Shown here: positions 1 through 53,584 of the stretch, one piece after another | Layout of the letters: every line of letters begins with the position of its first letter | Numbering within the stretch: position 1 is the first letter of the stretch | Assembly (NCBI GenBank): GCA_020057505.1 | Contig: JAGVFQ010000057.1 | Location: forward strand, 1-53,584 | Length of the DNA stretch: 53,584 nucleotides | Origin: Patescibacteria group bacterium | Lineage (GTDB): Bacteria > Patescibacteriota > Patescibacteriia > JAGVFQ01 | Direction: 5' to 3' | The notes under the pieces: generated by a model | What the model was told of the DNA's origin: nothing | Database searches by the model: none | The model's input: the letters and a program-made list of their open reading frames with translations, nothing else | Made by a program: the position numbers and the translations under genes

Positions 1-108
1 CGGAGTGGCGATACGGAAAATCAAATGATATACTGGAAAAAGAACTTATACAGATTATTAAAAAACGTTATATCTAGTCTAGAGTGCTAGTCTAGAGCCC
101 ATTAAATT

Positions 109-729
109 ATGAGAGTCAACAAAGAAAGGCTAGCCAAGTGGAAAGGGATAGAATCAAAATTAAAAATCGCTGATATTATTTTAACTACCGATAAACAATC
201 TTATTTGTCAGCGGCAATCAGAAAAGCCACAAAAGGCCACTGGAGCCATGCAGCTTTAGTTTTTTTCGTTCCTAATAAAAAACTGCTTTTTAATAATACT
301 CTGGTGATTGAAGCGCTGGATAACGGCATTGAAATCCATCGAATCCAGAAATACGCCCGCTACATGGACCAATTTGATATTGGAGTCAAAAGGGTCCCGG
401 GCCTAACCGATGAGCTTAGAGAAAAGGTCTTGGCCTTTATGCTTAATAATGTGGACGTGCCTTATGATTTCACTCGGCTTTTCGCTTATCTATTAAAAAA
501 AATATTAGGAAATTTCGTTGAAAAATATAAAGAACACTTGATAAACAAAGACGATTTTGTCTGCAGCACTTTTGCTCAAAAAGCATTTTGGAACGCCATG
601 CCCGAAGATAAAAAAGCTTCTGTATTTTTTAAAAAGGACTTTAAATCTGAATTTAGCTTGGAAGAAGTAACGCCAGCCGATATTGCCCGAAGTAAAAATT
701 GTATTTGGCTCTATAATCCGCACAGATAA
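109..729 (+). CDS. YiiX/YaeF-like permuted papain-fold (NlpC/P60 superfamily) hydrolase
   Basis: 206-aa ORF. It has a His motif GHWSHAALVF near the N-terminus and a Cys motif DDFVCSTFAQKAF near the C-terminus, the permuted order typical of DUF830/YiiX proteins. Recognised by eye. Confidence 0.55.
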   Translation: MRVNKERLAKWKGIESKLKIADIILTTDKQSYLSAAIRKATKGHWSHAALVFFVPNKKLLFNNTLVIEALDNGIEIHRIQKYARYMDQFDIGVKRVPGLTDELREKVLAFMLNNVDVPYDFTRLFAYLLKKILGNFVEKYKEHLINKDDFVCSTFAQKAFWNAMPEDKKASVFFKKDFKSEFSLEEVTPADIARSKNCIWLYNPHR

Positions 730-879
730 AAAACTTTTGCTTTCTACCTTTCTACTGCCTGTCTTTAGCCGAGAGGAGCAACCTAGCATTCCATTTCGGA
801 ATCCCAACTTTAGTCAAGACAACGGCCTCACTAAAGTGAGGATTCCAAACCCCGATTTCCCAATAACCCAATATCCCAA

Positions 880-1416
880 TCACCTCTTACTATACACACA
901 CCCGCAATATTTCTGCCGGTAAAAACCTTGCTCTTTGCTGATATCGCAGGAGCATTTAAAACCATTATCCAGCTTCCAATCGCGGGCAAGAAATTTAACG
1001 CCAGCTTTCTCTTCCGCTTCTTTGCCGGCCGCAAAAATTTGATTGGTGTCTTTGTGCGGACTGATGGCCAAAGTCGTCGTAAAACAATCAAAACCTTTTT
1101 CCTTAGCCAACTCGGCCGTTTTGCCCAAGCGCATTTTAAAACAAACCGAGCACCGTTTCCCCCGCTCGGGTTCTTTTTCCAAGCCTTTAACTGTTTCAAA
1201 CCATTCAGCCTGATTATATTTTTCTTCAATAAATTCAATGTCCTGATTCTCGCAATAATTTTTTATTTCCATCTTGCGCCGTTCATATTCTTCTTCGGGA
1301 TGAATATTGGGATTACAAAAATAAACAGCCACATCATAATCTTTTTGCAACTGTTCTATCACATAGGCGCCGCAGGGAGCGCAGCAGGAATGGAGCAAAA
1401 TTTTCATAATTTTCAA
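880..1416 (-). CDS. queH: epoxyqueuosine reductase QueH (DUF208)
   Basis: 178 aa. N-terminal LLHSCCAPC and a later CSVC cysteine motif are characteristic of QueH. Confidence 0.85.
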   Translation of the reverse strand: MKIMKILLHSCCAPCGAYVIEQLQKDYDVAVYFCNPNIHPEEEYERRKMEIKNYCENQDIEFIEEKYNQAEWFETVKGLEKEPERGKRCSVCFKMRLGKTAELAKEKGFDCFTTTLAISPHKDTNQIFAAGKEAEEKAGVKFLARDWKLDNGFKCSCDISKEQGFYRQKYCGCVYSKR

Positions 1417-1508
1417 TTTTTAATTTCCAATCAATTTTCAATTAATTAATTTTTAAATTATAAAATTAAAACATTCATTGAAAATTAAAAATTAGAAATT
1501 GAAAATTT
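1417..1508. repeat. AT-rich ~90-bp intergenic element, copy 1 of 3
   Basis: Shares the blocks TAATTTCCAATCAATTTTCAATTA, ATTATAAAATTAAAACATT and ATTGAAAATT with the reverse complement of 49951-50040. Also shares the core AATTATAAAATTAAAACATT with 24396-24485. Confidence 0.7.
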
Positions 1509-2772
1509 ATTTTCGAAGATATTTTTTCCCGCGCAATTTGTCCGGTAAATAATCTTGTTTAGCAGCAACGGGATTGTCGTAGTGCGGCGTGTATTTATAA
1601 CCCTTGCCATAATTCAAATCTTTCATTAATCCGGTCGGCGCGTTTCGCAAATGCAAAGGCACTGGTTCATTGGGCAAATCCTTGATATCTCGCTGAACCG
1701 CGCCATAAGCTTCATAAAGTGCGTTGCTCTTGGGCGCGCGAGCAAGATAAGCCACGGTTTGCGCCAAAATCACGTTGCATTCCGGCATGCCGATGAAGTG
1801 GCAGGCCTGATAGGCACTCACCGCCTGAGGCAAAGCATTGGGATCAGCTAAGCCGACATCTTCTGAAGCAAAACGAACTAATCGCCGCGCGATATAAAGC
1901 GGATCCTCACCAGCCTCAACCATTCTTCCTAACCAATACAAGGAAGCGTCCGCGTCCGAACCGCGCATGGATTTGTGCAGAGCGGAAATGATATTATAAT
2001 GCTCTTCACCGGCCTTGTCGTAGAGATAGCTTTTTTGTAAAGAATCTTCGATAATTTCTTTGCTGATTATTTTTTCGCCCTTGGCATTTTCCTTCGTCGC
2101 CTTCACGGCAAACTCCAGAGCGGAAAGCGCCGTCCGCGCGTCGCCATTAGACATATTAGCCAAAAATTCCAAAACCTCACTATCAATCTGAATAACAAAA
2201 TTACCCAATCCCCTTTCTTTATCTTCTAAAGCCTTATTAATTAAATTAATAATATTTTCTTTAGTCAGAGCTTTGAGAACAAAAACTCGCGAGCGGCTAA
2301 GCAGAGCGGAATTGACTTCAAAGGAAGGATTTTCCGTCGTCGCGCCAATCAAAGTGATGATGCCTTTTTCCACATAAGGCAGAAGCGCGTCTTGCTGGGA
2401 TTTGTTCCAGCGATGAATTTCATCAATAAATAAAATTGTCCGCGTTCCTCTGAATTTCCTTTTCTCTTGGGCGTCTTTAATTACTTCTTTCAAGTCTTTC
2501 ACTCCGCTTGAGACAGCGGAAAACGGCACGAAATATGATTTCGTAATCTGCGCGATAATTTTGGCCAAACTGGTTTTACCAGTCCCCGGCGGTCCCCAAA
2601 AAATCATCGAGGGAATTTCATCCGCCTCGATCGCCTTACGCAAAAGTTTGCCCTCACCAATAATTTCCTCCTGCCCCATGAATTCCTGGAAATTCAAAGG
2701 CCGCATGCGATCAGCAAGCGGCGCGGTATTTTTCAGATCTTTATTTAGCTTTGCGTCGAATAAATCGTCCAT
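1507..2772 (-). CDS. rarA: replication-associated recombination protein A (AAA+ ATPase RarA/MgsA)
   Basis: 421 aa. Has the Walker A motif GPPGTGKTSLAKIIA, a Walker B motif LFIDEIHRWNK, and the MgsA-type C-terminal helical domain (HYNIISALHKSMRGSD). Confidence 0.9.
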   Translation of the reverse strand: MDDLFDAKLNKDLKNTAPLADRMRPLNFQEFMGQEEIIGEGKLLRKAIEADEIPSMIFWGPPGTGKTSLAKIIAQITKSYFVPFSAVSSGVKDLKEVIKDAQEKRKFRGTRTILFIDEIHRWNKSQQDALLPYVEKGIITLIGATTENPSFEVNSALLSRSRVFVLKALTKENIINLINKALEDKERGLGNFVIQIDSEVLEFLANMSNGDARTALSALEFAVKATKENAKGEKIISKEIIEDSLQKSYLYDKAGEEHYNIISALHKSMRGSDADASLYWLGRMVEAGEDPLYIARRLVRFASEDVGLADPNALPQAVSAYQACHFIGMPECNVILAQTVAYLARAPKSNALYEAYGAVQRDIKDLPNEPVPLHLRNAPTGLMKDLNYGKGYKYTPHYDNPVAAKQDYLPDKLRGKKYLRK

Positions 2773-2807
2773 ATCACATTAAAACATGCAGAAAATTTAA
2801 GACTTAA

Positions 2808-3368
2808 TTATAGTTGAAACTTTTCCTTAATCTGTTTTGCTACCTCTTTAGCACTTAAATTCGTATTATCAATACGAATATAATTATTCTTTTTTATTTC
2901 TTCATCTTTTGAATTCAATCTATGTTTATCCATTGAATCTCTCAACTCTTTTTCAGATCTTTCAATATCTCTTTTTGTGGGCTTATGCTCTAATCTATGA
3001 GGACTTTTATTGCGCTCAATCCTTTCATTTAGATCAGCTTCTAATTCTACAAAATAAACTACCCCGCCTTTTGACTCAAAAATATCACAAACTTTATTAA
3101 CATAATCCCAGTCTGATTGCTCATCAAAGGCCCACAAATAAGTAAAAATCAGCCCCTCCAAATCACTTTTAGCAACTTCTTTAAAAATCTCCTGGCGAAA
3201 AAGATTTACTAGTCTCTTTCCAACATCACTACCATAACTAAAAAATGGAGAAACTAATTCAATAGTCATATGATTATGAAAAAGTTTCAAACCCGTTATT
3301 TTTTCAAGTTCATGACCGACTGTCATTTTACCAACGGCCTGCGGACCGAAAATTAAGATAAGCTTCAT
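2808..3368 (-). CDS. P-loop NTPase / small-molecule kinase-like protein
   Basis: 186 aa with an N-terminal P-loop (IFGPQAVGKMTVG). No more specific family was recognised. Confidence 0.55.
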   Translation of the reverse strand: MKLILIFGPQAVGKMTVGHELEKITGLKLFHNHMTIELVSPFFSYGSDVGKRLVNLFRQEIFKEVAKSDLEGLIFTYLWAFDEQSDWDYVNKVCDIFESKGGVVYFVELEADLNERIERNKSPHRLEHKPTKRDIERSEKELRDSMDKHRLNSKDEEIKKNNYIRIDNTNLSAKEVAKQIKEKFQL

Positions 3369-3383
3369 ACTTTTTATTATTAC

Positions 3384-3427
3384 CCCGCTTTAGCGGGCCT
3401 TCAATATTTTTAGCCCACTAAAGTGGG
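3384..3427. repeat. pair of inverted small hairpins (CCCGCTTTAGCGGG / CCCACTAAAGTGGG)
   Basis: Two 14-nt hairpins in opposite orientation, separated by an AT-rich spacer. The same arrangement recurs at 8791-8857. Confidence 0.6.
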
Positions 3428-3449
3428 GAAATAATTAAATATAATAGAG

Positions 3450-5174
3450 CTAACCCCTCCGCCTAATCCACTGCTCAAAATCCTTTAAAGCCAGCGTATT
3501 TATTACATCACTCTTCCTCGCCCAGCCTCGCCTCGCCTGGGAGACACCATAGCGCATTAAGTCCAAATGATCAAGCTGATGCGTGTCCGTGTCAATCACA
3601 ATTTTTACGCCGAATTTAATCGCTTCTTTAATCAAAACATCTTTGAGGTCCAAGCGATCAGGAAAGGAATTGACTTCCATCGCCACTTGATTTTTCGCCG
3701 CCACGCGGAAAATTTCCTGCCAATCAGCCTGATATGCCTCGCGCTCGCCAATAATCCGGCCTGAAGGATGCCCCAGAATATCAATCTCTGGATGATTTAG
3801 AGCTTTGATAATTCTTTTGGTCATTACTTCTTTGGTTTGATTGAAACTTGAATGGACCGAACCGATGACAATATCCAATTTTTGAAGCGTCGCGTGGTCA
3901 ATATCCAAATTTCCGGCAGCGGTAATATTTACTTCCGCGCCATTGAATAATCTGAAATTGCGAAATTTCTTGTTCAATTGATTAATCCTCGTAATCTGTT
4001 TCATCAATCTCTTTTCATCCAAGCCGCGCGCCACGCCCAGGCCTTTGGTATGGTCGGAAATATCTAAATATTCATAACCCAATTCCATCGCTCTCTTTGC
4101 CAGCTCTTCCGGCTTCTGGCTGCCGTCGCTTTCTTCGGTATGGACGTGCAGATCGCCCTTAATATCTTTTAGTTCAATTAATTTTGGTAATTTGTGCGCC
4201 AGGGCCGCGTCGATTTCGCCCGTATCCTCTCTTAATTCCGGCGGAATGTATTGCATGCTCAAAAATTCGTAAAACTTTTTTTCATCGTTAAAGTGATAAG
4301 TTTTGCCTTTTTTAACCACGCCGTATTCGGAAATTTTTAACCCCTTTCCTTGTGCCCAAGTACGTAAGCGGACATTATGTTCCTTTGAACCGGTAAAATG
4401 CTGAAGTAATGATCCATAATCTTCGGCCGGCAAAATCTCCAAATCAACGCGGACGTTATATTTGTGGATTAGCGAAGCCTTGGTCAGGCCGGAAGACAAG
4501 ACTCGTTTAAAAACCGGCTGTCTCACAAAAAAATCAATCACTTCGCGGGGATTCTTGGCCGCAGCGATAATATCAACATCACCGATTGTTTCTTTCATGC
4601 GGCGCAGACTGCCAACGGCATCGCATTTTTCCACCATAGACAATGTTTTGAGACGGGCAATTAAATCGCGCGCGATCGGTTCGGCGATATTTAAAAGCAC
4701 TCTTTCTTTTTCGATTTTTTTCTTTTTTAATAATTCAATCCCGCGCAAAATATTTCGTTCGCTGATAATGCCAAAATGGGGAATCTTTTCGATTTTCCCG
4801 GACTTGGCCGCTTTTTCCAATTCTTTCACGCCTTTGATCTTGTATTTTTCAAATAGCATCTTCGCTATTTTCGGACCAACGCCGGGGATCTCAGTCAAGG
4901 CAATCTCTCCCTCTGGCACTTTCTTTTTTAAATTTTCATAATATTTCGATTTGCCGTTTTGCAAAAGATCGGCAATCTTTTCCGCGATTGACGGGCCAAC
5001 GCCTTCAATCTCTTCCAATTTGCCTTGTTTCCAAATATCGCGGATGTCTTCCGGCAAATGTTCGACCGAATGCGCCGCTTTTTCATAAGCCACCACCCGA
5101 AATTTGCTCTCGCCGATGATTTCGAGCATGGCAGCAATATTGTATAAAAATTGGGCGACTTCTTGGTTGGTCAT
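3450..5174 (-). CDS. polX: family X DNA polymerase with C-terminal PHP phosphoesterase domain
   Basis: 574 aa. Has N-terminal HhH motifs (IEGVGPSIAEKI, IPGVGPKIAKML), a Pol-beta-like nucleotidyltransferase motif (GSLRRMKETIGDVDII) and a PHP motif (GDLHVHTEESDGS). Confidence 0.9.
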   Translation of the reverse strand: MTNQEVAQFLYNIAAMLEIIGESKFRVVAYEKAAHSVEHLPEDIRDIWKQGKLEEIEGVGPSIAEKIADLLQNGKSKYYENLKKKVPEGEIALTEIPGVGPKIAKMLFEKYKIKGVKELEKAAKSGKIEKIPHFGIISERNILRGIELLKKKKIEKERVLLNIAEPIARDLIARLKTLSMVEKCDAVGSLRRMKETIGDVDIIAAAKNPREVIDFFVRQPVFKRVLSSGLTKASLIHKYNVRVDLEILPAEDYGSLLQHFTGSKEHNVRLRTWAQGKGLKISEYGVVKKGKTYHFNDEKKFYEFLSMQYIPPELREDTGEIDAALAHKLPKLIELKDIKGDLHVHTEESDGSQKPEELAKRAMELGYEYLDISDHTKGLGVARGLDEKRLMKQITRINQLNKKFRNFRLFNGAEVNITAAGNLDIDHATLQKLDIVIGSVHSSFNQTKEVMTKRIIKALNHPEIDILGHPSGRIIGEREAYQADWQEIFRVAAKNQVAMEVNSFPDRLDLKDVLIKEAIKFGVKIVIDTDTHQLDHLDLMRYGVSQARRGWARKSDVINTLALKDFEQWIRRRG

Positions 5175-5207
5175 GAATTTAAAAATATAAAAATAATTTT
5201 AATTTTT

Positions 5208-5927
5208 TCAAAATCTCAGATAATTTTGCCAATAATCGTACAGATCGCGCGTCGCTCGCAGATCGCCCACGTTGTATTTGGCGATATCTATATATTTTTT
5301 CTCTTTGAACAACCGGCTGACATCGTCGCCGGTGATGCCCTCGGCTTTGGGGCTTTTGATGCCAAACAATCTGCACCAAAGATGCAGGCTCCACTTGCGC
5401 CTGACCGCGCCGTAAAAAGAGAGCTGATCCATCAAATCAATATGCGTCGCGCTGAATTTTTGGCTATTCAGATAACGGTTGGACATTAGATCTTTGGTTG
5501 GCTTGATTTTGTACAAAGCCGAACGGATCATAAGGAATGGCACGTCAAATCCTCGGCCGTTAAAACTGATAAATTCATTGTAGCCGACCGCACCTTTCCA
5601 AAAATTCAGAAGCATTTCTTTCTCAGTCATTTGCTTGAATTTCACTCCATCTTCTTCGAATTCGCCGATGGTCTTCCCCGGCGCCTGGAAACAAACCACG
5701 GCCTGGTCTTTTTCCTCGTCCAAAACGCCAATCACGACGATTTCGCCGGTGAGCGGCGAAAATCCCAAACCATTTTTCAGTTCTTCTAACTCTTTTTTAT
5801 ATTCATCTTCATTTTCTGACTCTTTTTTGATCCAGCGAGTAAGAACGTCTTGTGTGGTTTGATCCAACGAGTCAAAATCCTCGCCAATAGTCTCAATGTC
5901 GAAAATTAGTTTAGGCATAATAAACAC
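5208..5927 (-). CDS. RNase H-fold 3'-5' exonuclease-like protein (PolB-exonuclease-like)
   Basis: 239 aa. N-terminal LIFDIETIG (ExoI-like DxE) and a later YNVGDLRAT (ExoIII-like). Directly upstream of polX on the same strand. Confidence 0.6.
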   Translation of the reverse strand: MFIMPKLIFDIETIGEDFDSLDQTTQDVLTRWIKKESENEDEYKKELEELKNGLGFSPLTGEIVVIGVLDEEKDQAVVCFQAPGKTIGEFEEDGVKFKQMTEKEMLLNFWKGAVGYNEFISFNGRGFDVPFLMIRSALYKIKPTKDLMSNRYLNSQKFSATHIDLMDQLSFYGAVRRKWSLHLWCRLFGIKSPKAEGITGDDVSRLFKEKKYIDIAKYNVGDLRATRDLYDYWQNYLRF

Positions 5928-5981
5928 ATAAAAATCGTTATTTATGCCTTAATTTTATAATTTTTAACTAAAAAAAGCAAT

Positions 5982-6016
5982 AAAAAACCCAGAACCTATA
6001 TCTGCTTGGTTCTGGG
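5982..6016 (-). terminator. rho-independent terminator
   Basis: On the minus strand: CCCAGAACC, an 11-nt loop, GGTTCTGGG, then TTTTTTATTGCTTTTTTT. Confidence 0.75.
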
Positions 6017-6130
6017 TATGGCCTCCCCTAGAAGGAAAAATGGTTGTAGGACTATTACATTAGGTTTGCACCAGTTCCAGCACATTGCCTGGGCCCTTTC
6101 GGTTATACTGCCATTCATAGCCCTACAACC
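5982..6130 (-). ncRNA. candidate ~150-nt structured small RNA or cis-acting leader (class unknown)
   Basis: Lies between a sigma70-like promoter (6137-6165) and the terminator above. The 5' and 3' ends of the first domain pair as GGTTGTAGGGCTAT / ATAGTCCTACAACC (about 14 bp). There is an internal ACC-GAAA-GGG tetraloop hairpin and no ORF. Confidence 0.4.
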
Positions 6131-6136
6131 GAAGAT

Positions 6137-6165
6137 ATCTTATTAGAACTGTAAAAAATTGTCAA
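6137..6165 (-). promoter_or_regulatory. sigma70-like promoter (TTGACA - 17 nt - TAAGAT)
   Basis: The minus strand reads TTGACAattttttacagttctaaTAAGAT. The closed stem of the RNA candidate starts about 7 nt downstream. Confidence 0.55.
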
Positions 6166-6195
6166 TATTTCTTATCCCCAAAAAAGATAAATCGC

Positions 6196-6654
6196 CTATT
6201 TTCTAATTCCCTTTATCTTCTCGCTCAAAAAATCAAAAAAATGTCCCAGCGACCGCCAATAAATAATATTCAATAATAAAAGCGTAACAATAATTATCGC
6301 GTCATAGCTTTGCCTGATCCAATAATCATCTTCCAGCCGCACCCACATGCCAAATTCATCAAAGGTAAGGCCAAGACCGATACCATAAATCAAAGATATC
6401 CAAGTATATTTTCTTGATTCCGATTCCGGCCGAATTAAAATTAAATAAAGGCTCACAAAAACCAAAATAACCACGCCGTAAGTGAAATGATGGATATGAA
6501 CACCCTTAACCGTGAGAAAAAAATCCGGCAGCAAGCGATCAAGAACTAAATAAACTATTAAACGGGCGATTACGAATGTAATCAAAAAAGCAAATAAAAC
6601 AATACTGATTAATCTCTTGGTCGCCTGCGATGTTGCTTTGATCGGTAAAGGCAT
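6196..6654 (-). CDS. multi-pass membrane protein, unknown function
   Basis: About 4 hydrophobic helices. I chose the internal ATG (MPLPIK...) at 6654 so the gene does not overlap the upstream gene's stop at 6659. Confidence 0.5.
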   Translation of the reverse strand: MPLPIKATSQATKRLISIVLFAFLITFVIARLIVYLVLDRLLPDFFLTVKGVHIHHFTYGVVILVFVSLYLILIRPESESRKYTWISLIYGIGLGLTFDEFGMWVRLEDDYWIRQSYDAIIIVTLLLLNIIYWRSLGHFFDFLSEKIKGIRK

Positions 6655-6658
6655 AAAA

Positions 6659-8371
6659 TTACCAGCTCCCTCCCCCGCCGCCGCCAAATCCGCCGCCAGA
6701 GCCGCCTCCGCTAAAACCGCTGCCGCCGCTTGAAGATGAAGATGGGCTAGACGCTAAAGTTGAATGGGCCTGCGATTGAAAACTGTTCAAACTACTGACT
6801 AAAGCCAGGGTAGTAAAATTTCCATGCGTCGGATCATTATACCAATTTGGCTGCTGATTATAAATGTCTTTAAATTGGCCAGCCCATTCCTCTTCTACGC
6901 CCAAAACCATGGCATAAGGCAAAAATTTTTCAAATTCCTGCGGATTTTTTTCTGGCGCATTATGAAATTTGATTCGATCTTTTTCAGCGACTGTTAAATA
7001 CAGTTTTAATCCCAAAATTTTCTCTTTGGCCAAGACTCCTTTCGCTGTTCTCGCGGGCATGAAAGGGCTCGAAATCAAGACTATAATTCCGCAAGCGACA
7101 AGACTCCCAATGCCCAAGCCGCCGAAGAATGGACCGATAAAGAAAGCTAAAAACAAGATGGCTACGCCAGCCACTGCATATGCAATTCTTGTTGTACTGG
7201 GATTTTTAGAAAAATAACCTTTGCTCACTGTCGATTTATAAACCAAATTGGTAACTGTCTGCAAATCTTTGTAAAATTTATTTTTCAAATCAGAAAGTTT
7301 CGCGCTCTCGCCGGAAGAGAATAAACCGGCTATTAATTTTTTATCAAATTCATCAGCCAAATCATCGGGCTGTTTCAGCCGATCAAATTTGTAATCAACC
7401 TTGCCGAAAAATCCTTCTTTGGGAATATAATTGATTTTCAAATAACCGCGCACGGCTAAACTAATAATCTCCGCCGAAACGTCTTTCTTGTCCGCTTTTT
7501 CATCGATAAGCGTGCCAACTTCTATGGGGGTGAGATTGTCCGGCGCTTCATATTCGGGGATAATAGTCCCGCGTCCCTCCGGATCTCGGCCATATTTTCG
7601 CCAGCGGAAAAATAGAAACAAGAAAACTATAATCGGCAAAATCAAAATCAAATTATCTCGAACAGTTTCCAAAATCAATTCCCAAACACTCGGCTTTTTA
7701 ACTACGCCAATTGGCCAACCCAACACCGCTGTCATGCCTTCACCAATGTCAAGATTTGACGCGCCATAAACCCCCTCACGAGCCATTCCATTCATATCAT
7801 AAGCAATACTGCTATTACAATTCTCAGTGCTCCCATACGCGCCGTAATAGCAAGCGATTTTAAGTTCTTCTTTTTTAAAATCTTGGGGCAATTCAAGAGT
7901 AGCCGTTGTTTTGTCTATCGGGATAGTCCAATCATTGCCCGTGGCATTCCAATACAGCTCGTCATAATCAGAAAAGTAATTAATCGCGCGATTAATTTTA
8001 TAATTTATCACGTAGGTCTTCTCTCCGGTCACTAATCGATCGGCATCGCCGATTTTGATATTAATATTATCGCCCGAGTAAGTAATGTCCGTAGTATATG
8101 GCTCATTGTTTTGGTCAACAACTGAAATATCGGAAATTCGAAGATTGAAATTGCCGCCACGGGCCTGGTATTTAATCGGTATCTCGCGATAGATGCCATG
8201 CTTTTCCGCCTCGCTAAAATCATAAACAATTTTTTCTTCAACATTAATCGTTGCGTCAATATTAATTCTGATAGCAACATCAAAATTGGCAATCCTTTCT
8301 TCAGCCAAAACTGTTCGGCCGAAAAACAATCCTGCTATAATCAAACTAAAAATAAAAAAATATTTTTTCAT
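6659..8371 (-). CDS. DUF2207-family membrane protein
   Basis: 570 aa. Signal peptide, a large extracytoplasmic domain, central TM helices and a Gly/Ser-rich tail (SSSSGGSGFSGGGSGGGFGGGGGGSW) typical of DUF2207. Confidence 0.75.
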   Translation of the reverse strand: MKKYFFIFSLIIAGLFFGRTVLAEERIANFDVAIRINIDATINVEEKIVYDFSEAEKHGIYREIPIKYQARGGNFNLRISDISVVDQNNEPYTTDITYSGDNINIKIGDADRLVTGEKTYVINYKINRAINYFSDYDELYWNATGNDWTIPIDKTTATLELPQDFKKEELKIACYYGAYGSTENCNSSIAYDMNGMAREGVYGASNLDIGEGMTAVLGWPIGVVKKPSVWELILETVRDNLILILPIIVFLFLFFRWRKYGRDPEGRGTIIPEYEAPDNLTPIEVGTLIDEKADKKDVSAEIISLAVRGYLKINYIPKEGFFGKVDYKFDRLKQPDDLADEFDKKLIAGLFSSGESAKLSDLKNKFYKDLQTVTNLVYKSTVSKGYFSKNPSTTRIAYAVAGVAILFLAFFIGPFFGGLGIGSLVACGIIVLISSPFMPARTAKGVLAKEKILGLKLYLTVAEKDRIKFHNAPEKNPQEFEKFLPYAMVLGVEEEWAGQFKDIYNQQPNWYNDPTHGNFTTLALVSSLNSFQSQAHSTLASSPSSSSSGGSGFSGGGSGGGFGGGGGGSW

Positions 8372-8383
8372 AATTATAATAAT

Positions 8384-8779
8384 TTATTTTTTAGCCCGGC
8401 CGTAATCATCGCTATAGCGAGTAATATCATTCTCATCAAATTCGCCTTCGCTGATTTCAATAAAAATTAAATTAATCTTTTCTGAAATATTGCCGATGCG
8501 ATGTTTGGCATTTTCTTTAATGGAAACAACAGAACCCTTGCCGACTAAAATTTCTTCATCATCTTTTATCACCTTACCTTGGCCCTGCGCGACAAACCAT
8601 GTCTCGCGCCTTTTCCTATGTGACTGATATGAGAGCATCTGCCCAGGCTTAACCGTAATTTTTTTAATCACCACTTCCCGACCGGGAAAATCAGCATAGC
8701 CATTTTCAACCTCAAATTCCTTAATTACTTCAAAACTCCCCCATGGCCGCTCTTCAAAATTTTTGGCGTTTTTGGCCAT
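8384..8779 (-). CDS. cupin-domain protein (mannose-6-phosphate isomerase type II C-terminal-like)
   Basis: 131 aa. ERPWGSFEV ... SYQSHRKRRETWFV ... AKHRIGN matches the cupin motifs of type II PMI C-terminal domains. Confidence 0.65.
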   Translation of the reverse strand: MAKNAKNFEERPWGSFEVIKEFEVENGYADFPGREVVIKKITVKPGQMLSYQSHRKRRETWFVAQGQGKVIKDDEEILVGKGSVVSIKENAKHRIGNISEKINLIFIEISEGEFDENDITRYSDDYGRAKK

Positions 8780-8790
8780 AATAAAAATAT

Positions 8791-8857
8791 TATACCCTGC
8801 TTTAGCAGGCTAAAACTAAAATATTATAAAATTACAAGCCCGCTAAAGCGGGGTATA
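8791..8857. repeat. pair of inverted small hairpins (TATACCCTGCTTTAGCAGG / CCCGCTAAAGCGGGGTATA)
   Basis: Same family as 3384-3427. The two copies are inverted around an AT-rich spacer. Confidence 0.6.
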
Positions 8858-8865
8858 ATTATTTA

Positions 8866-9471
8866 TCAAATCACCAGCAATCCGCCGGCATCGATTTTTT
8901 TAACTTCTTTATAAAGCGAATTCTTCCTAAGCGCCGGCTGGCCAAAACTTTCCACTACATAATAAGCAAAGCCCCGCATTTTCTTAACCAATTCATAATC
9001 AGCATGCCCCGGCAGGCTTACAGCGTTTTTTTCTTCAAAATTTACCGGACTATCGTCGGCCGTGACAAAATAAGTATTGCCAATATTTACAGCTAGATGG
9101 CCGACGCCCGACGGCATATAAACCTTATCACCCTCTTTAACTGGAATGGCCTTAAATTCTTCAACCACGTCTGGAATCATCTCGCCTTTCTCGTCCCGAG
9201 CTAATTTTTGCAGAAGAACGATGCCCTCGCCAAAAACAATCCAATAAGTTTCATCTAATTTGCCAACGTGATAATGGCCATAGGTTTTAATATATTCTCC
9301 GCCGACCATTCCCGGCTCCCAGATCGTAATATTTTTTTGCTTCACCCCGCCGCGAATCATATAATAATGGATCGCTGGTGCTTCACTCTCTAGATCCATT
9401 AGGACTTCTTTCATTTTTTCGTTATCCCTCGCCGCGTAGTGCTTGGGGACAAAAGTAAAATCAATTGGCAT
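8866..9471 (-). CDS. cupin-type glucose-6-phosphate isomerase (archaeal cPGI-like)
   Basis: 201 aa. TYGHYH ... ETYWIVFGEGIVLLQ ... GDKVYMPSGVGHLAVNIG resembles the Pyrococcus/Thermococcus cPGI metal-binding motifs. Confidence 0.7.
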   Translation of the reverse strand: MPIDFTFVPKHYAARDNEKMKEVLMDLESEAPAIHYYMIRGGVKQKNITIWEPGMVGGEYIKTYGHYHVGKLDETYWIVFGEGIVLLQKLARDEKGEMIPDVVEEFKAIPVKEGDKVYMPSGVGHLAVNIGNTYFVTADDSPVNFEEKNAVSLPGHADYELVKKMRGFAYYVVESFGQPALRKNSLYKEVKKIDAGGLLVI

Positions 9472-9588
9472 AAATTCAAATATTAATAGTTTAATCTTAA
9501 TTATATTTTAACCTTTTTAGCCTTTAAAATCAATAACAGAGGGTACTGATCGGTTCTCTCCCCTTAACAAGGGAAGGAGGTCAAAAAT

Positions 9589-9651
9589 GGAATGACAGCG
9601 CCTTGCGCTGTTATAATTTTATGCTATAACGCCGCAAGGCGGCGTCATTCC
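9589..9651. repeat. 27-nt inverted repeat with nested GC hairpins (GGAATGAC...GTCATTCC)
   Basis: GGAATGACAGCGCCTTGCGCTGTTATA / TATAACGCCGCAAGGCGGCGTCATTCC. Each arm also contains its own small hairpin (AGCGC-CTT-GCGCT and GCCGC-AAG-GCGGC). Confidence 0.65.
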
Positions 9652-9697
9652 AAAAACGCGGCCCACCTTTCTCAGACAAAAAATAAAAAAGGACGCA

Positions 9698-9901
9698 CTA
9701 TGCGCCCATATAGCAAAAATTCCAAGCTTCCCAGGCCGACCTCAGGAGCCCGGCAAAAATCTTGATTAAAAGAACGAAAAGAAAATTCCTCTCGCGCGAA
9801 CTCATCGGCCGGCCGATAAACCGCTCCACTGCCTTCTGAATTTTCCGCAGGAGGCCGCGCTGCCAATCAACAAAATTATCGTTCTCTATTTTGGGTCTCA
9901 T
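9698..9901 (-). CDS. small hypothetical protein with hydrophobic C-terminus
   Basis: 67 aa from the second ATG, with GGAGG 6 nt upstream. The stop codon is embedded in a terminator-like hairpin (GGGCGCATAGTGCGTCC followed by a T-run). No family recognised. Confidence 0.35.
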   Translation of the reverse strand: MRPKIENDNFVDWQRGLLRKIQKAVERFIGRPMSSRERNFLFVLLIKIFAGLLRSAWEAWNFCYMGA

Positions 9902-9935
9902 CGCCATCCTCCTTTCTCGGAAATAGTGGAAAAAC

Positions 9936-10394
9936 TTATTTTATATCTTTAATGAGAAAAATTTCGTCGCAAGCGTAAAACTTGCGGCAACGAATGCAGT
10001 CCTCGTAAATTTTCTGCTGGACAGAAGCTCGATCGCCTAAGACAAAACCAATTTTTTGAAAAAACTCTGGCACATAAGTTAAAGTAAAAACTCGGCCCAC
10101 GCCCAAATCTTTTGCTTCCGCCAAACAAAATTCTACTAGTTTCCTACCAATCCCTTGCTTCCGCGCTTCGGGCGCAACTACTAAAGACCTCACCTCAGCC
10201 AAATCATCTAGATAAATAGAAAGAGCCGAACAACCCAAAATTTCGCCTTGGCCATCGAGAGCCACGCAAAAATCCCGCAAGAATCTGGTGAGTTCCCATG
10301 GATTGCGGCTTAGCATCAATCCTTTTTGCGCTTCAATATTTATTAATTGGATAATTTGATCAATGTCTGATTTTTTTGCCTTACGAATTATCAT
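9936..10394 (-). CDS. GNAT-family N-acetyltransferase
   Basis: 152 aa. Acetyl-CoA binding motif VAPEARKQGIGRKLV, with overall GNAT length and layout. Confidence 0.8.
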   Translation of the reverse strand: MIIRKAKKSDIDQIIQLINIEAQKGLMLSRNPWELTRFLRDFCVALDGQGEILGCSALSIYLDDLAEVRSLVVAPEARKQGIGRKLVEFCLAEAKDLGVGRVFTLTYVPEFFQKIGFVLGDRASVQQKIYEDCIRCRKFYACDEIFLIKDIK

Positions 10395-10415
10395 GTATCA
10401 AAAAAGAAAGTACGA

Positions 10416-11342
10416 TTATTTTATTTCTAGCTTTAATACTATTTCTGGTATTGATTCGTTTATATAGCCACATCTTTCAACTCCCTCTACTTTTTCATAC
10501 ACCCTTTTTATCGTATAAGTTAAAACAGATAATTTCTGATACTCATTTATATTTAATAAAGTGTAATAAGAATTGTTTTCTTCAAGCAATACTTTTCGAG
10601 AGTTGTTTTCAATATTTTTTAAAATTATAGCTCCTTCATTACTTGAAATCATGCCACAAGCGGGAGGAGACTTTTTACTATTATCTGTATATACTACTTG
10701 ACCATAATTATCAAAAAATAACGCGTCATGGGCTGCAAGTCCAGTTATTTCACCGCCATCTGGATTAATAGTATAAGTCTCATATTGTGGGCCTCCGCCA
10801 CATCCGAATTCATCCAAGCTAGCCCACTCTAAAATAATTTTTTCATCATTTTTAGACCAGGCAATTGGAAAATATTGTATATTACCACAAGCTGCATTGG
10901 CTGATTTAATGAAAAAATTCCAAAAGGACATTTTTTCTGGATAAGAATAAATTTTTGTAATTTTATTGGTAATTAAATCTTTTACAAAAATATTATATTT
11001 TGAAAATTGCCTGCTTTCATTTCTGATAGAATTGTTAATTTCGGAATAAACAATTTTGTCTTTTTTATTAGACAATATTGATGATATAATATAAAAACCT
11101 TCGTCGGGAATCAATGTTACAGTATTATCCTTTTTCTGTAATTCTTTTGGCAAAAAATCAAGATACTTATTGTTTTCTTGAAGCTGGGAAATAGTATTTT
11201 GAAATCCAGTAATCTCATTTTTAAATTTAGATTCAACAGTTTTTAATTTGGAATTCTGCCACAGAAATACTACGCCGCCGACTACAATGGCCACGATAAT
11301 TACAATAAATAAAACTAACCACACTAAATTTGTTTTTTTCAT
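10416..11342 (-). CDS. membrane-anchored hypothetical protein
   Basis: 308 aa. Has an N-terminal TM helix (LVWLVLFIVIIVAIVVGGVVFLW). No motif recognised. Confidence 0.5.
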   Translation of the reverse strand: MKKTNLVWLVLFIVIIVAIVVGGVVFLWQNSKLKTVESKFKNEITGFQNTISQLQENNKYLDFLPKELQKKDNTVTLIPDEGFYIISSILSNKKDKIVYSEINNSIRNESRQFSKYNIFVKDLITNKITKIYSYPEKMSFWNFFIKSANAACGNIQYFPIAWSKNDEKIILEWASLDEFGCGGGPQYETYTINPDGGEITGLAAHDALFFDNYGQVVYTDNSKKSPPACGMISSNEGAIILKNIENNSRKVLLEENNSYYTLLNINEYQKLSVLTYTIKRVYEKVEGVERCGYINESIPEIVLKLEIK

Positions 11343-11381
11343 AGATACTAAAAATTAAAGTGATTTAAGATTATTAGAAAT

Positions 11382-13019
11382 TTAGTAAATCTCCTCTTTT
11401 TTTTCTCTCAAGAACGAAGTCCACTCTTCGAGAAAATCAATAAACATCTTGAGCGGCGCTTCGAGAATAAAGTCAAAGAAAAAGACAAACACGTTAATCT
11501 TCGAAAATTTATAAGAGAGCCAGCGCCCGACATTAATCACGGGCAGGAAAAAGAAATCAATAATTGAAGCGAGAATGCCTTCCTTCTGCCGGTAGACGAT
11601 AAATTCCCGGGAAGAACGGCGGATTCGCATGCCAAAGAAACTGATAAGGCAGAGGAAAAGGATAAAAATCAGAATACTGATCGCGCTGAATTCCAGCCGC
11701 AAGAGGCCAACGATAATCGCGCCAAAAATAACTATGGTTATCAAGCTGTAAATGGCGGTAAAAAACAATTGCTGCAGAACACTTCTTGAAGACGCGCGAA
11801 TTTTGTATGTCAGCCGCTTGGCGTCAGTATAGACTATTCCTTTGATGCCAACCCAAATTCTGTCGGCGTTCTTCTTCAGCGGCATGCGGACCGATAGGGC
11901 GAGAAAAAACATATAAAGCGGCGGGAAAGCGACATTCACGCCGATCGCCACGGGATTTATCTGGTTTAGAATATAAAAATCCACCGGCACTTCGATGCCG
12001 ACGGCTAAAAATATTTTGGTGATAAAAATATAAATTATGCTCCGGAGGGCCATGCCGCTCATTCTAATCTTCGCCGCTTTGTGGCGGCTCGCGCAAACCT
12101 TTCTCGCTTCTTTTTCGAGCGTCTCCGGTTTAGCTAAAAAACCAAGAGCTGCCTCAGGATTCGCCCAAATAACCTCGGTCAAAACATTATAGATAATCGC
12201 TTCTTTCTGCAGAATTATAAAAATTCTTTCCTGCGCAGGATTTAATAAGTGCCGATTAATTGTTTCGCGCAGGAGCGAAATATTGGCCGCCATCTCGTCT
12301 AAAAGTTTTTGGTCCGCCTTCGACCAATCCGGATAATAAAGCCGTAAAATAAAATAACTGGAAACCATCTTATCGGCTTTGGCGAGGACTCTCTGCGCTG
12401 CGACAAGTATCTGCAGTTCTTTTTCTTTGTCGCTCAAATTCTGCCCTTTGAAAATCAAATCGTCCTTTATGATTGAATACGTGAATTCAATCAATGGTTG
12501 CTCGATATTATCCTGCCTCAGTTTCACCTCAATCTCGCAAGCCATAAGACCGATGAGCCAGCTGTCAAAATTGTCTCCGCCCTTTTTGCTGTCCAATTTT
12601 TCCGCTTGCTGTTTTAAATAGAGATATTTATCAATAACATGCTCGATTTCATCCGCCTTGCTTTCCGGCACTGACTTGTTCGGCAAATAACGGGCATGAA
12701 TCAATTCTTTAATAAGCGACATGCCTATCCCTTGATTCGCGCCTTCAATCAATAATTTGCGCTTCAAAATTCTTTCAATGGCATATTTTCGGAGAAGCCG
12801 CTCTTCCTTATCATCGACAATCGTTCTCAATTTTTCATACAAAAAAGCCAGGGCGCCAGCGGCATCACTTACCTGGATTTTTGGTATTCTCTCATCCTCT
12901 CCAGCGCCGCTCCGGCTCTTAATATCAAACAAAGCCTCGGCTAATTTTCTCACCGGACTATTTATTTCTTTTTTTGGTTCGACTTTTTTACTCTGCCTCC
13001 AAGCTTGAAAATTTTCCAT
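11382..13019 (-). CDS. large multi-pass membrane protein, unknown function
   Basis: 545 aa. About 330 aa of soluble N-terminal region followed by several TM helices. Family not recognised with confidence. Confidence 0.5.
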   Translation of the reverse strand: MENFQAWRQSKKVEPKKEINSPVRKLAEALFDIKSRSGAGEDERIPKIQVSDAAGALAFLYEKLRTIVDDKEERLLRKYAIERILKRKLLIEGANQGIGMSLIKELIHARYLPNKSVPESKADEIEHVIDKYLYLKQQAEKLDSKKGGDNFDSWLIGLMACEIEVKLRQDNIEQPLIEFTYSIIKDDLIFKGQNLSDKEKELQILVAAQRVLAKADKMVSSYFILRLYYPDWSKADQKLLDEMAANISLLRETINRHLLNPAQERIFIILQKEAIIYNVLTEVIWANPEAALGFLAKPETLEKEARKVCASRHKAAKIRMSGMALRSIIYIFITKIFLAVGIEVPVDFYILNQINPVAIGVNVAFPPLYMFFLALSVRMPLKKNADRIWVGIKGIVYTDAKRLTYKIRASSRSVLQQLFFTAIYSLITIVIFGAIIVGLLRLEFSAISILIFILFLCLISFFGMRIRRSSREFIVYRQKEGILASIIDFFFLPVINVGRWLSYKFSKINVFVFFFDFILEAPLKMFIDFLEEWTSFLREKKEEIY

Positions 13020-13169
13020 GTAGATTGATATATTAGTTTATTGGGATATGGGATATCAGGCCGATTGATCGCGCTTTCTGCAGATATAATTTATATATAA
13101 AAAACATTAAAACATACAAACATTCGGACAAACTTCAATCTTAAATCTAAAATCATAAATCTTAAATTC

Positions 13170-14621
13170 CTAACCGCCCTTAACCACCGCCCATGGTTTT
13201 AATTTTACCACTTTTCTCGCCAATCCAATATGGTGCACTACATCTACCACCCTATCAATATCTTTGTAAGCCAGCGGCGCTTCTTCGGCAATGCCGGCCA
13301 TACTATCGCAACGAATGAGAATTCCTTGTTTTTCTAGTTCGGCCTGGATATCACTGCCCCGCACCGCGCGCTTGGCCGCCCCCCGCGACATCGCCCGTCC
13401 GGCGCCGTGGCAGACCGAGCCAAAGGTTTCTTCTTCCGCTTTCTTCGTACCGACCAAAACAAACGAGGCTGTACCCATATTACCCGGGATAATCACCGGC
13501 TGGCCGATCTGGCGATAAGCCAAAGGCAATGCTTTATTACCCGGCCCAAAGGCTCTCGTTGCTCCCTTGCGATGCATGCACACGGTTATTTTTTTATTGT
13601 CAATTTCGTAAACCTCTTTTTTACCGATATTATGAGCTACATCATACAGCAAATTAAGCTTGTGATCAAATTTTTTTCCTAAAACATCAGCCCAAATCTG
13701 GCGAACGAGATACGCCATATATTGCCGATTGCACCAGGCAAAATTAGCGGCCGAGGCCATGGCGGCCCAATAATCCTCGCCTTCTTTTGAATCAAGCGGC
13801 GCGTAAATCAACTCGCGATCCGGCAATTTATAACCCCAGTCAAATAGCTTTTTATTCAAAATCCGCAGATAATCCGTGGCTACTTGATGGCCAAGACCCC
13901 GCGAACCGGTATGAATCATGATTACAACCTGGCCTTTAAATAAACCAAATTCTCGCGCCACTTCTTCGTCAAATACTTCGCCGACTTCTTCCACTTCCAA
14001 AAAATGATTGCCTGAACCAAGCGTGCCCAATTGATCGTGGCCGCGCTTCTTGGCTCGCTCACTCACTTTCTCTGGGAGAGCGCCGTCAAGCCGGCCATTT
14101 TCTTCGCATTTTTCTTTATCGTCTTTTGTCGCGTAACCGCGTTCAATCATCCAATCAACGCCTTTAACCATTAAATCGTCTAATTCTTGGCTCGTGACCG
14201 AAAGCTTGCCCGTGCTCCCCACGCCGCTCGGCACCCGGCGATAAAGCGCGTCAGCGAGCTCCGCCAGATGCGGTTTCAAATCTTTAAAATAAACTTGGGA
14301 AAGCAAAAGCCTGACCCCGCAATTAATATCATAACCAATGCCGCCAGGAGAAATCACACCGCCATCCCATCTAATCGCCGCCACGCCGCCAATGGGAAAA
14401 CCATAACCCTCGTGAATATCAGGCATAGCCAAACTATACTTCAGGATTCCCGGCAAAGTAGCCACATTGACTGCCTGTTCCAAAGACCGATCTTCGAGCA
14501 CTGACTCTAGCATTTTCTTATCAGAATAAATTCTAACCGGCGCGCGCATATCCGCCCGAAAATTTTTTGGAATCTCAAAAAGATAATCGTTGATTTTAGT
14601 TAGATTGTGTTTTTGGACCAT
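13170..14621 (-). CDS. rtcB: RNA-splicing ligase RtcB
   Basis: 483 aa. Diagnostic motifs are DIHEGYGFPIGG, GYDINCGVR, GSGNHFLEV, HTGSRGLGH and the C-terminal HGAGR. Confidence 0.95.
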   Translation of the reverse strand: MVQKHNLTKINDYLFEIPKNFRADMRAPVRIYSDKKMLESVLEDRSLEQAVNVATLPGILKYSLAMPDIHEGYGFPIGGVAAIRWDGGVISPGGIGYDINCGVRLLLSQVYFKDLKPHLAELADALYRRVPSGVGSTGKLSVTSQELDDLMVKGVDWMIERGYATKDDKEKCEENGRLDGALPEKVSERAKKRGHDQLGTLGSGNHFLEVEEVGEVFDEEVAREFGLFKGQVVIMIHTGSRGLGHQVATDYLRILNKKLFDWGYKLPDRELIYAPLDSKEGEDYWAAMASAANFAWCNRQYMAYLVRQIWADVLGKKFDHKLNLLYDVAHNIGKKEVYEIDNKKITVCMHRKGATRAFGPGNKALPLAYRQIGQPVIIPGNMGTASFVLVGTKKAEEETFGSVCHGAGRAMSRGAAKRAVRGSDIQAELEKQGILIRCDSMAGIAEEAPLAYKDIDRVVDVVHHIGLARKVVKLKPWAVVKGG

Positions 14622-14624
14622 ATA

Positions 14625-15056
14625 TTATATATCAAATAATACCTCCGCTACCCATTGCCCTTTTTCTTTTTTAATCACCAAATCATGATAGGTTACCGCC
14701 TTAATTTCCAAAGCAAAACTTTTTACTTTATAACCGCTAACTTCAGCTTCTAAATTTTTATCATCTTGAATTTTAATTTTAAATTCATCAAAAATCGCAT
14801 TATGCAAATCCGCTAAATAATTCAACTGGCTCAAAAAATCCACCAATAGCGCTCCCAAATCCGTCGATTCTATTTTAAATTTTTCTTTAATCCTATTTTT
14901 GCTGTCGTCTGTAGTCTGTAGACTGTCGACCAAATTAAAAAACATCCCCTCTGCCATATTGGCAAAAAGTTCTTCTTTAGTCTTGCCCCGCGCGCGGATC
15001 TTTAAATCAGCCGTGTGTTCAAGAATTTCAAATTTATTTTTTTGTTCTTGTATCAT
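14625..15056 (-). CDS. archease (RtcB activator)
   Basis: 143 aa. EHTADLKIRARG near the N-terminus and KAVTYHDL near the C-terminus. Lies immediately downstream of rtcB. Confidence 0.85.
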   Translation of the reverse strand: MIQEQKNKFEILEHTADLKIRARGKTKEELFANMAEGMFFNLVDSLQTTDDSKNRIKEKFKIESTDLGALLVDFLSQLNYLADLHNAIFDEFKIKIQDDKNLEAEVSGYKVKSFALEIKAVTYHDLVIKKEKGQWVAEVLFDI

Positions 15057-15135
15057 ATCATTTAAGCTCTAAACATATAGACTTGTCACAATTTCAAACT
15101 TTAATCTTTCAACTTTAATCTGAAATCCCAATACC

Positions 15136-15981
15136 CTAAATCACCAATGACACTAAAAATCCCACTATCGCTCCCGCCGCGATCGGCGGCAGGGCCGGCA
15201 TCGGCTTTCTCTCTTTTTGCGAAACGAAAAATAAATGGACCGCGGCCACTCCAATGGCCGATCCGATAATTATGCCGATTGAACTTTTAAATCCCAGAGG
15301 AAGAGCCGATACGGCAAACATCAGAGGGAAAGCCATATCTCCTGTTCCTAAAAACATAAATCCTTTTTCCGGCCGGACATCGGCCATGTTTGTTTTCATC
15401 TGAGCCATTTTTTCCGGAATTACCGTTGAAAAATAAACTCCTTCCGCCGAGAGATTGCGAAACATTGAAACCATGTGTTTGGTTTTGTACACGGCGATAA
15501 AATCATAAATTGAAATAATAATCAAAATCGCAATCATCGCCCGCGACGTAAAGCCAAAACCGAGCCAGATGGATATCCCCGCTATGCCAATAATAATCGC
15601 CAAATCATGCAACCAGACTTTGGAAAAAAGAAAATATAACGAGATAAAAAACAAAGCCAAGATCAGAGCCCATGGTTCCGAGACTAGGCTCTGAAAAATA
15701 AAATCAATGCCGATAAATAAAGAGAAGGCAAAAATAATTTTAAAAAGACCAGCGCTCCTTTTAAAATATCTTAAAAGAATAACCAACATAACAGTGGCTA
15801 TCAAAAAGGCGAAGACAAAATTGAGAATCAATGAAGACTCACTCGAATATTTTGTGGCAGCCGGGACATAAACCACGATTCCTTTTTTGATCAATTCCAA
15901 AGCTGCAAAGAGACCGAAGATCTGCACGAGCAAAAACATCAGCAATTCCTTGAAAAATAAATTTAACTTAAGATTGCGCAT
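15136..15981 (-). CDS. presenilin/signal-peptide-peptidase-like (A22 family) intramembrane aspartyl protease
   Basis: 281 aa and polytopic. The three signature motifs appear in order: SIYDFIAVY (YD), LGTGDMAFP (GxGD) and PALPPIA (PAL). Confidence 0.7.
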   Translation of the reverse strand: MRNLKLNLFFKELLMFLLVQIFGLFAALELIKKGIVVYVPAATKYSSESSLILNFVFAFLIATVMLVILLRYFKRSAGLFKIIFAFSLFIGIDFIFQSLVSEPWALILALFFISLYFLFSKVWLHDLAIIIGIAGISIWLGFGFTSRAMIAILIIISIYDFIAVYKTKHMVSMFRNLSAEGVYFSTVIPEKMAQMKTNMADVRPEKGFMFLGTGDMAFPLMFAVSALPLGFKSSIGIIIGSAIGVAAVHLFFVSQKERKPMPALPPIAAGAIVGFLVSLVI

Positions 15982-16110
15982 GAATAAATTATACCATTTT
16001 TGCTCTTTTTATGATAGAATTGAGGTATTAAAACATATAGCCCACAACAATCTAAATAAATCAATAAGTGCTTCATACTGTGTGTTTTAAATTAATAATC
16101 TCTAATCTTC

Positions 16111-16170
16111 ATGAATCTATGCGAATCTATATTCGCGATAATTCGTGATAAAATTAGTACTAATTCGCGA
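16111..16170. repeat. cluster of GCGAAT/ATTCG(C/T) hexamers upstream of the HD gene
   Basis: GCGAATctatATTCGCgataATTCGTgata...ATTCGCg. Same hexamer family as 16841-16932 and 51111-51140. Confidence 0.6.
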
Positions 16171-16174
16171 TTCT

Positions 16175-16840
16175 ATGATAACTCTCGACCAAATCAAAAA
16201 ACATCCGCAGATTCAAGCTTTCATCCGCGCGACTGATAATTTCATCCAGCAATGGGGTTTTACCGAACATGGTTTCCGCCATGTTAATCTCGTAGCCGAT
16301 ATTTCGAGAAACGTCGCGAGAGAAGTCGGTTTTTCCAAAGAAGACCAAGAACTATGCTCCATCGCCGCTTACCTTCACGATACGGGAAATTTTATCGGCC
16401 GAACCTGGCATCATTATTGGAGCTCGCTCTTAGCCTATCCGATTCTCCGCGAACTAAAGATGGATCCCAACGATATTACGGTGATATTAAACGCGATAAC
16501 AGCGCATGACAAGCATGACATAAAAATTGTTACCAAAATTGCCGCTGTGGTAATACTCGCCGATAAATCAGACGTACATCGCTCGCGCGTCCCCAAGGCT
16601 GATATTGCCCATTTGGATCAAGATATCCATAGCCGGGTCAATTACGCCGTGACTAAATCATTTCTCGAAGTTGATAATAAGCAAAAAAGAATTATTTTGA
16701 AAATCACCATCGATACAAAAATTGTCCCGCTGATGGAATATTTTGAAATTTTCACCGAGCGTATGGAATTCTGCCGCACAGCCGCGGAGTATCTGGAATA
16801 TAAATTTGGATTAGTGATTAACCAAACAGAACTACTTTAA
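16175..16840 (+). CDS. HD-domain phosphohydrolase
   Basis: HGFRHVNLVA ... AAYLHDTGN (H...HD). Start set at the ATG at 16175 rather than the GTG at 16145. Confidence 0.7.
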   Translation: MITLDQIKKHPQIQAFIRATDNFIQQWGFTEHGFRHVNLVADISRNVAREVGFSKEDQELCSIAAYLHDTGNFIGRTWHHYWSSLLAYPILRELKMDPNDITVILNAITAHDKHDIKIVTKIAAVVILADKSDVHRSRVPKADIAHLDQDIHSRVNYAVTKSFLEVDNKQKRIILKITIDTKIVPLMEYFEIFTERMEFCRTAAEYLEYKFGLVINQTELL

Positions 16841-16932
16841 ATACACGAATTTCCACGAATTATTTACGAATATACACGAATGCACAAATTCGCATATTCG
16901 TGCATATTCGTTTTCTATTCGTGCGTGATTCA
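16841..16932. repeat. array of four ACGAAT followed by four ATTCG(T/C), forming a long imperfect palindrome
   Basis: ACGAATttccACGAATtatttACGAATatacACGAATgcacaaATTCGCatATTCGTgcatATTCGTtttctATTCGT. Confidence 0.7.
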
Positions 16933-16942
16933 TTTAAGATTT

Positions 16943-17590
16943 ATGATCTTTCATGACCGCGCCGATGCCGGCCAAAAACTGGCTCTAGCGCTACAGAAAT
17001 TCAAAAATGCCAAAAACACAATTATTCTCGCCTTACCGCGTGGCGGAGTGGTTGTTGGCTTTGAAACTGCCGAGGAATTAAATCTGCCGCTCGATATTAT
17101 CGTACCAAGAAAAATCGGCGCGCCGGACAACGAGGAATTCGCCATTGGCGCCATTACCGAATCCGGCGAAGGTATTTTCGATCAAGAAATAATTTCTACT
17201 TATGACATCAGCCAGGACTATATTGATAAAACGGTAGCCAAAGAAAAAAAAGAAGCCGAACGCCGGCTTAAAACCTATCGCGGCGACCGACCGTCTTTGG
17301 AGCTAAAAGATAAAACCGTGATTATCGTCGATGATGGCATTGCCACTGGCTCAACTATGAGAGCAGCCATTAAATCAGTCAAAACCAAACAGGCCAAAAA
17401 AGTCATTGTCGCCGTGCCAACTTCCGCCGCTGATTCAGCCGCAGAAATAAAAAAAGAAGTAGATGAATTTATTTGCCTTGATATTCCTGAATATTTTGGC
17501 GCTGTCGGCGCTTTCTATGAGGTTTTTATCCAAACAGAAGATAATGAGGTAATCGAACTTTTGCAAAAGAGCGAAGGATTTGGAAAATAA
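16943..17590 (+). CDS. phosphoribosyltransferase-family protein
   Basis: PRPP-binding motif VIIVDDGIATGSTM. Start set at the internal ATG at 16943 (MIFHDRADAG), because the upstream part of the ORF runs through the ACGAAT repeat. Confidence 0.8.
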   Translation: MIFHDRADAGQKLALALQKFKNAKNTIILALPRGGVVVGFETAEELNLPLDIIVPRKIGAPDNEEFAIGAITESGEGIFDQEIISTYDISQDYIDKTVAKEKKEAERRLKTYRGDRPSLELKDKTVIIVDDGIATGSTMRAAIKSVKTKQAKKVIVAVPTSAADSAAEIKKEVDEFICLDIPEYFGAVGAFYEVFIQTEDNEVIELLQKSEGFGK

Positions 17591-17657
17591 AATTTAAAGA
17601 ATCAAAAAATAAAATCCTTTTCATCGCCGGTTTAATGTCAAAGCAATATTATAAAAA

Positions 17658-17688
17658 CAAAAAACAACGTCCTAAACGTTGTTTTTTA
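17658..17688. terminator. bidirectional rho-independent terminator between convergent genes
   Basis: AAAAAACAACGT-cctaa-ACGTTGTTTTTT. Confidence 0.75.
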
Positions 17689-17716
17689 AAAACCTTGAAC
17701 TTACAAACTTTAAAAC

Positions 17717-18334
17717 TTATTGGCTAGCTTCCGGAGCTTGCCAATAAACCCTCGTCGCGTCTTCCTGATCGGAAAATTTAATCGTGAGCTTACCGCCCTT
17801 GAAAGCGCTCGCCACCTGCTTGCCAATCCGATGCGCCAATTGATTTTCCGAAGTATAAATAGTTATTTTATTACCATGGTCTTCTATAGCCACAATTTTG
17901 TCTTCAACATCATTCTTCCGGCCTTCTTGATTGATATTTTTTACCAAATTCAAAACTTCTTGTTTAATTTTAGGATTTAAATTTTCCAGAATCACCACGC
18001 CCTCGGAAAAATCTTTATGCTGTTTATCCGCCTCGCAAACAACCCTCTTAGCCTCTTTTAAAGCTTCTTTAAACCATCTTTCAAAATTTCCACCCTTTAA
18101 TTCTTTCCGCTTAGCTAAATGCCCTGCCAGTTCTTCTTTAGCATACCATTTTTTGTCATAGAAAACTGCGCCGCACTTGGTGCAGATTTTAATAAATCCT
18201 CGGCTGGGCGTAGTATCCGCATTCATCCGCCGCGGATCGACGGCACTGATAGCTTTTTCTTGGACAATTCCTTTCTTGCGCTTGCCTAGATTATTCTTCG
18301 GCTGTTTAGATAATTTGGCAGGTAATGATCTCAT
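17717..18334 (-). CDS. zinc-ribbon protein, possibly BCAM0308/NMD3-like family
   Basis: 205 aa. CTKCGAVFYDKKWY motif and C-terminal IYTSENQLAHRIGKQV...RVYWQ. The family assignment is from memory only. Confidence 0.4.
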   Translation of the reverse strand: MRSLPAKLSKQPKNNLGKRKKGIVQEKAISAVDPRRMNADTTPSRGFIKICTKCGAVFYDKKWYAKEELAGHLAKRKELKGGNFERWFKEALKEAKRVVCEADKQHKDFSEGVVILENLNPKIKQEVLNLVKNINQEGRKNDVEDKIVAIEDHGNKITIYTSENQLAHRIGKQVASAFKGGKLTIKFSDQEDATRVYWQAPEASQ

Positions 18335-18392
18335 AATGAAAAAATAAATTAATTTAATCCTATGCAGGTTAATTATACTATAAATTTAAAGA

Positions 18393-18422
18393 TAAAAAAA
18401 GCGTTCTCAAAACTGAGAACGC
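18393..18422 (-). terminator. rho-independent terminator after the YvcK-like gene
   Basis: Minus strand: GCGTTCTC-agtttt-GAGAACGC followed by TTTTTTT. Confidence 0.7.
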
Positions 18423-18434
18423 TGTTCGGACCTC

Positions 18435-19382
18435 CTACTTGCCTAACAAGAATGCGATCTTGCTGGCCAATCGCTTCGAATCATGGCGAGCGATTTCGCC
18501 CTTGGCCAAAAGGGGCGACGCTATGACGAGGCGTCCGTCATATTCGCCACGGATATCGAGCTCGACCGGATAGGCCTGCTCTTCCGCATACTTCGCGAGC
18601 ACATCCGGCTCCGGATCCAGGCTGTTGCAAACCACGAAATCCACCTTTCGACCGAGGTATTTCTCGATCATCTGGACATGGTCCGAGGCCTTGAAACCAC
18701 TCGTCTCGGCGAAGCGCGTCATGATGTTCATGACGTAGAGTAATTTGGCCTTACTCTTCTGGATCGCCTCGGGCACTCCTTGAACCAGAAGGTTGGCGAT
18801 GATGCTGGTAACAAGATCGCCAGGGTCGAGCGCGATGAGGTCGGCATCCCTGATAGCCTCGAGAACCGCCGGATGCGCTTTGGCTTCGGGAACGAGGAGA
18901 ATCTCCTCGAAAGGAGAGCTCTCACCGCGAGTGCCAATGGCATCTTCCGAACGATACCAGATGCCCGCTTTCGAACGAGCGACTAGATGGACATCATCGG
19001 TCGTTACCGGCAGCACGCGATGGTTCGGGGCCAGCTCCAGCCACTCGGAAATATCCAATACCGTATCAATGATGTTGCTCAATTTCGAAGAGCCGGCCGT
19101 GATGATGTTGCCGATCGAGTGGCCCTGAAGATCGCCTCTCTCGAATCGGTGAAGCAAGAGCTTGCGAATCCGGGGATCGTCCGAGAGGGGTGAGAGAGCC
19201 AAGAGGCAACGGAAAAGATCTGAGGGCGGAAGCACTCCCCACTCTACACGGAGAAGGCCACTCGACTTGCCGGAATCCATCATTGAAGTAATGGCAGTGA
19301 TAGCCAATTCCTCAATGTACTTCAAGCCAATCAGCAGGGTAAAATGTCCCGTGCCCCCGCCGATAGTGACGATCTTTTTCAT
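18435..19382 (-). CDS. YvcK/CofD-family protein (gluconeogenesis factor-like, UPF0052)
   Basis: 315 aa. IVTIGGGTGHFTLLIGLK, MDSGKSSGLLR, GHSIGNI and NIMTRFAETSG match the conserved blocks of YvcK/CofD. G+C is visibly elevated. Confidence 0.8.
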   Translation of the reverse strand: MKKIVTIGGGTGHFTLLIGLKYIEELAITAITSMMDSGKSSGLLRVEWGVLPPSDLFRCLLALSPLSDDPRIRKLLLHRFERGDLQGHSIGNIITAGSSKLSNIIDTVLDISEWLELAPNHRVLPVTTDDVHLVARSKAGIWYRSEDAIGTRGESSPFEEILLVPEAKAHPAVLEAIRDADLIALDPGDLVTSIIANLLVQGVPEAIQKSKAKLLYVMNIMTRFAETSGFKASDHVQMIEKYLGRKVDFVVCNSLDPEPDVLAKYAEEQAYPVELDIRGEYDGRLVIASPLLAKGEIARHDSKRLASKIAFLLGK

Positions 19383-19385
19383 GAT

Positions 19386-19688
19386 CTACTCCTTTCTTTC
19401 CGCTCCGATGCCAATTCCTTGGCTCCGGAGATAAGCTTTGCGTTTTTCTGCCAACTCCCTGCCTTCTTCCACGGTCCAATCGCCTGGGTAGGCGAAGGCG
19501 CAATCGGGATTCCTCATGCAGCCGCAAACCCACATCATAACTTTCTCGCCATCAGGGAAGGTCACCTCACACAACTCAAGGTCGTCATCATGACCAAACC
19601 CCGTGCAGCACACCGAGCATTGTCTCTTGGACCCTTTCTTCTCGATAGATCCCAAGACAATATAAGTACCGTTACGTTCCGTTAACAT
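19386..19688 (-). CDS. small cysteine-rich protein (9 Cys), unknown function
   Basis: 100 aa from the ATG at 19688, with GGAGGA 7 nt upstream. Contains CSVCC ... C ... CGC ... C. Ends 3 nt before the YvcK-like start, so it is probably co-transcribed. Confidence 0.5.
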   Translation of the reverse strand: MLTERNGTYIVLGSIEKKGSKRQCSVCCTGFGHDDDLELCEVTFPDGEKVMMWVCGCMRNPDCAFAYPGDWTVEEGRELAEKRKAYLRSQGIGIGAERKE

Positions 19689-19747
19689 GGCTTTATCCTC
19701 CAAAATTGTTTAATTTGTCAAAAAACTTTCCTTTTATTTAATACTCT

Positions 19748-19776
19748 ATCTTAAACTAAATTTACAAAAAAGTCAA
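19748..19776 (-). promoter_or_regulatory. sigma70-like promoter (TTGACT - 17 nt - TAAGAT)
   Basis: The minus strand reads cTTGACTtttttgtaaatttagttTAAGAT, about 60 nt upstream of the Cys-rich ORF. Confidence 0.5.
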
Positions 19777-19941
19777 GAGCGGGTATAATAAAAAATATCT
19801 CCCCCCTCAAGGTATTAAGGACAAAAACAGGAGAACAAGCGAGAGCTTGCTGATTCAGTAAAATGCGCCAATTAAGAAAACAAGTTTTCGCTTGAACTCC
19901 TAATCTACCTTTTACTCCCTCCAAGGTAATCTTAAAAAATT

Positions 19942-21108
19942 ATGCTAAACCTATCAAATAAAAAAATTCTCGTCTTTACCGGCGGTGGGGTAGCTCCGGC
20001 TTTGAATCCAACTCTTTATGGCGTGATCACCGCCGCGAGAAAAGAAGGGGCTTATGTTTTGGGTGGACTTTACGGCTGGGCTTCGCTTTTGAAAAATGGC
20101 AAAATAATTAATCTTAATAATTTAAAAATTGATTCGCTCCAAGACGCCGGCGGTACTTTTTTGCGCTCTTCGAGAACCAATCCCCTTTCTCTCGCCGACG
20201 GGCTAGAACAAGTCAAAGAGAAAATTAAGGAATTAAACATAGATTCTATTGTCGCCATCGGCGGCAATGACACACTGACTGCCGCATATAAATTGGCCAA
20301 GGCGGGATTGCCGATTGTCAGCGTGCCCAAAACCATTGATAATGATTTGTCCGAAACCTACTTTACTCCCGGTTTTCCCTCGGCTGCCAATTATCTCGCG
20401 AACTTTACCAGGGAAATAAAAGAAGACGCCGCCTACGCGCTCTCAAGAATTTTCATTATTGAAGCTATGGGTATGGAAGCCGGCTGGCTCAGCCTATCAT
20501 CAATTTACGGCCACGCCGATGTCATCCTGCCGCCGGAATGGCAATTCAATTTTAACAATGTTTTAAAAACTATCAGTGAGCGCTACGAAAAAAATGGCAA
20601 TTATGCCGTTGTCGTCATTGCTCAAGAAGCGCACTTTGATGAAGCTATTGAAGCCAGAGCCGAAAATCAAATCGGTGAGCAATACGGCCATGTTCGAAAA
20701 AGTTTTATTTGTCTGTCATTGAAAGATAGAATTAAAAAAGAATTGGGCATTGATACGAAAGCCTTATACCCGGGCAATTTTCTTGAAACTGGAAAATCCT
20801 CGCCGTTGGATCGCGACTTGGCGATTAAGCTAGGACGAAAAGCTATTGAATTAATAAAAAAAGAACAATACGGTTTTATGGCGAATATTATCAGGCCGAA
20901 TAATCAAACAACAACTTTAAAAATTAACTCCATATCATTGGATAAAGTTATCGGCGAGGAAAATTATCGAAGACTGCCTGAAAATTATTTTGATAGAGAA
21001 AAATTTCTGCCTACCAAAAAATTCCTAGACTACATGGAACCGATTCTGGGTAAATACAAGCCAAAAGAAGATGAATATACAAAACTTATAAAAAAAATAA
21101 AGGGCTAA
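19942..21108 (+). CDS. pfkA: 6-phosphofructokinase (PfkA family, divergent; phosphoryl donor not assignable)
   Basis: 388 aa. LVFTGGGVAPALN, IGGNDTL and PKTIDNDL match the PfkA signatures. Confidence 0.8.
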   Translation: MLNLSNKKILVFTGGGVAPALNPTLYGVITAARKEGAYVLGGLYGWASLLKNGKIINLNNLKIDSLQDAGGTFLRSSRTNPLSLADGLEQVKEKIKELNIDSIVAIGGNDTLTAAYKLAKAGLPIVSVPKTIDNDLSETYFTPGFPSAANYLANFTREIKEDAAYALSRIFIIEAMGMEAGWLSLSSIYGHADVILPPEWQFNFNNVLKTISERYEKNGNYAVVVIAQEAHFDEAIEARAENQIGEQYGHVRKSFICLSLKDRIKKELGIDTKALYPGNFLETGKSSPLDRDLAIKLGRKAIELIKKEQYGFMANIIRPNNQTTTLKINSISLDKVIGEENYRRLPENYFDREKFLPTKKFLDYMEPILGKYKPKEDEYTKLIKKIKG

Positions 21109-21130
21109 CTTAAAAAGTTAGTCCTTTTTT
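21105..21130 (+). terminator. rho-independent terminator of pfkA
   Basis: CTAACTT-aaa-AAGTTAG then TCCTTTTTT, overlapping the stop codon. Confidence 0.65.
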
Positions 21131-21148
21131 AAATCCTCCTTACCGAAT

Positions 21149-22261
21149 TTATTTGGGATAATCTTTCCACCATTCAAGAAGCTTGGCCTTGCGCTCCTCT
21201 CGGGACGGAATCCCACTCCAAGGTCCGATATTTGCGACCTTGCGAGCCGCTATCCAGCCCGCCATTCGTAGACAAACCTCGATCGGCGGCTTCTTACCCC
21301 GCAGACAATAATAATAGACAAACGCCGCTAGGTGGATATCGCCCGCGCCAGTCTGATCTTTGGCCTCTACAGGAAAAGCTGGCTGCAATACCGGCACTCC
21401 GCCTTTCTCGAGCATTATCGCTCCATATTTGCCGAGAGTCACAATGATGATGTTTTGGCTGTAGCTTTCGAATTCCTTAATTCTTTCGTGGGCGTTTTCG
21501 GCGTTAAATTGGCCACCTAACAACCCCTCTGCTTCATCATCATTCATTTGGACGATACTGCTACGAGAGATAAGACTCATTAAATCTTGACGGTGCAACT
21601 GGCTCCGGATGAGCTCGGAGTTGGGCATGAAGACGCAAATCTGCGTACCGTCAAAAACTGCACCTACAGTTTCGAGATCCATCGGCTTCACCGACGCGGC
21701 AAAAACAACGCGGGGAGTGAAAGTGCGAAGCCGATTCAAAATGTCCTCACTAATCTTGTAGGGCGGCTTCTCACAAAAAACCGTCGATTCCCCCGTGGAC
21801 GGATCGCGAATTGAAAGGCTTAAGGCCGTTCCTTGGCGTTCAAACAAAAGCAATTTGAGTTTCCGCTCCAGCATCGCCCGCTCAAGGAACTTCCCTGTTT
21901 TGCCAGTGCCAATCGGCGCGACCACACCGATATCGGAAATGCCGAGAGAATTGAGAGTGAAGGCAATATTAATACTGCTACCCGCTGGAAACCGACGGGA
22001 AGTTTCGGCTTTCACTGCTATTGTGATTTTATCGCCGCCTTCTGATGTGATCTCAAAGGTTTCATCGCCTTCCCCTGAAGGATAACGCTCAATCGATCGG
22101 ACAACAGCCTTCCTGCCGACTGAAAAATCAAAACCGTCGGCATCAGGTGCGGGAAGCTTGGCAACTGCTGATATTTCCTCGTTTACTGATGGACCGACGG
22201 CCACAAGGCATTTTTCAACGCCTCTGGTGAATGTTAACAATCCGTCATGGCAGATTTCCAT
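21149..22261 (-). CDS. PfkB-family carbohydrate/nucleoside kinase-like protein with an N-terminal insertion
   Basis: 370 aa. The C-terminal DQTGAGDIHLAAFVYY (PfkB GAGD anion hole) and the mid-region FPAGSSINIAFTLNSLG fit the family. G+C is visibly elevated. Confidence 0.7.
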   Translation of the reverse strand: MEICHDGLLTFTRGVEKCLVAVGPSVNEEISAVAKLPAPDADGFDFSVGRKAVVRSIERYPSGEGDETFEITSEGGDKITIAVKAETSRRFPAGSSINIAFTLNSLGISDIGVVAPIGTGKTGKFLERAMLERKLKLLLFERQGTALSLSIRDPSTGESTVFCEKPPYKISEDILNRLRTFTPRVVFAASVKPMDLETVGAVFDGTQICVFMPNSELIRSQLHRQDLMSLISRSSIVQMNDDEAEGLLGGQFNAENAHERIKEFESYSQNIIIVTLGKYGAIMLEKGGVPVLQPAFPVEAKDQTGAGDIHLAAFVYYYCLRGKKPPIEVCLRMAGWIAARKVANIGPWSGIPSREERKAKLLEWWKDYPK

Positions 22262-22322
22262 GGTCGTTCTCCTTGTTTTATTCCAAATTTTTACTTATTT
22301 TTTTGTCAAAAAGCTATATGGC

Positions 22323-22351
22323 AGATTACCATAATTAATAAAAAAAGTCAA
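22323..22351 (-). promoter_or_regulatory. sigma70-like promoter (TTGACT - 17 nt - TAATCT)
   Basis: The minus strand reads cTTGACTttttttattaattatggTAATCT. As at 19716-19721, a second TTTTTGACAA box follows, here at 22304-22309. Confidence 0.45.
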
Positions 22352-22407
22352 GCTAAAAATGAATAAAAAATCGCTCAATAATTATTGAGCGATTTAAAGA
22401 CAGAAGT

Positions 22408-22686
22408 TTAGAGACACCGGGTCTCCATGATTTTGAACCGTTTTCTAAACTCCCTGGCAGGCAAAATTTCGGGGAATTTGCCATTGCCGTTTCTAGGAGT
22501 CGCAACAACGACTTTTTTTGCCCTATCCCCAAACACCCCCACGCAACCTGATCTTCTGAGTCTCGCCCGTTCCAAACTATTGCAAGGATAATTGCCGTCA
22601 TAGCAGCGATATTGACCACGAAATTCTCCATTTTTTTCCTGCCAATAAACTACAAACAATTCCGTTGCTTCGTTGCGATTTGCCAT
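22408..22686 (-). CDS. small hypothetical protein
   Basis: 92 aa with a strong RBS (AAGGAGGaaacaaATG). G+C is elevated. No family recognised. Confidence 0.45.
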   Translation of the reverse strand: MANRNEATELFVVYWQEKNGEFRGQYRCYDGNYPCNSLERARLRRSGCVGVFGDRAKKVVVATPRNGNGKFPEILPAREFRKRFKIMETRCL

Positions 22687-22717
22687 TTGTTTCCTCCTTA
22701 ATGCGTTTAAATTTTAA

Positions 22718-22731
22718 AGGACAAGTGTCCT
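22718..22731. promoter_or_regulatory. perfect 6-2-6 palindrome AGGACAagTGTCCT (operator-like)
   Basis: Sits 32 nt upstream of the ATG at 22686, next to an AT-rich TAAAAT box. Confidence 0.4.
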
Positions 22732-22745
22732 CTTGATTTTTATAC

Positions 22746-22777
22746 AAAATAAAACCAGTCCCGAGGGCGGGACCGGT
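22746..22777 (-). terminator. rho-independent terminator
   Basis: Minus strand: ACCGGTCCC-gccctc-GGGACTGGT followed by TTTTATTTT. Confidence 0.65.
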
Positions 22778-22973
22778 TGCGTGTTTTATCTTATCTTTTT
22801 ATCAATCTCTTAACGCAAAACCTTCCGCCCTCTTGGGCTGGCTAATAATGATAATAATGAAAATAATACCCGAGAATATTTCCAGGGCTTCGAAGGTAAT
22901 TAATTGTATCAGTTTATCTAATTCCATATGCAGACATCTTATACTAAATTTAAATACTTGTCAAATAATATCC

Positions 22974-23666
22974 TTATTTTATCGGGAGAGTAATAATTTG
23001 GGCCGAATCAATAATTTTTTGAGCCAGATCTCTATTTTGATTGAACTCTGAATCGACTATTTGCACGGCCAAAGAATACACTTTATTCTCTGTTTTATTT
23101 TTAACCAAAAAATCCTTTGAAAGCATATGGACAATAAATCCGTCCACGGCGTAAGTCAATTCCATATTGGCCACAGTATCGCCCACGTCTTGTTTTAAAA
23201 TCTGGAGATTCCTCACCTTAGTCGACTCTTCTTTGATATCATCGGCGATAATGGTTTTCAAATCTTTCTTAGCATCAGCGGTTGTCTCTATGGCCATCAA
23301 TTGCATGAATTCATTGTCCGTTTCCATGAGTAAAAGTTTGACATTCGGCGGGAAGCTATCCTTTGGCAAAACTTCCGCCTTGATTTCCGACCAATCGGGA
23401 TATGCAAAAGTAAAACCGTCCGGCCCGTAAAATTTAATCAGATTATCCTGCTTGGTCTCAAGGGTATTGATGGTGCCGGACTGCATGGTGAGTATCAATT
23501 CATTTTGGATCCTGAGCCAAATCAAGAGATAATAGCTCGTGGCGAAGAAAATTATTATTACGGCCAGGAGCAGCAACGAATAAAAATCATCGAATACTTT
23601 TCCTCGAATATTCTTAATCAATTTTTGAATTTTTTTGCTTAATCTTTGTTTTTTAGGCCTCCTCAT
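22974..23666 (-). CDS. membrane-anchored hypothetical protein
   Basis: 230 aa. Basic N-terminus, then one TM helix (LLLLAVIIIFFATSYYLLIWL). Confidence 0.5.
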   Translation of the reverse strand: MRRPKKQRLSKKIQKLIKNIRGKVFDDFYSLLLLAVIIIFFATSYYLLIWLRIQNELILTMQSGTINTLETKQDNLIKFYGPDGFTFAYPDWSEIKAEVLPKDSFPPNVKLLLMETDNEFMQLMAIETTADAKKDLKTIIADDIKEESTKVRNLQILKQDVGDTVANMELTYAVDGFIVHMLSKDFLVKNKTENKVYSLAVQIVDSEFNQNRDLAQKIIDSAQIITLPIK

Positions 23667-23679
23667 GTATCAAAAATTA

Positions 23680-23937
23680 TTATTTAGACAATTGCTTGTC
23701 GCCGGCTTTCATTCGGCTAAAAACATAGAGATAAAGTATCTCTAGGATGCCCAAAGTATTCACGACTAAGAGAATAATAAACCAGGCATAGCTATTTTTT
23801 TGCGCAGCACGCCAGAGAGCCATACCCTTCCAAATAATAGACCAAATAAATATAAGCGCCAAAATGATAAACCAAAAAATCTGCATCTCGCCAGAGACGG
23901 TTGGAGCAAAAGGCGGCAAATTCAATAGACTGAACAT
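23680..23937 (-). CDS. small two-TM membrane protein
   Basis: 85 aa with two hydrophobic helices. Confidence 0.45.
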   Translation of the reverse strand: MFSLLNLPPFAPTVSGEMQIFWFIILALIFIWSIIWKGMALWRAAQKNSYAWFIILLVVNTLGILEILYLYVFSRMKAGDKQLSK

Positions 23938-24050
23938 AAAAATTATATTTAATTAGCGATTACGCAAAGAAGTGATTTTCTTCCCCCGCTTTTTTTGATG
24001 TTTTCGATTAGCTATTCTTGTTTTTTTGTCCATAAAAAAATTAAAATAAT

Positions 24051-24392
24051 TTATATTCGCTTGATTGAACTATTGGAAATCCAAGATACGAGCGTGAGAA
24101 TTAATCCAGCGACAAAGGCCGGCCAAAAACCCGCGACATAAAAACCCTTAATAAAAGTCGAGACAAACCAAATCAGAAAGGCATTAATTACTAAAACAAA
24201 CAATCCCAGAGTAACAATATTGATAGGTAAGGTGAGAATAATCAGAATCGGCCTCACGAGAGCGTTCATAATACCCAAAACCAAAGCCACGATAAGCGCG
24301 GTATAGAAATTATTCACGCTAAATCCGGGAATAATATATGGCAGGATTAAAATTGTTAAGGCGTTGATCAACCAACGTAAAAGGATTGACAT
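24051..24392 (-). CDS. DUF360 / phage-holin-4-like small membrane protein
   Basis: 113 aa with 4 TM helices. WLINALTILILPYIIPG ... ALVRPIL ... LPI pattern typical of PF04020-type proteins. Confidence 0.6.
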   Translation of the reverse strand: MSILLRWLINALTILILPYIIPGFSVNNFYTALIVALVLGIMNALVRPILIILTLPINIVTLGLFVLVINAFLIWFVSTFIKGFYVAGFWPAFVAGLILTLVSWISNSSIKRI

Positions 24393-24395
24393 AGT

Positions 24396-24485
24396 TTTAG
24401 AATTTAAAATTTTTAATTTTTAAATAAATTTCTAATGAATTAATTTTTAAAAATTATAAAATTAAAACATTATTTAAAAATTAAA
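24396..24485. repeat. AT-rich intergenic element, copy 2 of 3 (partial)
   Basis: Shares TTAATTTTTAAAAATTATAAAATTAAAACATT with copy 1. Confidence 0.55.
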
Positions 24486-24866
24486 TTAAATCATTTTTTC
24501 AAGTTCTTGCCTTATATCATCGGGAATCGGTATCTTTTTCCCCGTAGGGCTCACGCCCGGATAGCGCCAAGCCGAAATAATTCTAACCTTGGAAATACCG
24601 CCGCTAAGGCCAAAAGATGGCTTATCTTTTACCGACTGATACATCAACCAAATCTCTTGGCGCCAAACTGGCTTGCCCGTGATAATCTTTACAGAAGCGG
24701 GCTGCATCAAAGCGATAGTGTTGGGCGCGACACCTTCTTCTTTTCTCTGCGGCTTCCGTAAAATCTTTTTCACTCGGCTCGGCGACAAGCCATAAAATTT
24801 CATTTTGGCCTTTGCGTGCTCGGTCCAAATAATATTTTCATCTTTACGGGGGAATTTGATATTCAT
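24486..24866 (-). CDS. hypothetical protein, possibly DUF4258-like (RelE/BECR-fold toxin-like)
   Basis: 126 aa. N-terminal IIWTEHAKAKMKFYGLSPSRVKKILRKP resembles the TxHAxxRMxxRGI motif of DUF4258. From memory only. Confidence 0.35.
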   Translation of the reverse strand: MNIKFPRKDENIIWTEHAKAKMKFYGLSPSRVKKILRKPQRKEEGVAPNTIALMQPASVKIITGKPVWRQEIWLMYQSVKDKPSFGLSGGISKVRIISAWRYPGVSPTGKKIPIPDDIRQELEKMI

Positions 24867-24872
24867 AAAAAT

Positions 24873-25040
24873 CTACTCTTCAATTTCTTCTTCATCTCCC
24901 AGCAAATTTTCCGCTACTATATCTTTGTGCTTAGGTTTGTGAATTACTTTTTTTCTCTTTTTTGCCGGAAGATTTTCCTTTAGCGCTTGGCAAACAGCGC
25001 ATCCTTCAAGATATTCTTCTTCTTTTTTCTTTTTAATCAT
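24873..25040 (-). CDS. 55-aa ORF not in the supplied track (CxxC, Lys-rich, acidic tail)
   Basis: Hand-translated as MIKKKKEEEYLEGCAVCQALKENLPAKKRKKVIHKPKHKDIVAENLLGDEEEIEE. The stop is 6 nt before the next ATG at 24866. Confidence 0.3.
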   Translation of the reverse strand: MIKKKKEEEYLEGCAVCQALKENLPAKKRKKVIHKPKHKDIVAENLLGDEEEIEE

Positions 25041-25103
25041 ATGTTTATAATCTAATTTTATATTTTAATTATACCACCTTTTTAATACTATATAAACAGC
25101 TAA

Positions 25104-26099
25104 TTAACTAGCCAACTGACCGCAGGCCGCTTTGATCCCCCGGCCGAAACGATATCGTTCAGCGACTTCAATATCTTTTTTCTCCAAAATCTGTTTGAAT
25201 CTTTTGATGGTTTCGGGCTTAGAAGGCTTAAATACCGCTGTGGCATTATAGGCAATGAGATTAACAAAACAAAGCGGTTTAGGCATTTTATTAATGAGCA
25301 TGGCCAGTTCTCGCGCCTCTTCGTCGCCATCGTTGACGTTCTGAATCATAATATATTCAAACATCACTTTGCGGTTGGTTTTTTCTATATATTTATCTAC
25401 CGCCGCCATAATCATTTCAATCCGATATTTCTTGTCGATAGGCATGATTTTGGAGCGGAGATTGTTATTCGGCGCGTGGAGTGAAATCGCAAGATTGACT
25501 TGCAGCGGCTCATCGGATAATTTTTTAATCCCCGGCACAATGCCAGCCGTAGAAATGCTAATATGCCGCGCGCCAATATTTAGCCCGTCTTTTGCATTCA
25601 AAATTCTCACCGCTTCCAGAACATGGTCATAATTCAAAAATGGTTCACCCATACCCATAAAAACAACATTACTCACTCTTTCGTCCATTTTTTTGAGATA
25701 CCTGGAAAAATACAAAACCTGCTCCACCATCTCCGGTGCGTTAAGATTTCTTTTGAAGCCCATCTTGCCCGTGGCGCAAAACAAACAGCCGAGCGGACAG
25801 CCGACTGCCGACGAAACGCAAACCGTATTCCGACCGTCGCCGTGGCGCATCAAAACCGATTCCACTTTCAAGCCGTCGGTGAGGGTTAATAAAATTTTAA
25901 GCGAATCGTCCTCGGACTTAAAAGTTTCCGCGGTGATCGTAAGCGGACATTCTTGGTTTAGCTTTTCCCGCCAATCCAAAGAAAAATTAGTCGCCTCAGA
26001 CCAATCATTGATTAAATTCTTATAAATCATCTCTTTGGCTTGCCGCAAACGGAATGCCGGCTCGTCTTTTAAAGTTTTTTCCAAATTATTCAAATTCAT
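25104..26099 (-). CDS. rlmN: 23S rRNA/tRNA (adenine-C2)-methyltransferase RlmN (radical SAM)
   Basis: 331 aa. CVSSAVGCPLGCLFCATG (CxxxCxxC), GMGEPFLN, and a C-terminal Cys in GIKAACGQL. Confidence 0.9.
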   Translation of the reverse strand: MNLNNLEKTLKDEPAFRLRQAKEMIYKNLINDWSEATNFSLDWREKLNQECPLTITAETFKSEDDSLKILLTLTDGLKVESVLMRHGDGRNTVCVSSAVGCPLGCLFCATGKMGFKRNLNAPEMVEQVLYFSRYLKKMDERVSNVVFMGMGEPFLNYDHVLEAVRILNAKDGLNIGARHISISTAGIVPGIKKLSDEPLQVNLAISLHAPNNNLRSKIMPIDKKYRIEMIMAAVDKYIEKTNRKVMFEYIMIQNVNDGDEEARELAMLINKMPKPLCFVNLIAYNATAVFKPSKPETIKRFKQILEKKDIEVAERYRFGRGIKAACGQLAS

Positions 26100-26173
26100 A
26101 ATTGATAAATTTAACCTCCCCCTTGCCCCCTCATAATTCCTTTTCTGAAATTATGAGGTCGTAAGGAGGGGTT

Positions 26174-26803
26174 TTATTTTTTAAAATTTTTTCCTTCAAT
26201 AACGATGAGCGCGTGAAAATCCTGATAAAGCCGATAATCTTTTTTAAGCTTTGATTCGAACAATTTTTGCAAATAAGCGTAATCCATATTATATGCCAAT
26301 CTATATCTTTTGGCAAGGCGTCGGGTATATTCATCGATGACAAATATCGGCTTGTCCAAAGCGTAGAGCAAAATGCTATCCGCCGTTTCCGGACCAATGC
26401 CTTTGAGGCTCAAAAATTCTTTTCGCAATTTTTCCAGTGGCTGAACACTAAAATAGTTCGCTATTTTATTTTTTTCACAAATAAATTTTGCGAAATAAAA
26501 AAGATAATTGGCTTTCTGCTGATAAAACCCCGACGGCCGAATAAGGGCGGCTAATTCTTGAATGTCTTTTTTACCAAGCGCGCAAATGGCGGAAATTTTC
26601 GCCTTGCGGGCCTTTTTCAGATTATCCATCGCCAGATCAACGTTCTTCCAATTCGCCTGTTGGGTCAAAATCGCGCCCACCATTACTTCTTCCCTTTCCG
26701 CTTTCGTCTTCGGCCGCCGGCACCAAAGTTGCCATTGGTCTTGCGGCTTGCCATGCTTTTTTCTTAAATCTTTATACAACTTATAAATTTTATTTTGTTT
26801 CAT
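26174..26803 (-). CDS. endonuclease III-related HhH-GPD protein
   Basis: 209 aa. HhH motif LKGIGPETADSILLYA followed by VIDEYTRR (catalytic Asp region). No C-terminal 4-Cys cluster. Confidence 0.7.
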   Translation of the reverse strand: MKQNKIYKLYKDLRKKHGKPQDQWQLWCRRPKTKAEREEVMVGAILTQQANWKNVDLAMDNLKKARKAKISAICALGKKDIQELAALIRPSGFYQQKANYLFYFAKFICEKNKIANYFSVQPLEKLRKEFLSLKGIGPETADSILLYALDKPIFVIDEYTRRLAKRYRLAYNMDYAYLQKLFESKLKKDYRLYQDFHALIVIEGKNFKK

Positions 26804-26960
26804 AAATAAAAAATATCACCTTATGGTTTTTGTCGCCCTTCGAAAACCTTCCATCTACGTTTGGACTTCGGCGGACAGACAGGGTGACAAAAATATTCCA
26901 CGAACGTCGGAAGAGTAAATGTCATGGTGAGGCTCTCGAACCACGACATTTGTCGTCAGC

Positions 26961-27611
26961 TTAGGACGGTAAAACAATACAATCTTTAATTCTAAAATCC
27001 CCCACTCTTGTCCGTTCCAAACCAACGAGATAACCGCCCGAGCCCAGTTCCCGGCCAATGTCGCGCGCAATGGAACGAATATAGACTCCCGGACCGGTTT
27101 CGATTCGCAGATCCAAAAATGGCCATTCATATTTTAATAATTCAATCTTTTTAACTTCTACCCGTCTTTTGTCCATCACCACCCCTTTACCTTCACGCGC
27201 TAGTTTGTAAGCTCGCTCGCCTTTGATTTTTATCGCGCTAAACACCGGCGGCGCCTGCATGATTTTACCTTCAAATTGGAGAATAATTCTCTGGACATCT
27301 TCAAGCGACGGAATTTTATCTGTCTTCACTAAAGTCTTTTCGCCCTCCTCATCATCAGTCGTGCTTTCTATCCCTAATTTAATATTAGCTAAATATTCCT
27401 TTCCGGCTTGGACGGAATTGTGCAATTCTTTCGTCGCCTCGCGGCCGATCCCCACCACCAAAACGCCGCTCGCCAAAGGATCGAGCGTCCCCGCGTGGCC
27501 GATCTTTTTCACGCCGATTAATTTCCGCAATTTGCTAATCATGCCAAAAGAGCTGATGCCTTTTGGTTTATAGACCGCTATCGTGCCTTTGAGATTTTCT
27601 AGATTGTTCAT
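26961..27611 (-). CDS. truB: tRNA pseudouridine(55) synthase TruB
   Basis: 216 aa with the motif GHAGTLDPLASGVLVVGIG. Confidence 0.9.
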   Translation of the reverse strand: MNNLENLKGTIAVYKPKGISSFGMISKLRKLIGVKKIGHAGTLDPLASGVLVVGIGREATKELHNSVQAGKEYLANIKLGIESTTDDEEGEKTLVKTDKIPSLEDVQRIILQFEGKIMQAPPVFSAIKIKGERAYKLAREGKGVVMDKRRVEVKKIELLKYEWPFLDLRIETGPGVYIRSIARDIGRELGSGGYLVGLERTRVGDFRIKDCIVLPS

Positions 27612-27634
27612 ATTGATTTCAGAATCCCCCCCTA

Positions 27635-27730
27635 CCCCTTTGACAAAGGGGCGTTGTTTATCCCTACTTCAATCGTGAATTAATAGTTCCCCCTTAGCAA
27701 AGGGGGCCAGGGGGTTGTTTACTACAATAC
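27635..27730. repeat. two copies of the CCCC-TT-GCAAAGGGG hairpin element (second copy is the ~43-nt long form)
   Basis: 27688-27730 reads TTCCCCCTTAGCAAAGGGGGCCAGGGGGTTGTTTACTACAATAC and closely matches 52772-52814. A shorter relative lies at 27635-27667. Confidence 0.7.
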
Positions 27731-27775
27731 TTCTCAAATCCTACAATCCACAAATCTATAACATGGAGCACAGTA

Positions 27776-28453
27776 TTATTTCCTTAATCTTCTCTGCACG
27801 GCCGGACTTTCTAGTTCTCTCAGGGCGTCCTTCGCAATCCAACGCGCTGATTTAGAATTAATTTTAAGAATTTCTCTAGAGATTTTAATCGCCGCTTTAT
27901 TTAAAGCTAAATTTCTTTTGCCAATCTGTCGCAGAGCCCAATTGACCGCTTTCCGCACAAAATTTCTTTCGTCAATAGAATATTTTTTGATCAAAGGAAA
28001 AAATTGAATAAATTTTTTATCATCCGCTTTTTTATCATGAACCGCGAGCGAAGCCATCATGGCAAACCCCGCGCGCCGGACAAATTCTTCTTTTTCCCCG
28101 GCCCATTCGCGAGTTTTGGAAAAAGCTAGAGAAGTTTTATCAAACAAATTCATTATGACCTGATCGCAGACATCCCAGGAATCAAAATCTTCCACCCACT
28201 TATTTATTTGCTTTTCCGTGACTAACTTCGGATCGTCGATTAAACCAGCCAAAATCCTCGCTTCGTGAATGCCCGACTCCCAGAACCGAAGCGCTAACCC
28301 ATGGTTTTTGCCAATCTTTTTTGCCAATTGGCGGAGGATTGGCATACTAACTCCCAAAGTATTTTGGGAACTAATACCGAATCTCGCCATACCCGCTACA
28401 TTATGAGGATTAGCTTCTGATTTTAACTTTCTGATTATTTCCTGATAATTCAT
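27776..28453 (-). CDS. DNA alkylation repair protein (AlkD-like HEAT-repeat)
   Basis: 225 aa. Shows the typical NPHNVAGMARFGI ... WESGIHEARILA ... DSWDVCD pattern. Confidence 0.75.
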   Translation of the reverse strand: MNYQEIIRKLKSEANPHNVAGMARFGISSQNTLGVSMPILRQLAKKIGKNHGLALRFWESGIHEARILAGLIDDPKLVTEKQINKWVEDFDSWDVCDQVIMNLFDKTSLAFSKTREWAGEKEEFVRRAGFAMMASLAVHDKKADDKKFIQFFPLIKKYSIDERNFVRKAVNWALRQIGKRNLALNKAAIKISREILKINSKSARWIAKDALRELESPAVQRRLRK

Positions 28454-28606
28454 AAATTTTGTTTTATTATACGATTAAAATCCATTTTTATCAACTAGAA
28501 AATTTGTTCTCCGTCGCCCACGAGCGAAGAAGAAAAGCCTCGGCTTAATTCAAAAACCGCTCCAATAATCATCGGAACGGTTTTTGAAATTTAATATTTA
28601 AAAATA

Positions 28607-29023
28607 TTAACTGGCAATATTGGGACGCAATTGTATGGTTTTTGCCGCTACGCTTCCATCCTGGTTGGCGCTACCATCAACCATAACGTTATCCCCCACC
28701 TTGAGTTCGTCTATGGTTCCAGCGGCAGTTTTGGTGATTTGCGTCATATCGGAAAAGAAAATAATCTTTGAACCGCCGTCGCTAACTTTTACCGTTATGC
28801 TTTCTTCGTCTTTGCCTAATATTTCACCATTTACAAAACCGGATCCAGTTGAATTTCCAGATGTTTTGCCTTGCTCACGAAAATTTTGGCCGCCAAAATT
28901 AGGAGGTACGCCCAGCTTTCTATCCGCAGATTTTTTACTCTCGGCATATTTCATTCCGCCAAAAAATCCCCCGCAACCAGCCATAATAATTATGGCAATT
29001 AAAATTGGCAAAATTTTTTTCAT
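28607..29023 (-). CDS. small secreted/lipoprotein, DUF5666-like
   Basis: 138 aa. Lipobox-like IIMAGCGG. The C-terminal GEILGKDEESITVKV...VGDNVMVDGSANQDGSVAAKTIQLRP is paralogous to 32929-33432. Confidence 0.5.
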   Translation of the reverse strand: MKKILPILIAIIIMAGCGGFFGGMKYAESKKSADRKLGVPPNFGGQNFREQGKTSGNSTGSGFVNGEILGKDEESITVKVSDGGSKIIFFSDMTQITKTAAGTIDELKVGDNVMVDGSANQDGSVAAKTIQLRPNIAS

Positions 29024-29044
29024 AATTTTTGGTTTTTAATTTAA

Positions 29045-30262
29045 TTATTCATATCTTAAAGCCGTAATCGGATTCAATTTGGCCGCCCGGCGCGCCGGGT
29101 AATAGCCGAAGATGATACCAATAGCGGCTGAAACGCCAAAAGCCAATAAAACCGAAGTCAAAGAAACTTTTGTCGCCACACCGCTGAATTTCGTCACCGC
29201 GATCGAGGCGAGCCAGCCGATGAAAATGCCCACTGCGCCGCCGATAAAAGTGAGCATCACGGCCTCAACCAAAAATTGAAGACTAATATCCTTTCTTTTA
29301 GCACCAATGGCTTTGCGGAGACCAATTTCTCGCGTTCTTTCTGTAACGGTCGTAAGCATCATATTCATGATGCCGATGCCGCCGACAATCAAAGATATAC
29401 CAGCGATCGCCCCGAGTAACAACGTAAGAGTATCAGTAATTGATGAAGCGCTAGCCACAATATCAGCTTGATTCATTATTCGAAAATCAGCATTGTCCGG
29501 ATTGGAAATATTATGCCGACTAAGTAAAAGATTCGTCACCTGTGCCTGGAGCTCAGTCATTGATTCCGCGTCCTGCGCTTGAATATTAATCGTGCTAAGA
29601 TAATTATTGCCGACTAAAAATTTTTGGGCGGTTGAAAGCGGAATAAATATCATATCATCTTGGCTGCCCATGCCAGTCCCGCCCTTGGCCTTGGTCACGC
29701 CGATAACTTTGAATTCTATTCCTTTAATTCGAATTACTTGGCCAACGGCGTCCACTCCTTCGCCAAAAAGATCATCCCTCGCGCCGGAACCCAACACCGC
29801 TACCTTGGACATACTTTTAACGTTTTGATCAGAAATAAAATAACCCAAATCTATCTCAACGTTTCTGATAACCGGATATGACGCAACCGTGCCCACGACT
29901 GAAGTATTGGTATTTTTGCCCTTGCTCGTCACCTGATACCGGCCGGAAACTTCTCCGGCTACTGCCTTGGCCGTGGGAACCTCCGCGGCTATGGCATCCG
30001 CGTCAGCCAAAGTAAGCGACTGGGAAGATCCCCATCCGGAACTAACCCCTGACGATTTCTGCGTTCCGGGCATCACTTCCACGAGATTCGAACCCATGGA
30101 TTGGATATTAGACTGAATCGAACCGGAAGCGCCCTGGCCAATAGAAATCATAGCGATAACCGAACCAATACCAATAACAATACCGAGAATGGTGAGACCT
30201 GATCGCGCCTTATTGGCAAGTAAGGCCAAGGAAATTTCTTCAAACAAATCAGAAATTTTCAT
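29045..30262 (-). CDS. ABC transporter permease, MacB/FtsX-like
   Basis: 405 aa. N-terminal TM, large extracytoplasmic domain, and a C-terminal FtsX-type 3-TM bundle (REIGLRKAIGAKRKDI). Confidence 0.9.
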   Translation of the reverse strand: MKISDLFEEISLALLANKARSGLTILGIVIGIGSVIAMISIGQGASGSIQSNIQSMGSNLVEVMPGTQKSSGVSSGWGSSQSLTLADADAIAAEVPTAKAVAGEVSGRYQVTSKGKNTNTSVVGTVASYPVIRNVEIDLGYFISDQNVKSMSKVAVLGSGARDDLFGEGVDAVGQVIRIKGIEFKVIGVTKAKGGTGMGSQDDMIFIPLSTAQKFLVGNNYLSTINIQAQDAESMTELQAQVTNLLLSRHNISNPDNADFRIMNQADIVASASSITDTLTLLLGAIAGISLIVGGIGIMNMMLTTVTERTREIGLRKAIGAKRKDISLQFLVEAVMLTFIGGAVGIFIGWLASIAVTKFSGVATKVSLTSVLLAFGVSAAIGIIFGYYPARRAAKLNPITALRYE

Positions 30263-30274
30263 AATTAATAAAAA

Positions 30275-30970
30275 TTACTTACTTTTTTTAGTATTTTTAC
30301 TATCTTCCACAATAACGCCATCGCGAATAGTAATAATCCGATCAGCGTGTTCGGCCACTTCCCTTTCATGAGTAATAAGAATAATTGTATGGTGTTGTTC
30401 TTTATTAAGCGCTTCAAAAGTATCGAGAACGATCTCGCCAGTTTTGCTATCAAGATTGCCGGTCGGCTCATCCGCGAGAATCAAAGAAGGATTGTTGACG
30501 AGCGCCCGAGCGATCGCCACGCGCTGCATTTGTCCGCCGGAAAGCTGATTGGTCAAATGATAGAAATGCAATTCATCCAAGCCGGCATTCTTCAAAGATT
30601 CTTTGGCTTTTATCTCGCGATCTTCCTTGCTAACGCCGGCGTAGACTAAAGGCAACATAACATTGCGTAAAACAGTTGATCTTGCGAGCAAATTAAATGA
30701 TTGGAAGACAAAACCGATTTTCTTATTCCTGATATCGGCTAATTCATCATCAGAAAAATCTGAAACATTTTTCCCATCAAGCAAATAACTGCCGCTCGTT
30801 GGCGTATCGAGCGCGCCCAAGATATGCATGAGAGTCGATTTGCCCGACCCAGATGGTCCAATAATGGCCACAAACTCTCCATCATCAATTTTAAAAGACA
30901 ACCCCTTGAGAACCGTCGCCTCGCCCGCGCCGCTCGAATAAGTTTTAGCTATATTTTTACATTCAATCAT
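30275..30970 (-). CDS. ABC transporter ATP-binding protein (MacB/LolD-type)
   Basis: 231 aa. Walker [10 protein letters not shown], signature [15 protein letters not shown], Walker [13 protein letters not shown]. Confidence 0.9.
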
Positions 30971-30991
30971 AGAATATTTTTTCTTTCAAAA

Positions 30992-32920
30992 CTATCTGCC
31001 TTGCGGCCCTCCTCCCATATCAAATAAGGATTTAGACGATGGGCTGGTTCCGCTAGTTGACGAGCTAGACGAACTAGATGAAGTGACGGTTCTCACGATT
31101 ATCTCGTCACCTTCATTAAGGCCTGAAGTAATTTCAGTTGAAGTGTCGTTGGCGATGCCAATCTCCACCTGCTTAGTCTTGGGGGCTTTTTGAAGAGTGG
31201 TACTGCTCGTCCCCGACGTATCGGACGACACCTCTTCATCCGGCATTTCAACATAACTGATATTATTAGAAAATTTAATGGCGGAGCTCGCAACCGTAAT
31301 GACATTCTGTTTCATATCAGTGATAATCGAAGAGGAAACGCTCATACCGGGTTTCACTCGTTCGTCTTGCGTGTCAAAAATTATTTTAACAGTATAAGTA
31401 ACCACGCCCTGGGAAACGGTTCCGAGCGTATCAATTTCCGCCACTTCACCGCTGATAGTCAAACCTTCAACGGCATCAAAAGTCAGGGTAACTTTTTGTC
31501 CAACTTTGACTTTGGCCGCGTCAACTTCATTTAAAGAAATTTCCGCTATGCGTTGTTTGGTTATTAAAGTCGCTATAGCCGCGCCCGAAGACACATCATC
31601 GCCCTTTTTAATATCAATAGCGGCAATAATGCCGTTAAAAGGAGCTTTGATAGTATAATCAGCTAGTGTTTCGCGCGCATCTACAAGAGAATTCTCGCGT
31701 TGCTTTACCGCAAGCTCTTGCGTTTGAATATCAAATTCATCTGCGTCCGCTTTGAGATTAGCGAGAGATAATTCCTTTTCTTTAACCGAGGCCTCGGACG
31801 CCGCCAAATCCAGAGGATTATTTTGTTCCATTTCGGTTAAATCTCTTTTCGCATTAATCAAAGCATCTTGATAATTTTTGATCGCGCCCTCGGCCGCGAG
31901 TAAACTCGAAATATGCCCGTTAGTTTGGCCGATATAGGTGCTAAGCGACGACTGGTAGGTCGTAACTTTGGCCAGAGTCGACCAATGATGATCGGAGCGG
32001 CTGTCCACCCAAGCATCAAACAAATTGCTTTGGCTTTTTGCAGCTTGAGCAATGGCGGTGGTGGTATCTTCGGTTTCTTTTAATAAAGAATCAATTACCG
32101 CTTCGTCGGAATATCTGGTTGCCGTTTTATAATCTTCAAAATTAGCGTCATATTTAGCGCGAGCGATTTTGTAGTCGCTTTGCGCCGTCGCGAGCAGCGC
32201 CTGAATTTTGTCCCGATCGTCAAGATGTGTGGAATTAATAATCGCAGCGCTATTGTCCTGACTGGAACCGAGCGTGACTTCGCTCGCGCCGATTTCATAG
32301 CTATAAAGAATATCATTGAGTTTGGACATCACCGTGGGCAAATCCAAAAAAGTATCGGAGATAGTGTTAAATGAATCGCCATAGGCGGTAGTAATATCTT
32401 CTCCCGCTTTTTCTTCGGCTTCCTCGGCTTTTAGATAATCAGTCGCTTGGGATAATTTGAGTTTTTCCAAACTATTCTTCGCGCTCGCGAGCGAATTCTC
32501 CGATTGCATTATTTCGTATGCCGTAGCCGGCAATTTTATTTTTTCGAGCGACAATTTGGCGCTATCAAGACTCGCCTGAGCGTCACGCACCGTCTTATAT
32601 GCTTCTTTGGCGTTCAATTGCGCAATAATTTCATTAGCTTTGACTTCCTGGCCGTTTTTCACATTGACCGTAAGCGCGGCGCCGGACACTTTTGATGTGA
32701 TATCGACTTGATCTAAAACCGTAATTTGACCGCTGCCGGAAACCGAAGTGATGATTGTACCCCTTTCTACGGCAGCCAAAACATATTTAGTCGCGACTGT
32801 GCTACTGCCAAAAGATTTCACGGCGAAATAACCGCCCAAAAATAATACAATAATCATAACCACGGCGGTAATTTTTCTTTTCCGGATAAATTTAATAATC
32901 TTCTTGATCATATTCATCAT
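30992..32920 (-). CDS. HlyD/MacA-like periplasmic adaptor (membrane fusion) protein with a very long coiled-coil insert
   Basis: 642 aa. N-terminal TM, barrel-sandwich motifs at both ends (VSGSGQITV...; IKAPFNGIIAAIDIKKGD), and a Ser-rich tail. Confidence 0.8.
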   Translation of the reverse strand: MMNMIKKIIKFIRKRKITAVVMIIVLFLGGYFAVKSFGSSTVATKYVLAAVERGTIITSVSGSGQITVLDQVDITSKVSGAALTVNVKNGQEVKANEIIAQLNAKEAYKTVRDAQASLDSAKLSLEKIKLPATAYEIMQSENSLASAKNSLEKLKLSQATDYLKAEEAEEKAGEDITTAYGDSFNTISDTFLDLPTVMSKLNDILYSYEIGASEVTLGSSQDNSAAIINSTHLDDRDKIQALLATAQSDYKIARAKYDANFEDYKTATRYSDEAVIDSLLKETEDTTTAIAQAAKSQSNLFDAWVDSRSDHHWSTLAKVTTYQSSLSTYIGQTNGHISSLLAAEGAIKNYQDALINAKRDLTEMEQNNPLDLAASEASVKEKELSLANLKADADEFDIQTQELAVKQRENSLVDARETLADYTIKAPFNGIIAAIDIKKGDDVSSGAAIATLITKQRIAEISLNEVDAAKVKVGQKVTLTFDAVEGLTISGEVAEIDTLGTVSQGVVTYTVKIIFDTQDERVKPGMSVSSSIITDMKQNVITVASSAIKFSNNISYVEMPDEEVSSDTSGTSSTTLQKAPKTKQVEIGIANDTSTEITSGLNEGDEIIVRTVTSSSSSSSSTSGTSPSSKSLFDMGGGPQGR

Positions 32921-32928
32921 AAAATATA

Positions 32929-33432
32929 TTAAATGCCCCTTCCGTTAATCGGAGGCATCGGCGGCAAAAGCCTGATTAACTTTGCCTCGATTTGGCCTTG
33001 CGCGTTCGGCTCGCCGATGACGACAACATATTCGTCTATTTTCAAATCCGTTGATTTCAGTTTGTCCGTCGGACCACTGATCGTCGTGTCTTCTTTAAGT
33101 AAAATAACTTTTTCCACGTCGTTTCGTCCCTTAATAACCAAAGTCGAGCCGTCAATTTTTATGATTTGCCCGGTAGTGCCATTGGCGTCGATAAAATCCC
33201 GATCGCCGAAACCTTTCATGAACCCCTCTCTCGGCCCGCCAAAATTCTGATGATAATTATCGCTCCAGCGGCAAGAAAAATCCGCCTTCCTCACGCCGAC
33301 CATTGTGCCAGCCTTGAAAACTAAAAGCAGAATAATAAATGCGCCAATGCCGCAAATGATTCCTAGGAATATTTTTGACTGTCCTCCCGAGGCGGATCCG
33401 CCTGCGGTGGAAAAAATTTTATTCAGATCCAT
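32929..33432 (-). CDS. membrane-anchored DUF5666-like protein (paralog of 28607-29023)
   Basis: 167 aa. TM helix, then TGQIIKIDGSTLVIKG...IDEYVVVIGEPNAQGQIEAKLIRLLP. Confidence 0.5.
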   Translation of the reverse strand: MDLNKIFSTAGGSASGGQSKIFLGIICGIGAFIILLLVFKAGTMVGVRKADFSCRWSDNYHQNFGGPREGFMKGFGDRDFIDANGTTGQIIKIDGSTLVIKGRNDVEKVILLKEDTTISGPTDKLKSTDLKIDEYVVVIGEPNAQGQIEAKLIRLLPPMPPINGRGI

Positions 33433-33484
33433 AGATTTGCATTCTCCGAAGCCCTCCGAATTATTTCTGAGGACGAAGGATAAA

Positions 33485-33901
33485 TTAACTTATTAATTTA
33501 GTTGAATTAAAAAATAATTTAATATTATTTGCCAAAAGCTTGAGTAATTCCATAAGCAACAAAACTGAACCCAAGAATACTGTGAGGCTCACTACGGGCA
33601 AAGTCTCAAGCAAAGTCAAACCGAAATTACGCCAATACAAAACCACGCTCGAAAAATCCGAAAAAAGCAGAGAGAAGAATTGAAAGAAACCCGATTCCGC
33701 GAAACCGGCTCGCGCCATTTGCAGCGTAAAAATAAAAGCAACAATTGAAAAAACCGTGCCAACCGAAAAAAAAGCGATTCTTCGTTTGATGCTCCGCAAT
33801 CGGCGTTCATTTTGAATTCTTTGAATTATTTTACCAAATAGCCCGCCCGAAAGTTCCGGGTCTGTCAAATGGCTAAATAATTTTTCGTAATCTTCGCGCA
33901 T
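33485..33901 (-). CDS. putative membrane anti-sigma factor
   Basis: 138 aa. The call rests on its position directly downstream of the ECF sigma gene and its TM helices. No conserved motif recognised. Confidence 0.4.
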   Translation of the reverse strand: MREDYEKLFSHLTDPELSGGLFGKIIQRIQNERRLRSIKRRIAFFSVGTVFSIVAFIFTLQMARAGFAESGFFQFFSLLFSDFSSVVLYWRNFGLTLLETLPVVSLTVFLGSVLLLMELLKLLANNIKLFFNSTKLIS

Positions 33902-34077
33902 AATATTTATTTAAAGACTAAAGTTCATTTATCCGGGAAACCCGCGAAAGCTCCCCCCGCAAACGAGTATCTTTTAAAATACAAATGAGAGGGGGGATGA
34001 CTTTGGGGCGAGGTGCTGAAAAAGCAAAAAAGACCTCTATATAACTTATACGGATGAGGTCTTGTTTCGGGTGCGTC

Positions 34078-34641
34078 TTATTCGATAATTTTCCTTAATT
34101 CTACAAGCGCCCGGCGATGGCGGCTTTTTGTGGTATTTACTGATTCGCCCAATATTTCGGCAATTTCAGCCAAATCAAGCTCGTCATGATAGTGTAAATA
34201 AATAACTTCCCGACATGCAGATGACAATTTTTCCATGGCTTGATTCAACTCTTCAGCCAAATTCTCGCGATCAAATAATTCCGGCGCGAGCGGCGCCAAA
34301 TCCGCCAAATTGTCAGCAATACTATTATCCCCTTCCTCGTTTTCAAACTTCGACAATGGGATATTTTTTTTCTTCCGCAAATAATCAATGCTTGCGTTCT
34401 TAGCGATACTGTAAAGCCAAGTTTTAAAATTTCTTTTTTGATCAAACTTTTTAAAACTTTTCCAAACCTTAAAAAAAACCTCCTGCGTCACGTCTTCAGC
34501 ATCCGCTGGATTGCCGATATAACGATAAACAAAACCATAAATCGATTTCAAATATTTCTGAATCAAAATCTCAAGCGATTCGAGATCGCCGGCCAAATAT
34601 TGGCTAATCAATTTTTTATCGCCTTCTTCAAACGTTGCCAT
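34078..34641 (-). CDS. ECF-type RNA polymerase sigma factor (sigma-70 family group 4)
   Basis: 187 aa. Region 2 (YIGNPADAEDVTQEVFFKVWK) and region 4 HTH (DLAEIAEILGESVNTTKSRHRRAL). Confidence 0.9.
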   Translation of the reverse strand: MATFEEGDKKLISQYLAGDLESLEILIQKYLKSIYGFVYRYIGNPADAEDVTQEVFFKVWKSFKKFDQKRNFKTWLYSIAKNASIDYLRKKKNIPLSKFENEEGDNSIADNLADLAPLAPELFDRENLAEELNQAMEKLSSACREVIYLHYHDELDLAEIAEILGESVNTTKSRHRRALVELRKIIE

Positions 34642-34710
34642 AATATTTCATGCTACAACAAATTTGAGAAAAAATCAATAATCGGCTGATTCGTTTTTAA
34701 AATTAAAAAA

Positions 34711-34737
34711 TTAAAATCGCCTTGATGGCGATTTTAA
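34711..34737 (-). terminator. rho-independent terminator
   Basis: TTAAAATCGCC-ttgat-GGCGATTTTAA with a T-run on the minus strand. Separates the accessory module from the sigma operon. Confidence 0.7.
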
Positions 34738-34831
34738 TTACAAACCGATATGTCTCAGTTGAGAGTGTTTTTTTTGAAAAATAAAAAATTTTACAATCTA
34801 TTTACTTTTTCTTCCAATAAGTTAATATCTC

Positions 34832-35368
34832 TCATGAGGCGCTTAACGCTTTTAAAATATAATGATTTAATTTTTCTTGAAGTTTCTGATCTTTGATATT
34901 ATCTCGATATTTTAAATAATTTTTATAATATGGCCTGACTTCCGTCGTTAATAAGCGTGGTTTTAATGATTTTTTTGTAGTTTGGTGTAATTTCTTGAAC
35001 CATCTTGCCATTTGTACTATAAAATCATTAGTGGGATTATTTTCAGATGGATGCTTTCCCTCGATAAATTCTTCAACAAAATAATTATTAGAAATAATTT
35101 TATGTGAAGCGTCAAAAAATATTACTTTTGGCCATAATCCTGATTTTGCTATTTTCAAAAATTCAAATTCTTTCTTCAGATTTTTGAATTGCTGATTATC
35201 TTCAACTCTTATAGCATACTTATTTTTAGTGGTTTCCAAAAGATAATTAGAATTATGATTCCCTTTAGCCAGAAATGAGAATCTAATTAGATTCTCATTT
35301 AATTTCTTACAAATTTGTTCAACTTGATGTTTATTTAATTTTTCTTTGTTCATAAACCTATTTAACAT
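34832..35368 (-). CDS. APH/choline-kinase-fold phosphotransferase, N-lobe only (truncated; possible pseudogene or pseudokinase)
   Basis: 178 aa. LAKGNHNSNYLLETTKNKYAIRVE and FVEEFIEGK (hinge) are present. The catalytic HxDxxxxN loop and DxG are absent because the ORF ends early. Confidence 0.5.
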   Translation of the reverse strand: MLNRFMNKEKLNKHQVEQICKKLNENLIRFSFLAKGNHNSNYLLETTKNKYAIRVEDNQQFKNLKKEFEFLKIAKSGLWPKVIFFDASHKIISNNYFVEEFIEGKHPSENNPTNDFIVQMARWFKKLHQTTKKSLKPRLLTTEVRPYYKNYLKYRDNIKDQKLQEKLNHYILKALSAS

Positions 35369-35651
35369 AGTGAAATTTTTTGCCGCTTATATTTTCCAGA
35401 AGTTCAACGGTCGCCAAGACAGACGGATTGTCCGTCGGCAATAAAACAAGCCGATTACTTAATTGATCAAGCAGCGGAATTAAAAACTCATCGCCCCAAG
35501 ATGGGGAAAAGGTAATAACGTCGTCAAAATCTATTTCCAGATTTTCATTGCCGCCGAGTTCTCCAAGTGTCGATTGAAAAGCGGCTAGCGCTTCTTTGCC
35601 CGCCTGTCGGGAAACCAAGGTTGTTCCAAATTTTTTTAGTTCTATTTTCAT
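35358..35651 (-). CDS. STAS-like domain protein (DUF4325)
   Basis: 97 aa. LVSRQAGKEA ... IDFDDVITFSPSWGDEF pattern of DUF4325. Overlaps the downstream ORF by 11 nt. Confidence 0.6.
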   Translation of the reverse strand: MKIELKKFGTTLVSRQAGKEALAAFQSTLGELGGNENLEIDFDDVITFSPSWGDEFLIPLLDQLSNRLVLLPTDNPSVLATVELLENISGKKFHYVK

Positions 35652-35680
35652 ATAATTATACTAAATACTTAAATCTTAAA

Positions 35681-36400
35681 TTAAAATCTAATAATTGCCA
35701 AACAGCCGCGAATATTTTCTCGAGCGCGCGTAATTCCAATGTCAGACTGCCCCTCCTCTAGTCGTAGCTCACCATCGCCGCTATTGAAAAACAATCTCAT
35801 TGAATTATCGGTGATGACTTTGCGGACAAATTTTAATCCGTTGCCGCGCTTTTCAGGATCGCGCCCGGAAATGATTTCAGTAAAAGCCATCTCTAGCGCG
35901 TCAAGATGATTTTTGAGTTCGGGCCGGACGCGACTAAGCGTCCCCAAAACTCCCAACCCTCGGTCGGCCAAGACCACCAGCCGCTTATAAAGATCATAGC
36001 CAAAAAATATTCCCGGCGCATCAGGCCATTTACCTAAATTATGATCAAAAGAATTATTTCCAATCTCTCCCGCCACCGCCACGATAAGAGAAACTAATCT
36101 AGAAAACTGCGGCAACTGAAGCAAGTCGTTCTGCAATTTGATAAGCCTGGCTTGAAAAACCGCACTATTAGAGCAATAAAATTCGGCTGGCAGTTCTTGG
36201 CCTTTTCTCGTCCATTCACAGGCAAGCCCAATAAGATCGCTCGCAAAAACTTCTAAATCTTTTTTGGCATAATACCGATGAACACCGCCAGCTTTTCTAA
36301 TCGCGACTAACTTTTCGCTCTTATCCCAGCGGCGCAAGGTGTCAATAGAAACCTCTAAAAATTTAGCGGCTTCGCTTATACTTAATAACTTTTCTTCCAT
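35681..36400 (-). CDS. MerR-type HTH fused to a GHKL (RsbW/histidine-kinase-like) ATPase domain
   Basis: 239 aa. N-terminal LSISEAAKFLEVSIDTLRRWDK. GHKL N-box EIGNNSFDHN, G1 DRGLGV, G2 GNGLKFV. Confidence 0.6.
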   Translation of the reverse strand: MEEKLLSISEAAKFLEVSIDTLRRWDKSEKLVAIRKAGGVHRYYAKKDLEVFASDLIGLACEWTRKGQELPAEFYCSNSAVFQARLIKLQNDLLQLPQFSRLVSLIVAVAGEIGNNSFDHNLGKWPDAPGIFFGYDLYKRLVVLADRGLGVLGTLSRVRPELKNHLDALEMAFTEIISGRDPEKRGNGLKFVRKVITDNSMRLFFNSGDGELRLEEGQSDIGITRARENIRGCLAIIRF

Positions 36401-36453
36401 ATTAACTTCAGTATAGCATAGTTTATAAAACTAGGCAAGTCTTAGATAAAACT

Positions 36454-36987
36454 ATGCAAAATTATATCAAACTAGGGAAAAATAAGTTAAAACTATTTAA
36501 CAAAGTCCAGACCATGCTCAACGGAAACTTTATACCGAAGACGGAAAGCAAGGAATTCGCCTTCACTAAGCTTATCAGGTGCGGCTACTGCGGATCAGGC
36601 ATATCAGCCGATGAAAAATTCAAAAAACTCAAAGATGGTGGCACGAATCGCCACGTCTATTACTTTTGCACTAAAGCTAGAAATATCGATTGCAGCAATT
36701 CCCCTATCAATGAGCCAAGTCTGATTAATGAACTAGCTGAGTTGATGGACAAAGTAAATTTGGACGAACTTGAAGTGCGAGACCGAATTGAAAATGAGAT
36801 CGCGAGATTTAATAAGTTCAGAGCCGGCGTGCTGGGCTACAAGCAAGAAAAGAAAGCGATTGATATAGATGTGAGGAATTATGCCAAATACTTACTCAAA
36901 GAAGGAACCATTATGGAGAAACGAGAATTATTATCATGTCTTCAGAGTAAGTTATTCTTGAAAGATAGAAAGATTACACTGGAGTAA
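36454..36987 (+). pseudogene. C-terminal fragment of a large serine recombinase (zinc-ribbon plus coiled-coil only)
   Basis: 177 aa. FTKLIRCGYCGSGISADEKF...HVYYFC is the recombinase zinc beta-ribbon. The resolvase catalytic domain and the recombinase domain are missing. Confidence 0.65.
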
Positions 36988-36990
36988 AAA

Positions 36991-37013
36991 AATCGCCGAG
37001 AAGATCGGCGATT
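36991..37013. terminator. bidirectional hairpin terminator
   Basis: AATCGCCGA-gaaga-TCGGCGATT flanked by an A-run and T residues. Confidence 0.65.
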
Positions 37014-37062
37014 TAGTGATGTGAATATAATTTTTAATTTTACGGGTTAGTTTTTTAAGTAA

Positions 37063-37362
37063 CTAATCGCCAATCAATCTTATATAGGTATGTTGTTCGA
37101 TTTGCTTCATAAATTCAATTATATCTTTTATTTCCGATTCTAGACTCTTGTTTAGCCTAGCAAGTTCTTCTAACTCATTTATAACGTGAGGAACCTGATA
37201 AAGATTGAACATTGTCAAACCATAAGGATCAATACTCCAAAGCCATGGAAATTTTTCTTTGCTATCGTTTGGTAATTCCTTAATAATTTCAGCTAAATTA
37301 ATTTCTATTTTTCTTATCAATCCCCCGCCCTCTCCCTCCAATCGAATTCCGATGTGTTGCAT
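37063..37362 (-). CDS. putative immunity protein for orphan toxin 4
   Basis: 99-aa ORF 26 nt downstream of the orphan Rhs-CT. Assigned by position only. Confidence 0.45.
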   Translation of the reverse strand: MQHIGIRLEGEGGGLIRKIEINLAEIIKELPNDSKEKFPWLWSIDPYGLTMFNLYQVPHVINELEELARLNKSLESEIKDIIEFMKQIEQHTYIRLIGD

Positions 37363-37388
37363 ATTGTTTTTAAATTAAATAATTATTT

Positions 37389-38765
37389 TCATGGAAATGT
37401 AGTAACTAAATCTCCTAACTTATTAGTTACAACTGTATAAATCGAAGTAAAAGATTGGGAATTTCGATCCCAACCAATTGCCTTACCAGCATCAATAGTC
37501 CTAATAAAATTTCCATTACTTTGTAAGGTCGTTGCCGCATTTTTAGCCTGCTCAAGCAAATTTGGTATATCTTTAAAATTCATAAAGAAACTCTTATTTT
37601 CTTGTAGAGTTATAGAACTATCCAAGGAATGGTACTTCTGAATGTGCAACATCCCTTTTGAAGTTATATTTATTATAGAATTTGCAGCTTTCTGAATTTT
37701 ATCTTCCTGAGTTGCAGCCACTGTACCTCCGGCAGTCGTTACGGTCGCAGCTGCACCGCCGCACAATATTCCACAAGTAATACTTCCGCCAGCTGCTACA
37801 ACGCCTCCAGCTACAAGCGCTCCTCCGACTACGCCCATTACCGCTCCAGTCTGGTATGGATGATCCATAGCATATCGAGCAACAGAGTTATTGTCATACA
37901 AATTATTAGCCCAATTACCAAGTTTAATCGTATTTCTTTCACTAATAATATATTCCACCCATTCACCATTAGAATCAATAGCTATCAGCGGATTATTCTT
38001 CACATAGCTATAGCTGTTTAAATTTTGCGGATCAGATAAATATTGCTGTAATTCTTGGTCGGTAATCTGCTTTATCTTATTTTTATCCCCCACCGCCAAA
38101 TACGCCGGATCCTCACTCACAAACCTGCCAATTTTCCCATTGTAATATCTCGCCCCGTAATAGTACAAATTCGTTTCCTCATCCAATTCCTTGCCAGTAT
38201 ATTTGTGGTTAGCTTCGTAGCTAGAAGTCTTCTCATCCAACCTCACCGAACCAAAAGGATAATAATCCAAGGATTCAACAATCTGTCCGGTTGTATTGGT
38301 TTCGATCGAGGAACTGCCGAGTTGATCAGAATGGTTGTAATAGATAGTACCATTTTTAATCGTGGCAATATTCGTATCGCCAAGATAGATGCGATCGCGG
38401 AAAATACCATTTTCTTTCTCGGTATATTGATTGGGATAATATGTTTTAATGGTTGAGCTAGCAGCGACTGCCTTTAAAATCCTCTGACCATTTTCATCGT
38501 AGGTATAATTCACTGACTTGCCTGTTTTAATCGATCTCAAAAGCTGATTCTTGTAATTCCAGGAATAATTAAAAATACTATCCGAAATTAGATTGCCTGA
38601 ATTGTCATAGCCAAAAACTTGCGCGCCAGCTTTAGTCACCGCATCAGGGTTGGCGTAAGTCGCGGCCCAAGTGAGAGAGCTGCTGCCATCATAAATATAT
38701 TTACCCACGTCAGATTTGTTTAAGATATTACCAAGAGCGTCGTAGGAATATGATTTCACTATCAA
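37389..38765 (-). CDS. orphan Rhs fragment: ~270 aa of C-terminal core plus unrelated toxin tip (CT4)
   Basis: Nearly collinear with aa ~1510-1780 of the full-length protein (SYDALGNILNKSDVGKY ... LYYYGARYYNGKIGRFVS ... NNPLIAIDSNGEW), then divergent. Starts with TTG 2 nt after the upstream stop, and there is no ATG. Confidence 0.85.
   Translation of the reverse strand: MIVKSYSYDALGNILNKSDVGKYIYDGSSSLTWAATYANPDAVTKAGAQVFGYDNSGNLISDSIFNYSWNYKNQLLRSIKTGKSVNYTYDENGQRILKAVAASSTIKTYYPNQYTEKENGIFRDRIYLGDTNIATIKNGTIYYNHSDQLGSSSIETNTTGQIVESLDYYPFGSVRLDEKTSSYEANHKYTGKELDEETNLYYYGARYYNGKIGRFVSEDPAYLAVGDKNKIKQITDQELQQYLSDPQNLNSYSYVKNNPLIAIDSNGEWVEYIISERNTIKLGNWANNLYDNNSVARYAMDHPYQTGAVMGVVGGALVAGGVVAAGGSITCGILCGGAAATVTTAGGTVAATQEDKIQKAANSIINITSKGMLHIQKYHSLDSSITLQENKSFFMNFKDIPNLLEQAKNAATTLQSNGNFIRTIDAGKAIGWDRNSQSFTSIYTVVTNKLGDLVTTFP
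38094..38335 (-). repeat. Rhs core-end homology block, copy in orphan 4
   Basis: Near-identical DNA to 42331-42570, 39811-40055 and 41158-41340. Homology to the main gene continues up to about 38750. Confidence 0.85.
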
Positions 38766-38767
38766 AA

Positions 38768-39136
38768 TTAAATATATTTTTCTGCTTCATTAAACGCCCA
38801 TAAGGCCTTACCTTTTAAAAGTTGCCGCGAAACTTCTATTGCCTTATATGACTCAGCCAAGGTTTCAAATATATCTATAATTATAAGATCTGTGGTATCT
38901 TTATCGTTTTTTTGTTCATTAAATTGTTCATTAAGGAATAAATAAAATTTTTGAATTACTTTATCATTGATTGGATAATTTTCAACTCTTTCTTTTAAAA
39001 ATCGGCCAAAAACACCCAACAACATTTTTTTTTCACTAACATCTGTAATATCAAACACGTTATAGTCCCCGTATTGCTTAAATTCTGGTATCAGCTTAAC
39101 TATTTCATCAATAATATTATCTAAAGTTATTTTCAT
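38768..39136 (-). CDS. putative immunity protein for orphan toxin 3
   Basis: 122 aa. Its start overlaps the stop of the upstream toxin ORF by 4 nt. Confidence 0.5.
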   Translation of the reverse strand: MKITLDNIIDEIVKLIPEFKQYGDYNVFDITDVSEKKMLLGVFGRFLKERVENYPINDKVIQKFYLFLNEQFNEQKNDKDTTDLIIIDIFETLAESYKAIEVSRQLLKGKALWAFNEAEKYI

Positions 39137-40176
39137 TTAATAGCACCTCCCTTCAAAGCATCTTTAATACTATCTGCCAACCATTCAGCTTTTTGTCTGT
39201 CATTATTAGACAAACTATTTTTCAATAATTTGTTTAAACCATTAGAAATTTCTTTAATTTTTATTGCATGATCAGTTCCACCAACTAATTCACCAGTTTT
39301 TGCTGTATACTTAAATGCATCTATAGCTCCACCATCACCAATAATATTTCCAGATTTATGTTGTTTAAAAAGATCCTTTATATAATTAATCAATTTGGGA
39401 TTCTCAACTCCTTGCAATAAATTATCTCTTCTAGTTCCTAATAATTTCGATGCCGATGCTCCAACGCCTTTTGTTAATTTTTCTGCATCACCTGCCTTAT
39501 CAGCAACTCTTGCAACTCTCGCCACAGCGCCCAATCCGACTACGCCGGGGATAGCCGCGCTTCCAACATCTAGACCCAGACTAGCTGCTTCGCCTTTTGT
39601 GTCTCCTCCAGTAAAAATAGATTGCCCTAATTTGTATAAATCATATCCAATAAATCCCGCATCTACAACAATATCAAACCACTTTCCTTTTTCATCGACA
39701 TATTTTAGCGGATTATTAATCGTATATGAATACGAATTAAGGTTTTGGGAATTTTGGAGATATTTATCTAATCTTAATCCTGTTTCTTCTTCAAGTCTTT
39801 TATTATCCCCCACCGCCAAATACGCCGGATCCTCGCTCACAAACCTTCCAATCTTTCCATTGTAGTATCTCGCTCCATAATAATACAAATTCGTTTCCTC
39901 ATCCAATTCCTTACTGGTATATTTATGATTATCCTCATAACTTGAAGTCTTCTCATCCAATCTCACTGATCCAAAGGGATAATAATCCAAGGACTCAACA
40001 ATCTGCCCGGCTGCGTTGGTTTCAATTGAGGAACTGCCGAGCTGATCAGCGTGGTTGAATATAGTACTATTTATACTGTTAATAGCGAAGACAGAAGAAA
40101 AAGGAGAAAATAAAAATAATAAAAACAGTAATAGAGCTACTGCTTTTATGAAAAAGGTTTTAGTGGGCAGAATCAT
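39133..40176 (-). CDS. orphan Rhs core-end plus toxin tip (CT3) with its own ATG and signal-peptide-like N-terminus
   Basis: MILPTKTFFIKAVALLLFLLFLFSPFSSVFA is joined directly to HADQLGSSSIETNAAGQIVESLDYYPFG ... NNPLKYVDEKGKW, followed by a unique 190-aa tip. Confidence 0.8.
   Translation of the reverse strand: MILPTKTFFIKAVALLLFLLFLFSPFSSVFAINSINSTIFNHADQLGSSSIETNAAGQIVESLDYYPFGSVRLDEKTSSYEDNHKYTSKELDEETNLYYYGARYYNGKIGRFVSEDPAYLAVGDNKRLEEETGLRLDKYLQNSQNLNSYSYTINNPLKYVDEKGKWFDIVVDAGFIGYDLYKLGQSIFTGGDTKGEAASLGLDVGSAAIPGVVGLGAVARVARVADKAGDAEKLTKGVGASASKLLGTRRDNLLQGVENPKLINYIKDLFKQHKSGNIIGDGGAIDAFKYTAKTGELVGGTDHAIKIKEISNGLNKLLKNSLSNNDRQKAEWLADSIKDALKGGAIK
39811..40055 (-). repeat. Rhs core-end homology block, copy in orphan 3
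   Basis: See 38094-38335. Confidence 0.85.
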
Positions 40177-40186
40177 TTTACAACAG

Positions 40187-40462
40187 TTAACGATATTCTT
40201 CGGGAATATTTTTAAGTTGCTCTTCTAGAGACCAATTTTCGGTTTTATATTCTGGGTCATGCCACTTAGCTCCTGATTCTATCCATTTTTTACGCCAACT
40301 TTTAACACCTTCTAATGTTGCGTCGCCATACCCAAATTCAACTCCGCAACAAAAACAAAAATCATAGGTTGGCGATTCTCCATCTTCTCCCCATGGAAAA
40401 TACTCTTCTGAATATAATCCACATACTCTACAAATTTTTAATTTATTTTTTGAGTTGTTCAT
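40187..40462 (-). CDS. putative immunity protein for orphan toxin 2 (Cys-rich, CPCC-like)
   Basis: 91 aa. CRVCG ... CFCCGVEFGYGD. Overlaps the toxin ORF's 3' end by 20 nt. Confidence 0.5.
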   Translation of the reverse strand: MNNSKNKLKICRVCGLYSEEYFPWGEDGESPTYDFCFCCGVEFGYGDATLEGVKSWRKKWIESGAKWHDPEYKTENWSLEEQLKNIPEEYR

Positions 40463-41306
40463 AATAATATTCTAAATTAGTTTTATAACCATGTATAGAT
40501 GGATCCGGTTTGAACATTGTTTTAGGAACTTCATTTTTATCCATTATACCTAATATGTTATTTTTTACATCATAGATTAGCTTATCACCATTTTTCCTAA
40601 AACCACTTAACACATCTGCGGAATAATTTTTAAAGAAATTATAGGTGCCTTCAACATATTCTTTAGCGTTTCTAAACTGAGAAAAATCACTTTTATGATT
40701 ATTCCAATGCTCGAAAGCATTTTTAATTGAATCCCCATACCGCCCTAAACTCCATATTGGTTTGGAAGCATCCCTAACCGAATCTCCAATTTTAACTATT
40801 TTCCCTGCTGGTGGTATTTCACCCGCGGTAACTACTCCGATTGCCGCCATGCCATAATTATTATTTTGCGCGTCTTGTCCGGCTTGCACTAAGCTATACT
40901 GTCCGATAGGGGTAGTAAGAGACTGAAAGAAGGAATTAATTTGTGGGGTATATATTGCAAAGGTTATAAATACTACAGCTGCTACTGCTTGCAGAAAATT
41001 CCCATCGGGATCGCGGTATAATAATGGGTTATTTCTTGCGTATATATAATAATTCAATAATTGTGGATCAAGTAATAACTGTCGTAATTCAAGTTTAGTC
41101 AACTCTCTAAGTTTGGTACTATCCCCTATCGCAAGAGATGTTGGATCTTGTGATATAAACCTGCCAATCTTCCCATTGTAATATCTCGCTCCATAATAAT
41201 ACAAATTCGTTTCCTCATCTAATTCCTTACCCGTATACTTATGGTTATCCTCATAACCTGAAGTCTTCTCATCCAATCTCACTGATCCAAAGGGATAATA
41301 ATCCAA
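40443..41306 (-). CDS. orphan Rhs core-end plus toxin tip (CT2)
   Basis: DYYPFGSVRLDEKTSGYEDNHKYTGKELDEETNLYYYGARYYNGKIGRFIS ... NNPLLYRDPDGNF. Has a TTG start. Homology to the main gene extends upstream to the stop of the preceding immunity ORF (41338-41340). Confidence 0.8.
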   Translation of the reverse strand: MDYYPFGSVRLDEKTSGYEDNHKYTGKELDEETNLYYYGARYYNGKIGRFISQDPTSLAIGDSTKLRELTKLELRQLLLDPQLLNYYIYARNNPLLYRDPDGNFLQAVAAVVFITFAIYTPQINSFFQSLTTPIGQYSLVQAGQDAQNNNYGMAAIGVVTAGEIPPAGKIVKIGDSVRDASKPIWSLGRYGDSIKNAFEHWNNHKSDFSQFRNAKEYVEGTYNFFKNYSADVLSGFRKNGDKLIYDVKNNILGIMDKNEVPKTMFKPDPSIHGYKTNLEYYYEQLKK

Positions 41307-41340
41307 AGATTCGACGATCTGCCCGGTCGCGTTGGTTTCA
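41158..41340 (-). repeat. Rhs core-end homology block, copy in orphan 2
   Basis: See 38094-38335. Confidence 0.85.
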
Positions 41341-41658
41341 ATTATGAAACTTTTCTAGTCTATCTATTAATAATTTTACATCTTCTCTATCAATATTATC
41401 ATACAAAGCCTCTAAATCTATATTCTCGAAATAAAGCAATTCCAGGGCGTTAATAATAATTCCTAAATCATTTAGATCGATCTCTCGATTATTTTTTTCC
41501 AATTTATCATCAACATTTTTATACTCTAGAGAAGAGTATAATATTTTAATTTTATCTGGCCTATATGGATAACCCCAAGCATCGATTAGGCTTCTTCTAA
41601 TAATATAACTTTCATCTTTTGACAATCCCTTAATATAATCATCTTTCAATTCAATCAT
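41338..41658 (-). CDS. putative cognate immunity protein of the full-length Rhs toxin
   Basis: 106 aa. Its start overlaps the rhs stop by 4 nt. Confidence 0.55.
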   Translation of the reverse strand: MIELKDDYIKGLSKDESYIIRRSLIDAWGYPYRPDKIKILYSSLEYKNVDDKLEKNNREIDLNDLGIIINALELLYFENIDLEALYDNIDREDVKLLIDRLEKFHN

Positions 41659-44600
41659 TTTAATACACCCCCTCTCTCAATATCCTTTTTTATTGATTCA
41701 TCTAAATAATTTATGCCTTTATCTGGCTGAAATATTGTTGGTTGTTTTGGATTATCAATAAATAAATCATTGGTTTTTGAGTTATAGTAATATGTTTTAG
41801 AAACTTTTCCGCCAATTTCAATTTTTATATCCGCATTAACTCTAGTTTGTTTTACTAAATCTTCGAGTTGAGATTTTGATAAATTAGGATAATGTTTTTG
41901 AGCATGTTCAACTGCTCTTAAATCATTATTTTTATTAAATTTAGTCTTCGACATCAGCATTTCCCCCGTCGACATCGTCGCGCCAGCTACTCCAGCCTCA
42001 ATCCCCATCACCCCAACCGCTAAATCATTCATATCATTGCCGGTTTTGTAATCGCCTTTTGAATATGAATAAACTGATCCGCCCATTAATGGTGCGCTAA
42101 TAGCCAGAGTTGCGGCTGCAGAAAAAGTAACCACGGCCGGCACCCACACTGGCGCATAAACCGCGACATAAACAGCAATTGGAATTAAAAAAGCAAAATT
42201 ACCAGTCTTGTCTATATAGATTAATGGATTGTTCGTGGCGTACGAATAACTATTTTGCGCCTGAGGATTTGAAAGATAGGTTTTTAAATCCAAACCAGTC
42301 TTGCTCTTTAATTGGCCTGCATTTCCTACCGCCGAATACGCCGGATCAACACTCACAAACCTGCCAATCTTCCCATTGTAATACCTCGCCCCGTAATAAT
42401 ACAAATTCGTCTCTTCATCCAATTCCTTGCCCGTGTATTTGTGGTTATCTTCGTAAGTTGAAGTCTTCTCGTCTAATCTCACTGATCCAAAAGGATAATA
42501 ATCCAAAGATTCGACAATCTGTCCGGCTGCGTTGGTTTCAATTGAGGAACTGCCAAGCTGATCGGAATGGCTGTAATAGATGACATTGTTTTTAATCGTG
42601 GCAATATTTGTATCGCCAAGATAGATTCGATCGCGGGAAATACCATTTTCTTTTTCGGTATATTGATTGGGATAATACGTTTTAATAGTTGAACCAACAG
42701 TGACTGATTTTAAAATCCTCTGACCATTTTCATCATAAGCGTAGCTCACTGCCTTACCTATTTTATTTGAACTCAAAAGCTCGTTCTTGTAATTCCAAGA
42801 GTAATTAAAGATACCATCTGAAATTAGATTGCCCGAATTGTCATAGCCAAAGACTTGCGCGCCAGCTTTAGTCACTGCATCAGGATTGGTATAAGTTGCA
42901 GCCCAAGTCGCCGAGCTGCTGCCGTCATAAACATATTTACCCACGTCGGACTTGTTTAAAATATTACCCAAAGCATCGTAACTGTAGGCTTGCGTGTAGT
43001 TTTTGCCGTTCGCCGCAAAGGTGATAGTCGCCTTAGTCAAACGATAAAGATCATCGTAAGTATAATCTGCTTCTTTGGCGAGATTCCCGGCCGACTTGTC
43101 GGAGATATGCGTGACATTGCCGACAGCGTCATAAGTATAGGTAAGATCTTGAATTTTTACGCTGTTTGCTCCAGTAGATTTGTTAATGAGTCGATACATC
43201 TGATTGCGGTCATAAATATTCGTGGTAATGGCGCCATTCCCCATTTCAATCCTCTTGATTTGGCCATTGACCTCATAATCAACTGACTTCAAAATATCAA
43301 CGTTGGTAACCGGGTTCGCAATCTTTTCAATCTGGCCGGCATTATTCAAAACATATTTGATTTGGGAATTATCGGGATATTTGATTGAAACTAGATTATT
43401 TAAGCTGTCGTAGGAATAGGTTGTGGTGAAAGTCTGGCCGTAGCTTAAAGGACTGGACACGGACTTATCAGTCTTGAAGACTTCTTTTAACTTTCGGCCG
43501 GCGATGTCATAGGTATAGTTCTTTTCATAGGTGGAGTTTGAAGCCTTAGTTAATCGCCCGATGCCATTAATACCGGCATCATAAACATAGGTCAGTTGTC
43601 TAGTTAAAGTATTATCCGCGTTCACAATATTCTCTGAAGTCAGCCGATCGAGAACATCGTAAGTGTATCTGACTTTGAGACCGCGAGGATCAATTGTCTG
43701 TGTTAGATTATTATTCTTGTCGTAGCTCTTAGTTCCGACGCCGAAAGTCAGATCCGCTGGATTGTGCAGATCCTCTTCTCTGGTTTTCCGACCGAGGAGA
43801 TCGTAAGAGAACTTGCGGATATTGCCTCGGGCATCAGTAATCTTAGTGAGATAGTTTAATTGGTTGTAAATATATGCTGTGTTTTTCGCCACGCCAGCCA
43901 AGAATTCCGTCACTTTGATGAGATTGTTTCTCGCATCGAAGTAGAAAATCTTTTGTTTGGCATTGGGATCAGTGATCGTCTTATTCCACTGATCATAACT
44001 AAAGCTTGTGCTGCCTAAACTATTTGATATTTTGGTCACGCGTCCGAGCGCATCATAAGCATAAGTATTATTAGGGTCATTTTGATCAATTGATTCAAAA
44101 TCAAGCGTTAAAGAAAACTCGGGCAGGAATTCTTTAGCTAAAAATCCACGCTCATTGTAGCTTAGATTGTTGGCGACAAAGAGTCCATTCTCGGCTTTGG
44201 CTTTAGTTTGAATCGTTCGACCCAGACCGTCAACATATGTTTTCTTGGTGATTTCAATCAACTGACCGTTGTTGTCATTTTGATTAGGGTAAAATTTTTC
44301 CGTAACGCTCGTAGGAAAATTAATATCATTGTATTCATATCTTTTGGTTTCAATCAATTGGGCAGTATTGCTTGGATTGGTGATTAATTCTTTAACCGGC
44401 CGATTGAGAGCATCATAGACTTTTTGAGTTTTAAAATTGTTGGGATCAATTATCTCTATTGGTTCGCCCGTGAAGTAATCGTAAGTAGAAGTTGTGATTT
44501 GATTTTTAGGGTTCACGATTTGGGCGGGATAGAGATTGTAGGCATCGTAGCTAACGCTCGTTTTAAACCCGCGCGGATTGGTAGAGCTTATGGGCAAGCC

Positions 44601-47537
44601 AAAGCTATTATACTCAGTCCGGCTGTAGGTAAAATCAGCATTGGGATTAATTAATTTCTTTTCGAGAGTTAAATTGCCTTTTTCTACAAGACCCCAATTC
44701 AAGGTGTCATAATAATACTCGCTTTGGCCAAGGACATTACCGCCTTGGCCGTAGCTCGTCTGTCTTTTGGGCAGAGTGAGAATATTTTTGTTTGAGTTTA
44801 AGGCGTATTCGATGTTAGTGCTGATTTTGTCCGTGCCCGTATCAGCGAAACTGCCATCATCATTGGCCGCTACCTCGCCATATTGAGCTTCGCTCGTAAC
44901 ATTGCCGTTCGCGTCGTCATAGACTGTAAGCGAAGCCTTATCTCTATGATCAGCGTTGCCATCATAGGCCATTTCAATGGTTTGGGTTTGTTTTACAAAA
45001 TCTCGGAAGCCGGGCAAGGCGGCGTCTTCCCATTTGTTAATATTAACTTGATACAATTTATCTAAAGCATCATATAATTCTTGGCGATAGACTTTATTGA
45101 CTTTGGAAATATGATCGCTCGTTTCGCCTTTGGCGGTGTCGCTACTATTGCCTTGATAATAATAGCTGATAGTCTTATTGCCGTCGCTGTCAGTCTCTGT
45201 GATAGTATGGAAACCCGTGAATTGTCGATCTAAATAGCCTAGAGAATAATATTCGCCCCCGGCATATTCATAGTTTAGAATAGAGAGATTATTAAAACCA
45301 TCATTAGTTTCGATTTTCTTTACGGTTTGTAAATTAAAAGGCAGTTTGGGATTTAGGATATTACTTGAGGCATCGAAATAATTAGCCGAACTCTGATAGT
45401 TGATTTTAGTTTTAGCGCCCAGGCGGTCATCAACTTCATTCATTAGATCCGGGACAATGCCTTGGTGAAGATAGACTTCGTTGCGGCCCTGGTAGCTGTT
45501 GGAGTACAAGACATCAAAAAGACCATCGCCGTTGATATCTTCAATCGCGGCGCCGTAGTTAATGCCATTTTGCGTGAGATAATTAACGGGAATTATCCAG
45601 GCCGGATCAAGAGTCCAGCCCAAGCCGGTATTAATGTAGACGCCATTGTATTGCAGATCGCTTGAAGCGTCTTTGCGCAGGAGATCAATGAGACCATCGC
45701 CATTCGCATCGGCAAACATCACGCCGGTATCATTGGCATTGCCGTTCGTAAATTTAAGCGGGATGGTCCAATTTGGGTCTTCGCTAAAACCATGGCCGGT
45801 ATTGAGATAGACTTTGTTGGGTGAGGTATTTTTAGCCGAGAGAATATCAATTAGACCGTCGTTATTCACATCCGCTAATCTCGCGCCCAGGTCGGCTGAG
45901 GAACCGATGAAATATATCGGGATAATCCAGCTAAAATCTTTAAACCAGCCCGTGCCGGTATTGATATAGACTTCTTTCCTCTGCCAGTATTCATTGGCGA
46001 AGACGATATCAATCCGGCCGTCACCGTTCAGATCAGTTAATCGCGCGCCGTAATTAATGCCATTTTGAGTGAGATCAATCGGCAGATTCCAATTCGGATC
46101 TTTGGCCCAGCCAGAACCAGTATTAATGTAGACGCCGTTAAACTGCGTATCATTTGAAGCGTCCTTACGCAGGAGGTCAACTAAACCGTCGCCGTTCACG
46201 TCGGCGAACATCACGCCGTTGTCATTGGCGTTGGCGTTCGCAAATTTCACGGGAATGTACCAATTTGGATCTTCCTTAAAACCGTTGCCGGTGTTTAGAT
46301 ATACTTTATTGGGAAAGGAATAATATGCCAAGAGAACGTCGGGCAGGCTATCGCCGTTCACATCAATCATTCTTGAACCCGTATCATGAGAACTTGAAGT
46401 GCCAAAAGAGGCCGGCAAGCTGAGACTCGCGTCTTTCACCCATTGTTTGCTTGATGGCGCGTAGCTGAATTTTGTCTCAGGGAGAGTAATAACGTTGTTA
46501 GAACTGTCTTGGCCTGATTCAGTGATTGACTGAAGCACTAATCGATTTGTATTAGTGCCGGAAGAATAGGCCAAGCTGTATTTTTTCGACCATTGGCCAT
46601 TAATTTTGACCACGATTTCTTTGATACGATAATTAGTTTCTGTTTTGAAGCCGGAGTTGTAGGAAACATTTTTGTCATTTCTAGCTTCGGACGTAAACTC
46701 TATTTCGAAAATTCCAGAGATAGCGCCATTGCCGGTGTAATATATCTTTTGCGGGTAGATCTGACCCGCATCTTTTATATATTCAAATTTAATCCAGTTG
46801 TCATTAAGATCTCGCATTTCTTCAAGCTGCCACTTATATATTCGATTGCTATCGACTGGATCATCTTGACGAGAATTGGCGGTGAGACCGAATTTGTATT
46901 GTGTACCCTTTTTGTCGGTCACGAGCCAGGAGTTGTCGTTCTGGAATTCATATTTTAAAAATTCGCCGTTATCAACTTTGGAACCGTAGAGGCCGTGGAT
47001 ATCATCGCTCAAACTGATTGATTTTAATTCACCGCTTAAAGAAGAAGTAAAATAGTTTTCGGTGTAGAGTTTGTCGCTGCCCAGTTTGTTTTGTCTTTCA
47101 ATCGAGGGAATACTCACTGACCAGCCGTAACCGAAAATATTGTCATTGTTTTTGGTTTGGCTATTGTAGGTTAAACTTAAAACCGGCCCGAAAGAATTAC
47201 GGCCGGCTGGAATTGAAATGGGATAATTGTAATTAAGAGCGCCGCTCATCTTGTCAGCTTCGATCTTGATTCCAGACTTAGTAGAATTTACATCTTGATC
47301 CGTCTGGCTAGGCGTTGGCGAAGCTGAGGCGGCGGCTTCGGGCGTGGCGCTCGCAGCGGGAGCGACGGCATTTTCATCAGTTGAGACGGCCACGGTTTCA
47401 GCTGTTGCCGTTATGGATTCAGTCGGGACGTTCGCGGTTTCCGCGGCGTAAATTACAGAAGGTAAAATTAACTCAAAAGAAAGAGAGAATATGAGGAGGA
47501 GAATTACTACTTGATTCAATTTTGGTTTCTTGACCAT
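41655..47537 (-). CDS. Rhs/YD-repeat polymorphic toxin with a TcB-like N-terminal half (SpvB-like motif plus FG-GAP propeller) and a C-terminal toxin tip (CT1)
   Basis: 1960 aa with a Sec-type signal peptide. SpvB/TcB motif SGALNYNYPISIPAGRNSFGPVLSLTYNS ... FGYGWSVSIPSIER. Six DxNGDGxxD FG-GAP/VCBS repeats. Many YD repeats (YDALGR, YDLLGR, YDVLDR). Core end is LYYYGARYYNGKIGRFVSVDP ... NNPLIYIDKTGNF, followed by a 179-aa unique tip. Confidence 0.95.
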   Translation of the reverse strand: MVKKPKLNQVVILLLIFSLSFELILPSVIYAAETANVPTESITATAETVAVSTDENAVAPAASATPEAAASASPTPSQTDQDVNSTKSGIKIEADKMSGALNYNYPISIPAGRNSFGPVLSLTYNSQTKNNDNIFGYGWSVSIPSIERQNKLGSDKLYTENYFTSSLSGELKSISLSDDIHGLYGSKVDNGEFLKYEFQNDNSWLVTDKKGTQYKFGLTANSRQDDPVDSNRIYKWQLEEMRDLNDNWIKFEYIKDAGQIYPQKIYYTGNGAISGIFEIEFTSEARNDKNVSYNSGFKTETNYRIKEIVVKINGQWSKKYSLAYSSGTNTNRLVLQSITESGQDSSNNVITLPETKFSYAPSSKQWVKDASLSLPASFGTSSSHDTGSRMIDVNGDSLPDVLLAYYSFPNKVYLNTGNGFKEDPNWYIPVKFANANANDNGVMFADVNGDGLVDLLRKDASNDTQFNGVYINTGSGWAKDPNWNLPIDLTQNGINYGARLTDLNGDGRIDIVFANEYWQRKEVYINTGTGWFKDFSWIIPIYFIGSSADLGARLADVNNDGLIDILSAKNTSPNKVYLNTGHGFSEDPNWTIPLKFTNGNANDTGVMFADANGDGLIDLLRKDASSDLQYNGVYINTGLGWTLDPAWIIPVNYLTQNGINYGAAIEDINGDGLFDVLYSNSYQGRNEVYLHQGIVPDLMNEVDDRLGAKTKINYQSSANYFDASSNILNPKLPFNLQTVKKIETNDGFNNLSILNYEYAGGEYYSLGYLDRQFTGFHTITETDSDGNKTISYYYQGNSSDTAKGETSDHISKVNKVYRQELYDALDKLYQVNINKWEDAALPGFRDFVKQTQTIEMAYDGNADHRDKASLTVYDDANGNVTSEAQYGEVAANDDGSFADTGTDKISTNIEYALNSNKNILTLPKRQTSYGQGGNVLGQSEYYYDTLNWGLVEKGNLTLEKKLINPNADFTYSRTEYNSFGLPISSTNPRGFKTSVSYDAYNLYPAQIVNPKNQITTSTYDYFTGEPIEIIDPNNFKTQKVYDALNRPVKELITNPSNTAQLIETKRYEYNDINFPTSVTEKFYPNQNDNNGQLIEITKKTYVDGLGRTIQTKAKAENGLFVANNLSYNERGFLAKEFLPEFSLTLDFESIDQNDPNNTYAYDALGRVTKISNSLGSTSFSYDQWNKTITDPNAKQKIFYFDARNNLIKVTEFLAGVAKNTAYIYNQLNYLTKITDARGNIRKFSYDLLGRKTREEDLHNPADLTFGVGTKSYDKNNNLTQTIDPRGLKVRYTYDVLDRLTSENIVNADNTLTRQLTYVYDAGINGIGRLTKASNSTYEKNYTYDIAGRKLKEVFKTDKSVSSPLSYGQTFTTTYSYDSLNNLVSIKYPDNSQIKYVLNNAGQIEKIANPVTNVDILKSVDYEVNGQIKRIEMGNGAITTNIYDRNQMYRLINKSTGANSVKIQDLTYTYDAVGNVTHISDKSAGNLAKEADYTYDDLYRLTKATITFAANGKNYTQAYSYDALGNILNKSDVGKYVYDGSSSATWAATYTNPDAVTKAGAQVFGYDNSGNLISDGIFNYSWNYKNELLSSNKIGKAVSYAYDENGQRILKSVTVGSTIKTYYPNQYTEKENGISRDRIYLGDTNIATIKNNVIYYSHSDQLGSSSIETNAAGQIVESLDYYPFGSVRLDEKTSTYEDNHKYTGKELDEETNLYYYGARYYNGKIGRFVSVDPAYSAVGNAGQLKSKTGLDLKTYLSNPQAQNSYSYATNNPLIYIDKTGNFAFLIPIAVYVAVYAPVWVPAVVTFSAAATLAISAPLMGGSVYSYSKGDYKTGNDMNDLAVGVMGIEAGVAGATMSTGEMLMSKTKFNKNNDLRAVEHAQKHYPNLSKSQLEDLVKQTRVNADIKIEIGGKVSKTYYYNSKTNDLFIDNPKQPTIFQPDKGINYLDESIKKDIERGGVLK
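42331..42570 (-). repeat. Rhs core-end homology block, master copy in the full-length gene
   Basis: See 38094-38335. Confidence 0.85.
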
Positions 47538-47565
47538 GAAATCAGGATTATTTGATGATATGTGT

Positions 47566-47607
47566 ATTTTAATTCAAAATTGGATGCGACGCAAATATAT
47601 GCGACGC
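47566..47607 (-). promoter_or_regulatory. candidate rhs promoter (TTGCGT - 17 nt - TAAAAT) overlapped by two direct GCGTCGCAT 9-mers
   Basis: The minus strand reads GCGTCGCATatatttGCGTCGCATccaattttgaatTAAAAT. The second 9-mer overlaps the -35 box. Confidence 0.4.
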
Positions 47608-47616
47608 GTCCTAGAC

Positions 47617-47903
47617 ACCTGACTTAGCATAGGATACCTGCGGGACTTCGACTCGAACGCGTCCCGGTCGCCCTAGAGCCGTTCGAGTCCAGGACACGCG
47701 AAGCATCATGGACTCGAACTTTTTGCCAAAAATAGTCGGGGCGTCTCGGTCACCTGACTTAGCATAGGATACCTGCGAGACTTCGACTCGAACGCGTCCT
47801 GGTCGCCCTAGAGCCGTTCGAGTCCATGACACGCGAAGCATCATGGACTCGAACTTTTTGCCAAAAATAGTCGGGGTGTCTCGGTCACCTGACTTAGCAT
47901 AAG
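47617..47903. repeat. 135-bp tandem repeat, 2 full units plus a 17-bp partial unit abutting tRNA-Gln
   Basis: Units 47617-47751 and 47752-47886 differ at 4 positions. The third unit start (ACCTGACTTAGCATA) is the 3' flank of tRNA-Gln. Confidence 0.9.
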
Positions 47904-47907
47904 CCTA

Positions 47908-47978
47908 CTGCCAGACCTGGATTCGAACCAGGATAGTCGCCTTCAAAGGGCGATGTCCTACCGTTAGACGATCTGGCA
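47908..47978 (-). tRNA. tRNA-Gln (anticodon UUG)
   Basis: Hand-folded cloverleaf. Acceptor UGCCAGA/UCUGGCA with the U1-A72 pair typical of bacterial tRNA-Gln. D stem GUCU/GGAC. Anticodon arm UCGCC-CUUUGAA-GGCGA. T arm CCUGG-UUCGAAU-CCAGG. No encoded CCA. Confidence 0.9.
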
Positions 47979-47989
47979 ATACAAAACGA

Positions 47990-48062
47990 GATAACAGATA
48001 TCAAATAATAGATAATAGTTTCTAACTTTCTATTATCTATTCGCTATCTAATATCTGTTATC
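47990..48062. repeat. nested AT-rich inverted repeat
   Basis: GATAACAGATAT...AATAGATAATAG...CTATTATCTATT...ATATCTGTTATC, between the ftsX stop and the tRNA-Gln 5' end. Confidence 0.7.
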
Positions 48063-48075
48063 TATTATCTGTTTA

Positions 48076-48996
48076 CTAAACTTTCAAATACTTCCCTACC
48101 GCGAGAGCACTACTCACCACGCTCAAGACTATCGAGCCCAAAAGTTGCAGACCAAAAATTTTAAGAAAATTTTGGTTGTAATAGCTCACGACGTCAAAGC
48201 CGGTCCCGCCGAAAAAATTAATCAAATACGGCTGAATGACTCCCAAGAGCGGATAAACAACGGCAAAGGTGAGAAGGCAGGCAAAGATGGCGTAAAACAT
48301 ACCTTCCACAATAAATGGCAGGCGAACAAACCAGCTTGTAGCGCCCACGAGCCTCATGACGCCGATTTCTTCACGATGCGTATAAATCGCCACGCGGATG
48401 GTGTTAAAAATAATCAGTATGGCAATTAAAACAAATATTCCGCTCAAAATCAAGCCCCCGCGGCTCGTCTTGTTTTTAATGTTGGAAATTTTTTCAATTA
48501 ACAATTTGTGATCGTCAAAATTTTTGTCTTGTACCAGATTATCAGGCAGAACATCCGGACTACTTAATTTGTCCATAATGGCGGCATAATCCTCAGTTTT
48601 GTAAGCCTTGATAATCAAAGAAGCGCCCAAGGGATTGTCCCCTATCTCATTTAGCGCGTCAAGAATCTTTGGCTCATCTTTATGAGTCTCTTTGAAATTC
48701 TTTAGAGCATCTTCCTTGGATACGTAATTAATTTCTTTTACCTGCGGCGCGAGAAGCAAAGCCGCTTTTACTTCATTGATTTTAGCTTCAGCTGCGTCCA
48801 CTTTGAAAAAAACGGTCAAATCGACTTTGTCTTCCACGAAATTAATAGCTGTATCCGTCAGCTGATTAAAAACAATTAAAAAATTAATTAAAAATAAATT
48901 GAAAAATAAAACCGTGATCGTGATAATCGATAGCCAGATATTCCGCCAAAAATCTTGCCAGGCGAATTTGAAAATGCGAGAAGTTGTAGTTAGCAT
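48076..48996 (-). CDS. ftsX: cell division protein FtsX (permease-like)
   Basis: 306 aa. N-terminal TM, extracytoplasmic domain, and a C-terminal 3-TM FtsX domain (REEIGVMRLVGATSWFV). Downstream of ftsE. Confidence 0.85.
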   Translation of the reverse strand: MLTTTSRIFKFAWQDFWRNIWLSIITITVLFFNLFLINFLIVFNQLTDTAINFVEDKVDLTVFFKVDAAEAKINEVKAALLLAPQVKEINYVSKEDALKNFKETHKDEPKILDALNEIGDNPLGASLIIKAYKTEDYAAIMDKLSSPDVLPDNLVQDKNFDDHKLLIEKISNIKNKTSRGGLILSGIFVLIAILIIFNTIRVAIYTHREEIGVMRLVGATSWFVRLPFIVEGMFYAIFACLLTFAVVYPLLGVIQPYLINFFGGTGFDVVSYYNQNFLKIFGLQLLGSIVLSVVSSALAVGKYLKV

Positions 48997-49102
48997 ATTG
49001 GCGTAGGAAACGAAGGAAACGTAGTAACGAATTATCGCTGCGCTCGTTCATTTTATTTTAATTTCTTATTAAGAGATATTGCTTCGTCGCTACATTATCT
49101 AT

Positions 49103-49148
49103 CCTTCGAGAGCCTCAGGATGACAATTCCGCTCTTCGCAATGACAGG
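49103..49148. repeat. GC-rich intergenic element containing TTCGAGAGCCTCAGGATGACA
   Basis: The 21-nt motif recurs at 51083-51103 and, inverted, at 26920-26940. Confidence 0.65.
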
Positions 49149-49189
49149 CTTCTCTCCATTATCCATCTTTAGCTTAATGTTTAAATGAA

Positions 49190-49870
49190 TTACAACACGT
49201 ACTTCCCCTCTTCTTGGTCGCTCGAAATAGTCCCGCGATCGAGCGAAACAACCCGCTTGCGGAGAAAATTCACCACTTCGCGATTGTGCGTCACGAGCAG
49301 AATAGTCGTGCCGAGTTCGTTGATTTTTACCAGCAAATCAATAATGTCTTTAGTATTGATCGAATCAAGATTGCCCGTTGGCTCGTCGGCGACGAGAATC
49401 TTCGGCCGGTGAACCAAGGCTCGCGCGATGGCTGTCCTTTGAGTTTCTCCGCCCGAGATCTGATGCGGATAGCGTTCCATTTTATCTTTAAGGCCGACAA
49501 TCTTCAAGACCTGCGGGACAACGCTATTGATAATGCTCGTGGGCGCGCCGCAAACTTCAAGCGCGAAAGAAACATTTTCAAAAACAGTCTTCTGGGGCAG
49601 TAGTTTGAAATCCTGAAAAACCACGCCAATCTGCCGACGCAGCACCGGCACTTCGGACTGCTTGATATTGGAAATATCCCAGCCACCGATAATAATCTTC
49701 CCTTTCTCCGGCTTTTCTTCGGCGATCAAAAGCTTCACTAAAGTAGTTTTGCCCGTGCCGCTCTGACCGACGAGCGAAACAAACTCTTTGGACTGAATGC
49801 TCAAATTAATATCCTTCACCGCCACCACATCCGGCGGATAAAGCTTGGTTACATTTTTGAAAATAATCAT
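49190..49870 (-). CDS. ftsE: cell division ATP-binding protein FtsE
   Basis: 226 aa. Walker A GQSGTGKTT, signature ISGGETQRTAIARAL, Walker [13 protein letters not shown]. Confidence 0.9.
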   Translation of the reverse strand: MIIFKNVTKLYPPDVVAVKDINLSIQSKEFVSLVGQSGTGKTTLVKLLIAEEKPEKGKIIIGGWDISNIKQSEVPVLRRQIGVVFQDFKLLPQKTVFENVSFALEVCGAPTSIINSVVPQVLKIVGLKDKMERYPHQISGGETQRTAIARALVHRPKILVADEPTGNLDSINTKDIIDLLVKINELGTTILLVTHNREVVNFLRKRVVSLDRGTISSDQEEGKYVL

Positions 49871-49950
49871 ACCAAATTAAACTTAGTAGTTTTAGCTATA
49901 AATCTTTTTTAAATAAAACTAACTATAATAATAGATAAAACCTATTAATA

Positions 49951-50040
49951 ATTTTCAATTTAAAATTTACAATTTTCAATAAATGTTTTAATTTTATAAT
50001 TTTATAATTAACTAATTGAAAATTGATTGGAAATTAGAAA
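49951..50040. repeat. AT-rich ~90-bp intergenic element, copy 3 of 3 (inverted relative to copy 1)
   Basis: Its reverse complement aligns with 1417-1508 over almost the full length. Confidence 0.7.
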
Positions 50041-50832
50041 TTAGAAATTTTCAACAACCGGCTCCACTTTCACCTTTACCACTCCCAATCTCTTATCGGC
50101 AATTTTCTTGAAAGCCGTAACGTCGAGATCAATTACCCGATCCGGGAAAATATTCCTTTCCGGACCCCAATCATTAATTCGGACAACCACTGATTTGCCA
50201 TTAACCATATTAGTCACTTTAATCTTGGTCTTTTTCGGATAATCCGGCGACGCGGCACAATCGCAGTCTTTGTACTTGTACCAGCTGGCATAACCGCTCT
50301 CCTTTACTATTATATCACCTAAAACGGCAACACGGGCATAAGGCAAGTGTAATATCGATTTAACCATCTTATTTTTAACATCGCTTGAAGAGGGCAATGT
50401 CTGCCAGATACCTTTCGTTTTATTCCAGAAATAAATTTTCTTCAAATCATCGGAATAGTCGCCATATCCAATTTCTAAACTCAGCGGTTTTTTATTATTG
50501 AATAATGCTTTGTTTTTTATATCGAATTGATAAATTTCACTAATCAATCTTTTGTTCTTGGACAAGGGCATCTCCGCGCCGTCCACTTTGATTATCTCCA
50601 CTGCCGAATCGCCCTTAATCGCTCCCGAGCCAATGCCTAATTTAAAGAGATCAAAGCTCGCGGTATAGCCTTTTTCCAGTGTTTTTTGATCCAGAACAAT
50701 AAAAAAATTATTTTGCGCATTCTCTACTGCGTTGGAAATCAAGACGTCATCAGCCAAAACAGTTTGACTAATTAGCAAATTTAAGATTATAATGAAAAAC
50801 AGAATAGACATTTTTTTGATTACTCTTCTCAT
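50041..50832 (-). CDS. rlpA: RlpA-like double-psi beta-barrel (septal ring lytic transglycosylase family) protein
   Basis: 263 aa. Signal peptide, and the C-terminal GYASWYKY...VTNMVNGKSVVVRINDWGP DPBB motif. Confidence 0.75.
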   Translation of the reverse strand: MRRVIKKMSILFFIIILNLLISQTVLADDVLISNAVENAQNNFFIVLDQKTLEKGYTASFDLFKLGIGSGAIKGDSAVEIIKVDGAEMPLSKNKRLISEIYQFDIKNKALFNNKKPLSLEIGYGDYSDDLKKIYFWNKTKGIWQTLPSSSDVKNKMVKSILHLPYARVAVLGDIIVKESGYASWYKYKDCDCAASPDYPKKTKIKVTNMVNGKSVVVRINDWGPERNIFPDRVIDLDVTAFKKIADKRLGVVKVKVEPVVENF

Positions 50833-50859
50833 AATAATTATAGATTAACCCTTCTCTAA

Positions 50860-50930
50860 AGCGGGTAACGGGAATCGAACCCGTGCCACAACCTTGGGAA
50901 GGTCGCGTACTACCACTATACGATACCCGC
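50860..50930 (-). tRNA. tRNA-Gly (anticodon CCC)
   Basis: Hand-folded. Acceptor GCGGGUA/UACCCGC. Anticodon arm CGACC-UUCCCAA-GGUUG. T arm ACGGG-UUCGAUU-CCCGU. Confidence 0.9.
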
Positions 50931-50959
50931 TCACTATACAATTGCGCAGAATTCTAATT

Positions 50960-51035
50960 GCCGACGTAGCTCAGCTAGCAGAGCAATGCTTTCGTAAAGC
51001 AGAGGTCGTGGGTGCAAATCCCACCGTCGGCTCCA
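50960..51035 (+). tRNA. tRNA-Thr (anticodon CGU), CCA encoded
   Basis: Hand-folded. Acceptor GCCGACG/CGUCGGC. D arm GCUC-AGCUAGCA-GAGC. Anticodon loop UUCGUAA. T arm GUGGG-UGCAAAU-CCCAC. 3' end UCCA. Confidence 0.9.
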
Positions 51036-51147
51036 ATTTTTAATTTTATTCTTATAATCTTAACTGAATCAACTTGCCATACTTCGAGAACCTCAGTATG
51101 ACAAGTTTTTTATTCGCCCGCATTCGCAAAGATTCGCATTATTAGCA

Positions 51148-52164
51148 TTATATCATCTTATATATCTTCGCCTGGTCAGTTTTCTCTTTCAAGAATGTGC
51201 CCAGATCCATTATTTTTATTAAAATATGCCTGGCGCGCACCTGCTCTTCTTTCGAATTCGGATCGGTTTTCTTCTCTTCAACTTTTATAATATGGTAGCC
51301 GAATTGGGTTTTAATAAGACCGCTCGTTTCTCCGGGTTGAAGCGCGAAAGCGGTATCTTCAAATTCTTTTATCATCACTCCCCGGCCAAAAAGTCCCAAA
51401 TCCCCGCCCTGAACCGCGCTACCCGGGTCATCGCTATATTCCTTGGCCAAATCTTCAAAAGATTTTTGGCCGTCTTGAACCAGCTTCAAAACTTCTTCAG
51501 CTTTGGTTTTCGCGCCGCGGTTTAATTCCTCGTCATTAGAAACCGCTACTTCTAATTTTTTCTGTACCAAAAACGGCTTCAAAACTTTTTCCTTAAACTG
51601 ATCCGGACCCCACTGGTAAAGATCATTAAGAATTTTTTTGACATTGTCCAAACTGCCGGCTTCGGCAACCACTTTTTCAAATTCAGAATTCACTTCATCG
51701 TCGCTGACATTAATCTTATAATAATTCGCCGCTTCCGCGGTAATTTCGTCATTAATCATACGATCCAAAACATTAGTTTTTAATTCATCAGCGGGAGGGG
51801 TTTGTATTTTGCTGGCGCTTAACGCCGCCTGCTGTTTGTAATAATAATTCAAAGTTTTTAAATCCTCGTTGAAATTATTTAAGGAAAGAACTTTGAAATT
51901 AACCAGAGCGGCTGGATAGGGAAAAATTTTCGCCACGCCGTTGCTATATGGATTATCCCACTTAAATTTATAGATGCCTACGCCGCAAATAACTAAGACA
52001 AGAATAACAACCGCGGCCAAGCCAGCCAATATCCCCAAAATGAATTTTCCGGTCAATCCGGCTTTGGCGGTTTTAAGCCGCGAGAAAATATTTCCGTTTT
52101 TGGTTTTGATTATTTCTTTCATTGAACCGTCTTCTGTCTCAATATTTTTTTCTTCTTCTATCAT
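51148..52164 (-). CDS. membrane-anchored PpiC/parvulin-type peptidyl-prolyl isomerase (PrsA/SurA-like)
   Basis: 338 aa. TM helix, then the parvulin motif [21 protein letters not shown] ... [10 protein letters not shown]. Confidence 0.85.
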
Positions 52165-52200
52165 AGTTATTTGTTCTGAGTTATTTAATTTTAAATAAAT

Positions 52201-52602
52201 TTAATTATTTACAGATTTAAAAAAATAATTCCACCAGCTTCGAGCGTTTGGTTCTTCTTCCGCCAAATTAACTTTGTCTTTCCCCTGGTTATTTACCGCG
52301 TTATTTTCAGGAATGACAATCACTGATTCGCCGGGTTTGGCCAAACCAAGCTTGAGTCTGGCTTCCTCTTCGGCGAAAGAATTGGTATTGACAAAATCAA
52401 TCAGCGAGTAAAGGTCTTTGTTCCTGCCTTCCAGCCTTTTCACCTCGTCTTCTAGCTTCGTAATATCGCCTTTCATCTCGTAGCTTTTAACCAAATTTTC
52501 CCCAATAGAAAAAAAAAGAGCAATAGAAAACACCGCAATAATTGCCAAAAAAACAGGAGTATAAAAAAATATTTTCAAGAATATTTTTGTCCCCTTCTTC
52601 AT
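52201..52602 (-). CDS. septum formation initiator (FtsB/DivIC family)
   Basis: 133 aa. TM helix followed by a coiled coil (ITKLEDEVKRLEGRNKDLYSLI) and a conserved EEEARLKLGLAKPGE. Confidence 0.7.
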   Translation of the reverse strand: MKKGTKIFLKIFFYTPVFLAIIAVFSIALFFSIGENLVKSYEMKGDITKLEDEVKRLEGRNKDLYSLIDFVNTNSFAEEEARLKLGLAKPGESVIVIPENNAVNNQGKDKVNLAEEEPNARSWWNYFFKSVNN

Positions 52603-52771
52603 ATTGTATATTATATCATTTTAGAAAAAAATTACAACGGGTACTACATGCGGACTTGACGCGGACTATTGGGCGGATTATTTAAGCATTTAATAATAAC
52701 TATCCTGTATTAAATCAGAAAACTAACACCCCTTCTGCCATGCCCATTGGACGGACTAAAAGAGCGCGATA

Positions 52772-53110
52772 TTCCCCCTTAGCAAAGGGGTCAGGGGGTT
52801 GTTCACCACAAAACTTTTTAAATTATATAATTGGGGAATCTATAATATTCAATATACTACTAATATATTTTTATTTGAATTCCCACCGCCTAGCCATAAA
52901 TGGACTAGGCTGGTTTATCGAAACCCCATTAATGGGGTTTCCGTGCTATAGACCGGCCATTTATGGCTGGGCTATTGAATTGTTGTTATAATAAATTTTC
53001 ATATTTAAGCGTGCACATCCCCCTTAGCAAAGGGGGAATCGGCGGTTCCCCTCCTGCCTGCCTGTCCGCCAAAGCGATAGCGTCGGTGGAAGGAGGGGGC
53101 AGGGGGAGGT
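52772..53110. repeat. cluster of hairpin/palindromic repeat elements in a ~580-bp non-coding gap
   Basis: Contains the 43-nt element (52772-52814) and AGCCATAAATGG / CCATTTATGGCT inverted copies. Also has a perfect 22-nt palindrome GAAACCCCATTAATGGGGTTTC, TCCCCCTTAGCAAAGGGGGA (53018-53037), and a long GC hairpin at about 53048-53100. Confidence 0.75.
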
Positions 53111-53204
53111 GGGAGATTTTTTTTCTTAACAAAAGCAAGATTTAAACCAATATTAAAAACCAATTACTGCCAACCAAACTTCCTATAATTTTAATCTTTG
53201 ATTT

Positions 53205-53584
53205 TTAAATTTTTATTTTCAATCTACCCTGCCTCAATATTTTCGGTCTCTCCCCTGTTACATCCACCACGGTCGAAGCCTTACCCCGCCCTGTTCGTCC
53301 ACCATCGATAATCAAATCAACTTTATTATTAAACTGCTTAATAGCTTTCTCGGGCGAATTAATATTGCTCTCACCTGACAAATTGGCGCTGGTGCCGATC
53401 AGAGGCAAACCTAATTTCTTAATCAACGCCTGAACAATTTTATTTGACGATAATCTGATTGCTACCTTGTCGTCGCCGGCCGTAACCATCGCCGGGATTA
53501 TTTTAGATTTTTCAAAAACCAAAGTTAATGGCCCCGGCCAATATTGCTTAATCATTTTTTGGGCCAAGGGCGTAATCTTTTGGA
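53205..53584 (-). CDS. tsaC: L-threonylcarbamoyladenylate synthase (TsaC/Sua5/YrdC family), 5' end outside the window
   Basis: YWPGPLTLV and IGTSANLSG motifs. The reading frame stays open to the window edge. Confidence 0.8.
   Translation of the reverse strand, partial: QKITPLAQKMIKQYWPGPLTLVFEKSKIIPAMVTAGDDKVAIRLSSNKIVQALIKKLGLPLIGTSANLSGESNINSPEKAIKQFNNKVDLIIDGGRTGRGKASTVVDVTGERPKILRQGRLKIKI

Follow-up and report, generated by a model that had tools for sequence, protein, structure and literature searches.

A chromosomal Rhs polymorphic-toxin locus with three downstream tip/immunity modules in a Patescibacteria bacterium

Several described systems resemble the locus analysed here. TcB-TcC (BC) are components of the ABC insecticidal toxin complexes. 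WapA of Bacillus subtilis is reportedly (Koskiniemi et al. in 2013) a Sec-exported, wall-associated YD/Rhs toxin of a monoderm bacterium. A C-terminal displacement model for rhs loci is said to go back to Jackson et al. in 2009. PDB entry 8EY4 is a CDI toxin-immunity complex of E. coli O32:H37. Main and orphan rhs loci are known from enterobacteria, e.g. STM0291/STM0292 of Salmonella Typhimurium LT2 and the rhs loci of E. coli and Dickeya (reviewed in PMC4436062; Koskiniemi et al. 2014, PMC3967940). Activation by recombination was defined on Salmonella, where the tracts are 95% identical over 522 bp (PMC3967940). From Saccharibacteria, a Rhs toxin accompanied by an immunity gene has been on record since 2018 (PMC6031116).

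The window, i.e. the whole stretch of 53,584 nucleotides that was analysed, comes from a Patescibacteria (CPR) host: the best named matches of its RlmN are all Patescibacteria, Parcubacteria, Falkowbacteria or Buchananbacteria, as expected from the CPR-like genome of the original prediction. On the minus strand a full-length rhs gene and its small ORF I1 are followed by three units in the same orientation. In each of them a full Rhs core-end domain leads into a hydrophobic linker and a toxin domain of ~95 aa, to which a small ORF is coupled. The region is a chromosomal Rhs/YD polymorphic-toxin locus, an arsenal of a known kind, now in a CPR bacterium. Repeat search, alignment and TIGR03696 agree on the predicted array of a main rhs gene plus three orphan-type rhs-CT/immunity modules, and the predicted ORF couplings are found as well (Table 1). 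GC content is low in the tip region (0.32-0.365 vs ~0.41). The arsenal had been presented as notable. Multi-module rhs arrays are, however, common in related metagenome contigs and not exceptional in such a setting (among 27 related loci fetched from metagenomes, at least 12 show tandem core-end copies), and Saccharibacteria provide the precedent mentioned above. The hairpin behind the array is the sole strong terminator-like one on the minus strand from the rhs start to the array end, promoter and terminator scans being consensus matches only. Beyond it lies the truncated recombinase; in a sister genome, L030, a full 443-aa recombinase occupies this position, and the truncated gene matches its 3' part with 92% nucleotide identity.

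Table 1. Features of the rhs array and its boundaries (positions in the window)
Feature	Position	Strand	Remarks
Downstream boundary: truncated large serine recombinase, Zn-ribbon part only	36454..36987	+	Pfam Zn_ribbon_recom 4.7e-8
Intrinsic-terminator-like hairpin	36990..37014	-	10-bp stem and T run
I4, 99 aa, putative immunity protein for CT4	37063..37362	-	26-nt gap after orphan 4
Orphan 4, 458 aa	37389..38765	-	core homology 38089-38744, linker 37665-37958, toxin 37392-37664
I3, 122 aa, putative immunity protein for CT3	38768..39136	-	4-nt overlap with orphan 3
Orphan 3, 347 aa	39133..40176	-	core-end homology 39809-40047, linker 39424-39678, four-helix toxin domain 39136-39423
Orphan 3, conserved putative Sec leader	40084-40176	-	leader homology to other short Rhs-tip proteins
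I2, 91 aa, putative immunity protein for CT2	40187..40462	-	20-nt overlap with orphan 2
Orphan 2	40443..41354	-	core-end fragment (homology 41157-41351), linker 40740-40994, toxin 40446-40739
I1, 106 aa, putative immunity protein for CT1	41338..41658	-	4-nt overlap with main gene (ATGA)
Full-length rhs main gene, 1960 aa	41655..47537	-	ORF and Pfam/TIGR domains
CT1 toxin domain, 97 aa, CdiA-CT(8EY4)-like family	41658..41948	-	profile match
CT1 linker, 82 aa, hydrophobic, predicted membrane-active	41949..42194	-	sequence
Main-gene Rhs-associated core domain, aa 1680-1779	42201..42500	-	TIGR03696 E 7.5e-18, positions 1-75 of 76
Main rhs Sec-type leader	about 47445-47537	-	putative, from sequence
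Upstream boundary: 135-nt tandem repeats with strong hairpins	47592..47928	-	between tRNA-Gln and rhs start
tRNA-Gln	47907-47979		upstream of rhs

The main rhs product consists, in this order, of a putative Sec-type leader, SpvB (Pfam E 1.5e-16), an FG-GAP/VCBS propeller (FG-GAP_3 1.7e-26), TcdB_toxin_midN (4.3e-15), RHS/YD repeats (RHS_repeat 5e-38), the core-end domain and CT1. It is also matched by TIGR01643 and TIGR03696 and shares 85% amino acid identity with a 1977-aa orthologue in L030. Signal peptides, here and below, were called from sequence features and conservation without a dedicated predictor.

The core end of rhs is present in four copies, all on the same strand, and TIGR03696 is full in each of them (positions 1-75 of 76, E 1e-18 to 1e-19). 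All four close with the putative cleavage motif, NNPLxYxDxxG(F/W), and then run into unrelated tips; in the main gene the domain terminates in NNPLIYIDKTGNF, which corresponds to PxxxxDPxGL. Aligned locally to the main gene, orphan 4 matches over 656 nt (against 42325-42980), orphan 3 over 239 nt and orphan 2 over 195 nt, close to the repeat coordinates originally proposed. The copies had been called near-identical, which is too strong: they match the main gene with 86.6%, 87.4% and 87.7% identity over 195-656 nt, with longest shared exact runs of 20-32 nt, and among themselves the copies are 84-91% alike. Over 64 shared codons, 18-21 synonymous vs 2-4 non-synonymous codon differences separate the copies; core omega is 0.06-0.09 and inter-copy dS 0.66-0.87. 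Since the differences are mostly synonymous and dS has these values, the substitution pattern is one of long independent evolution and not of recent homogenisation.

Orphans 2 and 4 lack an in-frame ATG upstream of their tips and offer TTG only (in orphan 2 first at 41306), as predicted; most orphans in related arrays are likewise start-less. Homology of orphan 2 to the main gene begins, again as predicted, at the stop codon of I1, with weak matching for another ~12 nt into I1. Orphan 4 has the longest core fragment, including a YD repeat, and a glycine-zipper-like linker.

A profile of CT1, CT2 and their homologues matches PDB 8EY4_A (E 1.2e-14), and both toxin domains, which belong to one family, are homologous to this solved CdiA-CT toxin. 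Close homologues of the CT1 toxin were found in P0259, P0047 and one ORF of L036; its linker had none besides itself among the retrieved proteins. The CT3 toxin family comprises 2175 clusters, always in C-terminal position, and CT3-type toxins also occur on SpvB/FG-GAP/RHS proteins of 2-2.5 kaa; an AF2 model of the CT3 toxin (pLDDT 85) had no PDB match. For the CT4 toxin (AF2, pLDDT 87) the best folds were colicin D tRNase, 8EY4 and MafB2-CT, all weak (E >=0.08).

Homologues of all four small ORFs come after matching toxin-domain homologues on unrelated contigs. I1 homologues of 53% and 63% identity directly follow CT1-type toxin domains in L037 and L036 (E 7e-39 and 1e-43), and a weaker one is present in L035. 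I2, which bears CxxC...CxxC zinc-ribbon-like motifs, has a 62% homologue (E 7e-45) after P0281, again with a 20-nt overlap; P0281, in array L038, is 67% identical to orphan 2 over its whole length. A second I2 homologue (40%) follows another same-family toxin in L038. Directly after P0003, a carrier of a CT3-type toxin, lies an I3 homologue (26% over 120 aa, E 9e-9) which passes the DUF7674 threshold; I3 itself had no Pfam match and is probably a divergent DUF7674. In L033 and L034 the CT4-type toxin P0007 has a 30% homologue of I4 (E 1e-15) directly behind it. Because the small-ORF homologues travel with matching toxin domains elsewhere, these data support toxin/immunity pairing, the small ORFs being the putative cognate partners.

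Tips are exchanged at two junctions, core/linker and linker/toxin. Linker 3 is joined to toxin 1 on P0259 and linker 4 to toxin 3 on P0002 and P0003; the linker of orphan 3 was found on more than 20 proteins carrying other toxins, among them HNH, DUF2380 (Pfam)/AHH-motif-like (P0008) or EndoU toxins.

Orphan 3 differs from the start-less modules in that it opens with an ATG and a canonical putative signal peptide, MILPTKTFFIKAVALLLFLLFLFSPFSSVFA, both missed originally. Its leader is homologous to those of the L038 modules, P0261, P0006, P0049 and P0259, and it is kept in peptide and in DNA (78% over 56-59 nt) in the L038 modules and other short Rhs-tip proteins. Leader-type N-termini were seen in 30 of 209 short matches, and stand-alone leader-bearing genes occur in L040, without rhs within 10 kb. 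Leader-bearing short Rhs-tip genes are a recurrent CPR class, sometimes stand-alone. Given the conserved Sec leader, orphan 3 does not count as a silent cassette without a start and is probably expressed on its own.

Synteny is shared with the sister genome L030 (SurA, DPBB, FtsE, FtsX, tRNA-Gln, rhs, recombinase), which has no orphan modules. The tip of its full-length rhs and the variable core end plus linker of orphan 4 are orthologous (87-98% nucleotide identity); dS is 0.23, at the genomic background level (0.19-0.34 for FtsE and FtsX). The toxin domain of the L030 gene differs from CT4. As the L030 rhs ends in the orphan 4 tip and an I4 homologue is left behind, orphan 4 is the presumptive displaced former tip of the full-length gene, the direction being inferred from one sister genome; alternatively, orphan 4-like DNA recombined into the L030 gene. 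Tip exchange took place in evolution, the full-length gene of L030 bearing this tip. At the sites that distinguish main gene and orphan 4, the L030 core end agrees with one or the other in blocks, with runs of 11 and 7 sites (by-hand runs test, p about 0.02-0.03), which hints at past conversion among copies.

We propose, with a probability of about 0.75, that the locus was built by successive C-terminal displacement, giving a full-length shell with CT1 and three older or alternative tip modules. Sec would export the main protein; a T6SS is disfavoured by the CPR host and by the absence of PAAR. Its Rhs shell would enclose the tip and self-cleave at PxxxxDxxG, and the hydrophobic linker would aid entry of an RNase-type toxin into a neighbouring cell, a role guessed from composition. 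The array would be read through as a single transcript up to the hairpin, so that the cell would be immune to all four toxins. Orphan 3 would be translated and exported independently, and orphans 2 and 4 would be start-less stored tips, rejoined to the shell only through rare recombination across the ~87%-identical tracts; their toxin ORFs may be decaying relics.

It is possible, if doubtful, that the modules serve as silent spares, maintained for switching the deployed toxin on ecological time scales by homologous recombination with the main gene, as in Salmonella and as the original prediction of silent cassettes primed for swapping had it. The same-orientation tracts are rightly placed, orphans 2 and 4 have no starts, tip types have shifted between the full-length gene and orphan modules, and the L030 blocks fit past conversion; to this extent the prediction stands. 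Being primed for switching is, however, unproven at ~87% identity with exact tracts of at most 32 nt, compared with the Salmonella tracts; the mostly synonymous divergence speaks against recent homogenisation, the immunity genes in between would be lost in a simple crossover, and orphan 3 carries its own leader. No recombinant of main core and orphan tip was found in the collections searched, which contain no population of close relatives, and the sole other assembly is identical. Rather unlikely is a reading of the cassettes as relics, in which the orphan toxins decay and selection acts only on the small immunity genes, as protection from toxins of neighbours or ancestors. Immunity genes seem to outlast toxins, since L030 keeps an I4 homologue (62-64%) without the CT4 toxin and a DUF7674 (I3-family) gene without a matching toxin; the missing starts of orphans 2 and 4 and the one operon terminator also fit. 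Yet the three toxin ORFs are unbroken over 287-458 codons in ~35% GC DNA, the orphan 4 tip has an omega of 0.27 vs L030 (relaxed, not neutral), and the orphan 3 leader is intact and conserved.

We regard it as improbable that all three units are independent short secreted toxins, with orphans 2 and 4 starting translation at TTG or relying on coupling to the immunity ORF before them. The recurrence of leader-bearing short genes in CPR and the complete core-end domain in every unit agree with this, but orphans 2 and 4 have no ATG and no leader, so they should not be exportable by Sec, and start-less orphans prevail in related arrays. An assembly artefact, with reads of different strains' rhs tips collapsed or chained, is conceivable for a metagenome contig with strain-variable tips and is very improbable here: the copies differ by 12-16%, a divergence at which an assembler would not confuse them, and an independent assembly (Logan SRR6489360, L001) carries the identical o2-I2-o3 junction (100% over 925 nt). 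The o2-I2-leader block is contiguous in L038 too, and many contigs hold similar arrays.

With TcB-TcC the present locus shares SpvB, FG-GAP propeller, TcdB_toxin_midN and RHS shell in a single chain, the core-end autoprotease region and the hypervariable C-terminal tip. In contrast, the window holds no TcA-like gene, and the tips are accompanied by immunity genes, which points to antibacterial and not insecticidal use. Like WapA, the main gene encodes a signal-peptide-bearing Rhs/YD protein of a cell without T6SS, with a C-terminal nuclease-type toxin and an immunity gene downstream. Wall-binding domains were not detected in the main rhs; SpvB/FG-GAP/TcdB-mid N-terminal domains, orphan arrays and leader-bearing short forms set it further apart from WapA.

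Besides the toxin homology of CT1 and CT2, the CdiA systems resemble the locus in their two-domain CdiA-CT (entry plus toxin), comparable to bipartite tips whose N-terminal part is shuffled independently of the toxin, and in the downstream orphan modules of cdiA-CT/cdiI arrays. Here the carrier is a Rhs shell instead of a CdiA filament, the demarcation motif is PxxxxDxxG instead of VENN, and the linker families are without Pfam model, their function being inferred. Enterobacterial rhs loci likewise have same-orientation modules behind a full-length rhs, each opening with a piece of the core 3' end and carrying a different tip with a tightly linked immunity gene; there, too, tip GC is lower than the rest, and evidence points to tips being pushed downstream with time. 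The present locus differs in its CPR host, in apparent export by a Sec leader and not by T6SS/PAAR/VgrG, in the SpvB/FG-GAP/TcdB-mid N-terminal region, in tracts less alike than those of LT2, in one module with its own leader and in two-part tips (linker plus toxin) that provide a second exchange junction.

Little is known about the ways in which CPR bacteria, tiny epibionts that are mostly uncultured, fight or exploit their neighbours. The "CPR-like" character originally assigned to the genome is supported by RlmN, since the best named relatives of this protein, at 61-66% identity, all come from Patescibacteria, Parcubacteria, Falkowbacteria or Buchananbacteria. The rhs array is flanked by tRNA-Gln on one side and a truncated serine recombinase on the other, and the rest of the window encodes housekeeping functions (PolX, RtcB, RarA, PFK, RlmN, YvcK, FtsEX and a SurA-like protein). 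On the minus strand, at 37-47.6 kb, the array comprises the main rhs gene and four ORF pairs in the same orientation, including the main gene's own; tips and small ORFs are numbered by unit, CT1 and I1 for the main gene, CT2 to CT4 and I2 to I4 for orphans 2 to 4. A repeat search recovered one direct-repeat family of four copies, and in a MAFFT alignment each orphan unit opens with a stretch that is homologous to the core 3' end of the main gene, beyond which it diverges completely. All three lie downstream of the full-length gene in its orientation, each with a fragment of the core 3' end, and the tip is different in each of the four units, whose small ORFs are unrelated. Orphans 2 and 4 are without a trafficking region and without a start of their own, having no in-frame ATG ahead of the tip, TTG only, and no leader; orphan 3 departs from this pattern. 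Classification as a main rhs gene with an orphan array and putative immunity genes in a CPR genome is correct and the finding is real, down to the ORF couplings (overlaps of 4 nt for main gene/I1 and orphan 3/I3 and of 20 nt for orphan 2/I2, a gap of 26 nt for orphan 4/I4) and the start of the orphan 2 homology, which the alignment places at the stop codon of I1.

Positions of the features described
Feature	Locus	Position	Size or identity	Remark
Two APH fragments	window	34832-35651		
MerR/HTH_17 gene	window	35681-36400		
Serine recombinase remnant	window	36454-36987 (+)		
Terminator-like hairpin	window	36990-37014		directly 3' of I4
Orphan 4 homology to main gene	window	38089-38744	656 nt; 86.6%	local alignment
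CT3 toxin domain	window	39136-39423		
Orphan 3 homology to main gene	window	39809-40047	239 nt; 87.4%	local alignment
Match to Logan assembly SRR6489360 (L001)	window	39961-40885	100%	
Leader DNA of orphan 3	window	40100-40161	78% over 56-59 nt	to related leaders
Block aligned with L038 1452-2672	window	41305-40093	71%	
Orphan 2 homology to main gene	window	41157-41351	195 nt; 87.7%	local alignment
Direct-repeat family, four copies	window	38089, 39809, 41125, 42325		repeat search
Main rhs gene	window	41655-47537 (-)	1960 aa	
Internal duplication in main rhs	window	45596-45872 / 46088-46364	277 nt; 74%	FG-GAP propeller region
135-nt tandem repeat	window	47592-47928		two full units and a partial one
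ORF over 135-nt repeat	window	47611-47844	77 aa	probably spurious
tRNA-Gln	window	47907-47979		
Full-length rhs	L030	11911-17844	1977 aa	
ORFs after rhs	L030	17850-19135		
Intact serine recombinase	L030	19212-20543	443 aa; 92% nt	identity to window remnant
Leader-bearing Rhs-tip genes	L040/L041	4052-18081	355-373 aa	three genes
Rhs shell ORF and separate tip ORF	L042	4721-11143	1758 aa and 380 aa	3 nt apart

The tip region has a GC content of 0.32-0.365, compared with about 0.41 elsewhere. Because the only strong same-strand terminator-like hairpin follows I4 and the intergenic gaps within the array are 0-26 nt, the simplest reading is that the array would be transcribed as a single read-through unit. 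Between tRNA-Gln and the rhs start lies a 135-nt tandem repeat, each unit with a perfect 17-bp hairpin (RNA fold z-score -6.6), of which the sister genome (L030) has one partial copy only. It belongs to no Rfam family, the tRNA being the sole Rfam match in 36.9-48.2 kb, and might serve rhs as a leader or a regulatory element. At the other end of the array, only the Zn-ribbon C-terminal third of the large serine recombinase is left in the window, at the spot where L030 has the gene intact; a MerR/HTH_17 gene and two APH fragments lie beyond the remnant. Integration of the array as an island at tRNA-Gln, with a repeated attachment site, was considered and set aside: the 3' end of the tRNA is not repeated at the far side, and the flanks are common to the window and L030.

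The main protein carries SpvB, FG-GAP/VCBS, TcdB_toxin_midN and RHS repeat domains (Pfam), and RHS/YD repeats (PF05593, E 5e-38 in four stretches; TIGR01643, E 9.5e-23) identify its shell as that of an Rhs protein. Its propeller region contains an internal duplication. SpvB, propeller, TcdB-mid and RHS shell, the parts that an ABC toxin BC (TcB-TcC) component combines with a TcA partner, are all present; among the window ORFs examined, no TcA-like gene was found. The main protein has no PAAR or VgrG domain and does not qualify as a T6SS-delivered Rhs effector: its neighbours are FtsEX, the SurA-like protein, DPBB, recombinase and MacB/HlyD, its N-terminus (MVKKPKLNQVVILLLIFSLSFELILPSVIYA) resembles a Sec signal peptide, and its host belongs to the CPR. 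In the main gene as in the three orphans, positions 1-75/76 of the Rhs-associated core domain TIGR03696 are covered, and all copies share the core-end motif NNPLxYxDxxG(F/W), the local form of PxxxxDPxGL, right after which identity collapses.

Beyond the motif, each tip consists of a linker of 82-98 aa, hydrophobic or glycine-rich, and a toxin domain of 91-98 aa; judged by composition, the hydrophobic linkers may act in membrane insertion or entry. None of the four tips and four small ORFs has a Pfam or NCBIfam match, even at E up to 10. The toxin domains of CT1 and CT2 form one family, and its profile matches, across the whole toxin domain, chain A of PDB 8EY4 (E 1.2e-14; profile 3-82, chain residues 7-87 of 88), a contact-dependent growth inhibition toxin-immunity complex of E. 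coli O32:H37; CT1 and CT2 thus fall into this CdiA-CT family. The AF2 model of the CT4 toxin (pLDDT 87) has colicin D tRNase, 8EY4 and MafB2-CT as its best Foldseek matches. Since these are weak (E 0.08-0.5, TM 0.37-0.45), a BECR-type RNase is only a lead for CT4, which showed no sequence match and, in a PDB sequence search, nothing meaningful. The CT3 toxin domain is modelled as four helices (AF2, pLDDT 85); it has no Pfam model, nothing meaningful in the PDB sequence search and no PDB fold match by Foldseek. The family around it is large and unannotated, with 2175 clusters (E<=1e-3, 50% representative library), in which the domain is always C-terminal and whose members include SpvB/FG-GAP/RHS proteins of 2.0-2.5 kaa built like the main gene.

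The small ORFs are putative immunity genes; this role and the predicted toxicity of the tips have indirect support in a toxin-immunity synteny that is conserved on unrelated contigs and in the homology of CT1 and CT2 to a solved CDI toxin. Homologues of I1 in loci L037 and L036 (53% and 63% identity; E 7e-39 and 1e-43) follow CT1-type toxins, and a homologue of I2 in locus L038 (62%, E 7e-45) follows the orphan 2 homologue P0281 with the same 20-nt overlap. I4 has a homologue (L033_102; 30%, E 1e-15) behind the CT4-type toxin P0007, and I3 has one (L031_137; 26% over 120 aa, E 9e-9) behind P0003. The latter protein combines linker 4 with toxin 3 and is followed by the I3-type gene; therefore the small ORF tracks the toxin domain, not the linker. 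L031_137 scores 28.0 against DUF7674 (PF24722; gathering cut-off 27), to which I3 itself has no direct match.

How the array probably arose is best seen in L030, a locus on a 187,685-bp contig (JGI 3300038466) found through exact-protein look-ups. The FtsE proteins of the two genomes are identical (DNA 94%; FtsX DNA 90%), and the order SurA-like protein, DPBB, FtsE, FtsX, tRNA-Gln, rhs, recombinase is common to both. In L030 the rhs gene is followed by the full-length serine recombinase and there are no orphans. Its protein is 85% identical to that of the main gene up to the core end; with orphan 4 it shares the variable core end, the cleavage motif and the linker (87-98% nucleotide identity). 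The dS of this orphan 4-type tip is 0.23 between L030 and the window, in the same range as that of FtsE (0.19) and FtsX (0.34). For the rhs shell it amounts to 0.68 (first 1500 codons) and 0.84 (core end) against the 0.19-0.34 of FtsE/FtsX, so that the shell may have recombined with other alleles or evolved faster. Beyond ...DKIQKA the toxin domain of L030 differs from that of orphan 4. Behind it come a new 87-aa ORF (weak DUF1871 match), an I4 homologue of 101 aa (62-64% identity), a DUF7674 protein of 133 aa and a DUF2283 ORF; the I4 homologue and the DUF7674 gene are stranded, toxin-less genes of the immunity type. On the simplest reading, the common ancestor would have carried the orphan 4 tip and I4 on a full-length rhs. 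In the window lineage, newer tip/immunity modules would have been inserted at the core end, pushing orphan 4 downstream, that is, by C-terminal displacement; in the L030 lineage, the toxin domain alone would have been replaced at the linker/toxin junction, stranding I4. The evidence points to C-terminal displacement as the way in which the array formed, and shows that exchange took place at two junctions and that immunity genes were kept.

The original prediction had taken the orphans for silent cassettes primed for activation by recombination with the main gene. As a current function this is not supported: the tracts are too diverged to count as primed, no recombinant has been seen, and orphan 3 has an export signal of its own. 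The repeats had been called near-identical, which is wrong, since the core-end copies are 84-91% alike and their longest exact runs with the main gene are 20-32 nt; over the 64 codons common to the copies there are 18-21 synonymous codon differences and 2-4 non-synonymous ones. An assembly artefact is ruled out because the independent Logan assembly matches positions 39961-40885 perfectly and the copies differ by 12-16%. A core-end profile search of metagenome contigs gave 27 loci, none above 53% amino acid identity, and the same search of genome contigs only a distant Oscillatoria locus; no recombinant turned up in these collections, which offer no close population, or in the independent assembly. 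At least 12 of the 27 carry two to five tandem core-end copies, among them full-length genes followed by orphans (L004, L005/L006, L019 and others). Within such an array the core ends can be as little as 50% or as much as 94% identical, so that the ~87% found here is ordinary. What speaks for tip joining is the full-length gene of L030 with its orphan 4-type tip and a weak core-end mosaicism. The joined form of main core and CT4 that the original prediction proposed to look for thus exists, in an evolutionary relative and not as a population variant. Where main gene and orphan 4 differ, the conserved core end of L030 matches one or the other in blocks (runs of 11 and 7 sites; p about 0.02-0.03 in a by-hand runs test), weak evidence for what may be past conversion among the copies. 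Both the concept of orphan modules and the model of their recombination belong to textbook knowledge (PMC4436062; PMC3967940).

Orphan 3 is the exception, with an ATG start and a textbook signal peptide. Its leader consensus, M..LNK.L..K.V.LLL.LLFLFSPL...FA, also heads the retrieved homologues P0261, P0006, P0049 and P0259 and every module of L038; peptide identity of those leaders to that of orphan 3 is 35-51%, and of the main gene's own leader 24%. Such homologous leaders elsewhere rule out a chance product of T-rich DNA. The alignment of L038 with the window indicates that the block of orphan 2, I2 and leader is conserved. Of the 209 short proteins with a core end among the matches listed, 30 have N-termini of this kind; most other orphans of related arrays are without any start, like orphans 2 and 4. 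The initial Met of P0281 was considered as a real start for orphan 2 and rejected, being an ordinary core residue in that lineage; at this position the window reads TTG, and the main gene has Leu. In L038 (JGI 3300076124, 7120 bp) the same conserved Sec leader opens all modules. The array has close homologues of orphan 2 with I2, CT1/CT2-family toxins with I1- and I2-like partners, and two ORFs of 50 and 59 aa that are dead ends consisting of the leader only. A Patescibacteria contig of 126-207 kb (L040/L041) has three dispersed leader-bearing Rhs-tip genes whose N-terminal ~100 aa are near-identical and whose tips differ, each followed by a small multi-TM ORF and none with a full-length rhs within 10 kb. 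A Diapherotrites archaeon MAG (L042, GCA_040755695.1) encodes an Rhs shell ORF, followed by a separate ORF that has a signal peptide, a core end and a tip of its own; this DPANN archaeon may thus carry a split Rhs. Given the conserved leader and the stand-alone relatives, orphan 3 is most likely translated and exported on its own and not silent.

Of the loose ends, this short form with a leader is the most interesting. Tentatively, and at somewhat worse than even odds, orphan 3 may represent an undescribed class of self-sufficient secreted toxins without an Rhs shell, in CPR and possibly DPANN. Its members would be built from a Sec leader fused to the last ~100 aa of the Rhs core (a self-cleaving plug), a hydrophobic linker and a toxin. 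If so, this array and L038 would be multi-toxin batteries that are active in part, and recombination would have a second handle, beside the core end, in the conserved leader DNA. Should the short form prove functional, some tips could be delivered without the Rhs shell. As early as 2018, an Rhs-type toxin accompanied by an immunity gene was noted in Saccharibacteria (PMC6031116). For CPR, we found no publication on orphan arrays or on short Rhs tips with a leader in a literature coverage that was limited, so novelty is not proven.

The window and L030 form a clean natural before/after pair for tip displacement and left-behind immunity genes, and their comparison reveals two exchange junctions (core/linker and linker/toxin) as well as a recurrent leader-bearing short form. 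The locus also points to unannotated families, namely the CT3 toxin (>2000 clusters) and two linker modules without a Pfam model. Among the retrieved homologues, linker 3 is found with toxin 1 (P0259), with toxin 3 (P0258, P0260, P0263) and with HNH, DUF2380 (Pfam; AHH-motif-like, P0008) or EndoU domains, and linker 4 with toxin 3 (P0002, P0003) and Tox-REase-7. Linkers and toxins recombine freely in this set, and the tips are thus bipartite, as are those of CdiA-CTs. The locus indicates that the modular toxin logic of bacteria with large genomes is used by CPR as well.

Follow-up and report, generated by a model that had tools for sequence, protein, structure and literature searches.

The stretch of DNA analysed here (the window: 53,584 nucleotides of contig JAGVFQ010000057.1, assembly GCA_020057505.1, from a Patescibacteria group bacterium) contains an intact open reading frame at 41655..47537 on the reverse strand, which begins with ATG and encodes an Rhs protein of 1960 aa. 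The locus is a classic Rhs array: behind the main gene come an immunity ORF and three orphan cassettes of tip plus immunity gene, then a terminator, and finally what is left of a recombinase. From upstream to downstream, its features are:

47907..47979 (-), tRNA-Gln(UUG), adjoining the Rhs gene upstream and marking the upstream edge of the locus
41655..47537 (-), full-length Rhs gene, a polymorphic toxin of the TcB-TcC-type single-chain cocoon form (profiles, PDB matches, model)
47445..47537 (-), signal-peptide-like N-terminus, aa 1-31, with predicted cleavage between IYA and AE (inferred from sequence)
47253..47444 (-), low-complexity linker rich in Ala/Pro/Thr/Ser/Glu, aa 32-95 (sequence)
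46761..47249 (-), SpvB/TcB N-terminal domain, aa 97-259 (Pfam; model matched by the SpvB N-domain 6p0x)
45468..46385 (-), FG-GAP integrin-like beta-propeller of six blades, aa ~385-690 (motifs, Pfam, model)
42501..45545 (-), TcdB_midN region and RHS/YD-repeat shell, aa ~665-1679 (Pfam, NCBIfam, PDB matches, model)
42201..42500 (-), Rhs-associated core, aa 1680-1779 (NCBIfam TIGR03696, alignment)
41952..42200 (-), hydrophobic/glycine-rich "pre-toxin" module, aa 1780-1862, with predicted long helices (model, sequence)
41655..41951 (-), soluble toxin tip, an alpha/beta domain, aa 1863-1960 (model, fold match)
41338..41658 (-), predicted cognate immunity ORF, 106 aa (homologue in the unrelated array L082)
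40443..41306 (-), orphan cassette 1, 287 aa: Rhs core end, pre-toxin module and tip
40187..40462 (-), putative immunity ORF of orphan 1, 91 aa, Cys-rich (position only; without family match)
39133..40176 (-), orphan cassette 2, 347 aa, with its own ATG
38768..39136 (-), putative immunity ORF of orphan 2, 122 aa (position only; without family match)
37389..38765 (-), orphan cassette 3, 458 aa, matching aa 1516-1907 of the main protein at 61% identity
37063..37362 (-), putative immunity ORF of orphan 3, 99 aa (62% identical ORF in a relative)
36990..37014 (-), terminator-like hairpin, a 10-bp stem then a T-run, closing the array (consensus scan only)
36454..36987 (+), large serine recombinase remnant, 177 aa (comparison with the closest relative, L001)

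The Rhs N-terminus reads as KKPK, a hydrophobic stretch of 20 residues, and IYA before AE. It looks like the cleavable Sec signal that the original prediction had proposed, and 107 of 118 relatives begin in the same signal-like manner. The SpvB/TcB signature and six FG-GAP blades, also predicted, were both recovered: the motifs GALNYNYPISIPAGRNSFGPVLSLTYNS and FGYGWSVSIPSIER are present in the translation, Pfam matched SpvB at aa 97-259 (E 1.5e-16) and FG-GAP_3 (E 1.7e-26), and the propeller, with six DxNGDxxxD motifs, corresponds to the "gate" propeller of TcB. Further matches were to TcdB_toxin_midN (aa 665-790, E 4.3e-15), RHS_repeat (E 5e-38) and, in NCBIfam, Rhs_assc_core TIGR03696 (aa 1680-1779, E 7.5e-18). 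TcdB_toxin_midC gave no match.

Among PDB sequences the protein matched TcdB2-TccC3 (E 1e-30), TcdB1, and YenB. An AlphaFold model was built for residues 90-1200 (pLDDT 90.4, pTM 0.88), and each of its best 13 Foldseek matches was to a TcB chain, with E-values from 1.5e-56 to 5e-49. The TM scores were 0.74-0.81 against TcdB1, TcdB2, and YenB; structures of T6SS Rhs proteins, teneurins, and TLPs reached only 0.11-0.26. The first ~1100 residues are predicted to fold as a TcB subunit comprising the SpvB domain, the six-bladed FG-GAP propeller, and half of the shell, in keeping with the cocoon likeness first proposed.

The C-terminal part is, by its sequence, a TcC/Rhs YD shell that ends in a conserved core with PxxxxDxxG; the NCBIfam core, the PDB matches, and an alignment with TccC3 extending through GRFVSVD(1731)PA all agree with the shell and variable tip originally described. 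The core motif, for which Song et al. 2021 (PMC7861908) is the source, reads P1771-x4-D1776-x2-G1779, and P1771, D1776, and G1779 are invariant across 27 relatives. D1731 and D1776 are the predicted aspartyl autoprotease residues.

The variable tip occupies the last ~180 residues and consists of the hydrophobic pre-toxin module and a small soluble domain. CdiA-CTs are likewise organised as two parts, an entry module and a toxin. The tip model is confident across the soluble domain (pLDDT ~96), and its best PDB matches were CdiA-CT of E. coli O32:H37 (8ey4_A, prob 1.0) and the colicin D tRNase domain (1tfk/1tfo), suggesting a BECR-like fold; here an Rhs protein takes the place of CdiA as the carrier. 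RNase activity of the main tip is a lead only, because the structural similarity is modest (E 2e-3; target-normalised TM 0.55) and a tip profile found no matches among PDB sequences. Our literature search found no described activity for CdiA-CT 8EY4. None of the four tips and four small ORFs of the array matched a Pfam family. Across the family, tips span 130-231 aa, and a comparison of relatives indicated that pre-toxin modules are shuffled separately from the soluble tips, one module family pairing with up to 11 unrelated ones.

The 106-aa ORF and the toxin stop codon overlap by 4 nt. In L082, the ORF that follows a homologous soluble tip is 53% identical to the 106-aa ORF (E 3e-40), while the pre-toxin module of that locus differs from the one in the main Rhs protein. 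On these sequence comparisons the 106-aa ORF is the conserved partner of the main soluble tip domain, and we infer that it acts as the cognate immunity protein. The immunity ORFs had no related entry in the PDB. The three orphan cassettes share 86-88% nucleotide identity with the main core end. The tip of orphan 1 is homologous at the sequence level to chain A of E. coli CdiA-CT 8EY4 (E 1.1e-17). In orphan 2 a signal-like N-terminus is joined to the final ~130 aa of the Rhs core, and a pre-toxin module and an unassigned tip come after it; the stop codon of this orphan is overlapped by 4 nt by the 122-aa ORF. A promoter scan of the locus gave nothing above chance, and a search for RNA-seq runs containing the locus found none. 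The original prediction had drawn no link from the Rhs gene to the immunity ORF and the three orphan cassettes.

The closest relative (P0002/L001) is syntenic, keeping the tRNA-Gln(UUG) at 95.8% nucleotide identity, and its Rhs protein is 84% identical to that of the window. Its main tip is of the orphan-3 type, orphan 3 being 72% identical in amino acids and 85.5% in nucleotides to the C-terminus of that Rhs. Downstream lie a 101-aa ORF 62% identical to the 99-aa ORF and an intact 443-aa recombinase gene, in the same position as the remnant here, which is 97% identical to its C-terminus. Since the main gene of the relative bears the orphan-3 tip, tips have been displaced, and orphan 3 is a former main tip. 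The wider Rhs family has hundreds of members, almost all in Patescibacteria, and extra core ends occur in 23 of 70 related loci. Tips among the relatives include nuclease, barnase, and peptidoglycan-hydrolase (VanY, M15, CHAP) types, with immunity genes of the Barstar or CdiI_3 families.

The absence of delivery partners noted in the original prediction was borne out. The remaining ORFs of the window are all ≤642 aa, and a Pfam search of them gave no match to TcA, VgrG, PAAR, LXG, or WXG. Within +/-10 kb of 80 related loci, neither TcA Pfam families nor TcA-sized genes were found, save for a tandem paralogue and an FN3 surface protein. Genes for T6SS and T7SS were found neither in the window nor beside the 80 relatives, and no wall-anchoring domain was detected in the Rhs protein. 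In Tc toxins, TcA opens the propeller gate of TcB; we know of no trigger that opens it independently of TcA. The proposed "monoderm, possibly episymbiotic" cell is reasonable, as the organism belongs to the Patescibacteria (CPR).

We consider it probable (roughly 75%) that the Rhs protein is a Sec-exported, single-chain TcB-TcC cocoon of the TcdB/TcaC class, used by a member of the Patescibacteria for antagonism against other bacteria. The immunity ORF and three orphan cassettes mark it as a polymorphic toxin directed at bacteria, not as a Tc-type insecticidal one. The protein would pass the membrane unfolded via Sec and lose its signal peptide, and the shell would then fold extracellularly, enclosing the protein's own C-terminal tip. 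Within the shell, D1731 and D1776 would cleave the tip free, and the membrane-active hydrophobic module would be held soluble. When a target cell is touched, the "gate" formed by the propeller may open without TcA, allowing the hydrophobic module to insert into the target membrane and bring the RNase-like domain to the cytoplasm. Sibling cells would be shielded by the immunity protein, and recombination of the conserved core end with orphan cassettes would install new tips.

The same molecule could instead be aimed mainly at the host bacterium that carries the CPR cell, in parasitism or predation, and less at competing CPR cells, with immunity serving only against self-intoxication. We regard this as possible though unlikely. 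Patescibacteria draw resources from host cells (PMC13622651), some relatives carry the peptidoglycan-hydrolase tips, and the tips of the main gene and of orphan 1 are similar to proteobacterial toxins; against this, orphan arrays and strain-level tip replacement between 84%-identical relatives are a hallmark of conflict among close kin (PMC3482391, PMC4436062).

That the protein is mainly a surface adhesin or recognition protein for episymbiosis, teneurin-like and with a vestigial or signalling tip, is improbable. The integrin-like propeller, the LamG, CBM, PKD, and Ig-like modules of longer relatives, and the need of CPR cells for host attachment are all consistent with such a role, and the TLP paper allows one in cell-cell communication (PMC13018210). 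However, the autoproteolysis motif is invariant, and the hypervariable tips, known toxin families among them, go together with immunity genes. The displacement of tips and the presence of orphan cassettes bear the mark of selection for toxicity. One protein could both adhere and deliver a toxin.

We are similarly doubtful that the toxin is the hydrophobic module, with the soluble domain as an accessory. The C-terminal domain of Tse5 forms membrane pores, the shell matched that Rhs effector in the PDB search, and the module is predicted to form long hydrophobic, glycine-rich helices. Yet the immunity ORF tracks the soluble domain, as L082 pairs the same tip and immunity type with another module, and the many unrelated tips found with single module families are more readily explained by a general-purpose delivery module than by a toxin that requires an immunity protein of its own.

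It is very improbable that the protein serves as the BC part of a genuine ABC (Tc) toxin whose TcA, encoded elsewhere in the genome, docks on the propeller and injects the tip into eukaryotic cells such as those of protists or invertebrates. In favour of this reading, the N-terminal half is structurally TcB and has the propeller to which TcA attaches in Tc toxins, natural tcB-tcC fusions occur in Tc-encoding bacteria (PMC7861908), and the TcA search covered the window and the flanks of 80 loci only. It is opposed by the widely kept signal-like N-terminus (the Y. entomophaga Tc toxin is freed by T10SS-dependent lysis, PMC10847048), by the cognate immunity gene and orphan cassettes (Tc toxins are without predicted immunity proteins in Song et al., PMC7861908), by the antibacterial tip types of the family with their Barstar/CdiI immunity, by the lack of a TcA family in the regions searched, and by the small genomes of the group (relative-bearing chromosome-scale contigs are 0.9-1.24 Mb).

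The antibacterial cocoon that we favour has an architecture already known from the TcdB/TcaC class, and its delivery puzzle is shared by WapA and the TLPs. The TcdB/TcaC class, defined by Zhang, de Souza, Anantharaman, Iyer & Aravind in 2012 (Biol Direct 7:18; PMC3482391, Table 1), shares the signal peptide, SpvB, integrin-like beta-propeller, RHS, and variable C-terminal toxin, together with immunity genes and standalone cassettes; the 2012 phyletic list does not include Patescibacteria, and the tips and immunity proteins of the window match no Pfam toxin or immunity family. WapA of Bacillus subtilis and Streptococcus suis, a Sec-dependent Rhs/YD toxin of monoderms (PMC4436062, PMC12704120), likewise combines a signal peptide, Rhs shell, polymorphic tip, and cognate immunity without T6SS or T7SS. 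Its tip is a tRNase in B. subtilis, and S. suis WapA also has a "PreT-CT" arrangement, but the N-terminal regions are cell-wall-binding or sortase-linked and lack the SpvB/TcB half and FG-GAP propeller.

TLPs (Raoelijaona et al. 2026; 9IFO/9PT5) are likewise polymorphic toxins with a Sec signal, a YD shell, and immunity genes; they have "no obvious delivery machinery" and so pose the same delivery question. Their shell is closed by an FN-plug and NHL propeller instead of a TcB-type half (9IFO fits our model poorly, TM 0.11), and they are reported from six other phyla, Patescibacteria not among them (PMC13018210). T6SS Rhs effectors (RhsA 7Q97, Tse5 8CP6, RhsP 8H8A, Tse15 8UXT) share the YD shell, core autoproteolysis, polymorphic tips, immunity genes, and orphan cassettes (PMC4436062), whereas the window protein lacks PAAR, VgrG, and prePAAR, has a TcB-type N-terminal closure (TM 0.15-0.21), and is predicted to be exported by Sec. 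The Photorhabdus and Yersinia BC components (TcdB2-TccC3, TcdB1-TccC2, YenB-YenC; 4O9X, 6L7I, 4IGL) share the TcB-fold N-terminal half and a TcC shell and core sequence that includes the first catalytic aspartate, and an encapsulated, autocleaved tip is presumed common to both. The Rhs protein differs in being a single chain, ~460 residues smaller (1690 vs ~2150 shell residues), with a Sec-like signal, immunity gene, and orphan cassettes but no TcA found, and its tips are of antibacterial type whereas those of the Tc toxins are directed at eukaryotes.

The unbroken 1960-residue open reading frame at 41655..47537 (-) most probably encodes a secreted antibacterial polymorphic toxin of the TcB-TcC type, a reading to which we would assign a probability of roughly 0.75, and which gives the largest gene of the window a clear function and accounts for the 5 kb behind it. 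The original prediction had described a TcB-like N-terminal half, a TcC/Rhs shell with a variable tip, and an overall resemblance to a single-chain BC cocoon with a Sec signal; the gene itself is as described, with both quoted sequence signatures and six DxNGDxxxD blades present in the translation. Pfam profiles place SpvB at residues 97-259 (E 1.5e-16), FG-GAP_3 (E 1.7e-26), TcdB_toxin_midN at residues 665-790 (E 4.3e-15) and RHS_repeat (E 5e-38), and NCBIfam places an Rhs-associated core at residues 1680-1779 (E 7.5e-18). The domain set that had been anticipated is thus recovered except for TcdB_toxin_midC, which a domain profile search did not find in the protein. The N-terminus is built like a Sec signal, as had been proposed: MVKKPKLNQ, which contains a KKPK element, leads into a 20-residue hydrophobic stretch and then IYA|AE, where cleavage would occur, and a linker of ~60 residues rich in Ala, Pro, Thr and Ser follows. 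A signal-like hydrophobic N-terminus is also present in 107 of 118 relatives.

Sequence searches of the PDB matched the C-terminal half of the protein to TcdB2-TccC3 (E 1e-30) and TccC2, and residues ~333-787 to TcdB1 (3e-12) and YenB (1e-10). A structure model of residues 90-1200, built from 40 aligned family members, has a mean pLDDT of 90.4, a pTM of 0.88 and six propeller blades. In a Foldseek comparison with the PDB, its top 13 matches are without exception TcB chains (TcdB1, TcdB2 and YenB; TM 0.74-0.81), with TcdB1 6L7I_F at E 1.5e-56 and TM 0.80. Below these the scores fall steeply, to TM 0.11-0.26 for T6SS Rhs cores, teneurins, a bacterial teneurin-like protein (TLP) and mosquito SGS1. 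Because the 13 top matches are all TcB and the TM drop after them is sharp, the predicted fold argues that the N-terminal half is specifically TcB-like, more than Rhs-like alone. The core aligns with that of TccC3 (...YYYGARYYNGKIGRFVSVD(1731)PA against ...YYYGYRYYQPWIGRWLSSDPA), catalytic motif included, and P1771-x4-D1776-x2-G1779, invariant across an alignment of 27 relatives, is the PxxxxDxxG motif of TcC, which is needed for TcC autocleavage (Song et al. 2021, PMC7861908). The TcB-like model and the TccC3-aligned core with its invariant motif support the view that the protein is a single-chain BC cocoon.

Among described systems, the protein has every defining feature of the TcdB/TcaC class (Zhang et al. 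2012): a signal peptide, represented here by a signal-like N-terminus that is presumably cleaved; SpvB followed by an integrin-like beta-propeller, both in the main Rhs protein; and RHS repeats, a variable C-terminal toxin, linked immunity and standalone cassettes, all found at the locus. As this architecture has been catalogued since 2012, the specific gene will be no surprise to specialists, and its value lies in a clean example of tip displacement, a CPR-wide distribution and a lead, from the pre-toxin module, on the delivery step. The Rhs/WapA family of monoderm bacteria, which is Sec-dependent, is alike in its YD/RHS repeats, Rhs core, signal peptide and CT/immunity pair. It differs in that WapA-type proteins have an N-terminal wall-binding or sortase-linked region, whereas the Rhs protein has only the low-complexity linker there and no wall-binding Pfam match; its shell closure also differs from that of both WapA and the TLPs. 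Membership of an ABC (Tc) toxin system was considered and rejected despite the TcB/TcC folds. The protein shares with these toxins the TcB/TcC shell halves, by fold, and the aspartyl autoprotease, by the aligned motif, but the Tc toxins couple their BC unit to a pentameric TcA injector, and the Rhs locus is without one in the window and in the flanks of 80 related loci. PMC7861908 and PMC10847048 describe Tc toxins as having no signal peptide (they are released by lysis), no immunity gene and eukaryote-directed cargo. The Rhs locus, unlike them, combines a signal-like N-terminus with an immunity gene and orphan cassettes, and its family has antibacterial tip types. The TLPs are built from an FN-plug, an NHL propeller and a YD shell, in contrast to the FG-GAP propeller and TcB-type closure found here; TLP 9IFO aligns with the Rhs model at a TM of 0.11, and sequence similarity is confined to the YD shell and core. 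The T6SS Rhs effectors do not fit, as neither the protein nor the window holds PAAR/prePAAR, VgrG, an Eag chaperone or T6SS genes and T6SS Rhs cores match the model poorly (TM 0.15-0.21, Foldseek), nor do the T7SS LXG/WXG toxins, since no Pfam match in the protein or window corresponds to an LXG/WXG100 helical domain or to Esx genes. In the CPR literature, the one mention that we found is a single sentence on a Saccharibacteria genome from soil, in which an immunity gene adjoins an Rhs toxin.

The search for a partner covered the window, which is the whole contig, and the flanks of 80 relatives. The other ORFs of the window, all <= 642 aa, matched no TcA, VgrG, PAAR, LXG or WXG Pfam family, which agrees with the absence of such genes noted from the sequence, and no TcA-like gene was present within +/-10 kb of the 80 related loci. 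Flank genes of >1500 aa in these loci comprised a tandem Rhs paralogue, the only Rhs-like one, and an FN3-repeat surface protein; other large genes in the flanks encoded a helicase, UvrA, LeuRS, an IS66 transposase and an InlB-repeat protein. Secreted proteins of 1200-1400 aa encoded upstream of the Rhs gene were considered as an A-like partner and rejected, as they occur in 4-5 of the 80 loci, are missing from the window and have no Pfam or TcA match; a general partner would have to be more common. Four of these, all in CPR loci (L010 4376-7987, L014 5270-9493, L016 3035-6571 and L041 4596-8276), lie directly upstream on the Rhs strand, are 27-33% identical to one another and have in common the N-terminal element GDLIK..TVYY..DG.RY.FPNE.TY.SW.

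The main Rhs gene heads a classic Rhs array, the parts of which are, in order behind it:

Features downstream of the main Rhs gene
41338..41658 (-), 106-aa ORF, with a 4-nt overlap at the toxin stop codon
40443..41306 (-), orphan 1, a truncated Rhs C-terminus, then a 91-aa ORF
39133..40176 (-), orphan 2, a truncated Rhs C-terminus, then a 122-aa ORF
37389..38765 (-), orphan 3, a truncated Rhs C-terminus, then a 99-aa ORF
37014..36990 (-), terminator-like hairpin that ends the array
36454..36987 (+), serine recombinase fragment of 177 aa, beyond the hairpin

Over the core end the orphans are 86-88% identical in nucleotide sequence to the main gene, and after it they diverge completely. The closest relative found, P0002, is an 84% identical Rhs protein on a 187-kb JGI contig (L001) that is syntenic with the window through Sua5, DivIC, PpiC, DPBB, FtsE, FtsX, tRNA-Gln, Rhs, small ORFs and an intact recombinase. 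The main tip of P0002 is the orphan 3 tip of the window (72% amino acid and 85.5% nucleotide identity), and the 101-aa ORF behind it is 62% identical to the window's 99-aa ORF. At the core end, the window has ~4.6 kb of tip/immunity cassettes that L001 lacks. The large serine recombinase is intact in L001 (17302-18633, 443 aa); the window retains just the C-terminal 177 aa, 97% identical to L001, and has lost the catalytic resolvase domain. Because the main gene of L001 carries the orphan 3 tip, with the homologous ORF and the recombinase, cassettes have been inserted in the window and the former main tip has been pushed downstream; the comparison is direct evidence that tips are replaced.

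The 106-aa ORF follows the soluble part of the main tip and not the part before it. The main soluble domain has a 77% identical counterpart in a tip of an unrelated metagenomic orphan array (L082). Behind that tip, and overlapping it by 4 nt, comes a 112-aa ORF that shares 53% identity (E 3e-40) with the 106-aa ORF, and the pre-toxin module in front of the tip differs from the window's. Because the homologous tip and ORF occur there behind a different module, the 106-aa ORF goes with the soluble domain, in keeping with a role as its cognate immunity protein; a separate immunity gene for the hydrophobic module seems unnecessary. Further cassettes of the same array encode Tox-REase-7 and Ntox28, with a CdiI_3 immunity gene, and a cassette adjoining another relative pairs a barnase-type ribonuclease with Barstar. 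At E <= 5, Pfam gave no credible match for the four tips and four small ORFs of the window or for the 77-aa ORF at 47611..47844, and the immunity ORFs had no sequence relatives in the PDB. The 77-aa ORF is unlikely to be a gene; it sits in a promoter/leader region that is conserved in L001. A promoter scan of the locus gave nothing above the shuffled expectation. DNA of the locus was found in one sequencing run, from an aquatic metagenome, and a search of RNA sequencing runs returned none with the locus. Orphan 2 (39133..40176 (-)) and an L082 gene (2836..3984) each have their own start codon, a signal-peptide-like N-terminus, the last ~130 Rhs-core residues and a tip; the products of such 'mini-Rhs' genes might undergo export and processing independently. 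The orphan/immunity cassettes (37000..42000) have a G+C content of 33-36%, against 41-45% for the main Rhs gene (42000..48000) and ~40% elsewhere in the window, and the low values are consistent with imported cassettes.

The last 181 residues of the main protein matched 25 cluster representatives among 1.84 billion, and the matches fall into two sets, one covering only residues 1783-1862 and the other only ~1865-1960; the main tip therefore consists of two modules. The first, the pre-toxin module, is hydrophobic and glycine-rich (NFAFLIPIAVYVAVYAPVWVPAVV..., GVMGIEAGVAGATMSTG), with long helices predicted. In its model (pLDDT ~96), the second begins with two helices, continues in a four-stranded sheet and ends in a C-terminal helix, and its top Foldseek matches were the E. 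coli O32:H37 CdiA-CT 8EY4_A (probability 1.0, E 2e-3, TMt 0.55, 26% identity) and, from colicin D, the tRNase domain (1TFK/1TFO; probability 0.87-0.89). Its conserved positions are H-x3-(K/R)-x-H-Y, DIK and T-x-F-x-P. Its profile gave only chance-level matches among PDB sequences, and no Pfam match either. The modelled fold suggests a BECR-type RNase, an activity to be taken only as a lead. The orphan 1 tip is homologous to 8EY4_A (phmmer E 1.1e-17, 80 of 88 residues covered) and by this alignment belongs unambiguously with that CdiA-CT family; no paper citing 8EY4 was found in the literature, and the orphan 2 and 3 tips had no relatives among PDB sequences.

The two-module arrangement extends through the family. 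Protein pairs that share tip sequence do so in the first 85 residues only (134 pairs), in the remainder only (80) or in both (34). The largest cluster of pre-toxin modules has 19 members joined to 11 different families of soluble tip, whereas N-parts of tips that are not hydrophobic always occur with a single tip family. By these counts, the recurrent hydrophobic pre-toxin modules and the soluble tips are shuffled independently of each other, and the four tips of the window represent four different module families.

Among the candidates that a word-indexed search with the main Rhs protein scored, 875 proteins reached E <= 1e-10. The best 120 of these all have SpvB, FG-GAP and RHS, most with TEN_YD-shell, and are 1880-3000 aa long; as had been anticipated for a variable tip, they end in diverse C-terminal Pfam families, the accessions of which we take to be nucleases, EndoU, barnase, HNH, VanY/M15 and CHAP. 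The named members among these 120 are almost all Patescibacteria, and some TPA records in the family are labelled Gammaproteobacteria. A scan of GTDB species genomes yielded the 80 loci, from Parcu-, Gracili-, Sacchari-, Wolfe-, Uhr-, Doudna-, Peregrini-, Nomura-, Falkow-, Adler-, Kaiser- and Sungbacteria and Microgenomates, with single cases outside CPR in Candidatus Methanoperedens (L013) and a Hyphomicrobiaceae MAG (L078), for which horizontal transfer or binning contamination is possible. The members in L013 and L078 are 30-41% identical, and an IS66 transposase adjoins the L013 gene. Between one and four extra core ends lie downstream in 23 of 70 loci. One Doudnabacteria locus (L044) has two full-length members in tandem (9701-16966 and 17874-24326), the second being 34-35% identical to the window protein.

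Little is understood of how Patescibacteria deal with their hosts and rivals, and to our knowledge these bacteria are without the usual contact-dependent secretion systems (T6SS, T7SS). One TcB-TcC-fusion Rhs family would here serve as a widespread, actively diversifying antibacterial weapon. Established here are the architecture, autoproteolysis motif, two-module tip, tip-immunity linkage, orphan cassettes and tip displacement, together with the modelled TcB-like fold; the course from export to toxicity is a proposal, of which the specific steps of self-delivery are tentative and, as a set, less likely than not. Sec would export the protein and the signal peptide would be cleaved; outside the cell the shell would fold around its own tip, D1731 and D1776 would autocleave that tip, and the shell would shield the membrane-active pre-toxin module. 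Contact with a target would open the shell without TcA, and the module would insert in the membrane and translocate the toxin, which would cut RNA in the target. The immunity protein would protect siblings, and tips would diversify via recombination at the core end. An improbable elaboration is a gated TcB-type cocoon without TcA, in which contact with a surface component of the target cell opens the propeller gate and the encapsulated pre-toxin helices, kept soluble by the shell, serve as the protein's own translocon to take the soluble toxin through the target membrane. If true, the CPR-wide family would be a self-contained, Sec-exported injector made of a single polypeptide, might represent the ancestral state behind the three-component Tc toxins and would be a main weapon of episymbiotic ultra-small bacteria. 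The family may serve the study of how an injector-free Rhs cocoon is released and delivered, a question common to WapA and the TLPs, and it offers new leads on delivery in the tightly bounded length of its tips (130-231 aa, median 191) and in pre-toxin modules that are swapped independently and have no immunity of their own.

The rest of the window is an ordinary small-genome chromosome (among its genes RtcB, archease, PolX, PFK, TruB and a MacB/HlyD ABC system). Its RarA protein has relatives at 68-76% identity, and those with a name all come from Patescibacteria. Just past the recombinase remnant, at the island edge, a 239-aa protein (35681..36400 (-)) has a MerR/HTH_17 N-terminal domain and ~180 C-terminal residues without an assigned domain, and elsewhere a pair of ORFs lying side by side (10416..13019 (-); 308 and 545 aa) gave no Pfam match at E <= 0.001. 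The RtcB RNA ligase (E 9e-174) adjoins its activator archease (13170..15056 (-)), and in principle such RNA repair might work against RNase toxins like those that the array may encode. The MacB-type ABC exporter (ATPase 30275..30970, permease 29045..30262 (-)) lies 9 kb from the Rhs array, beside a 642-aa HlyD-like adaptor (30992..32920 (-)); the set is not linked to Rhs in L001, and such tripartite-type components are curious for a presumed single-membrane organism.
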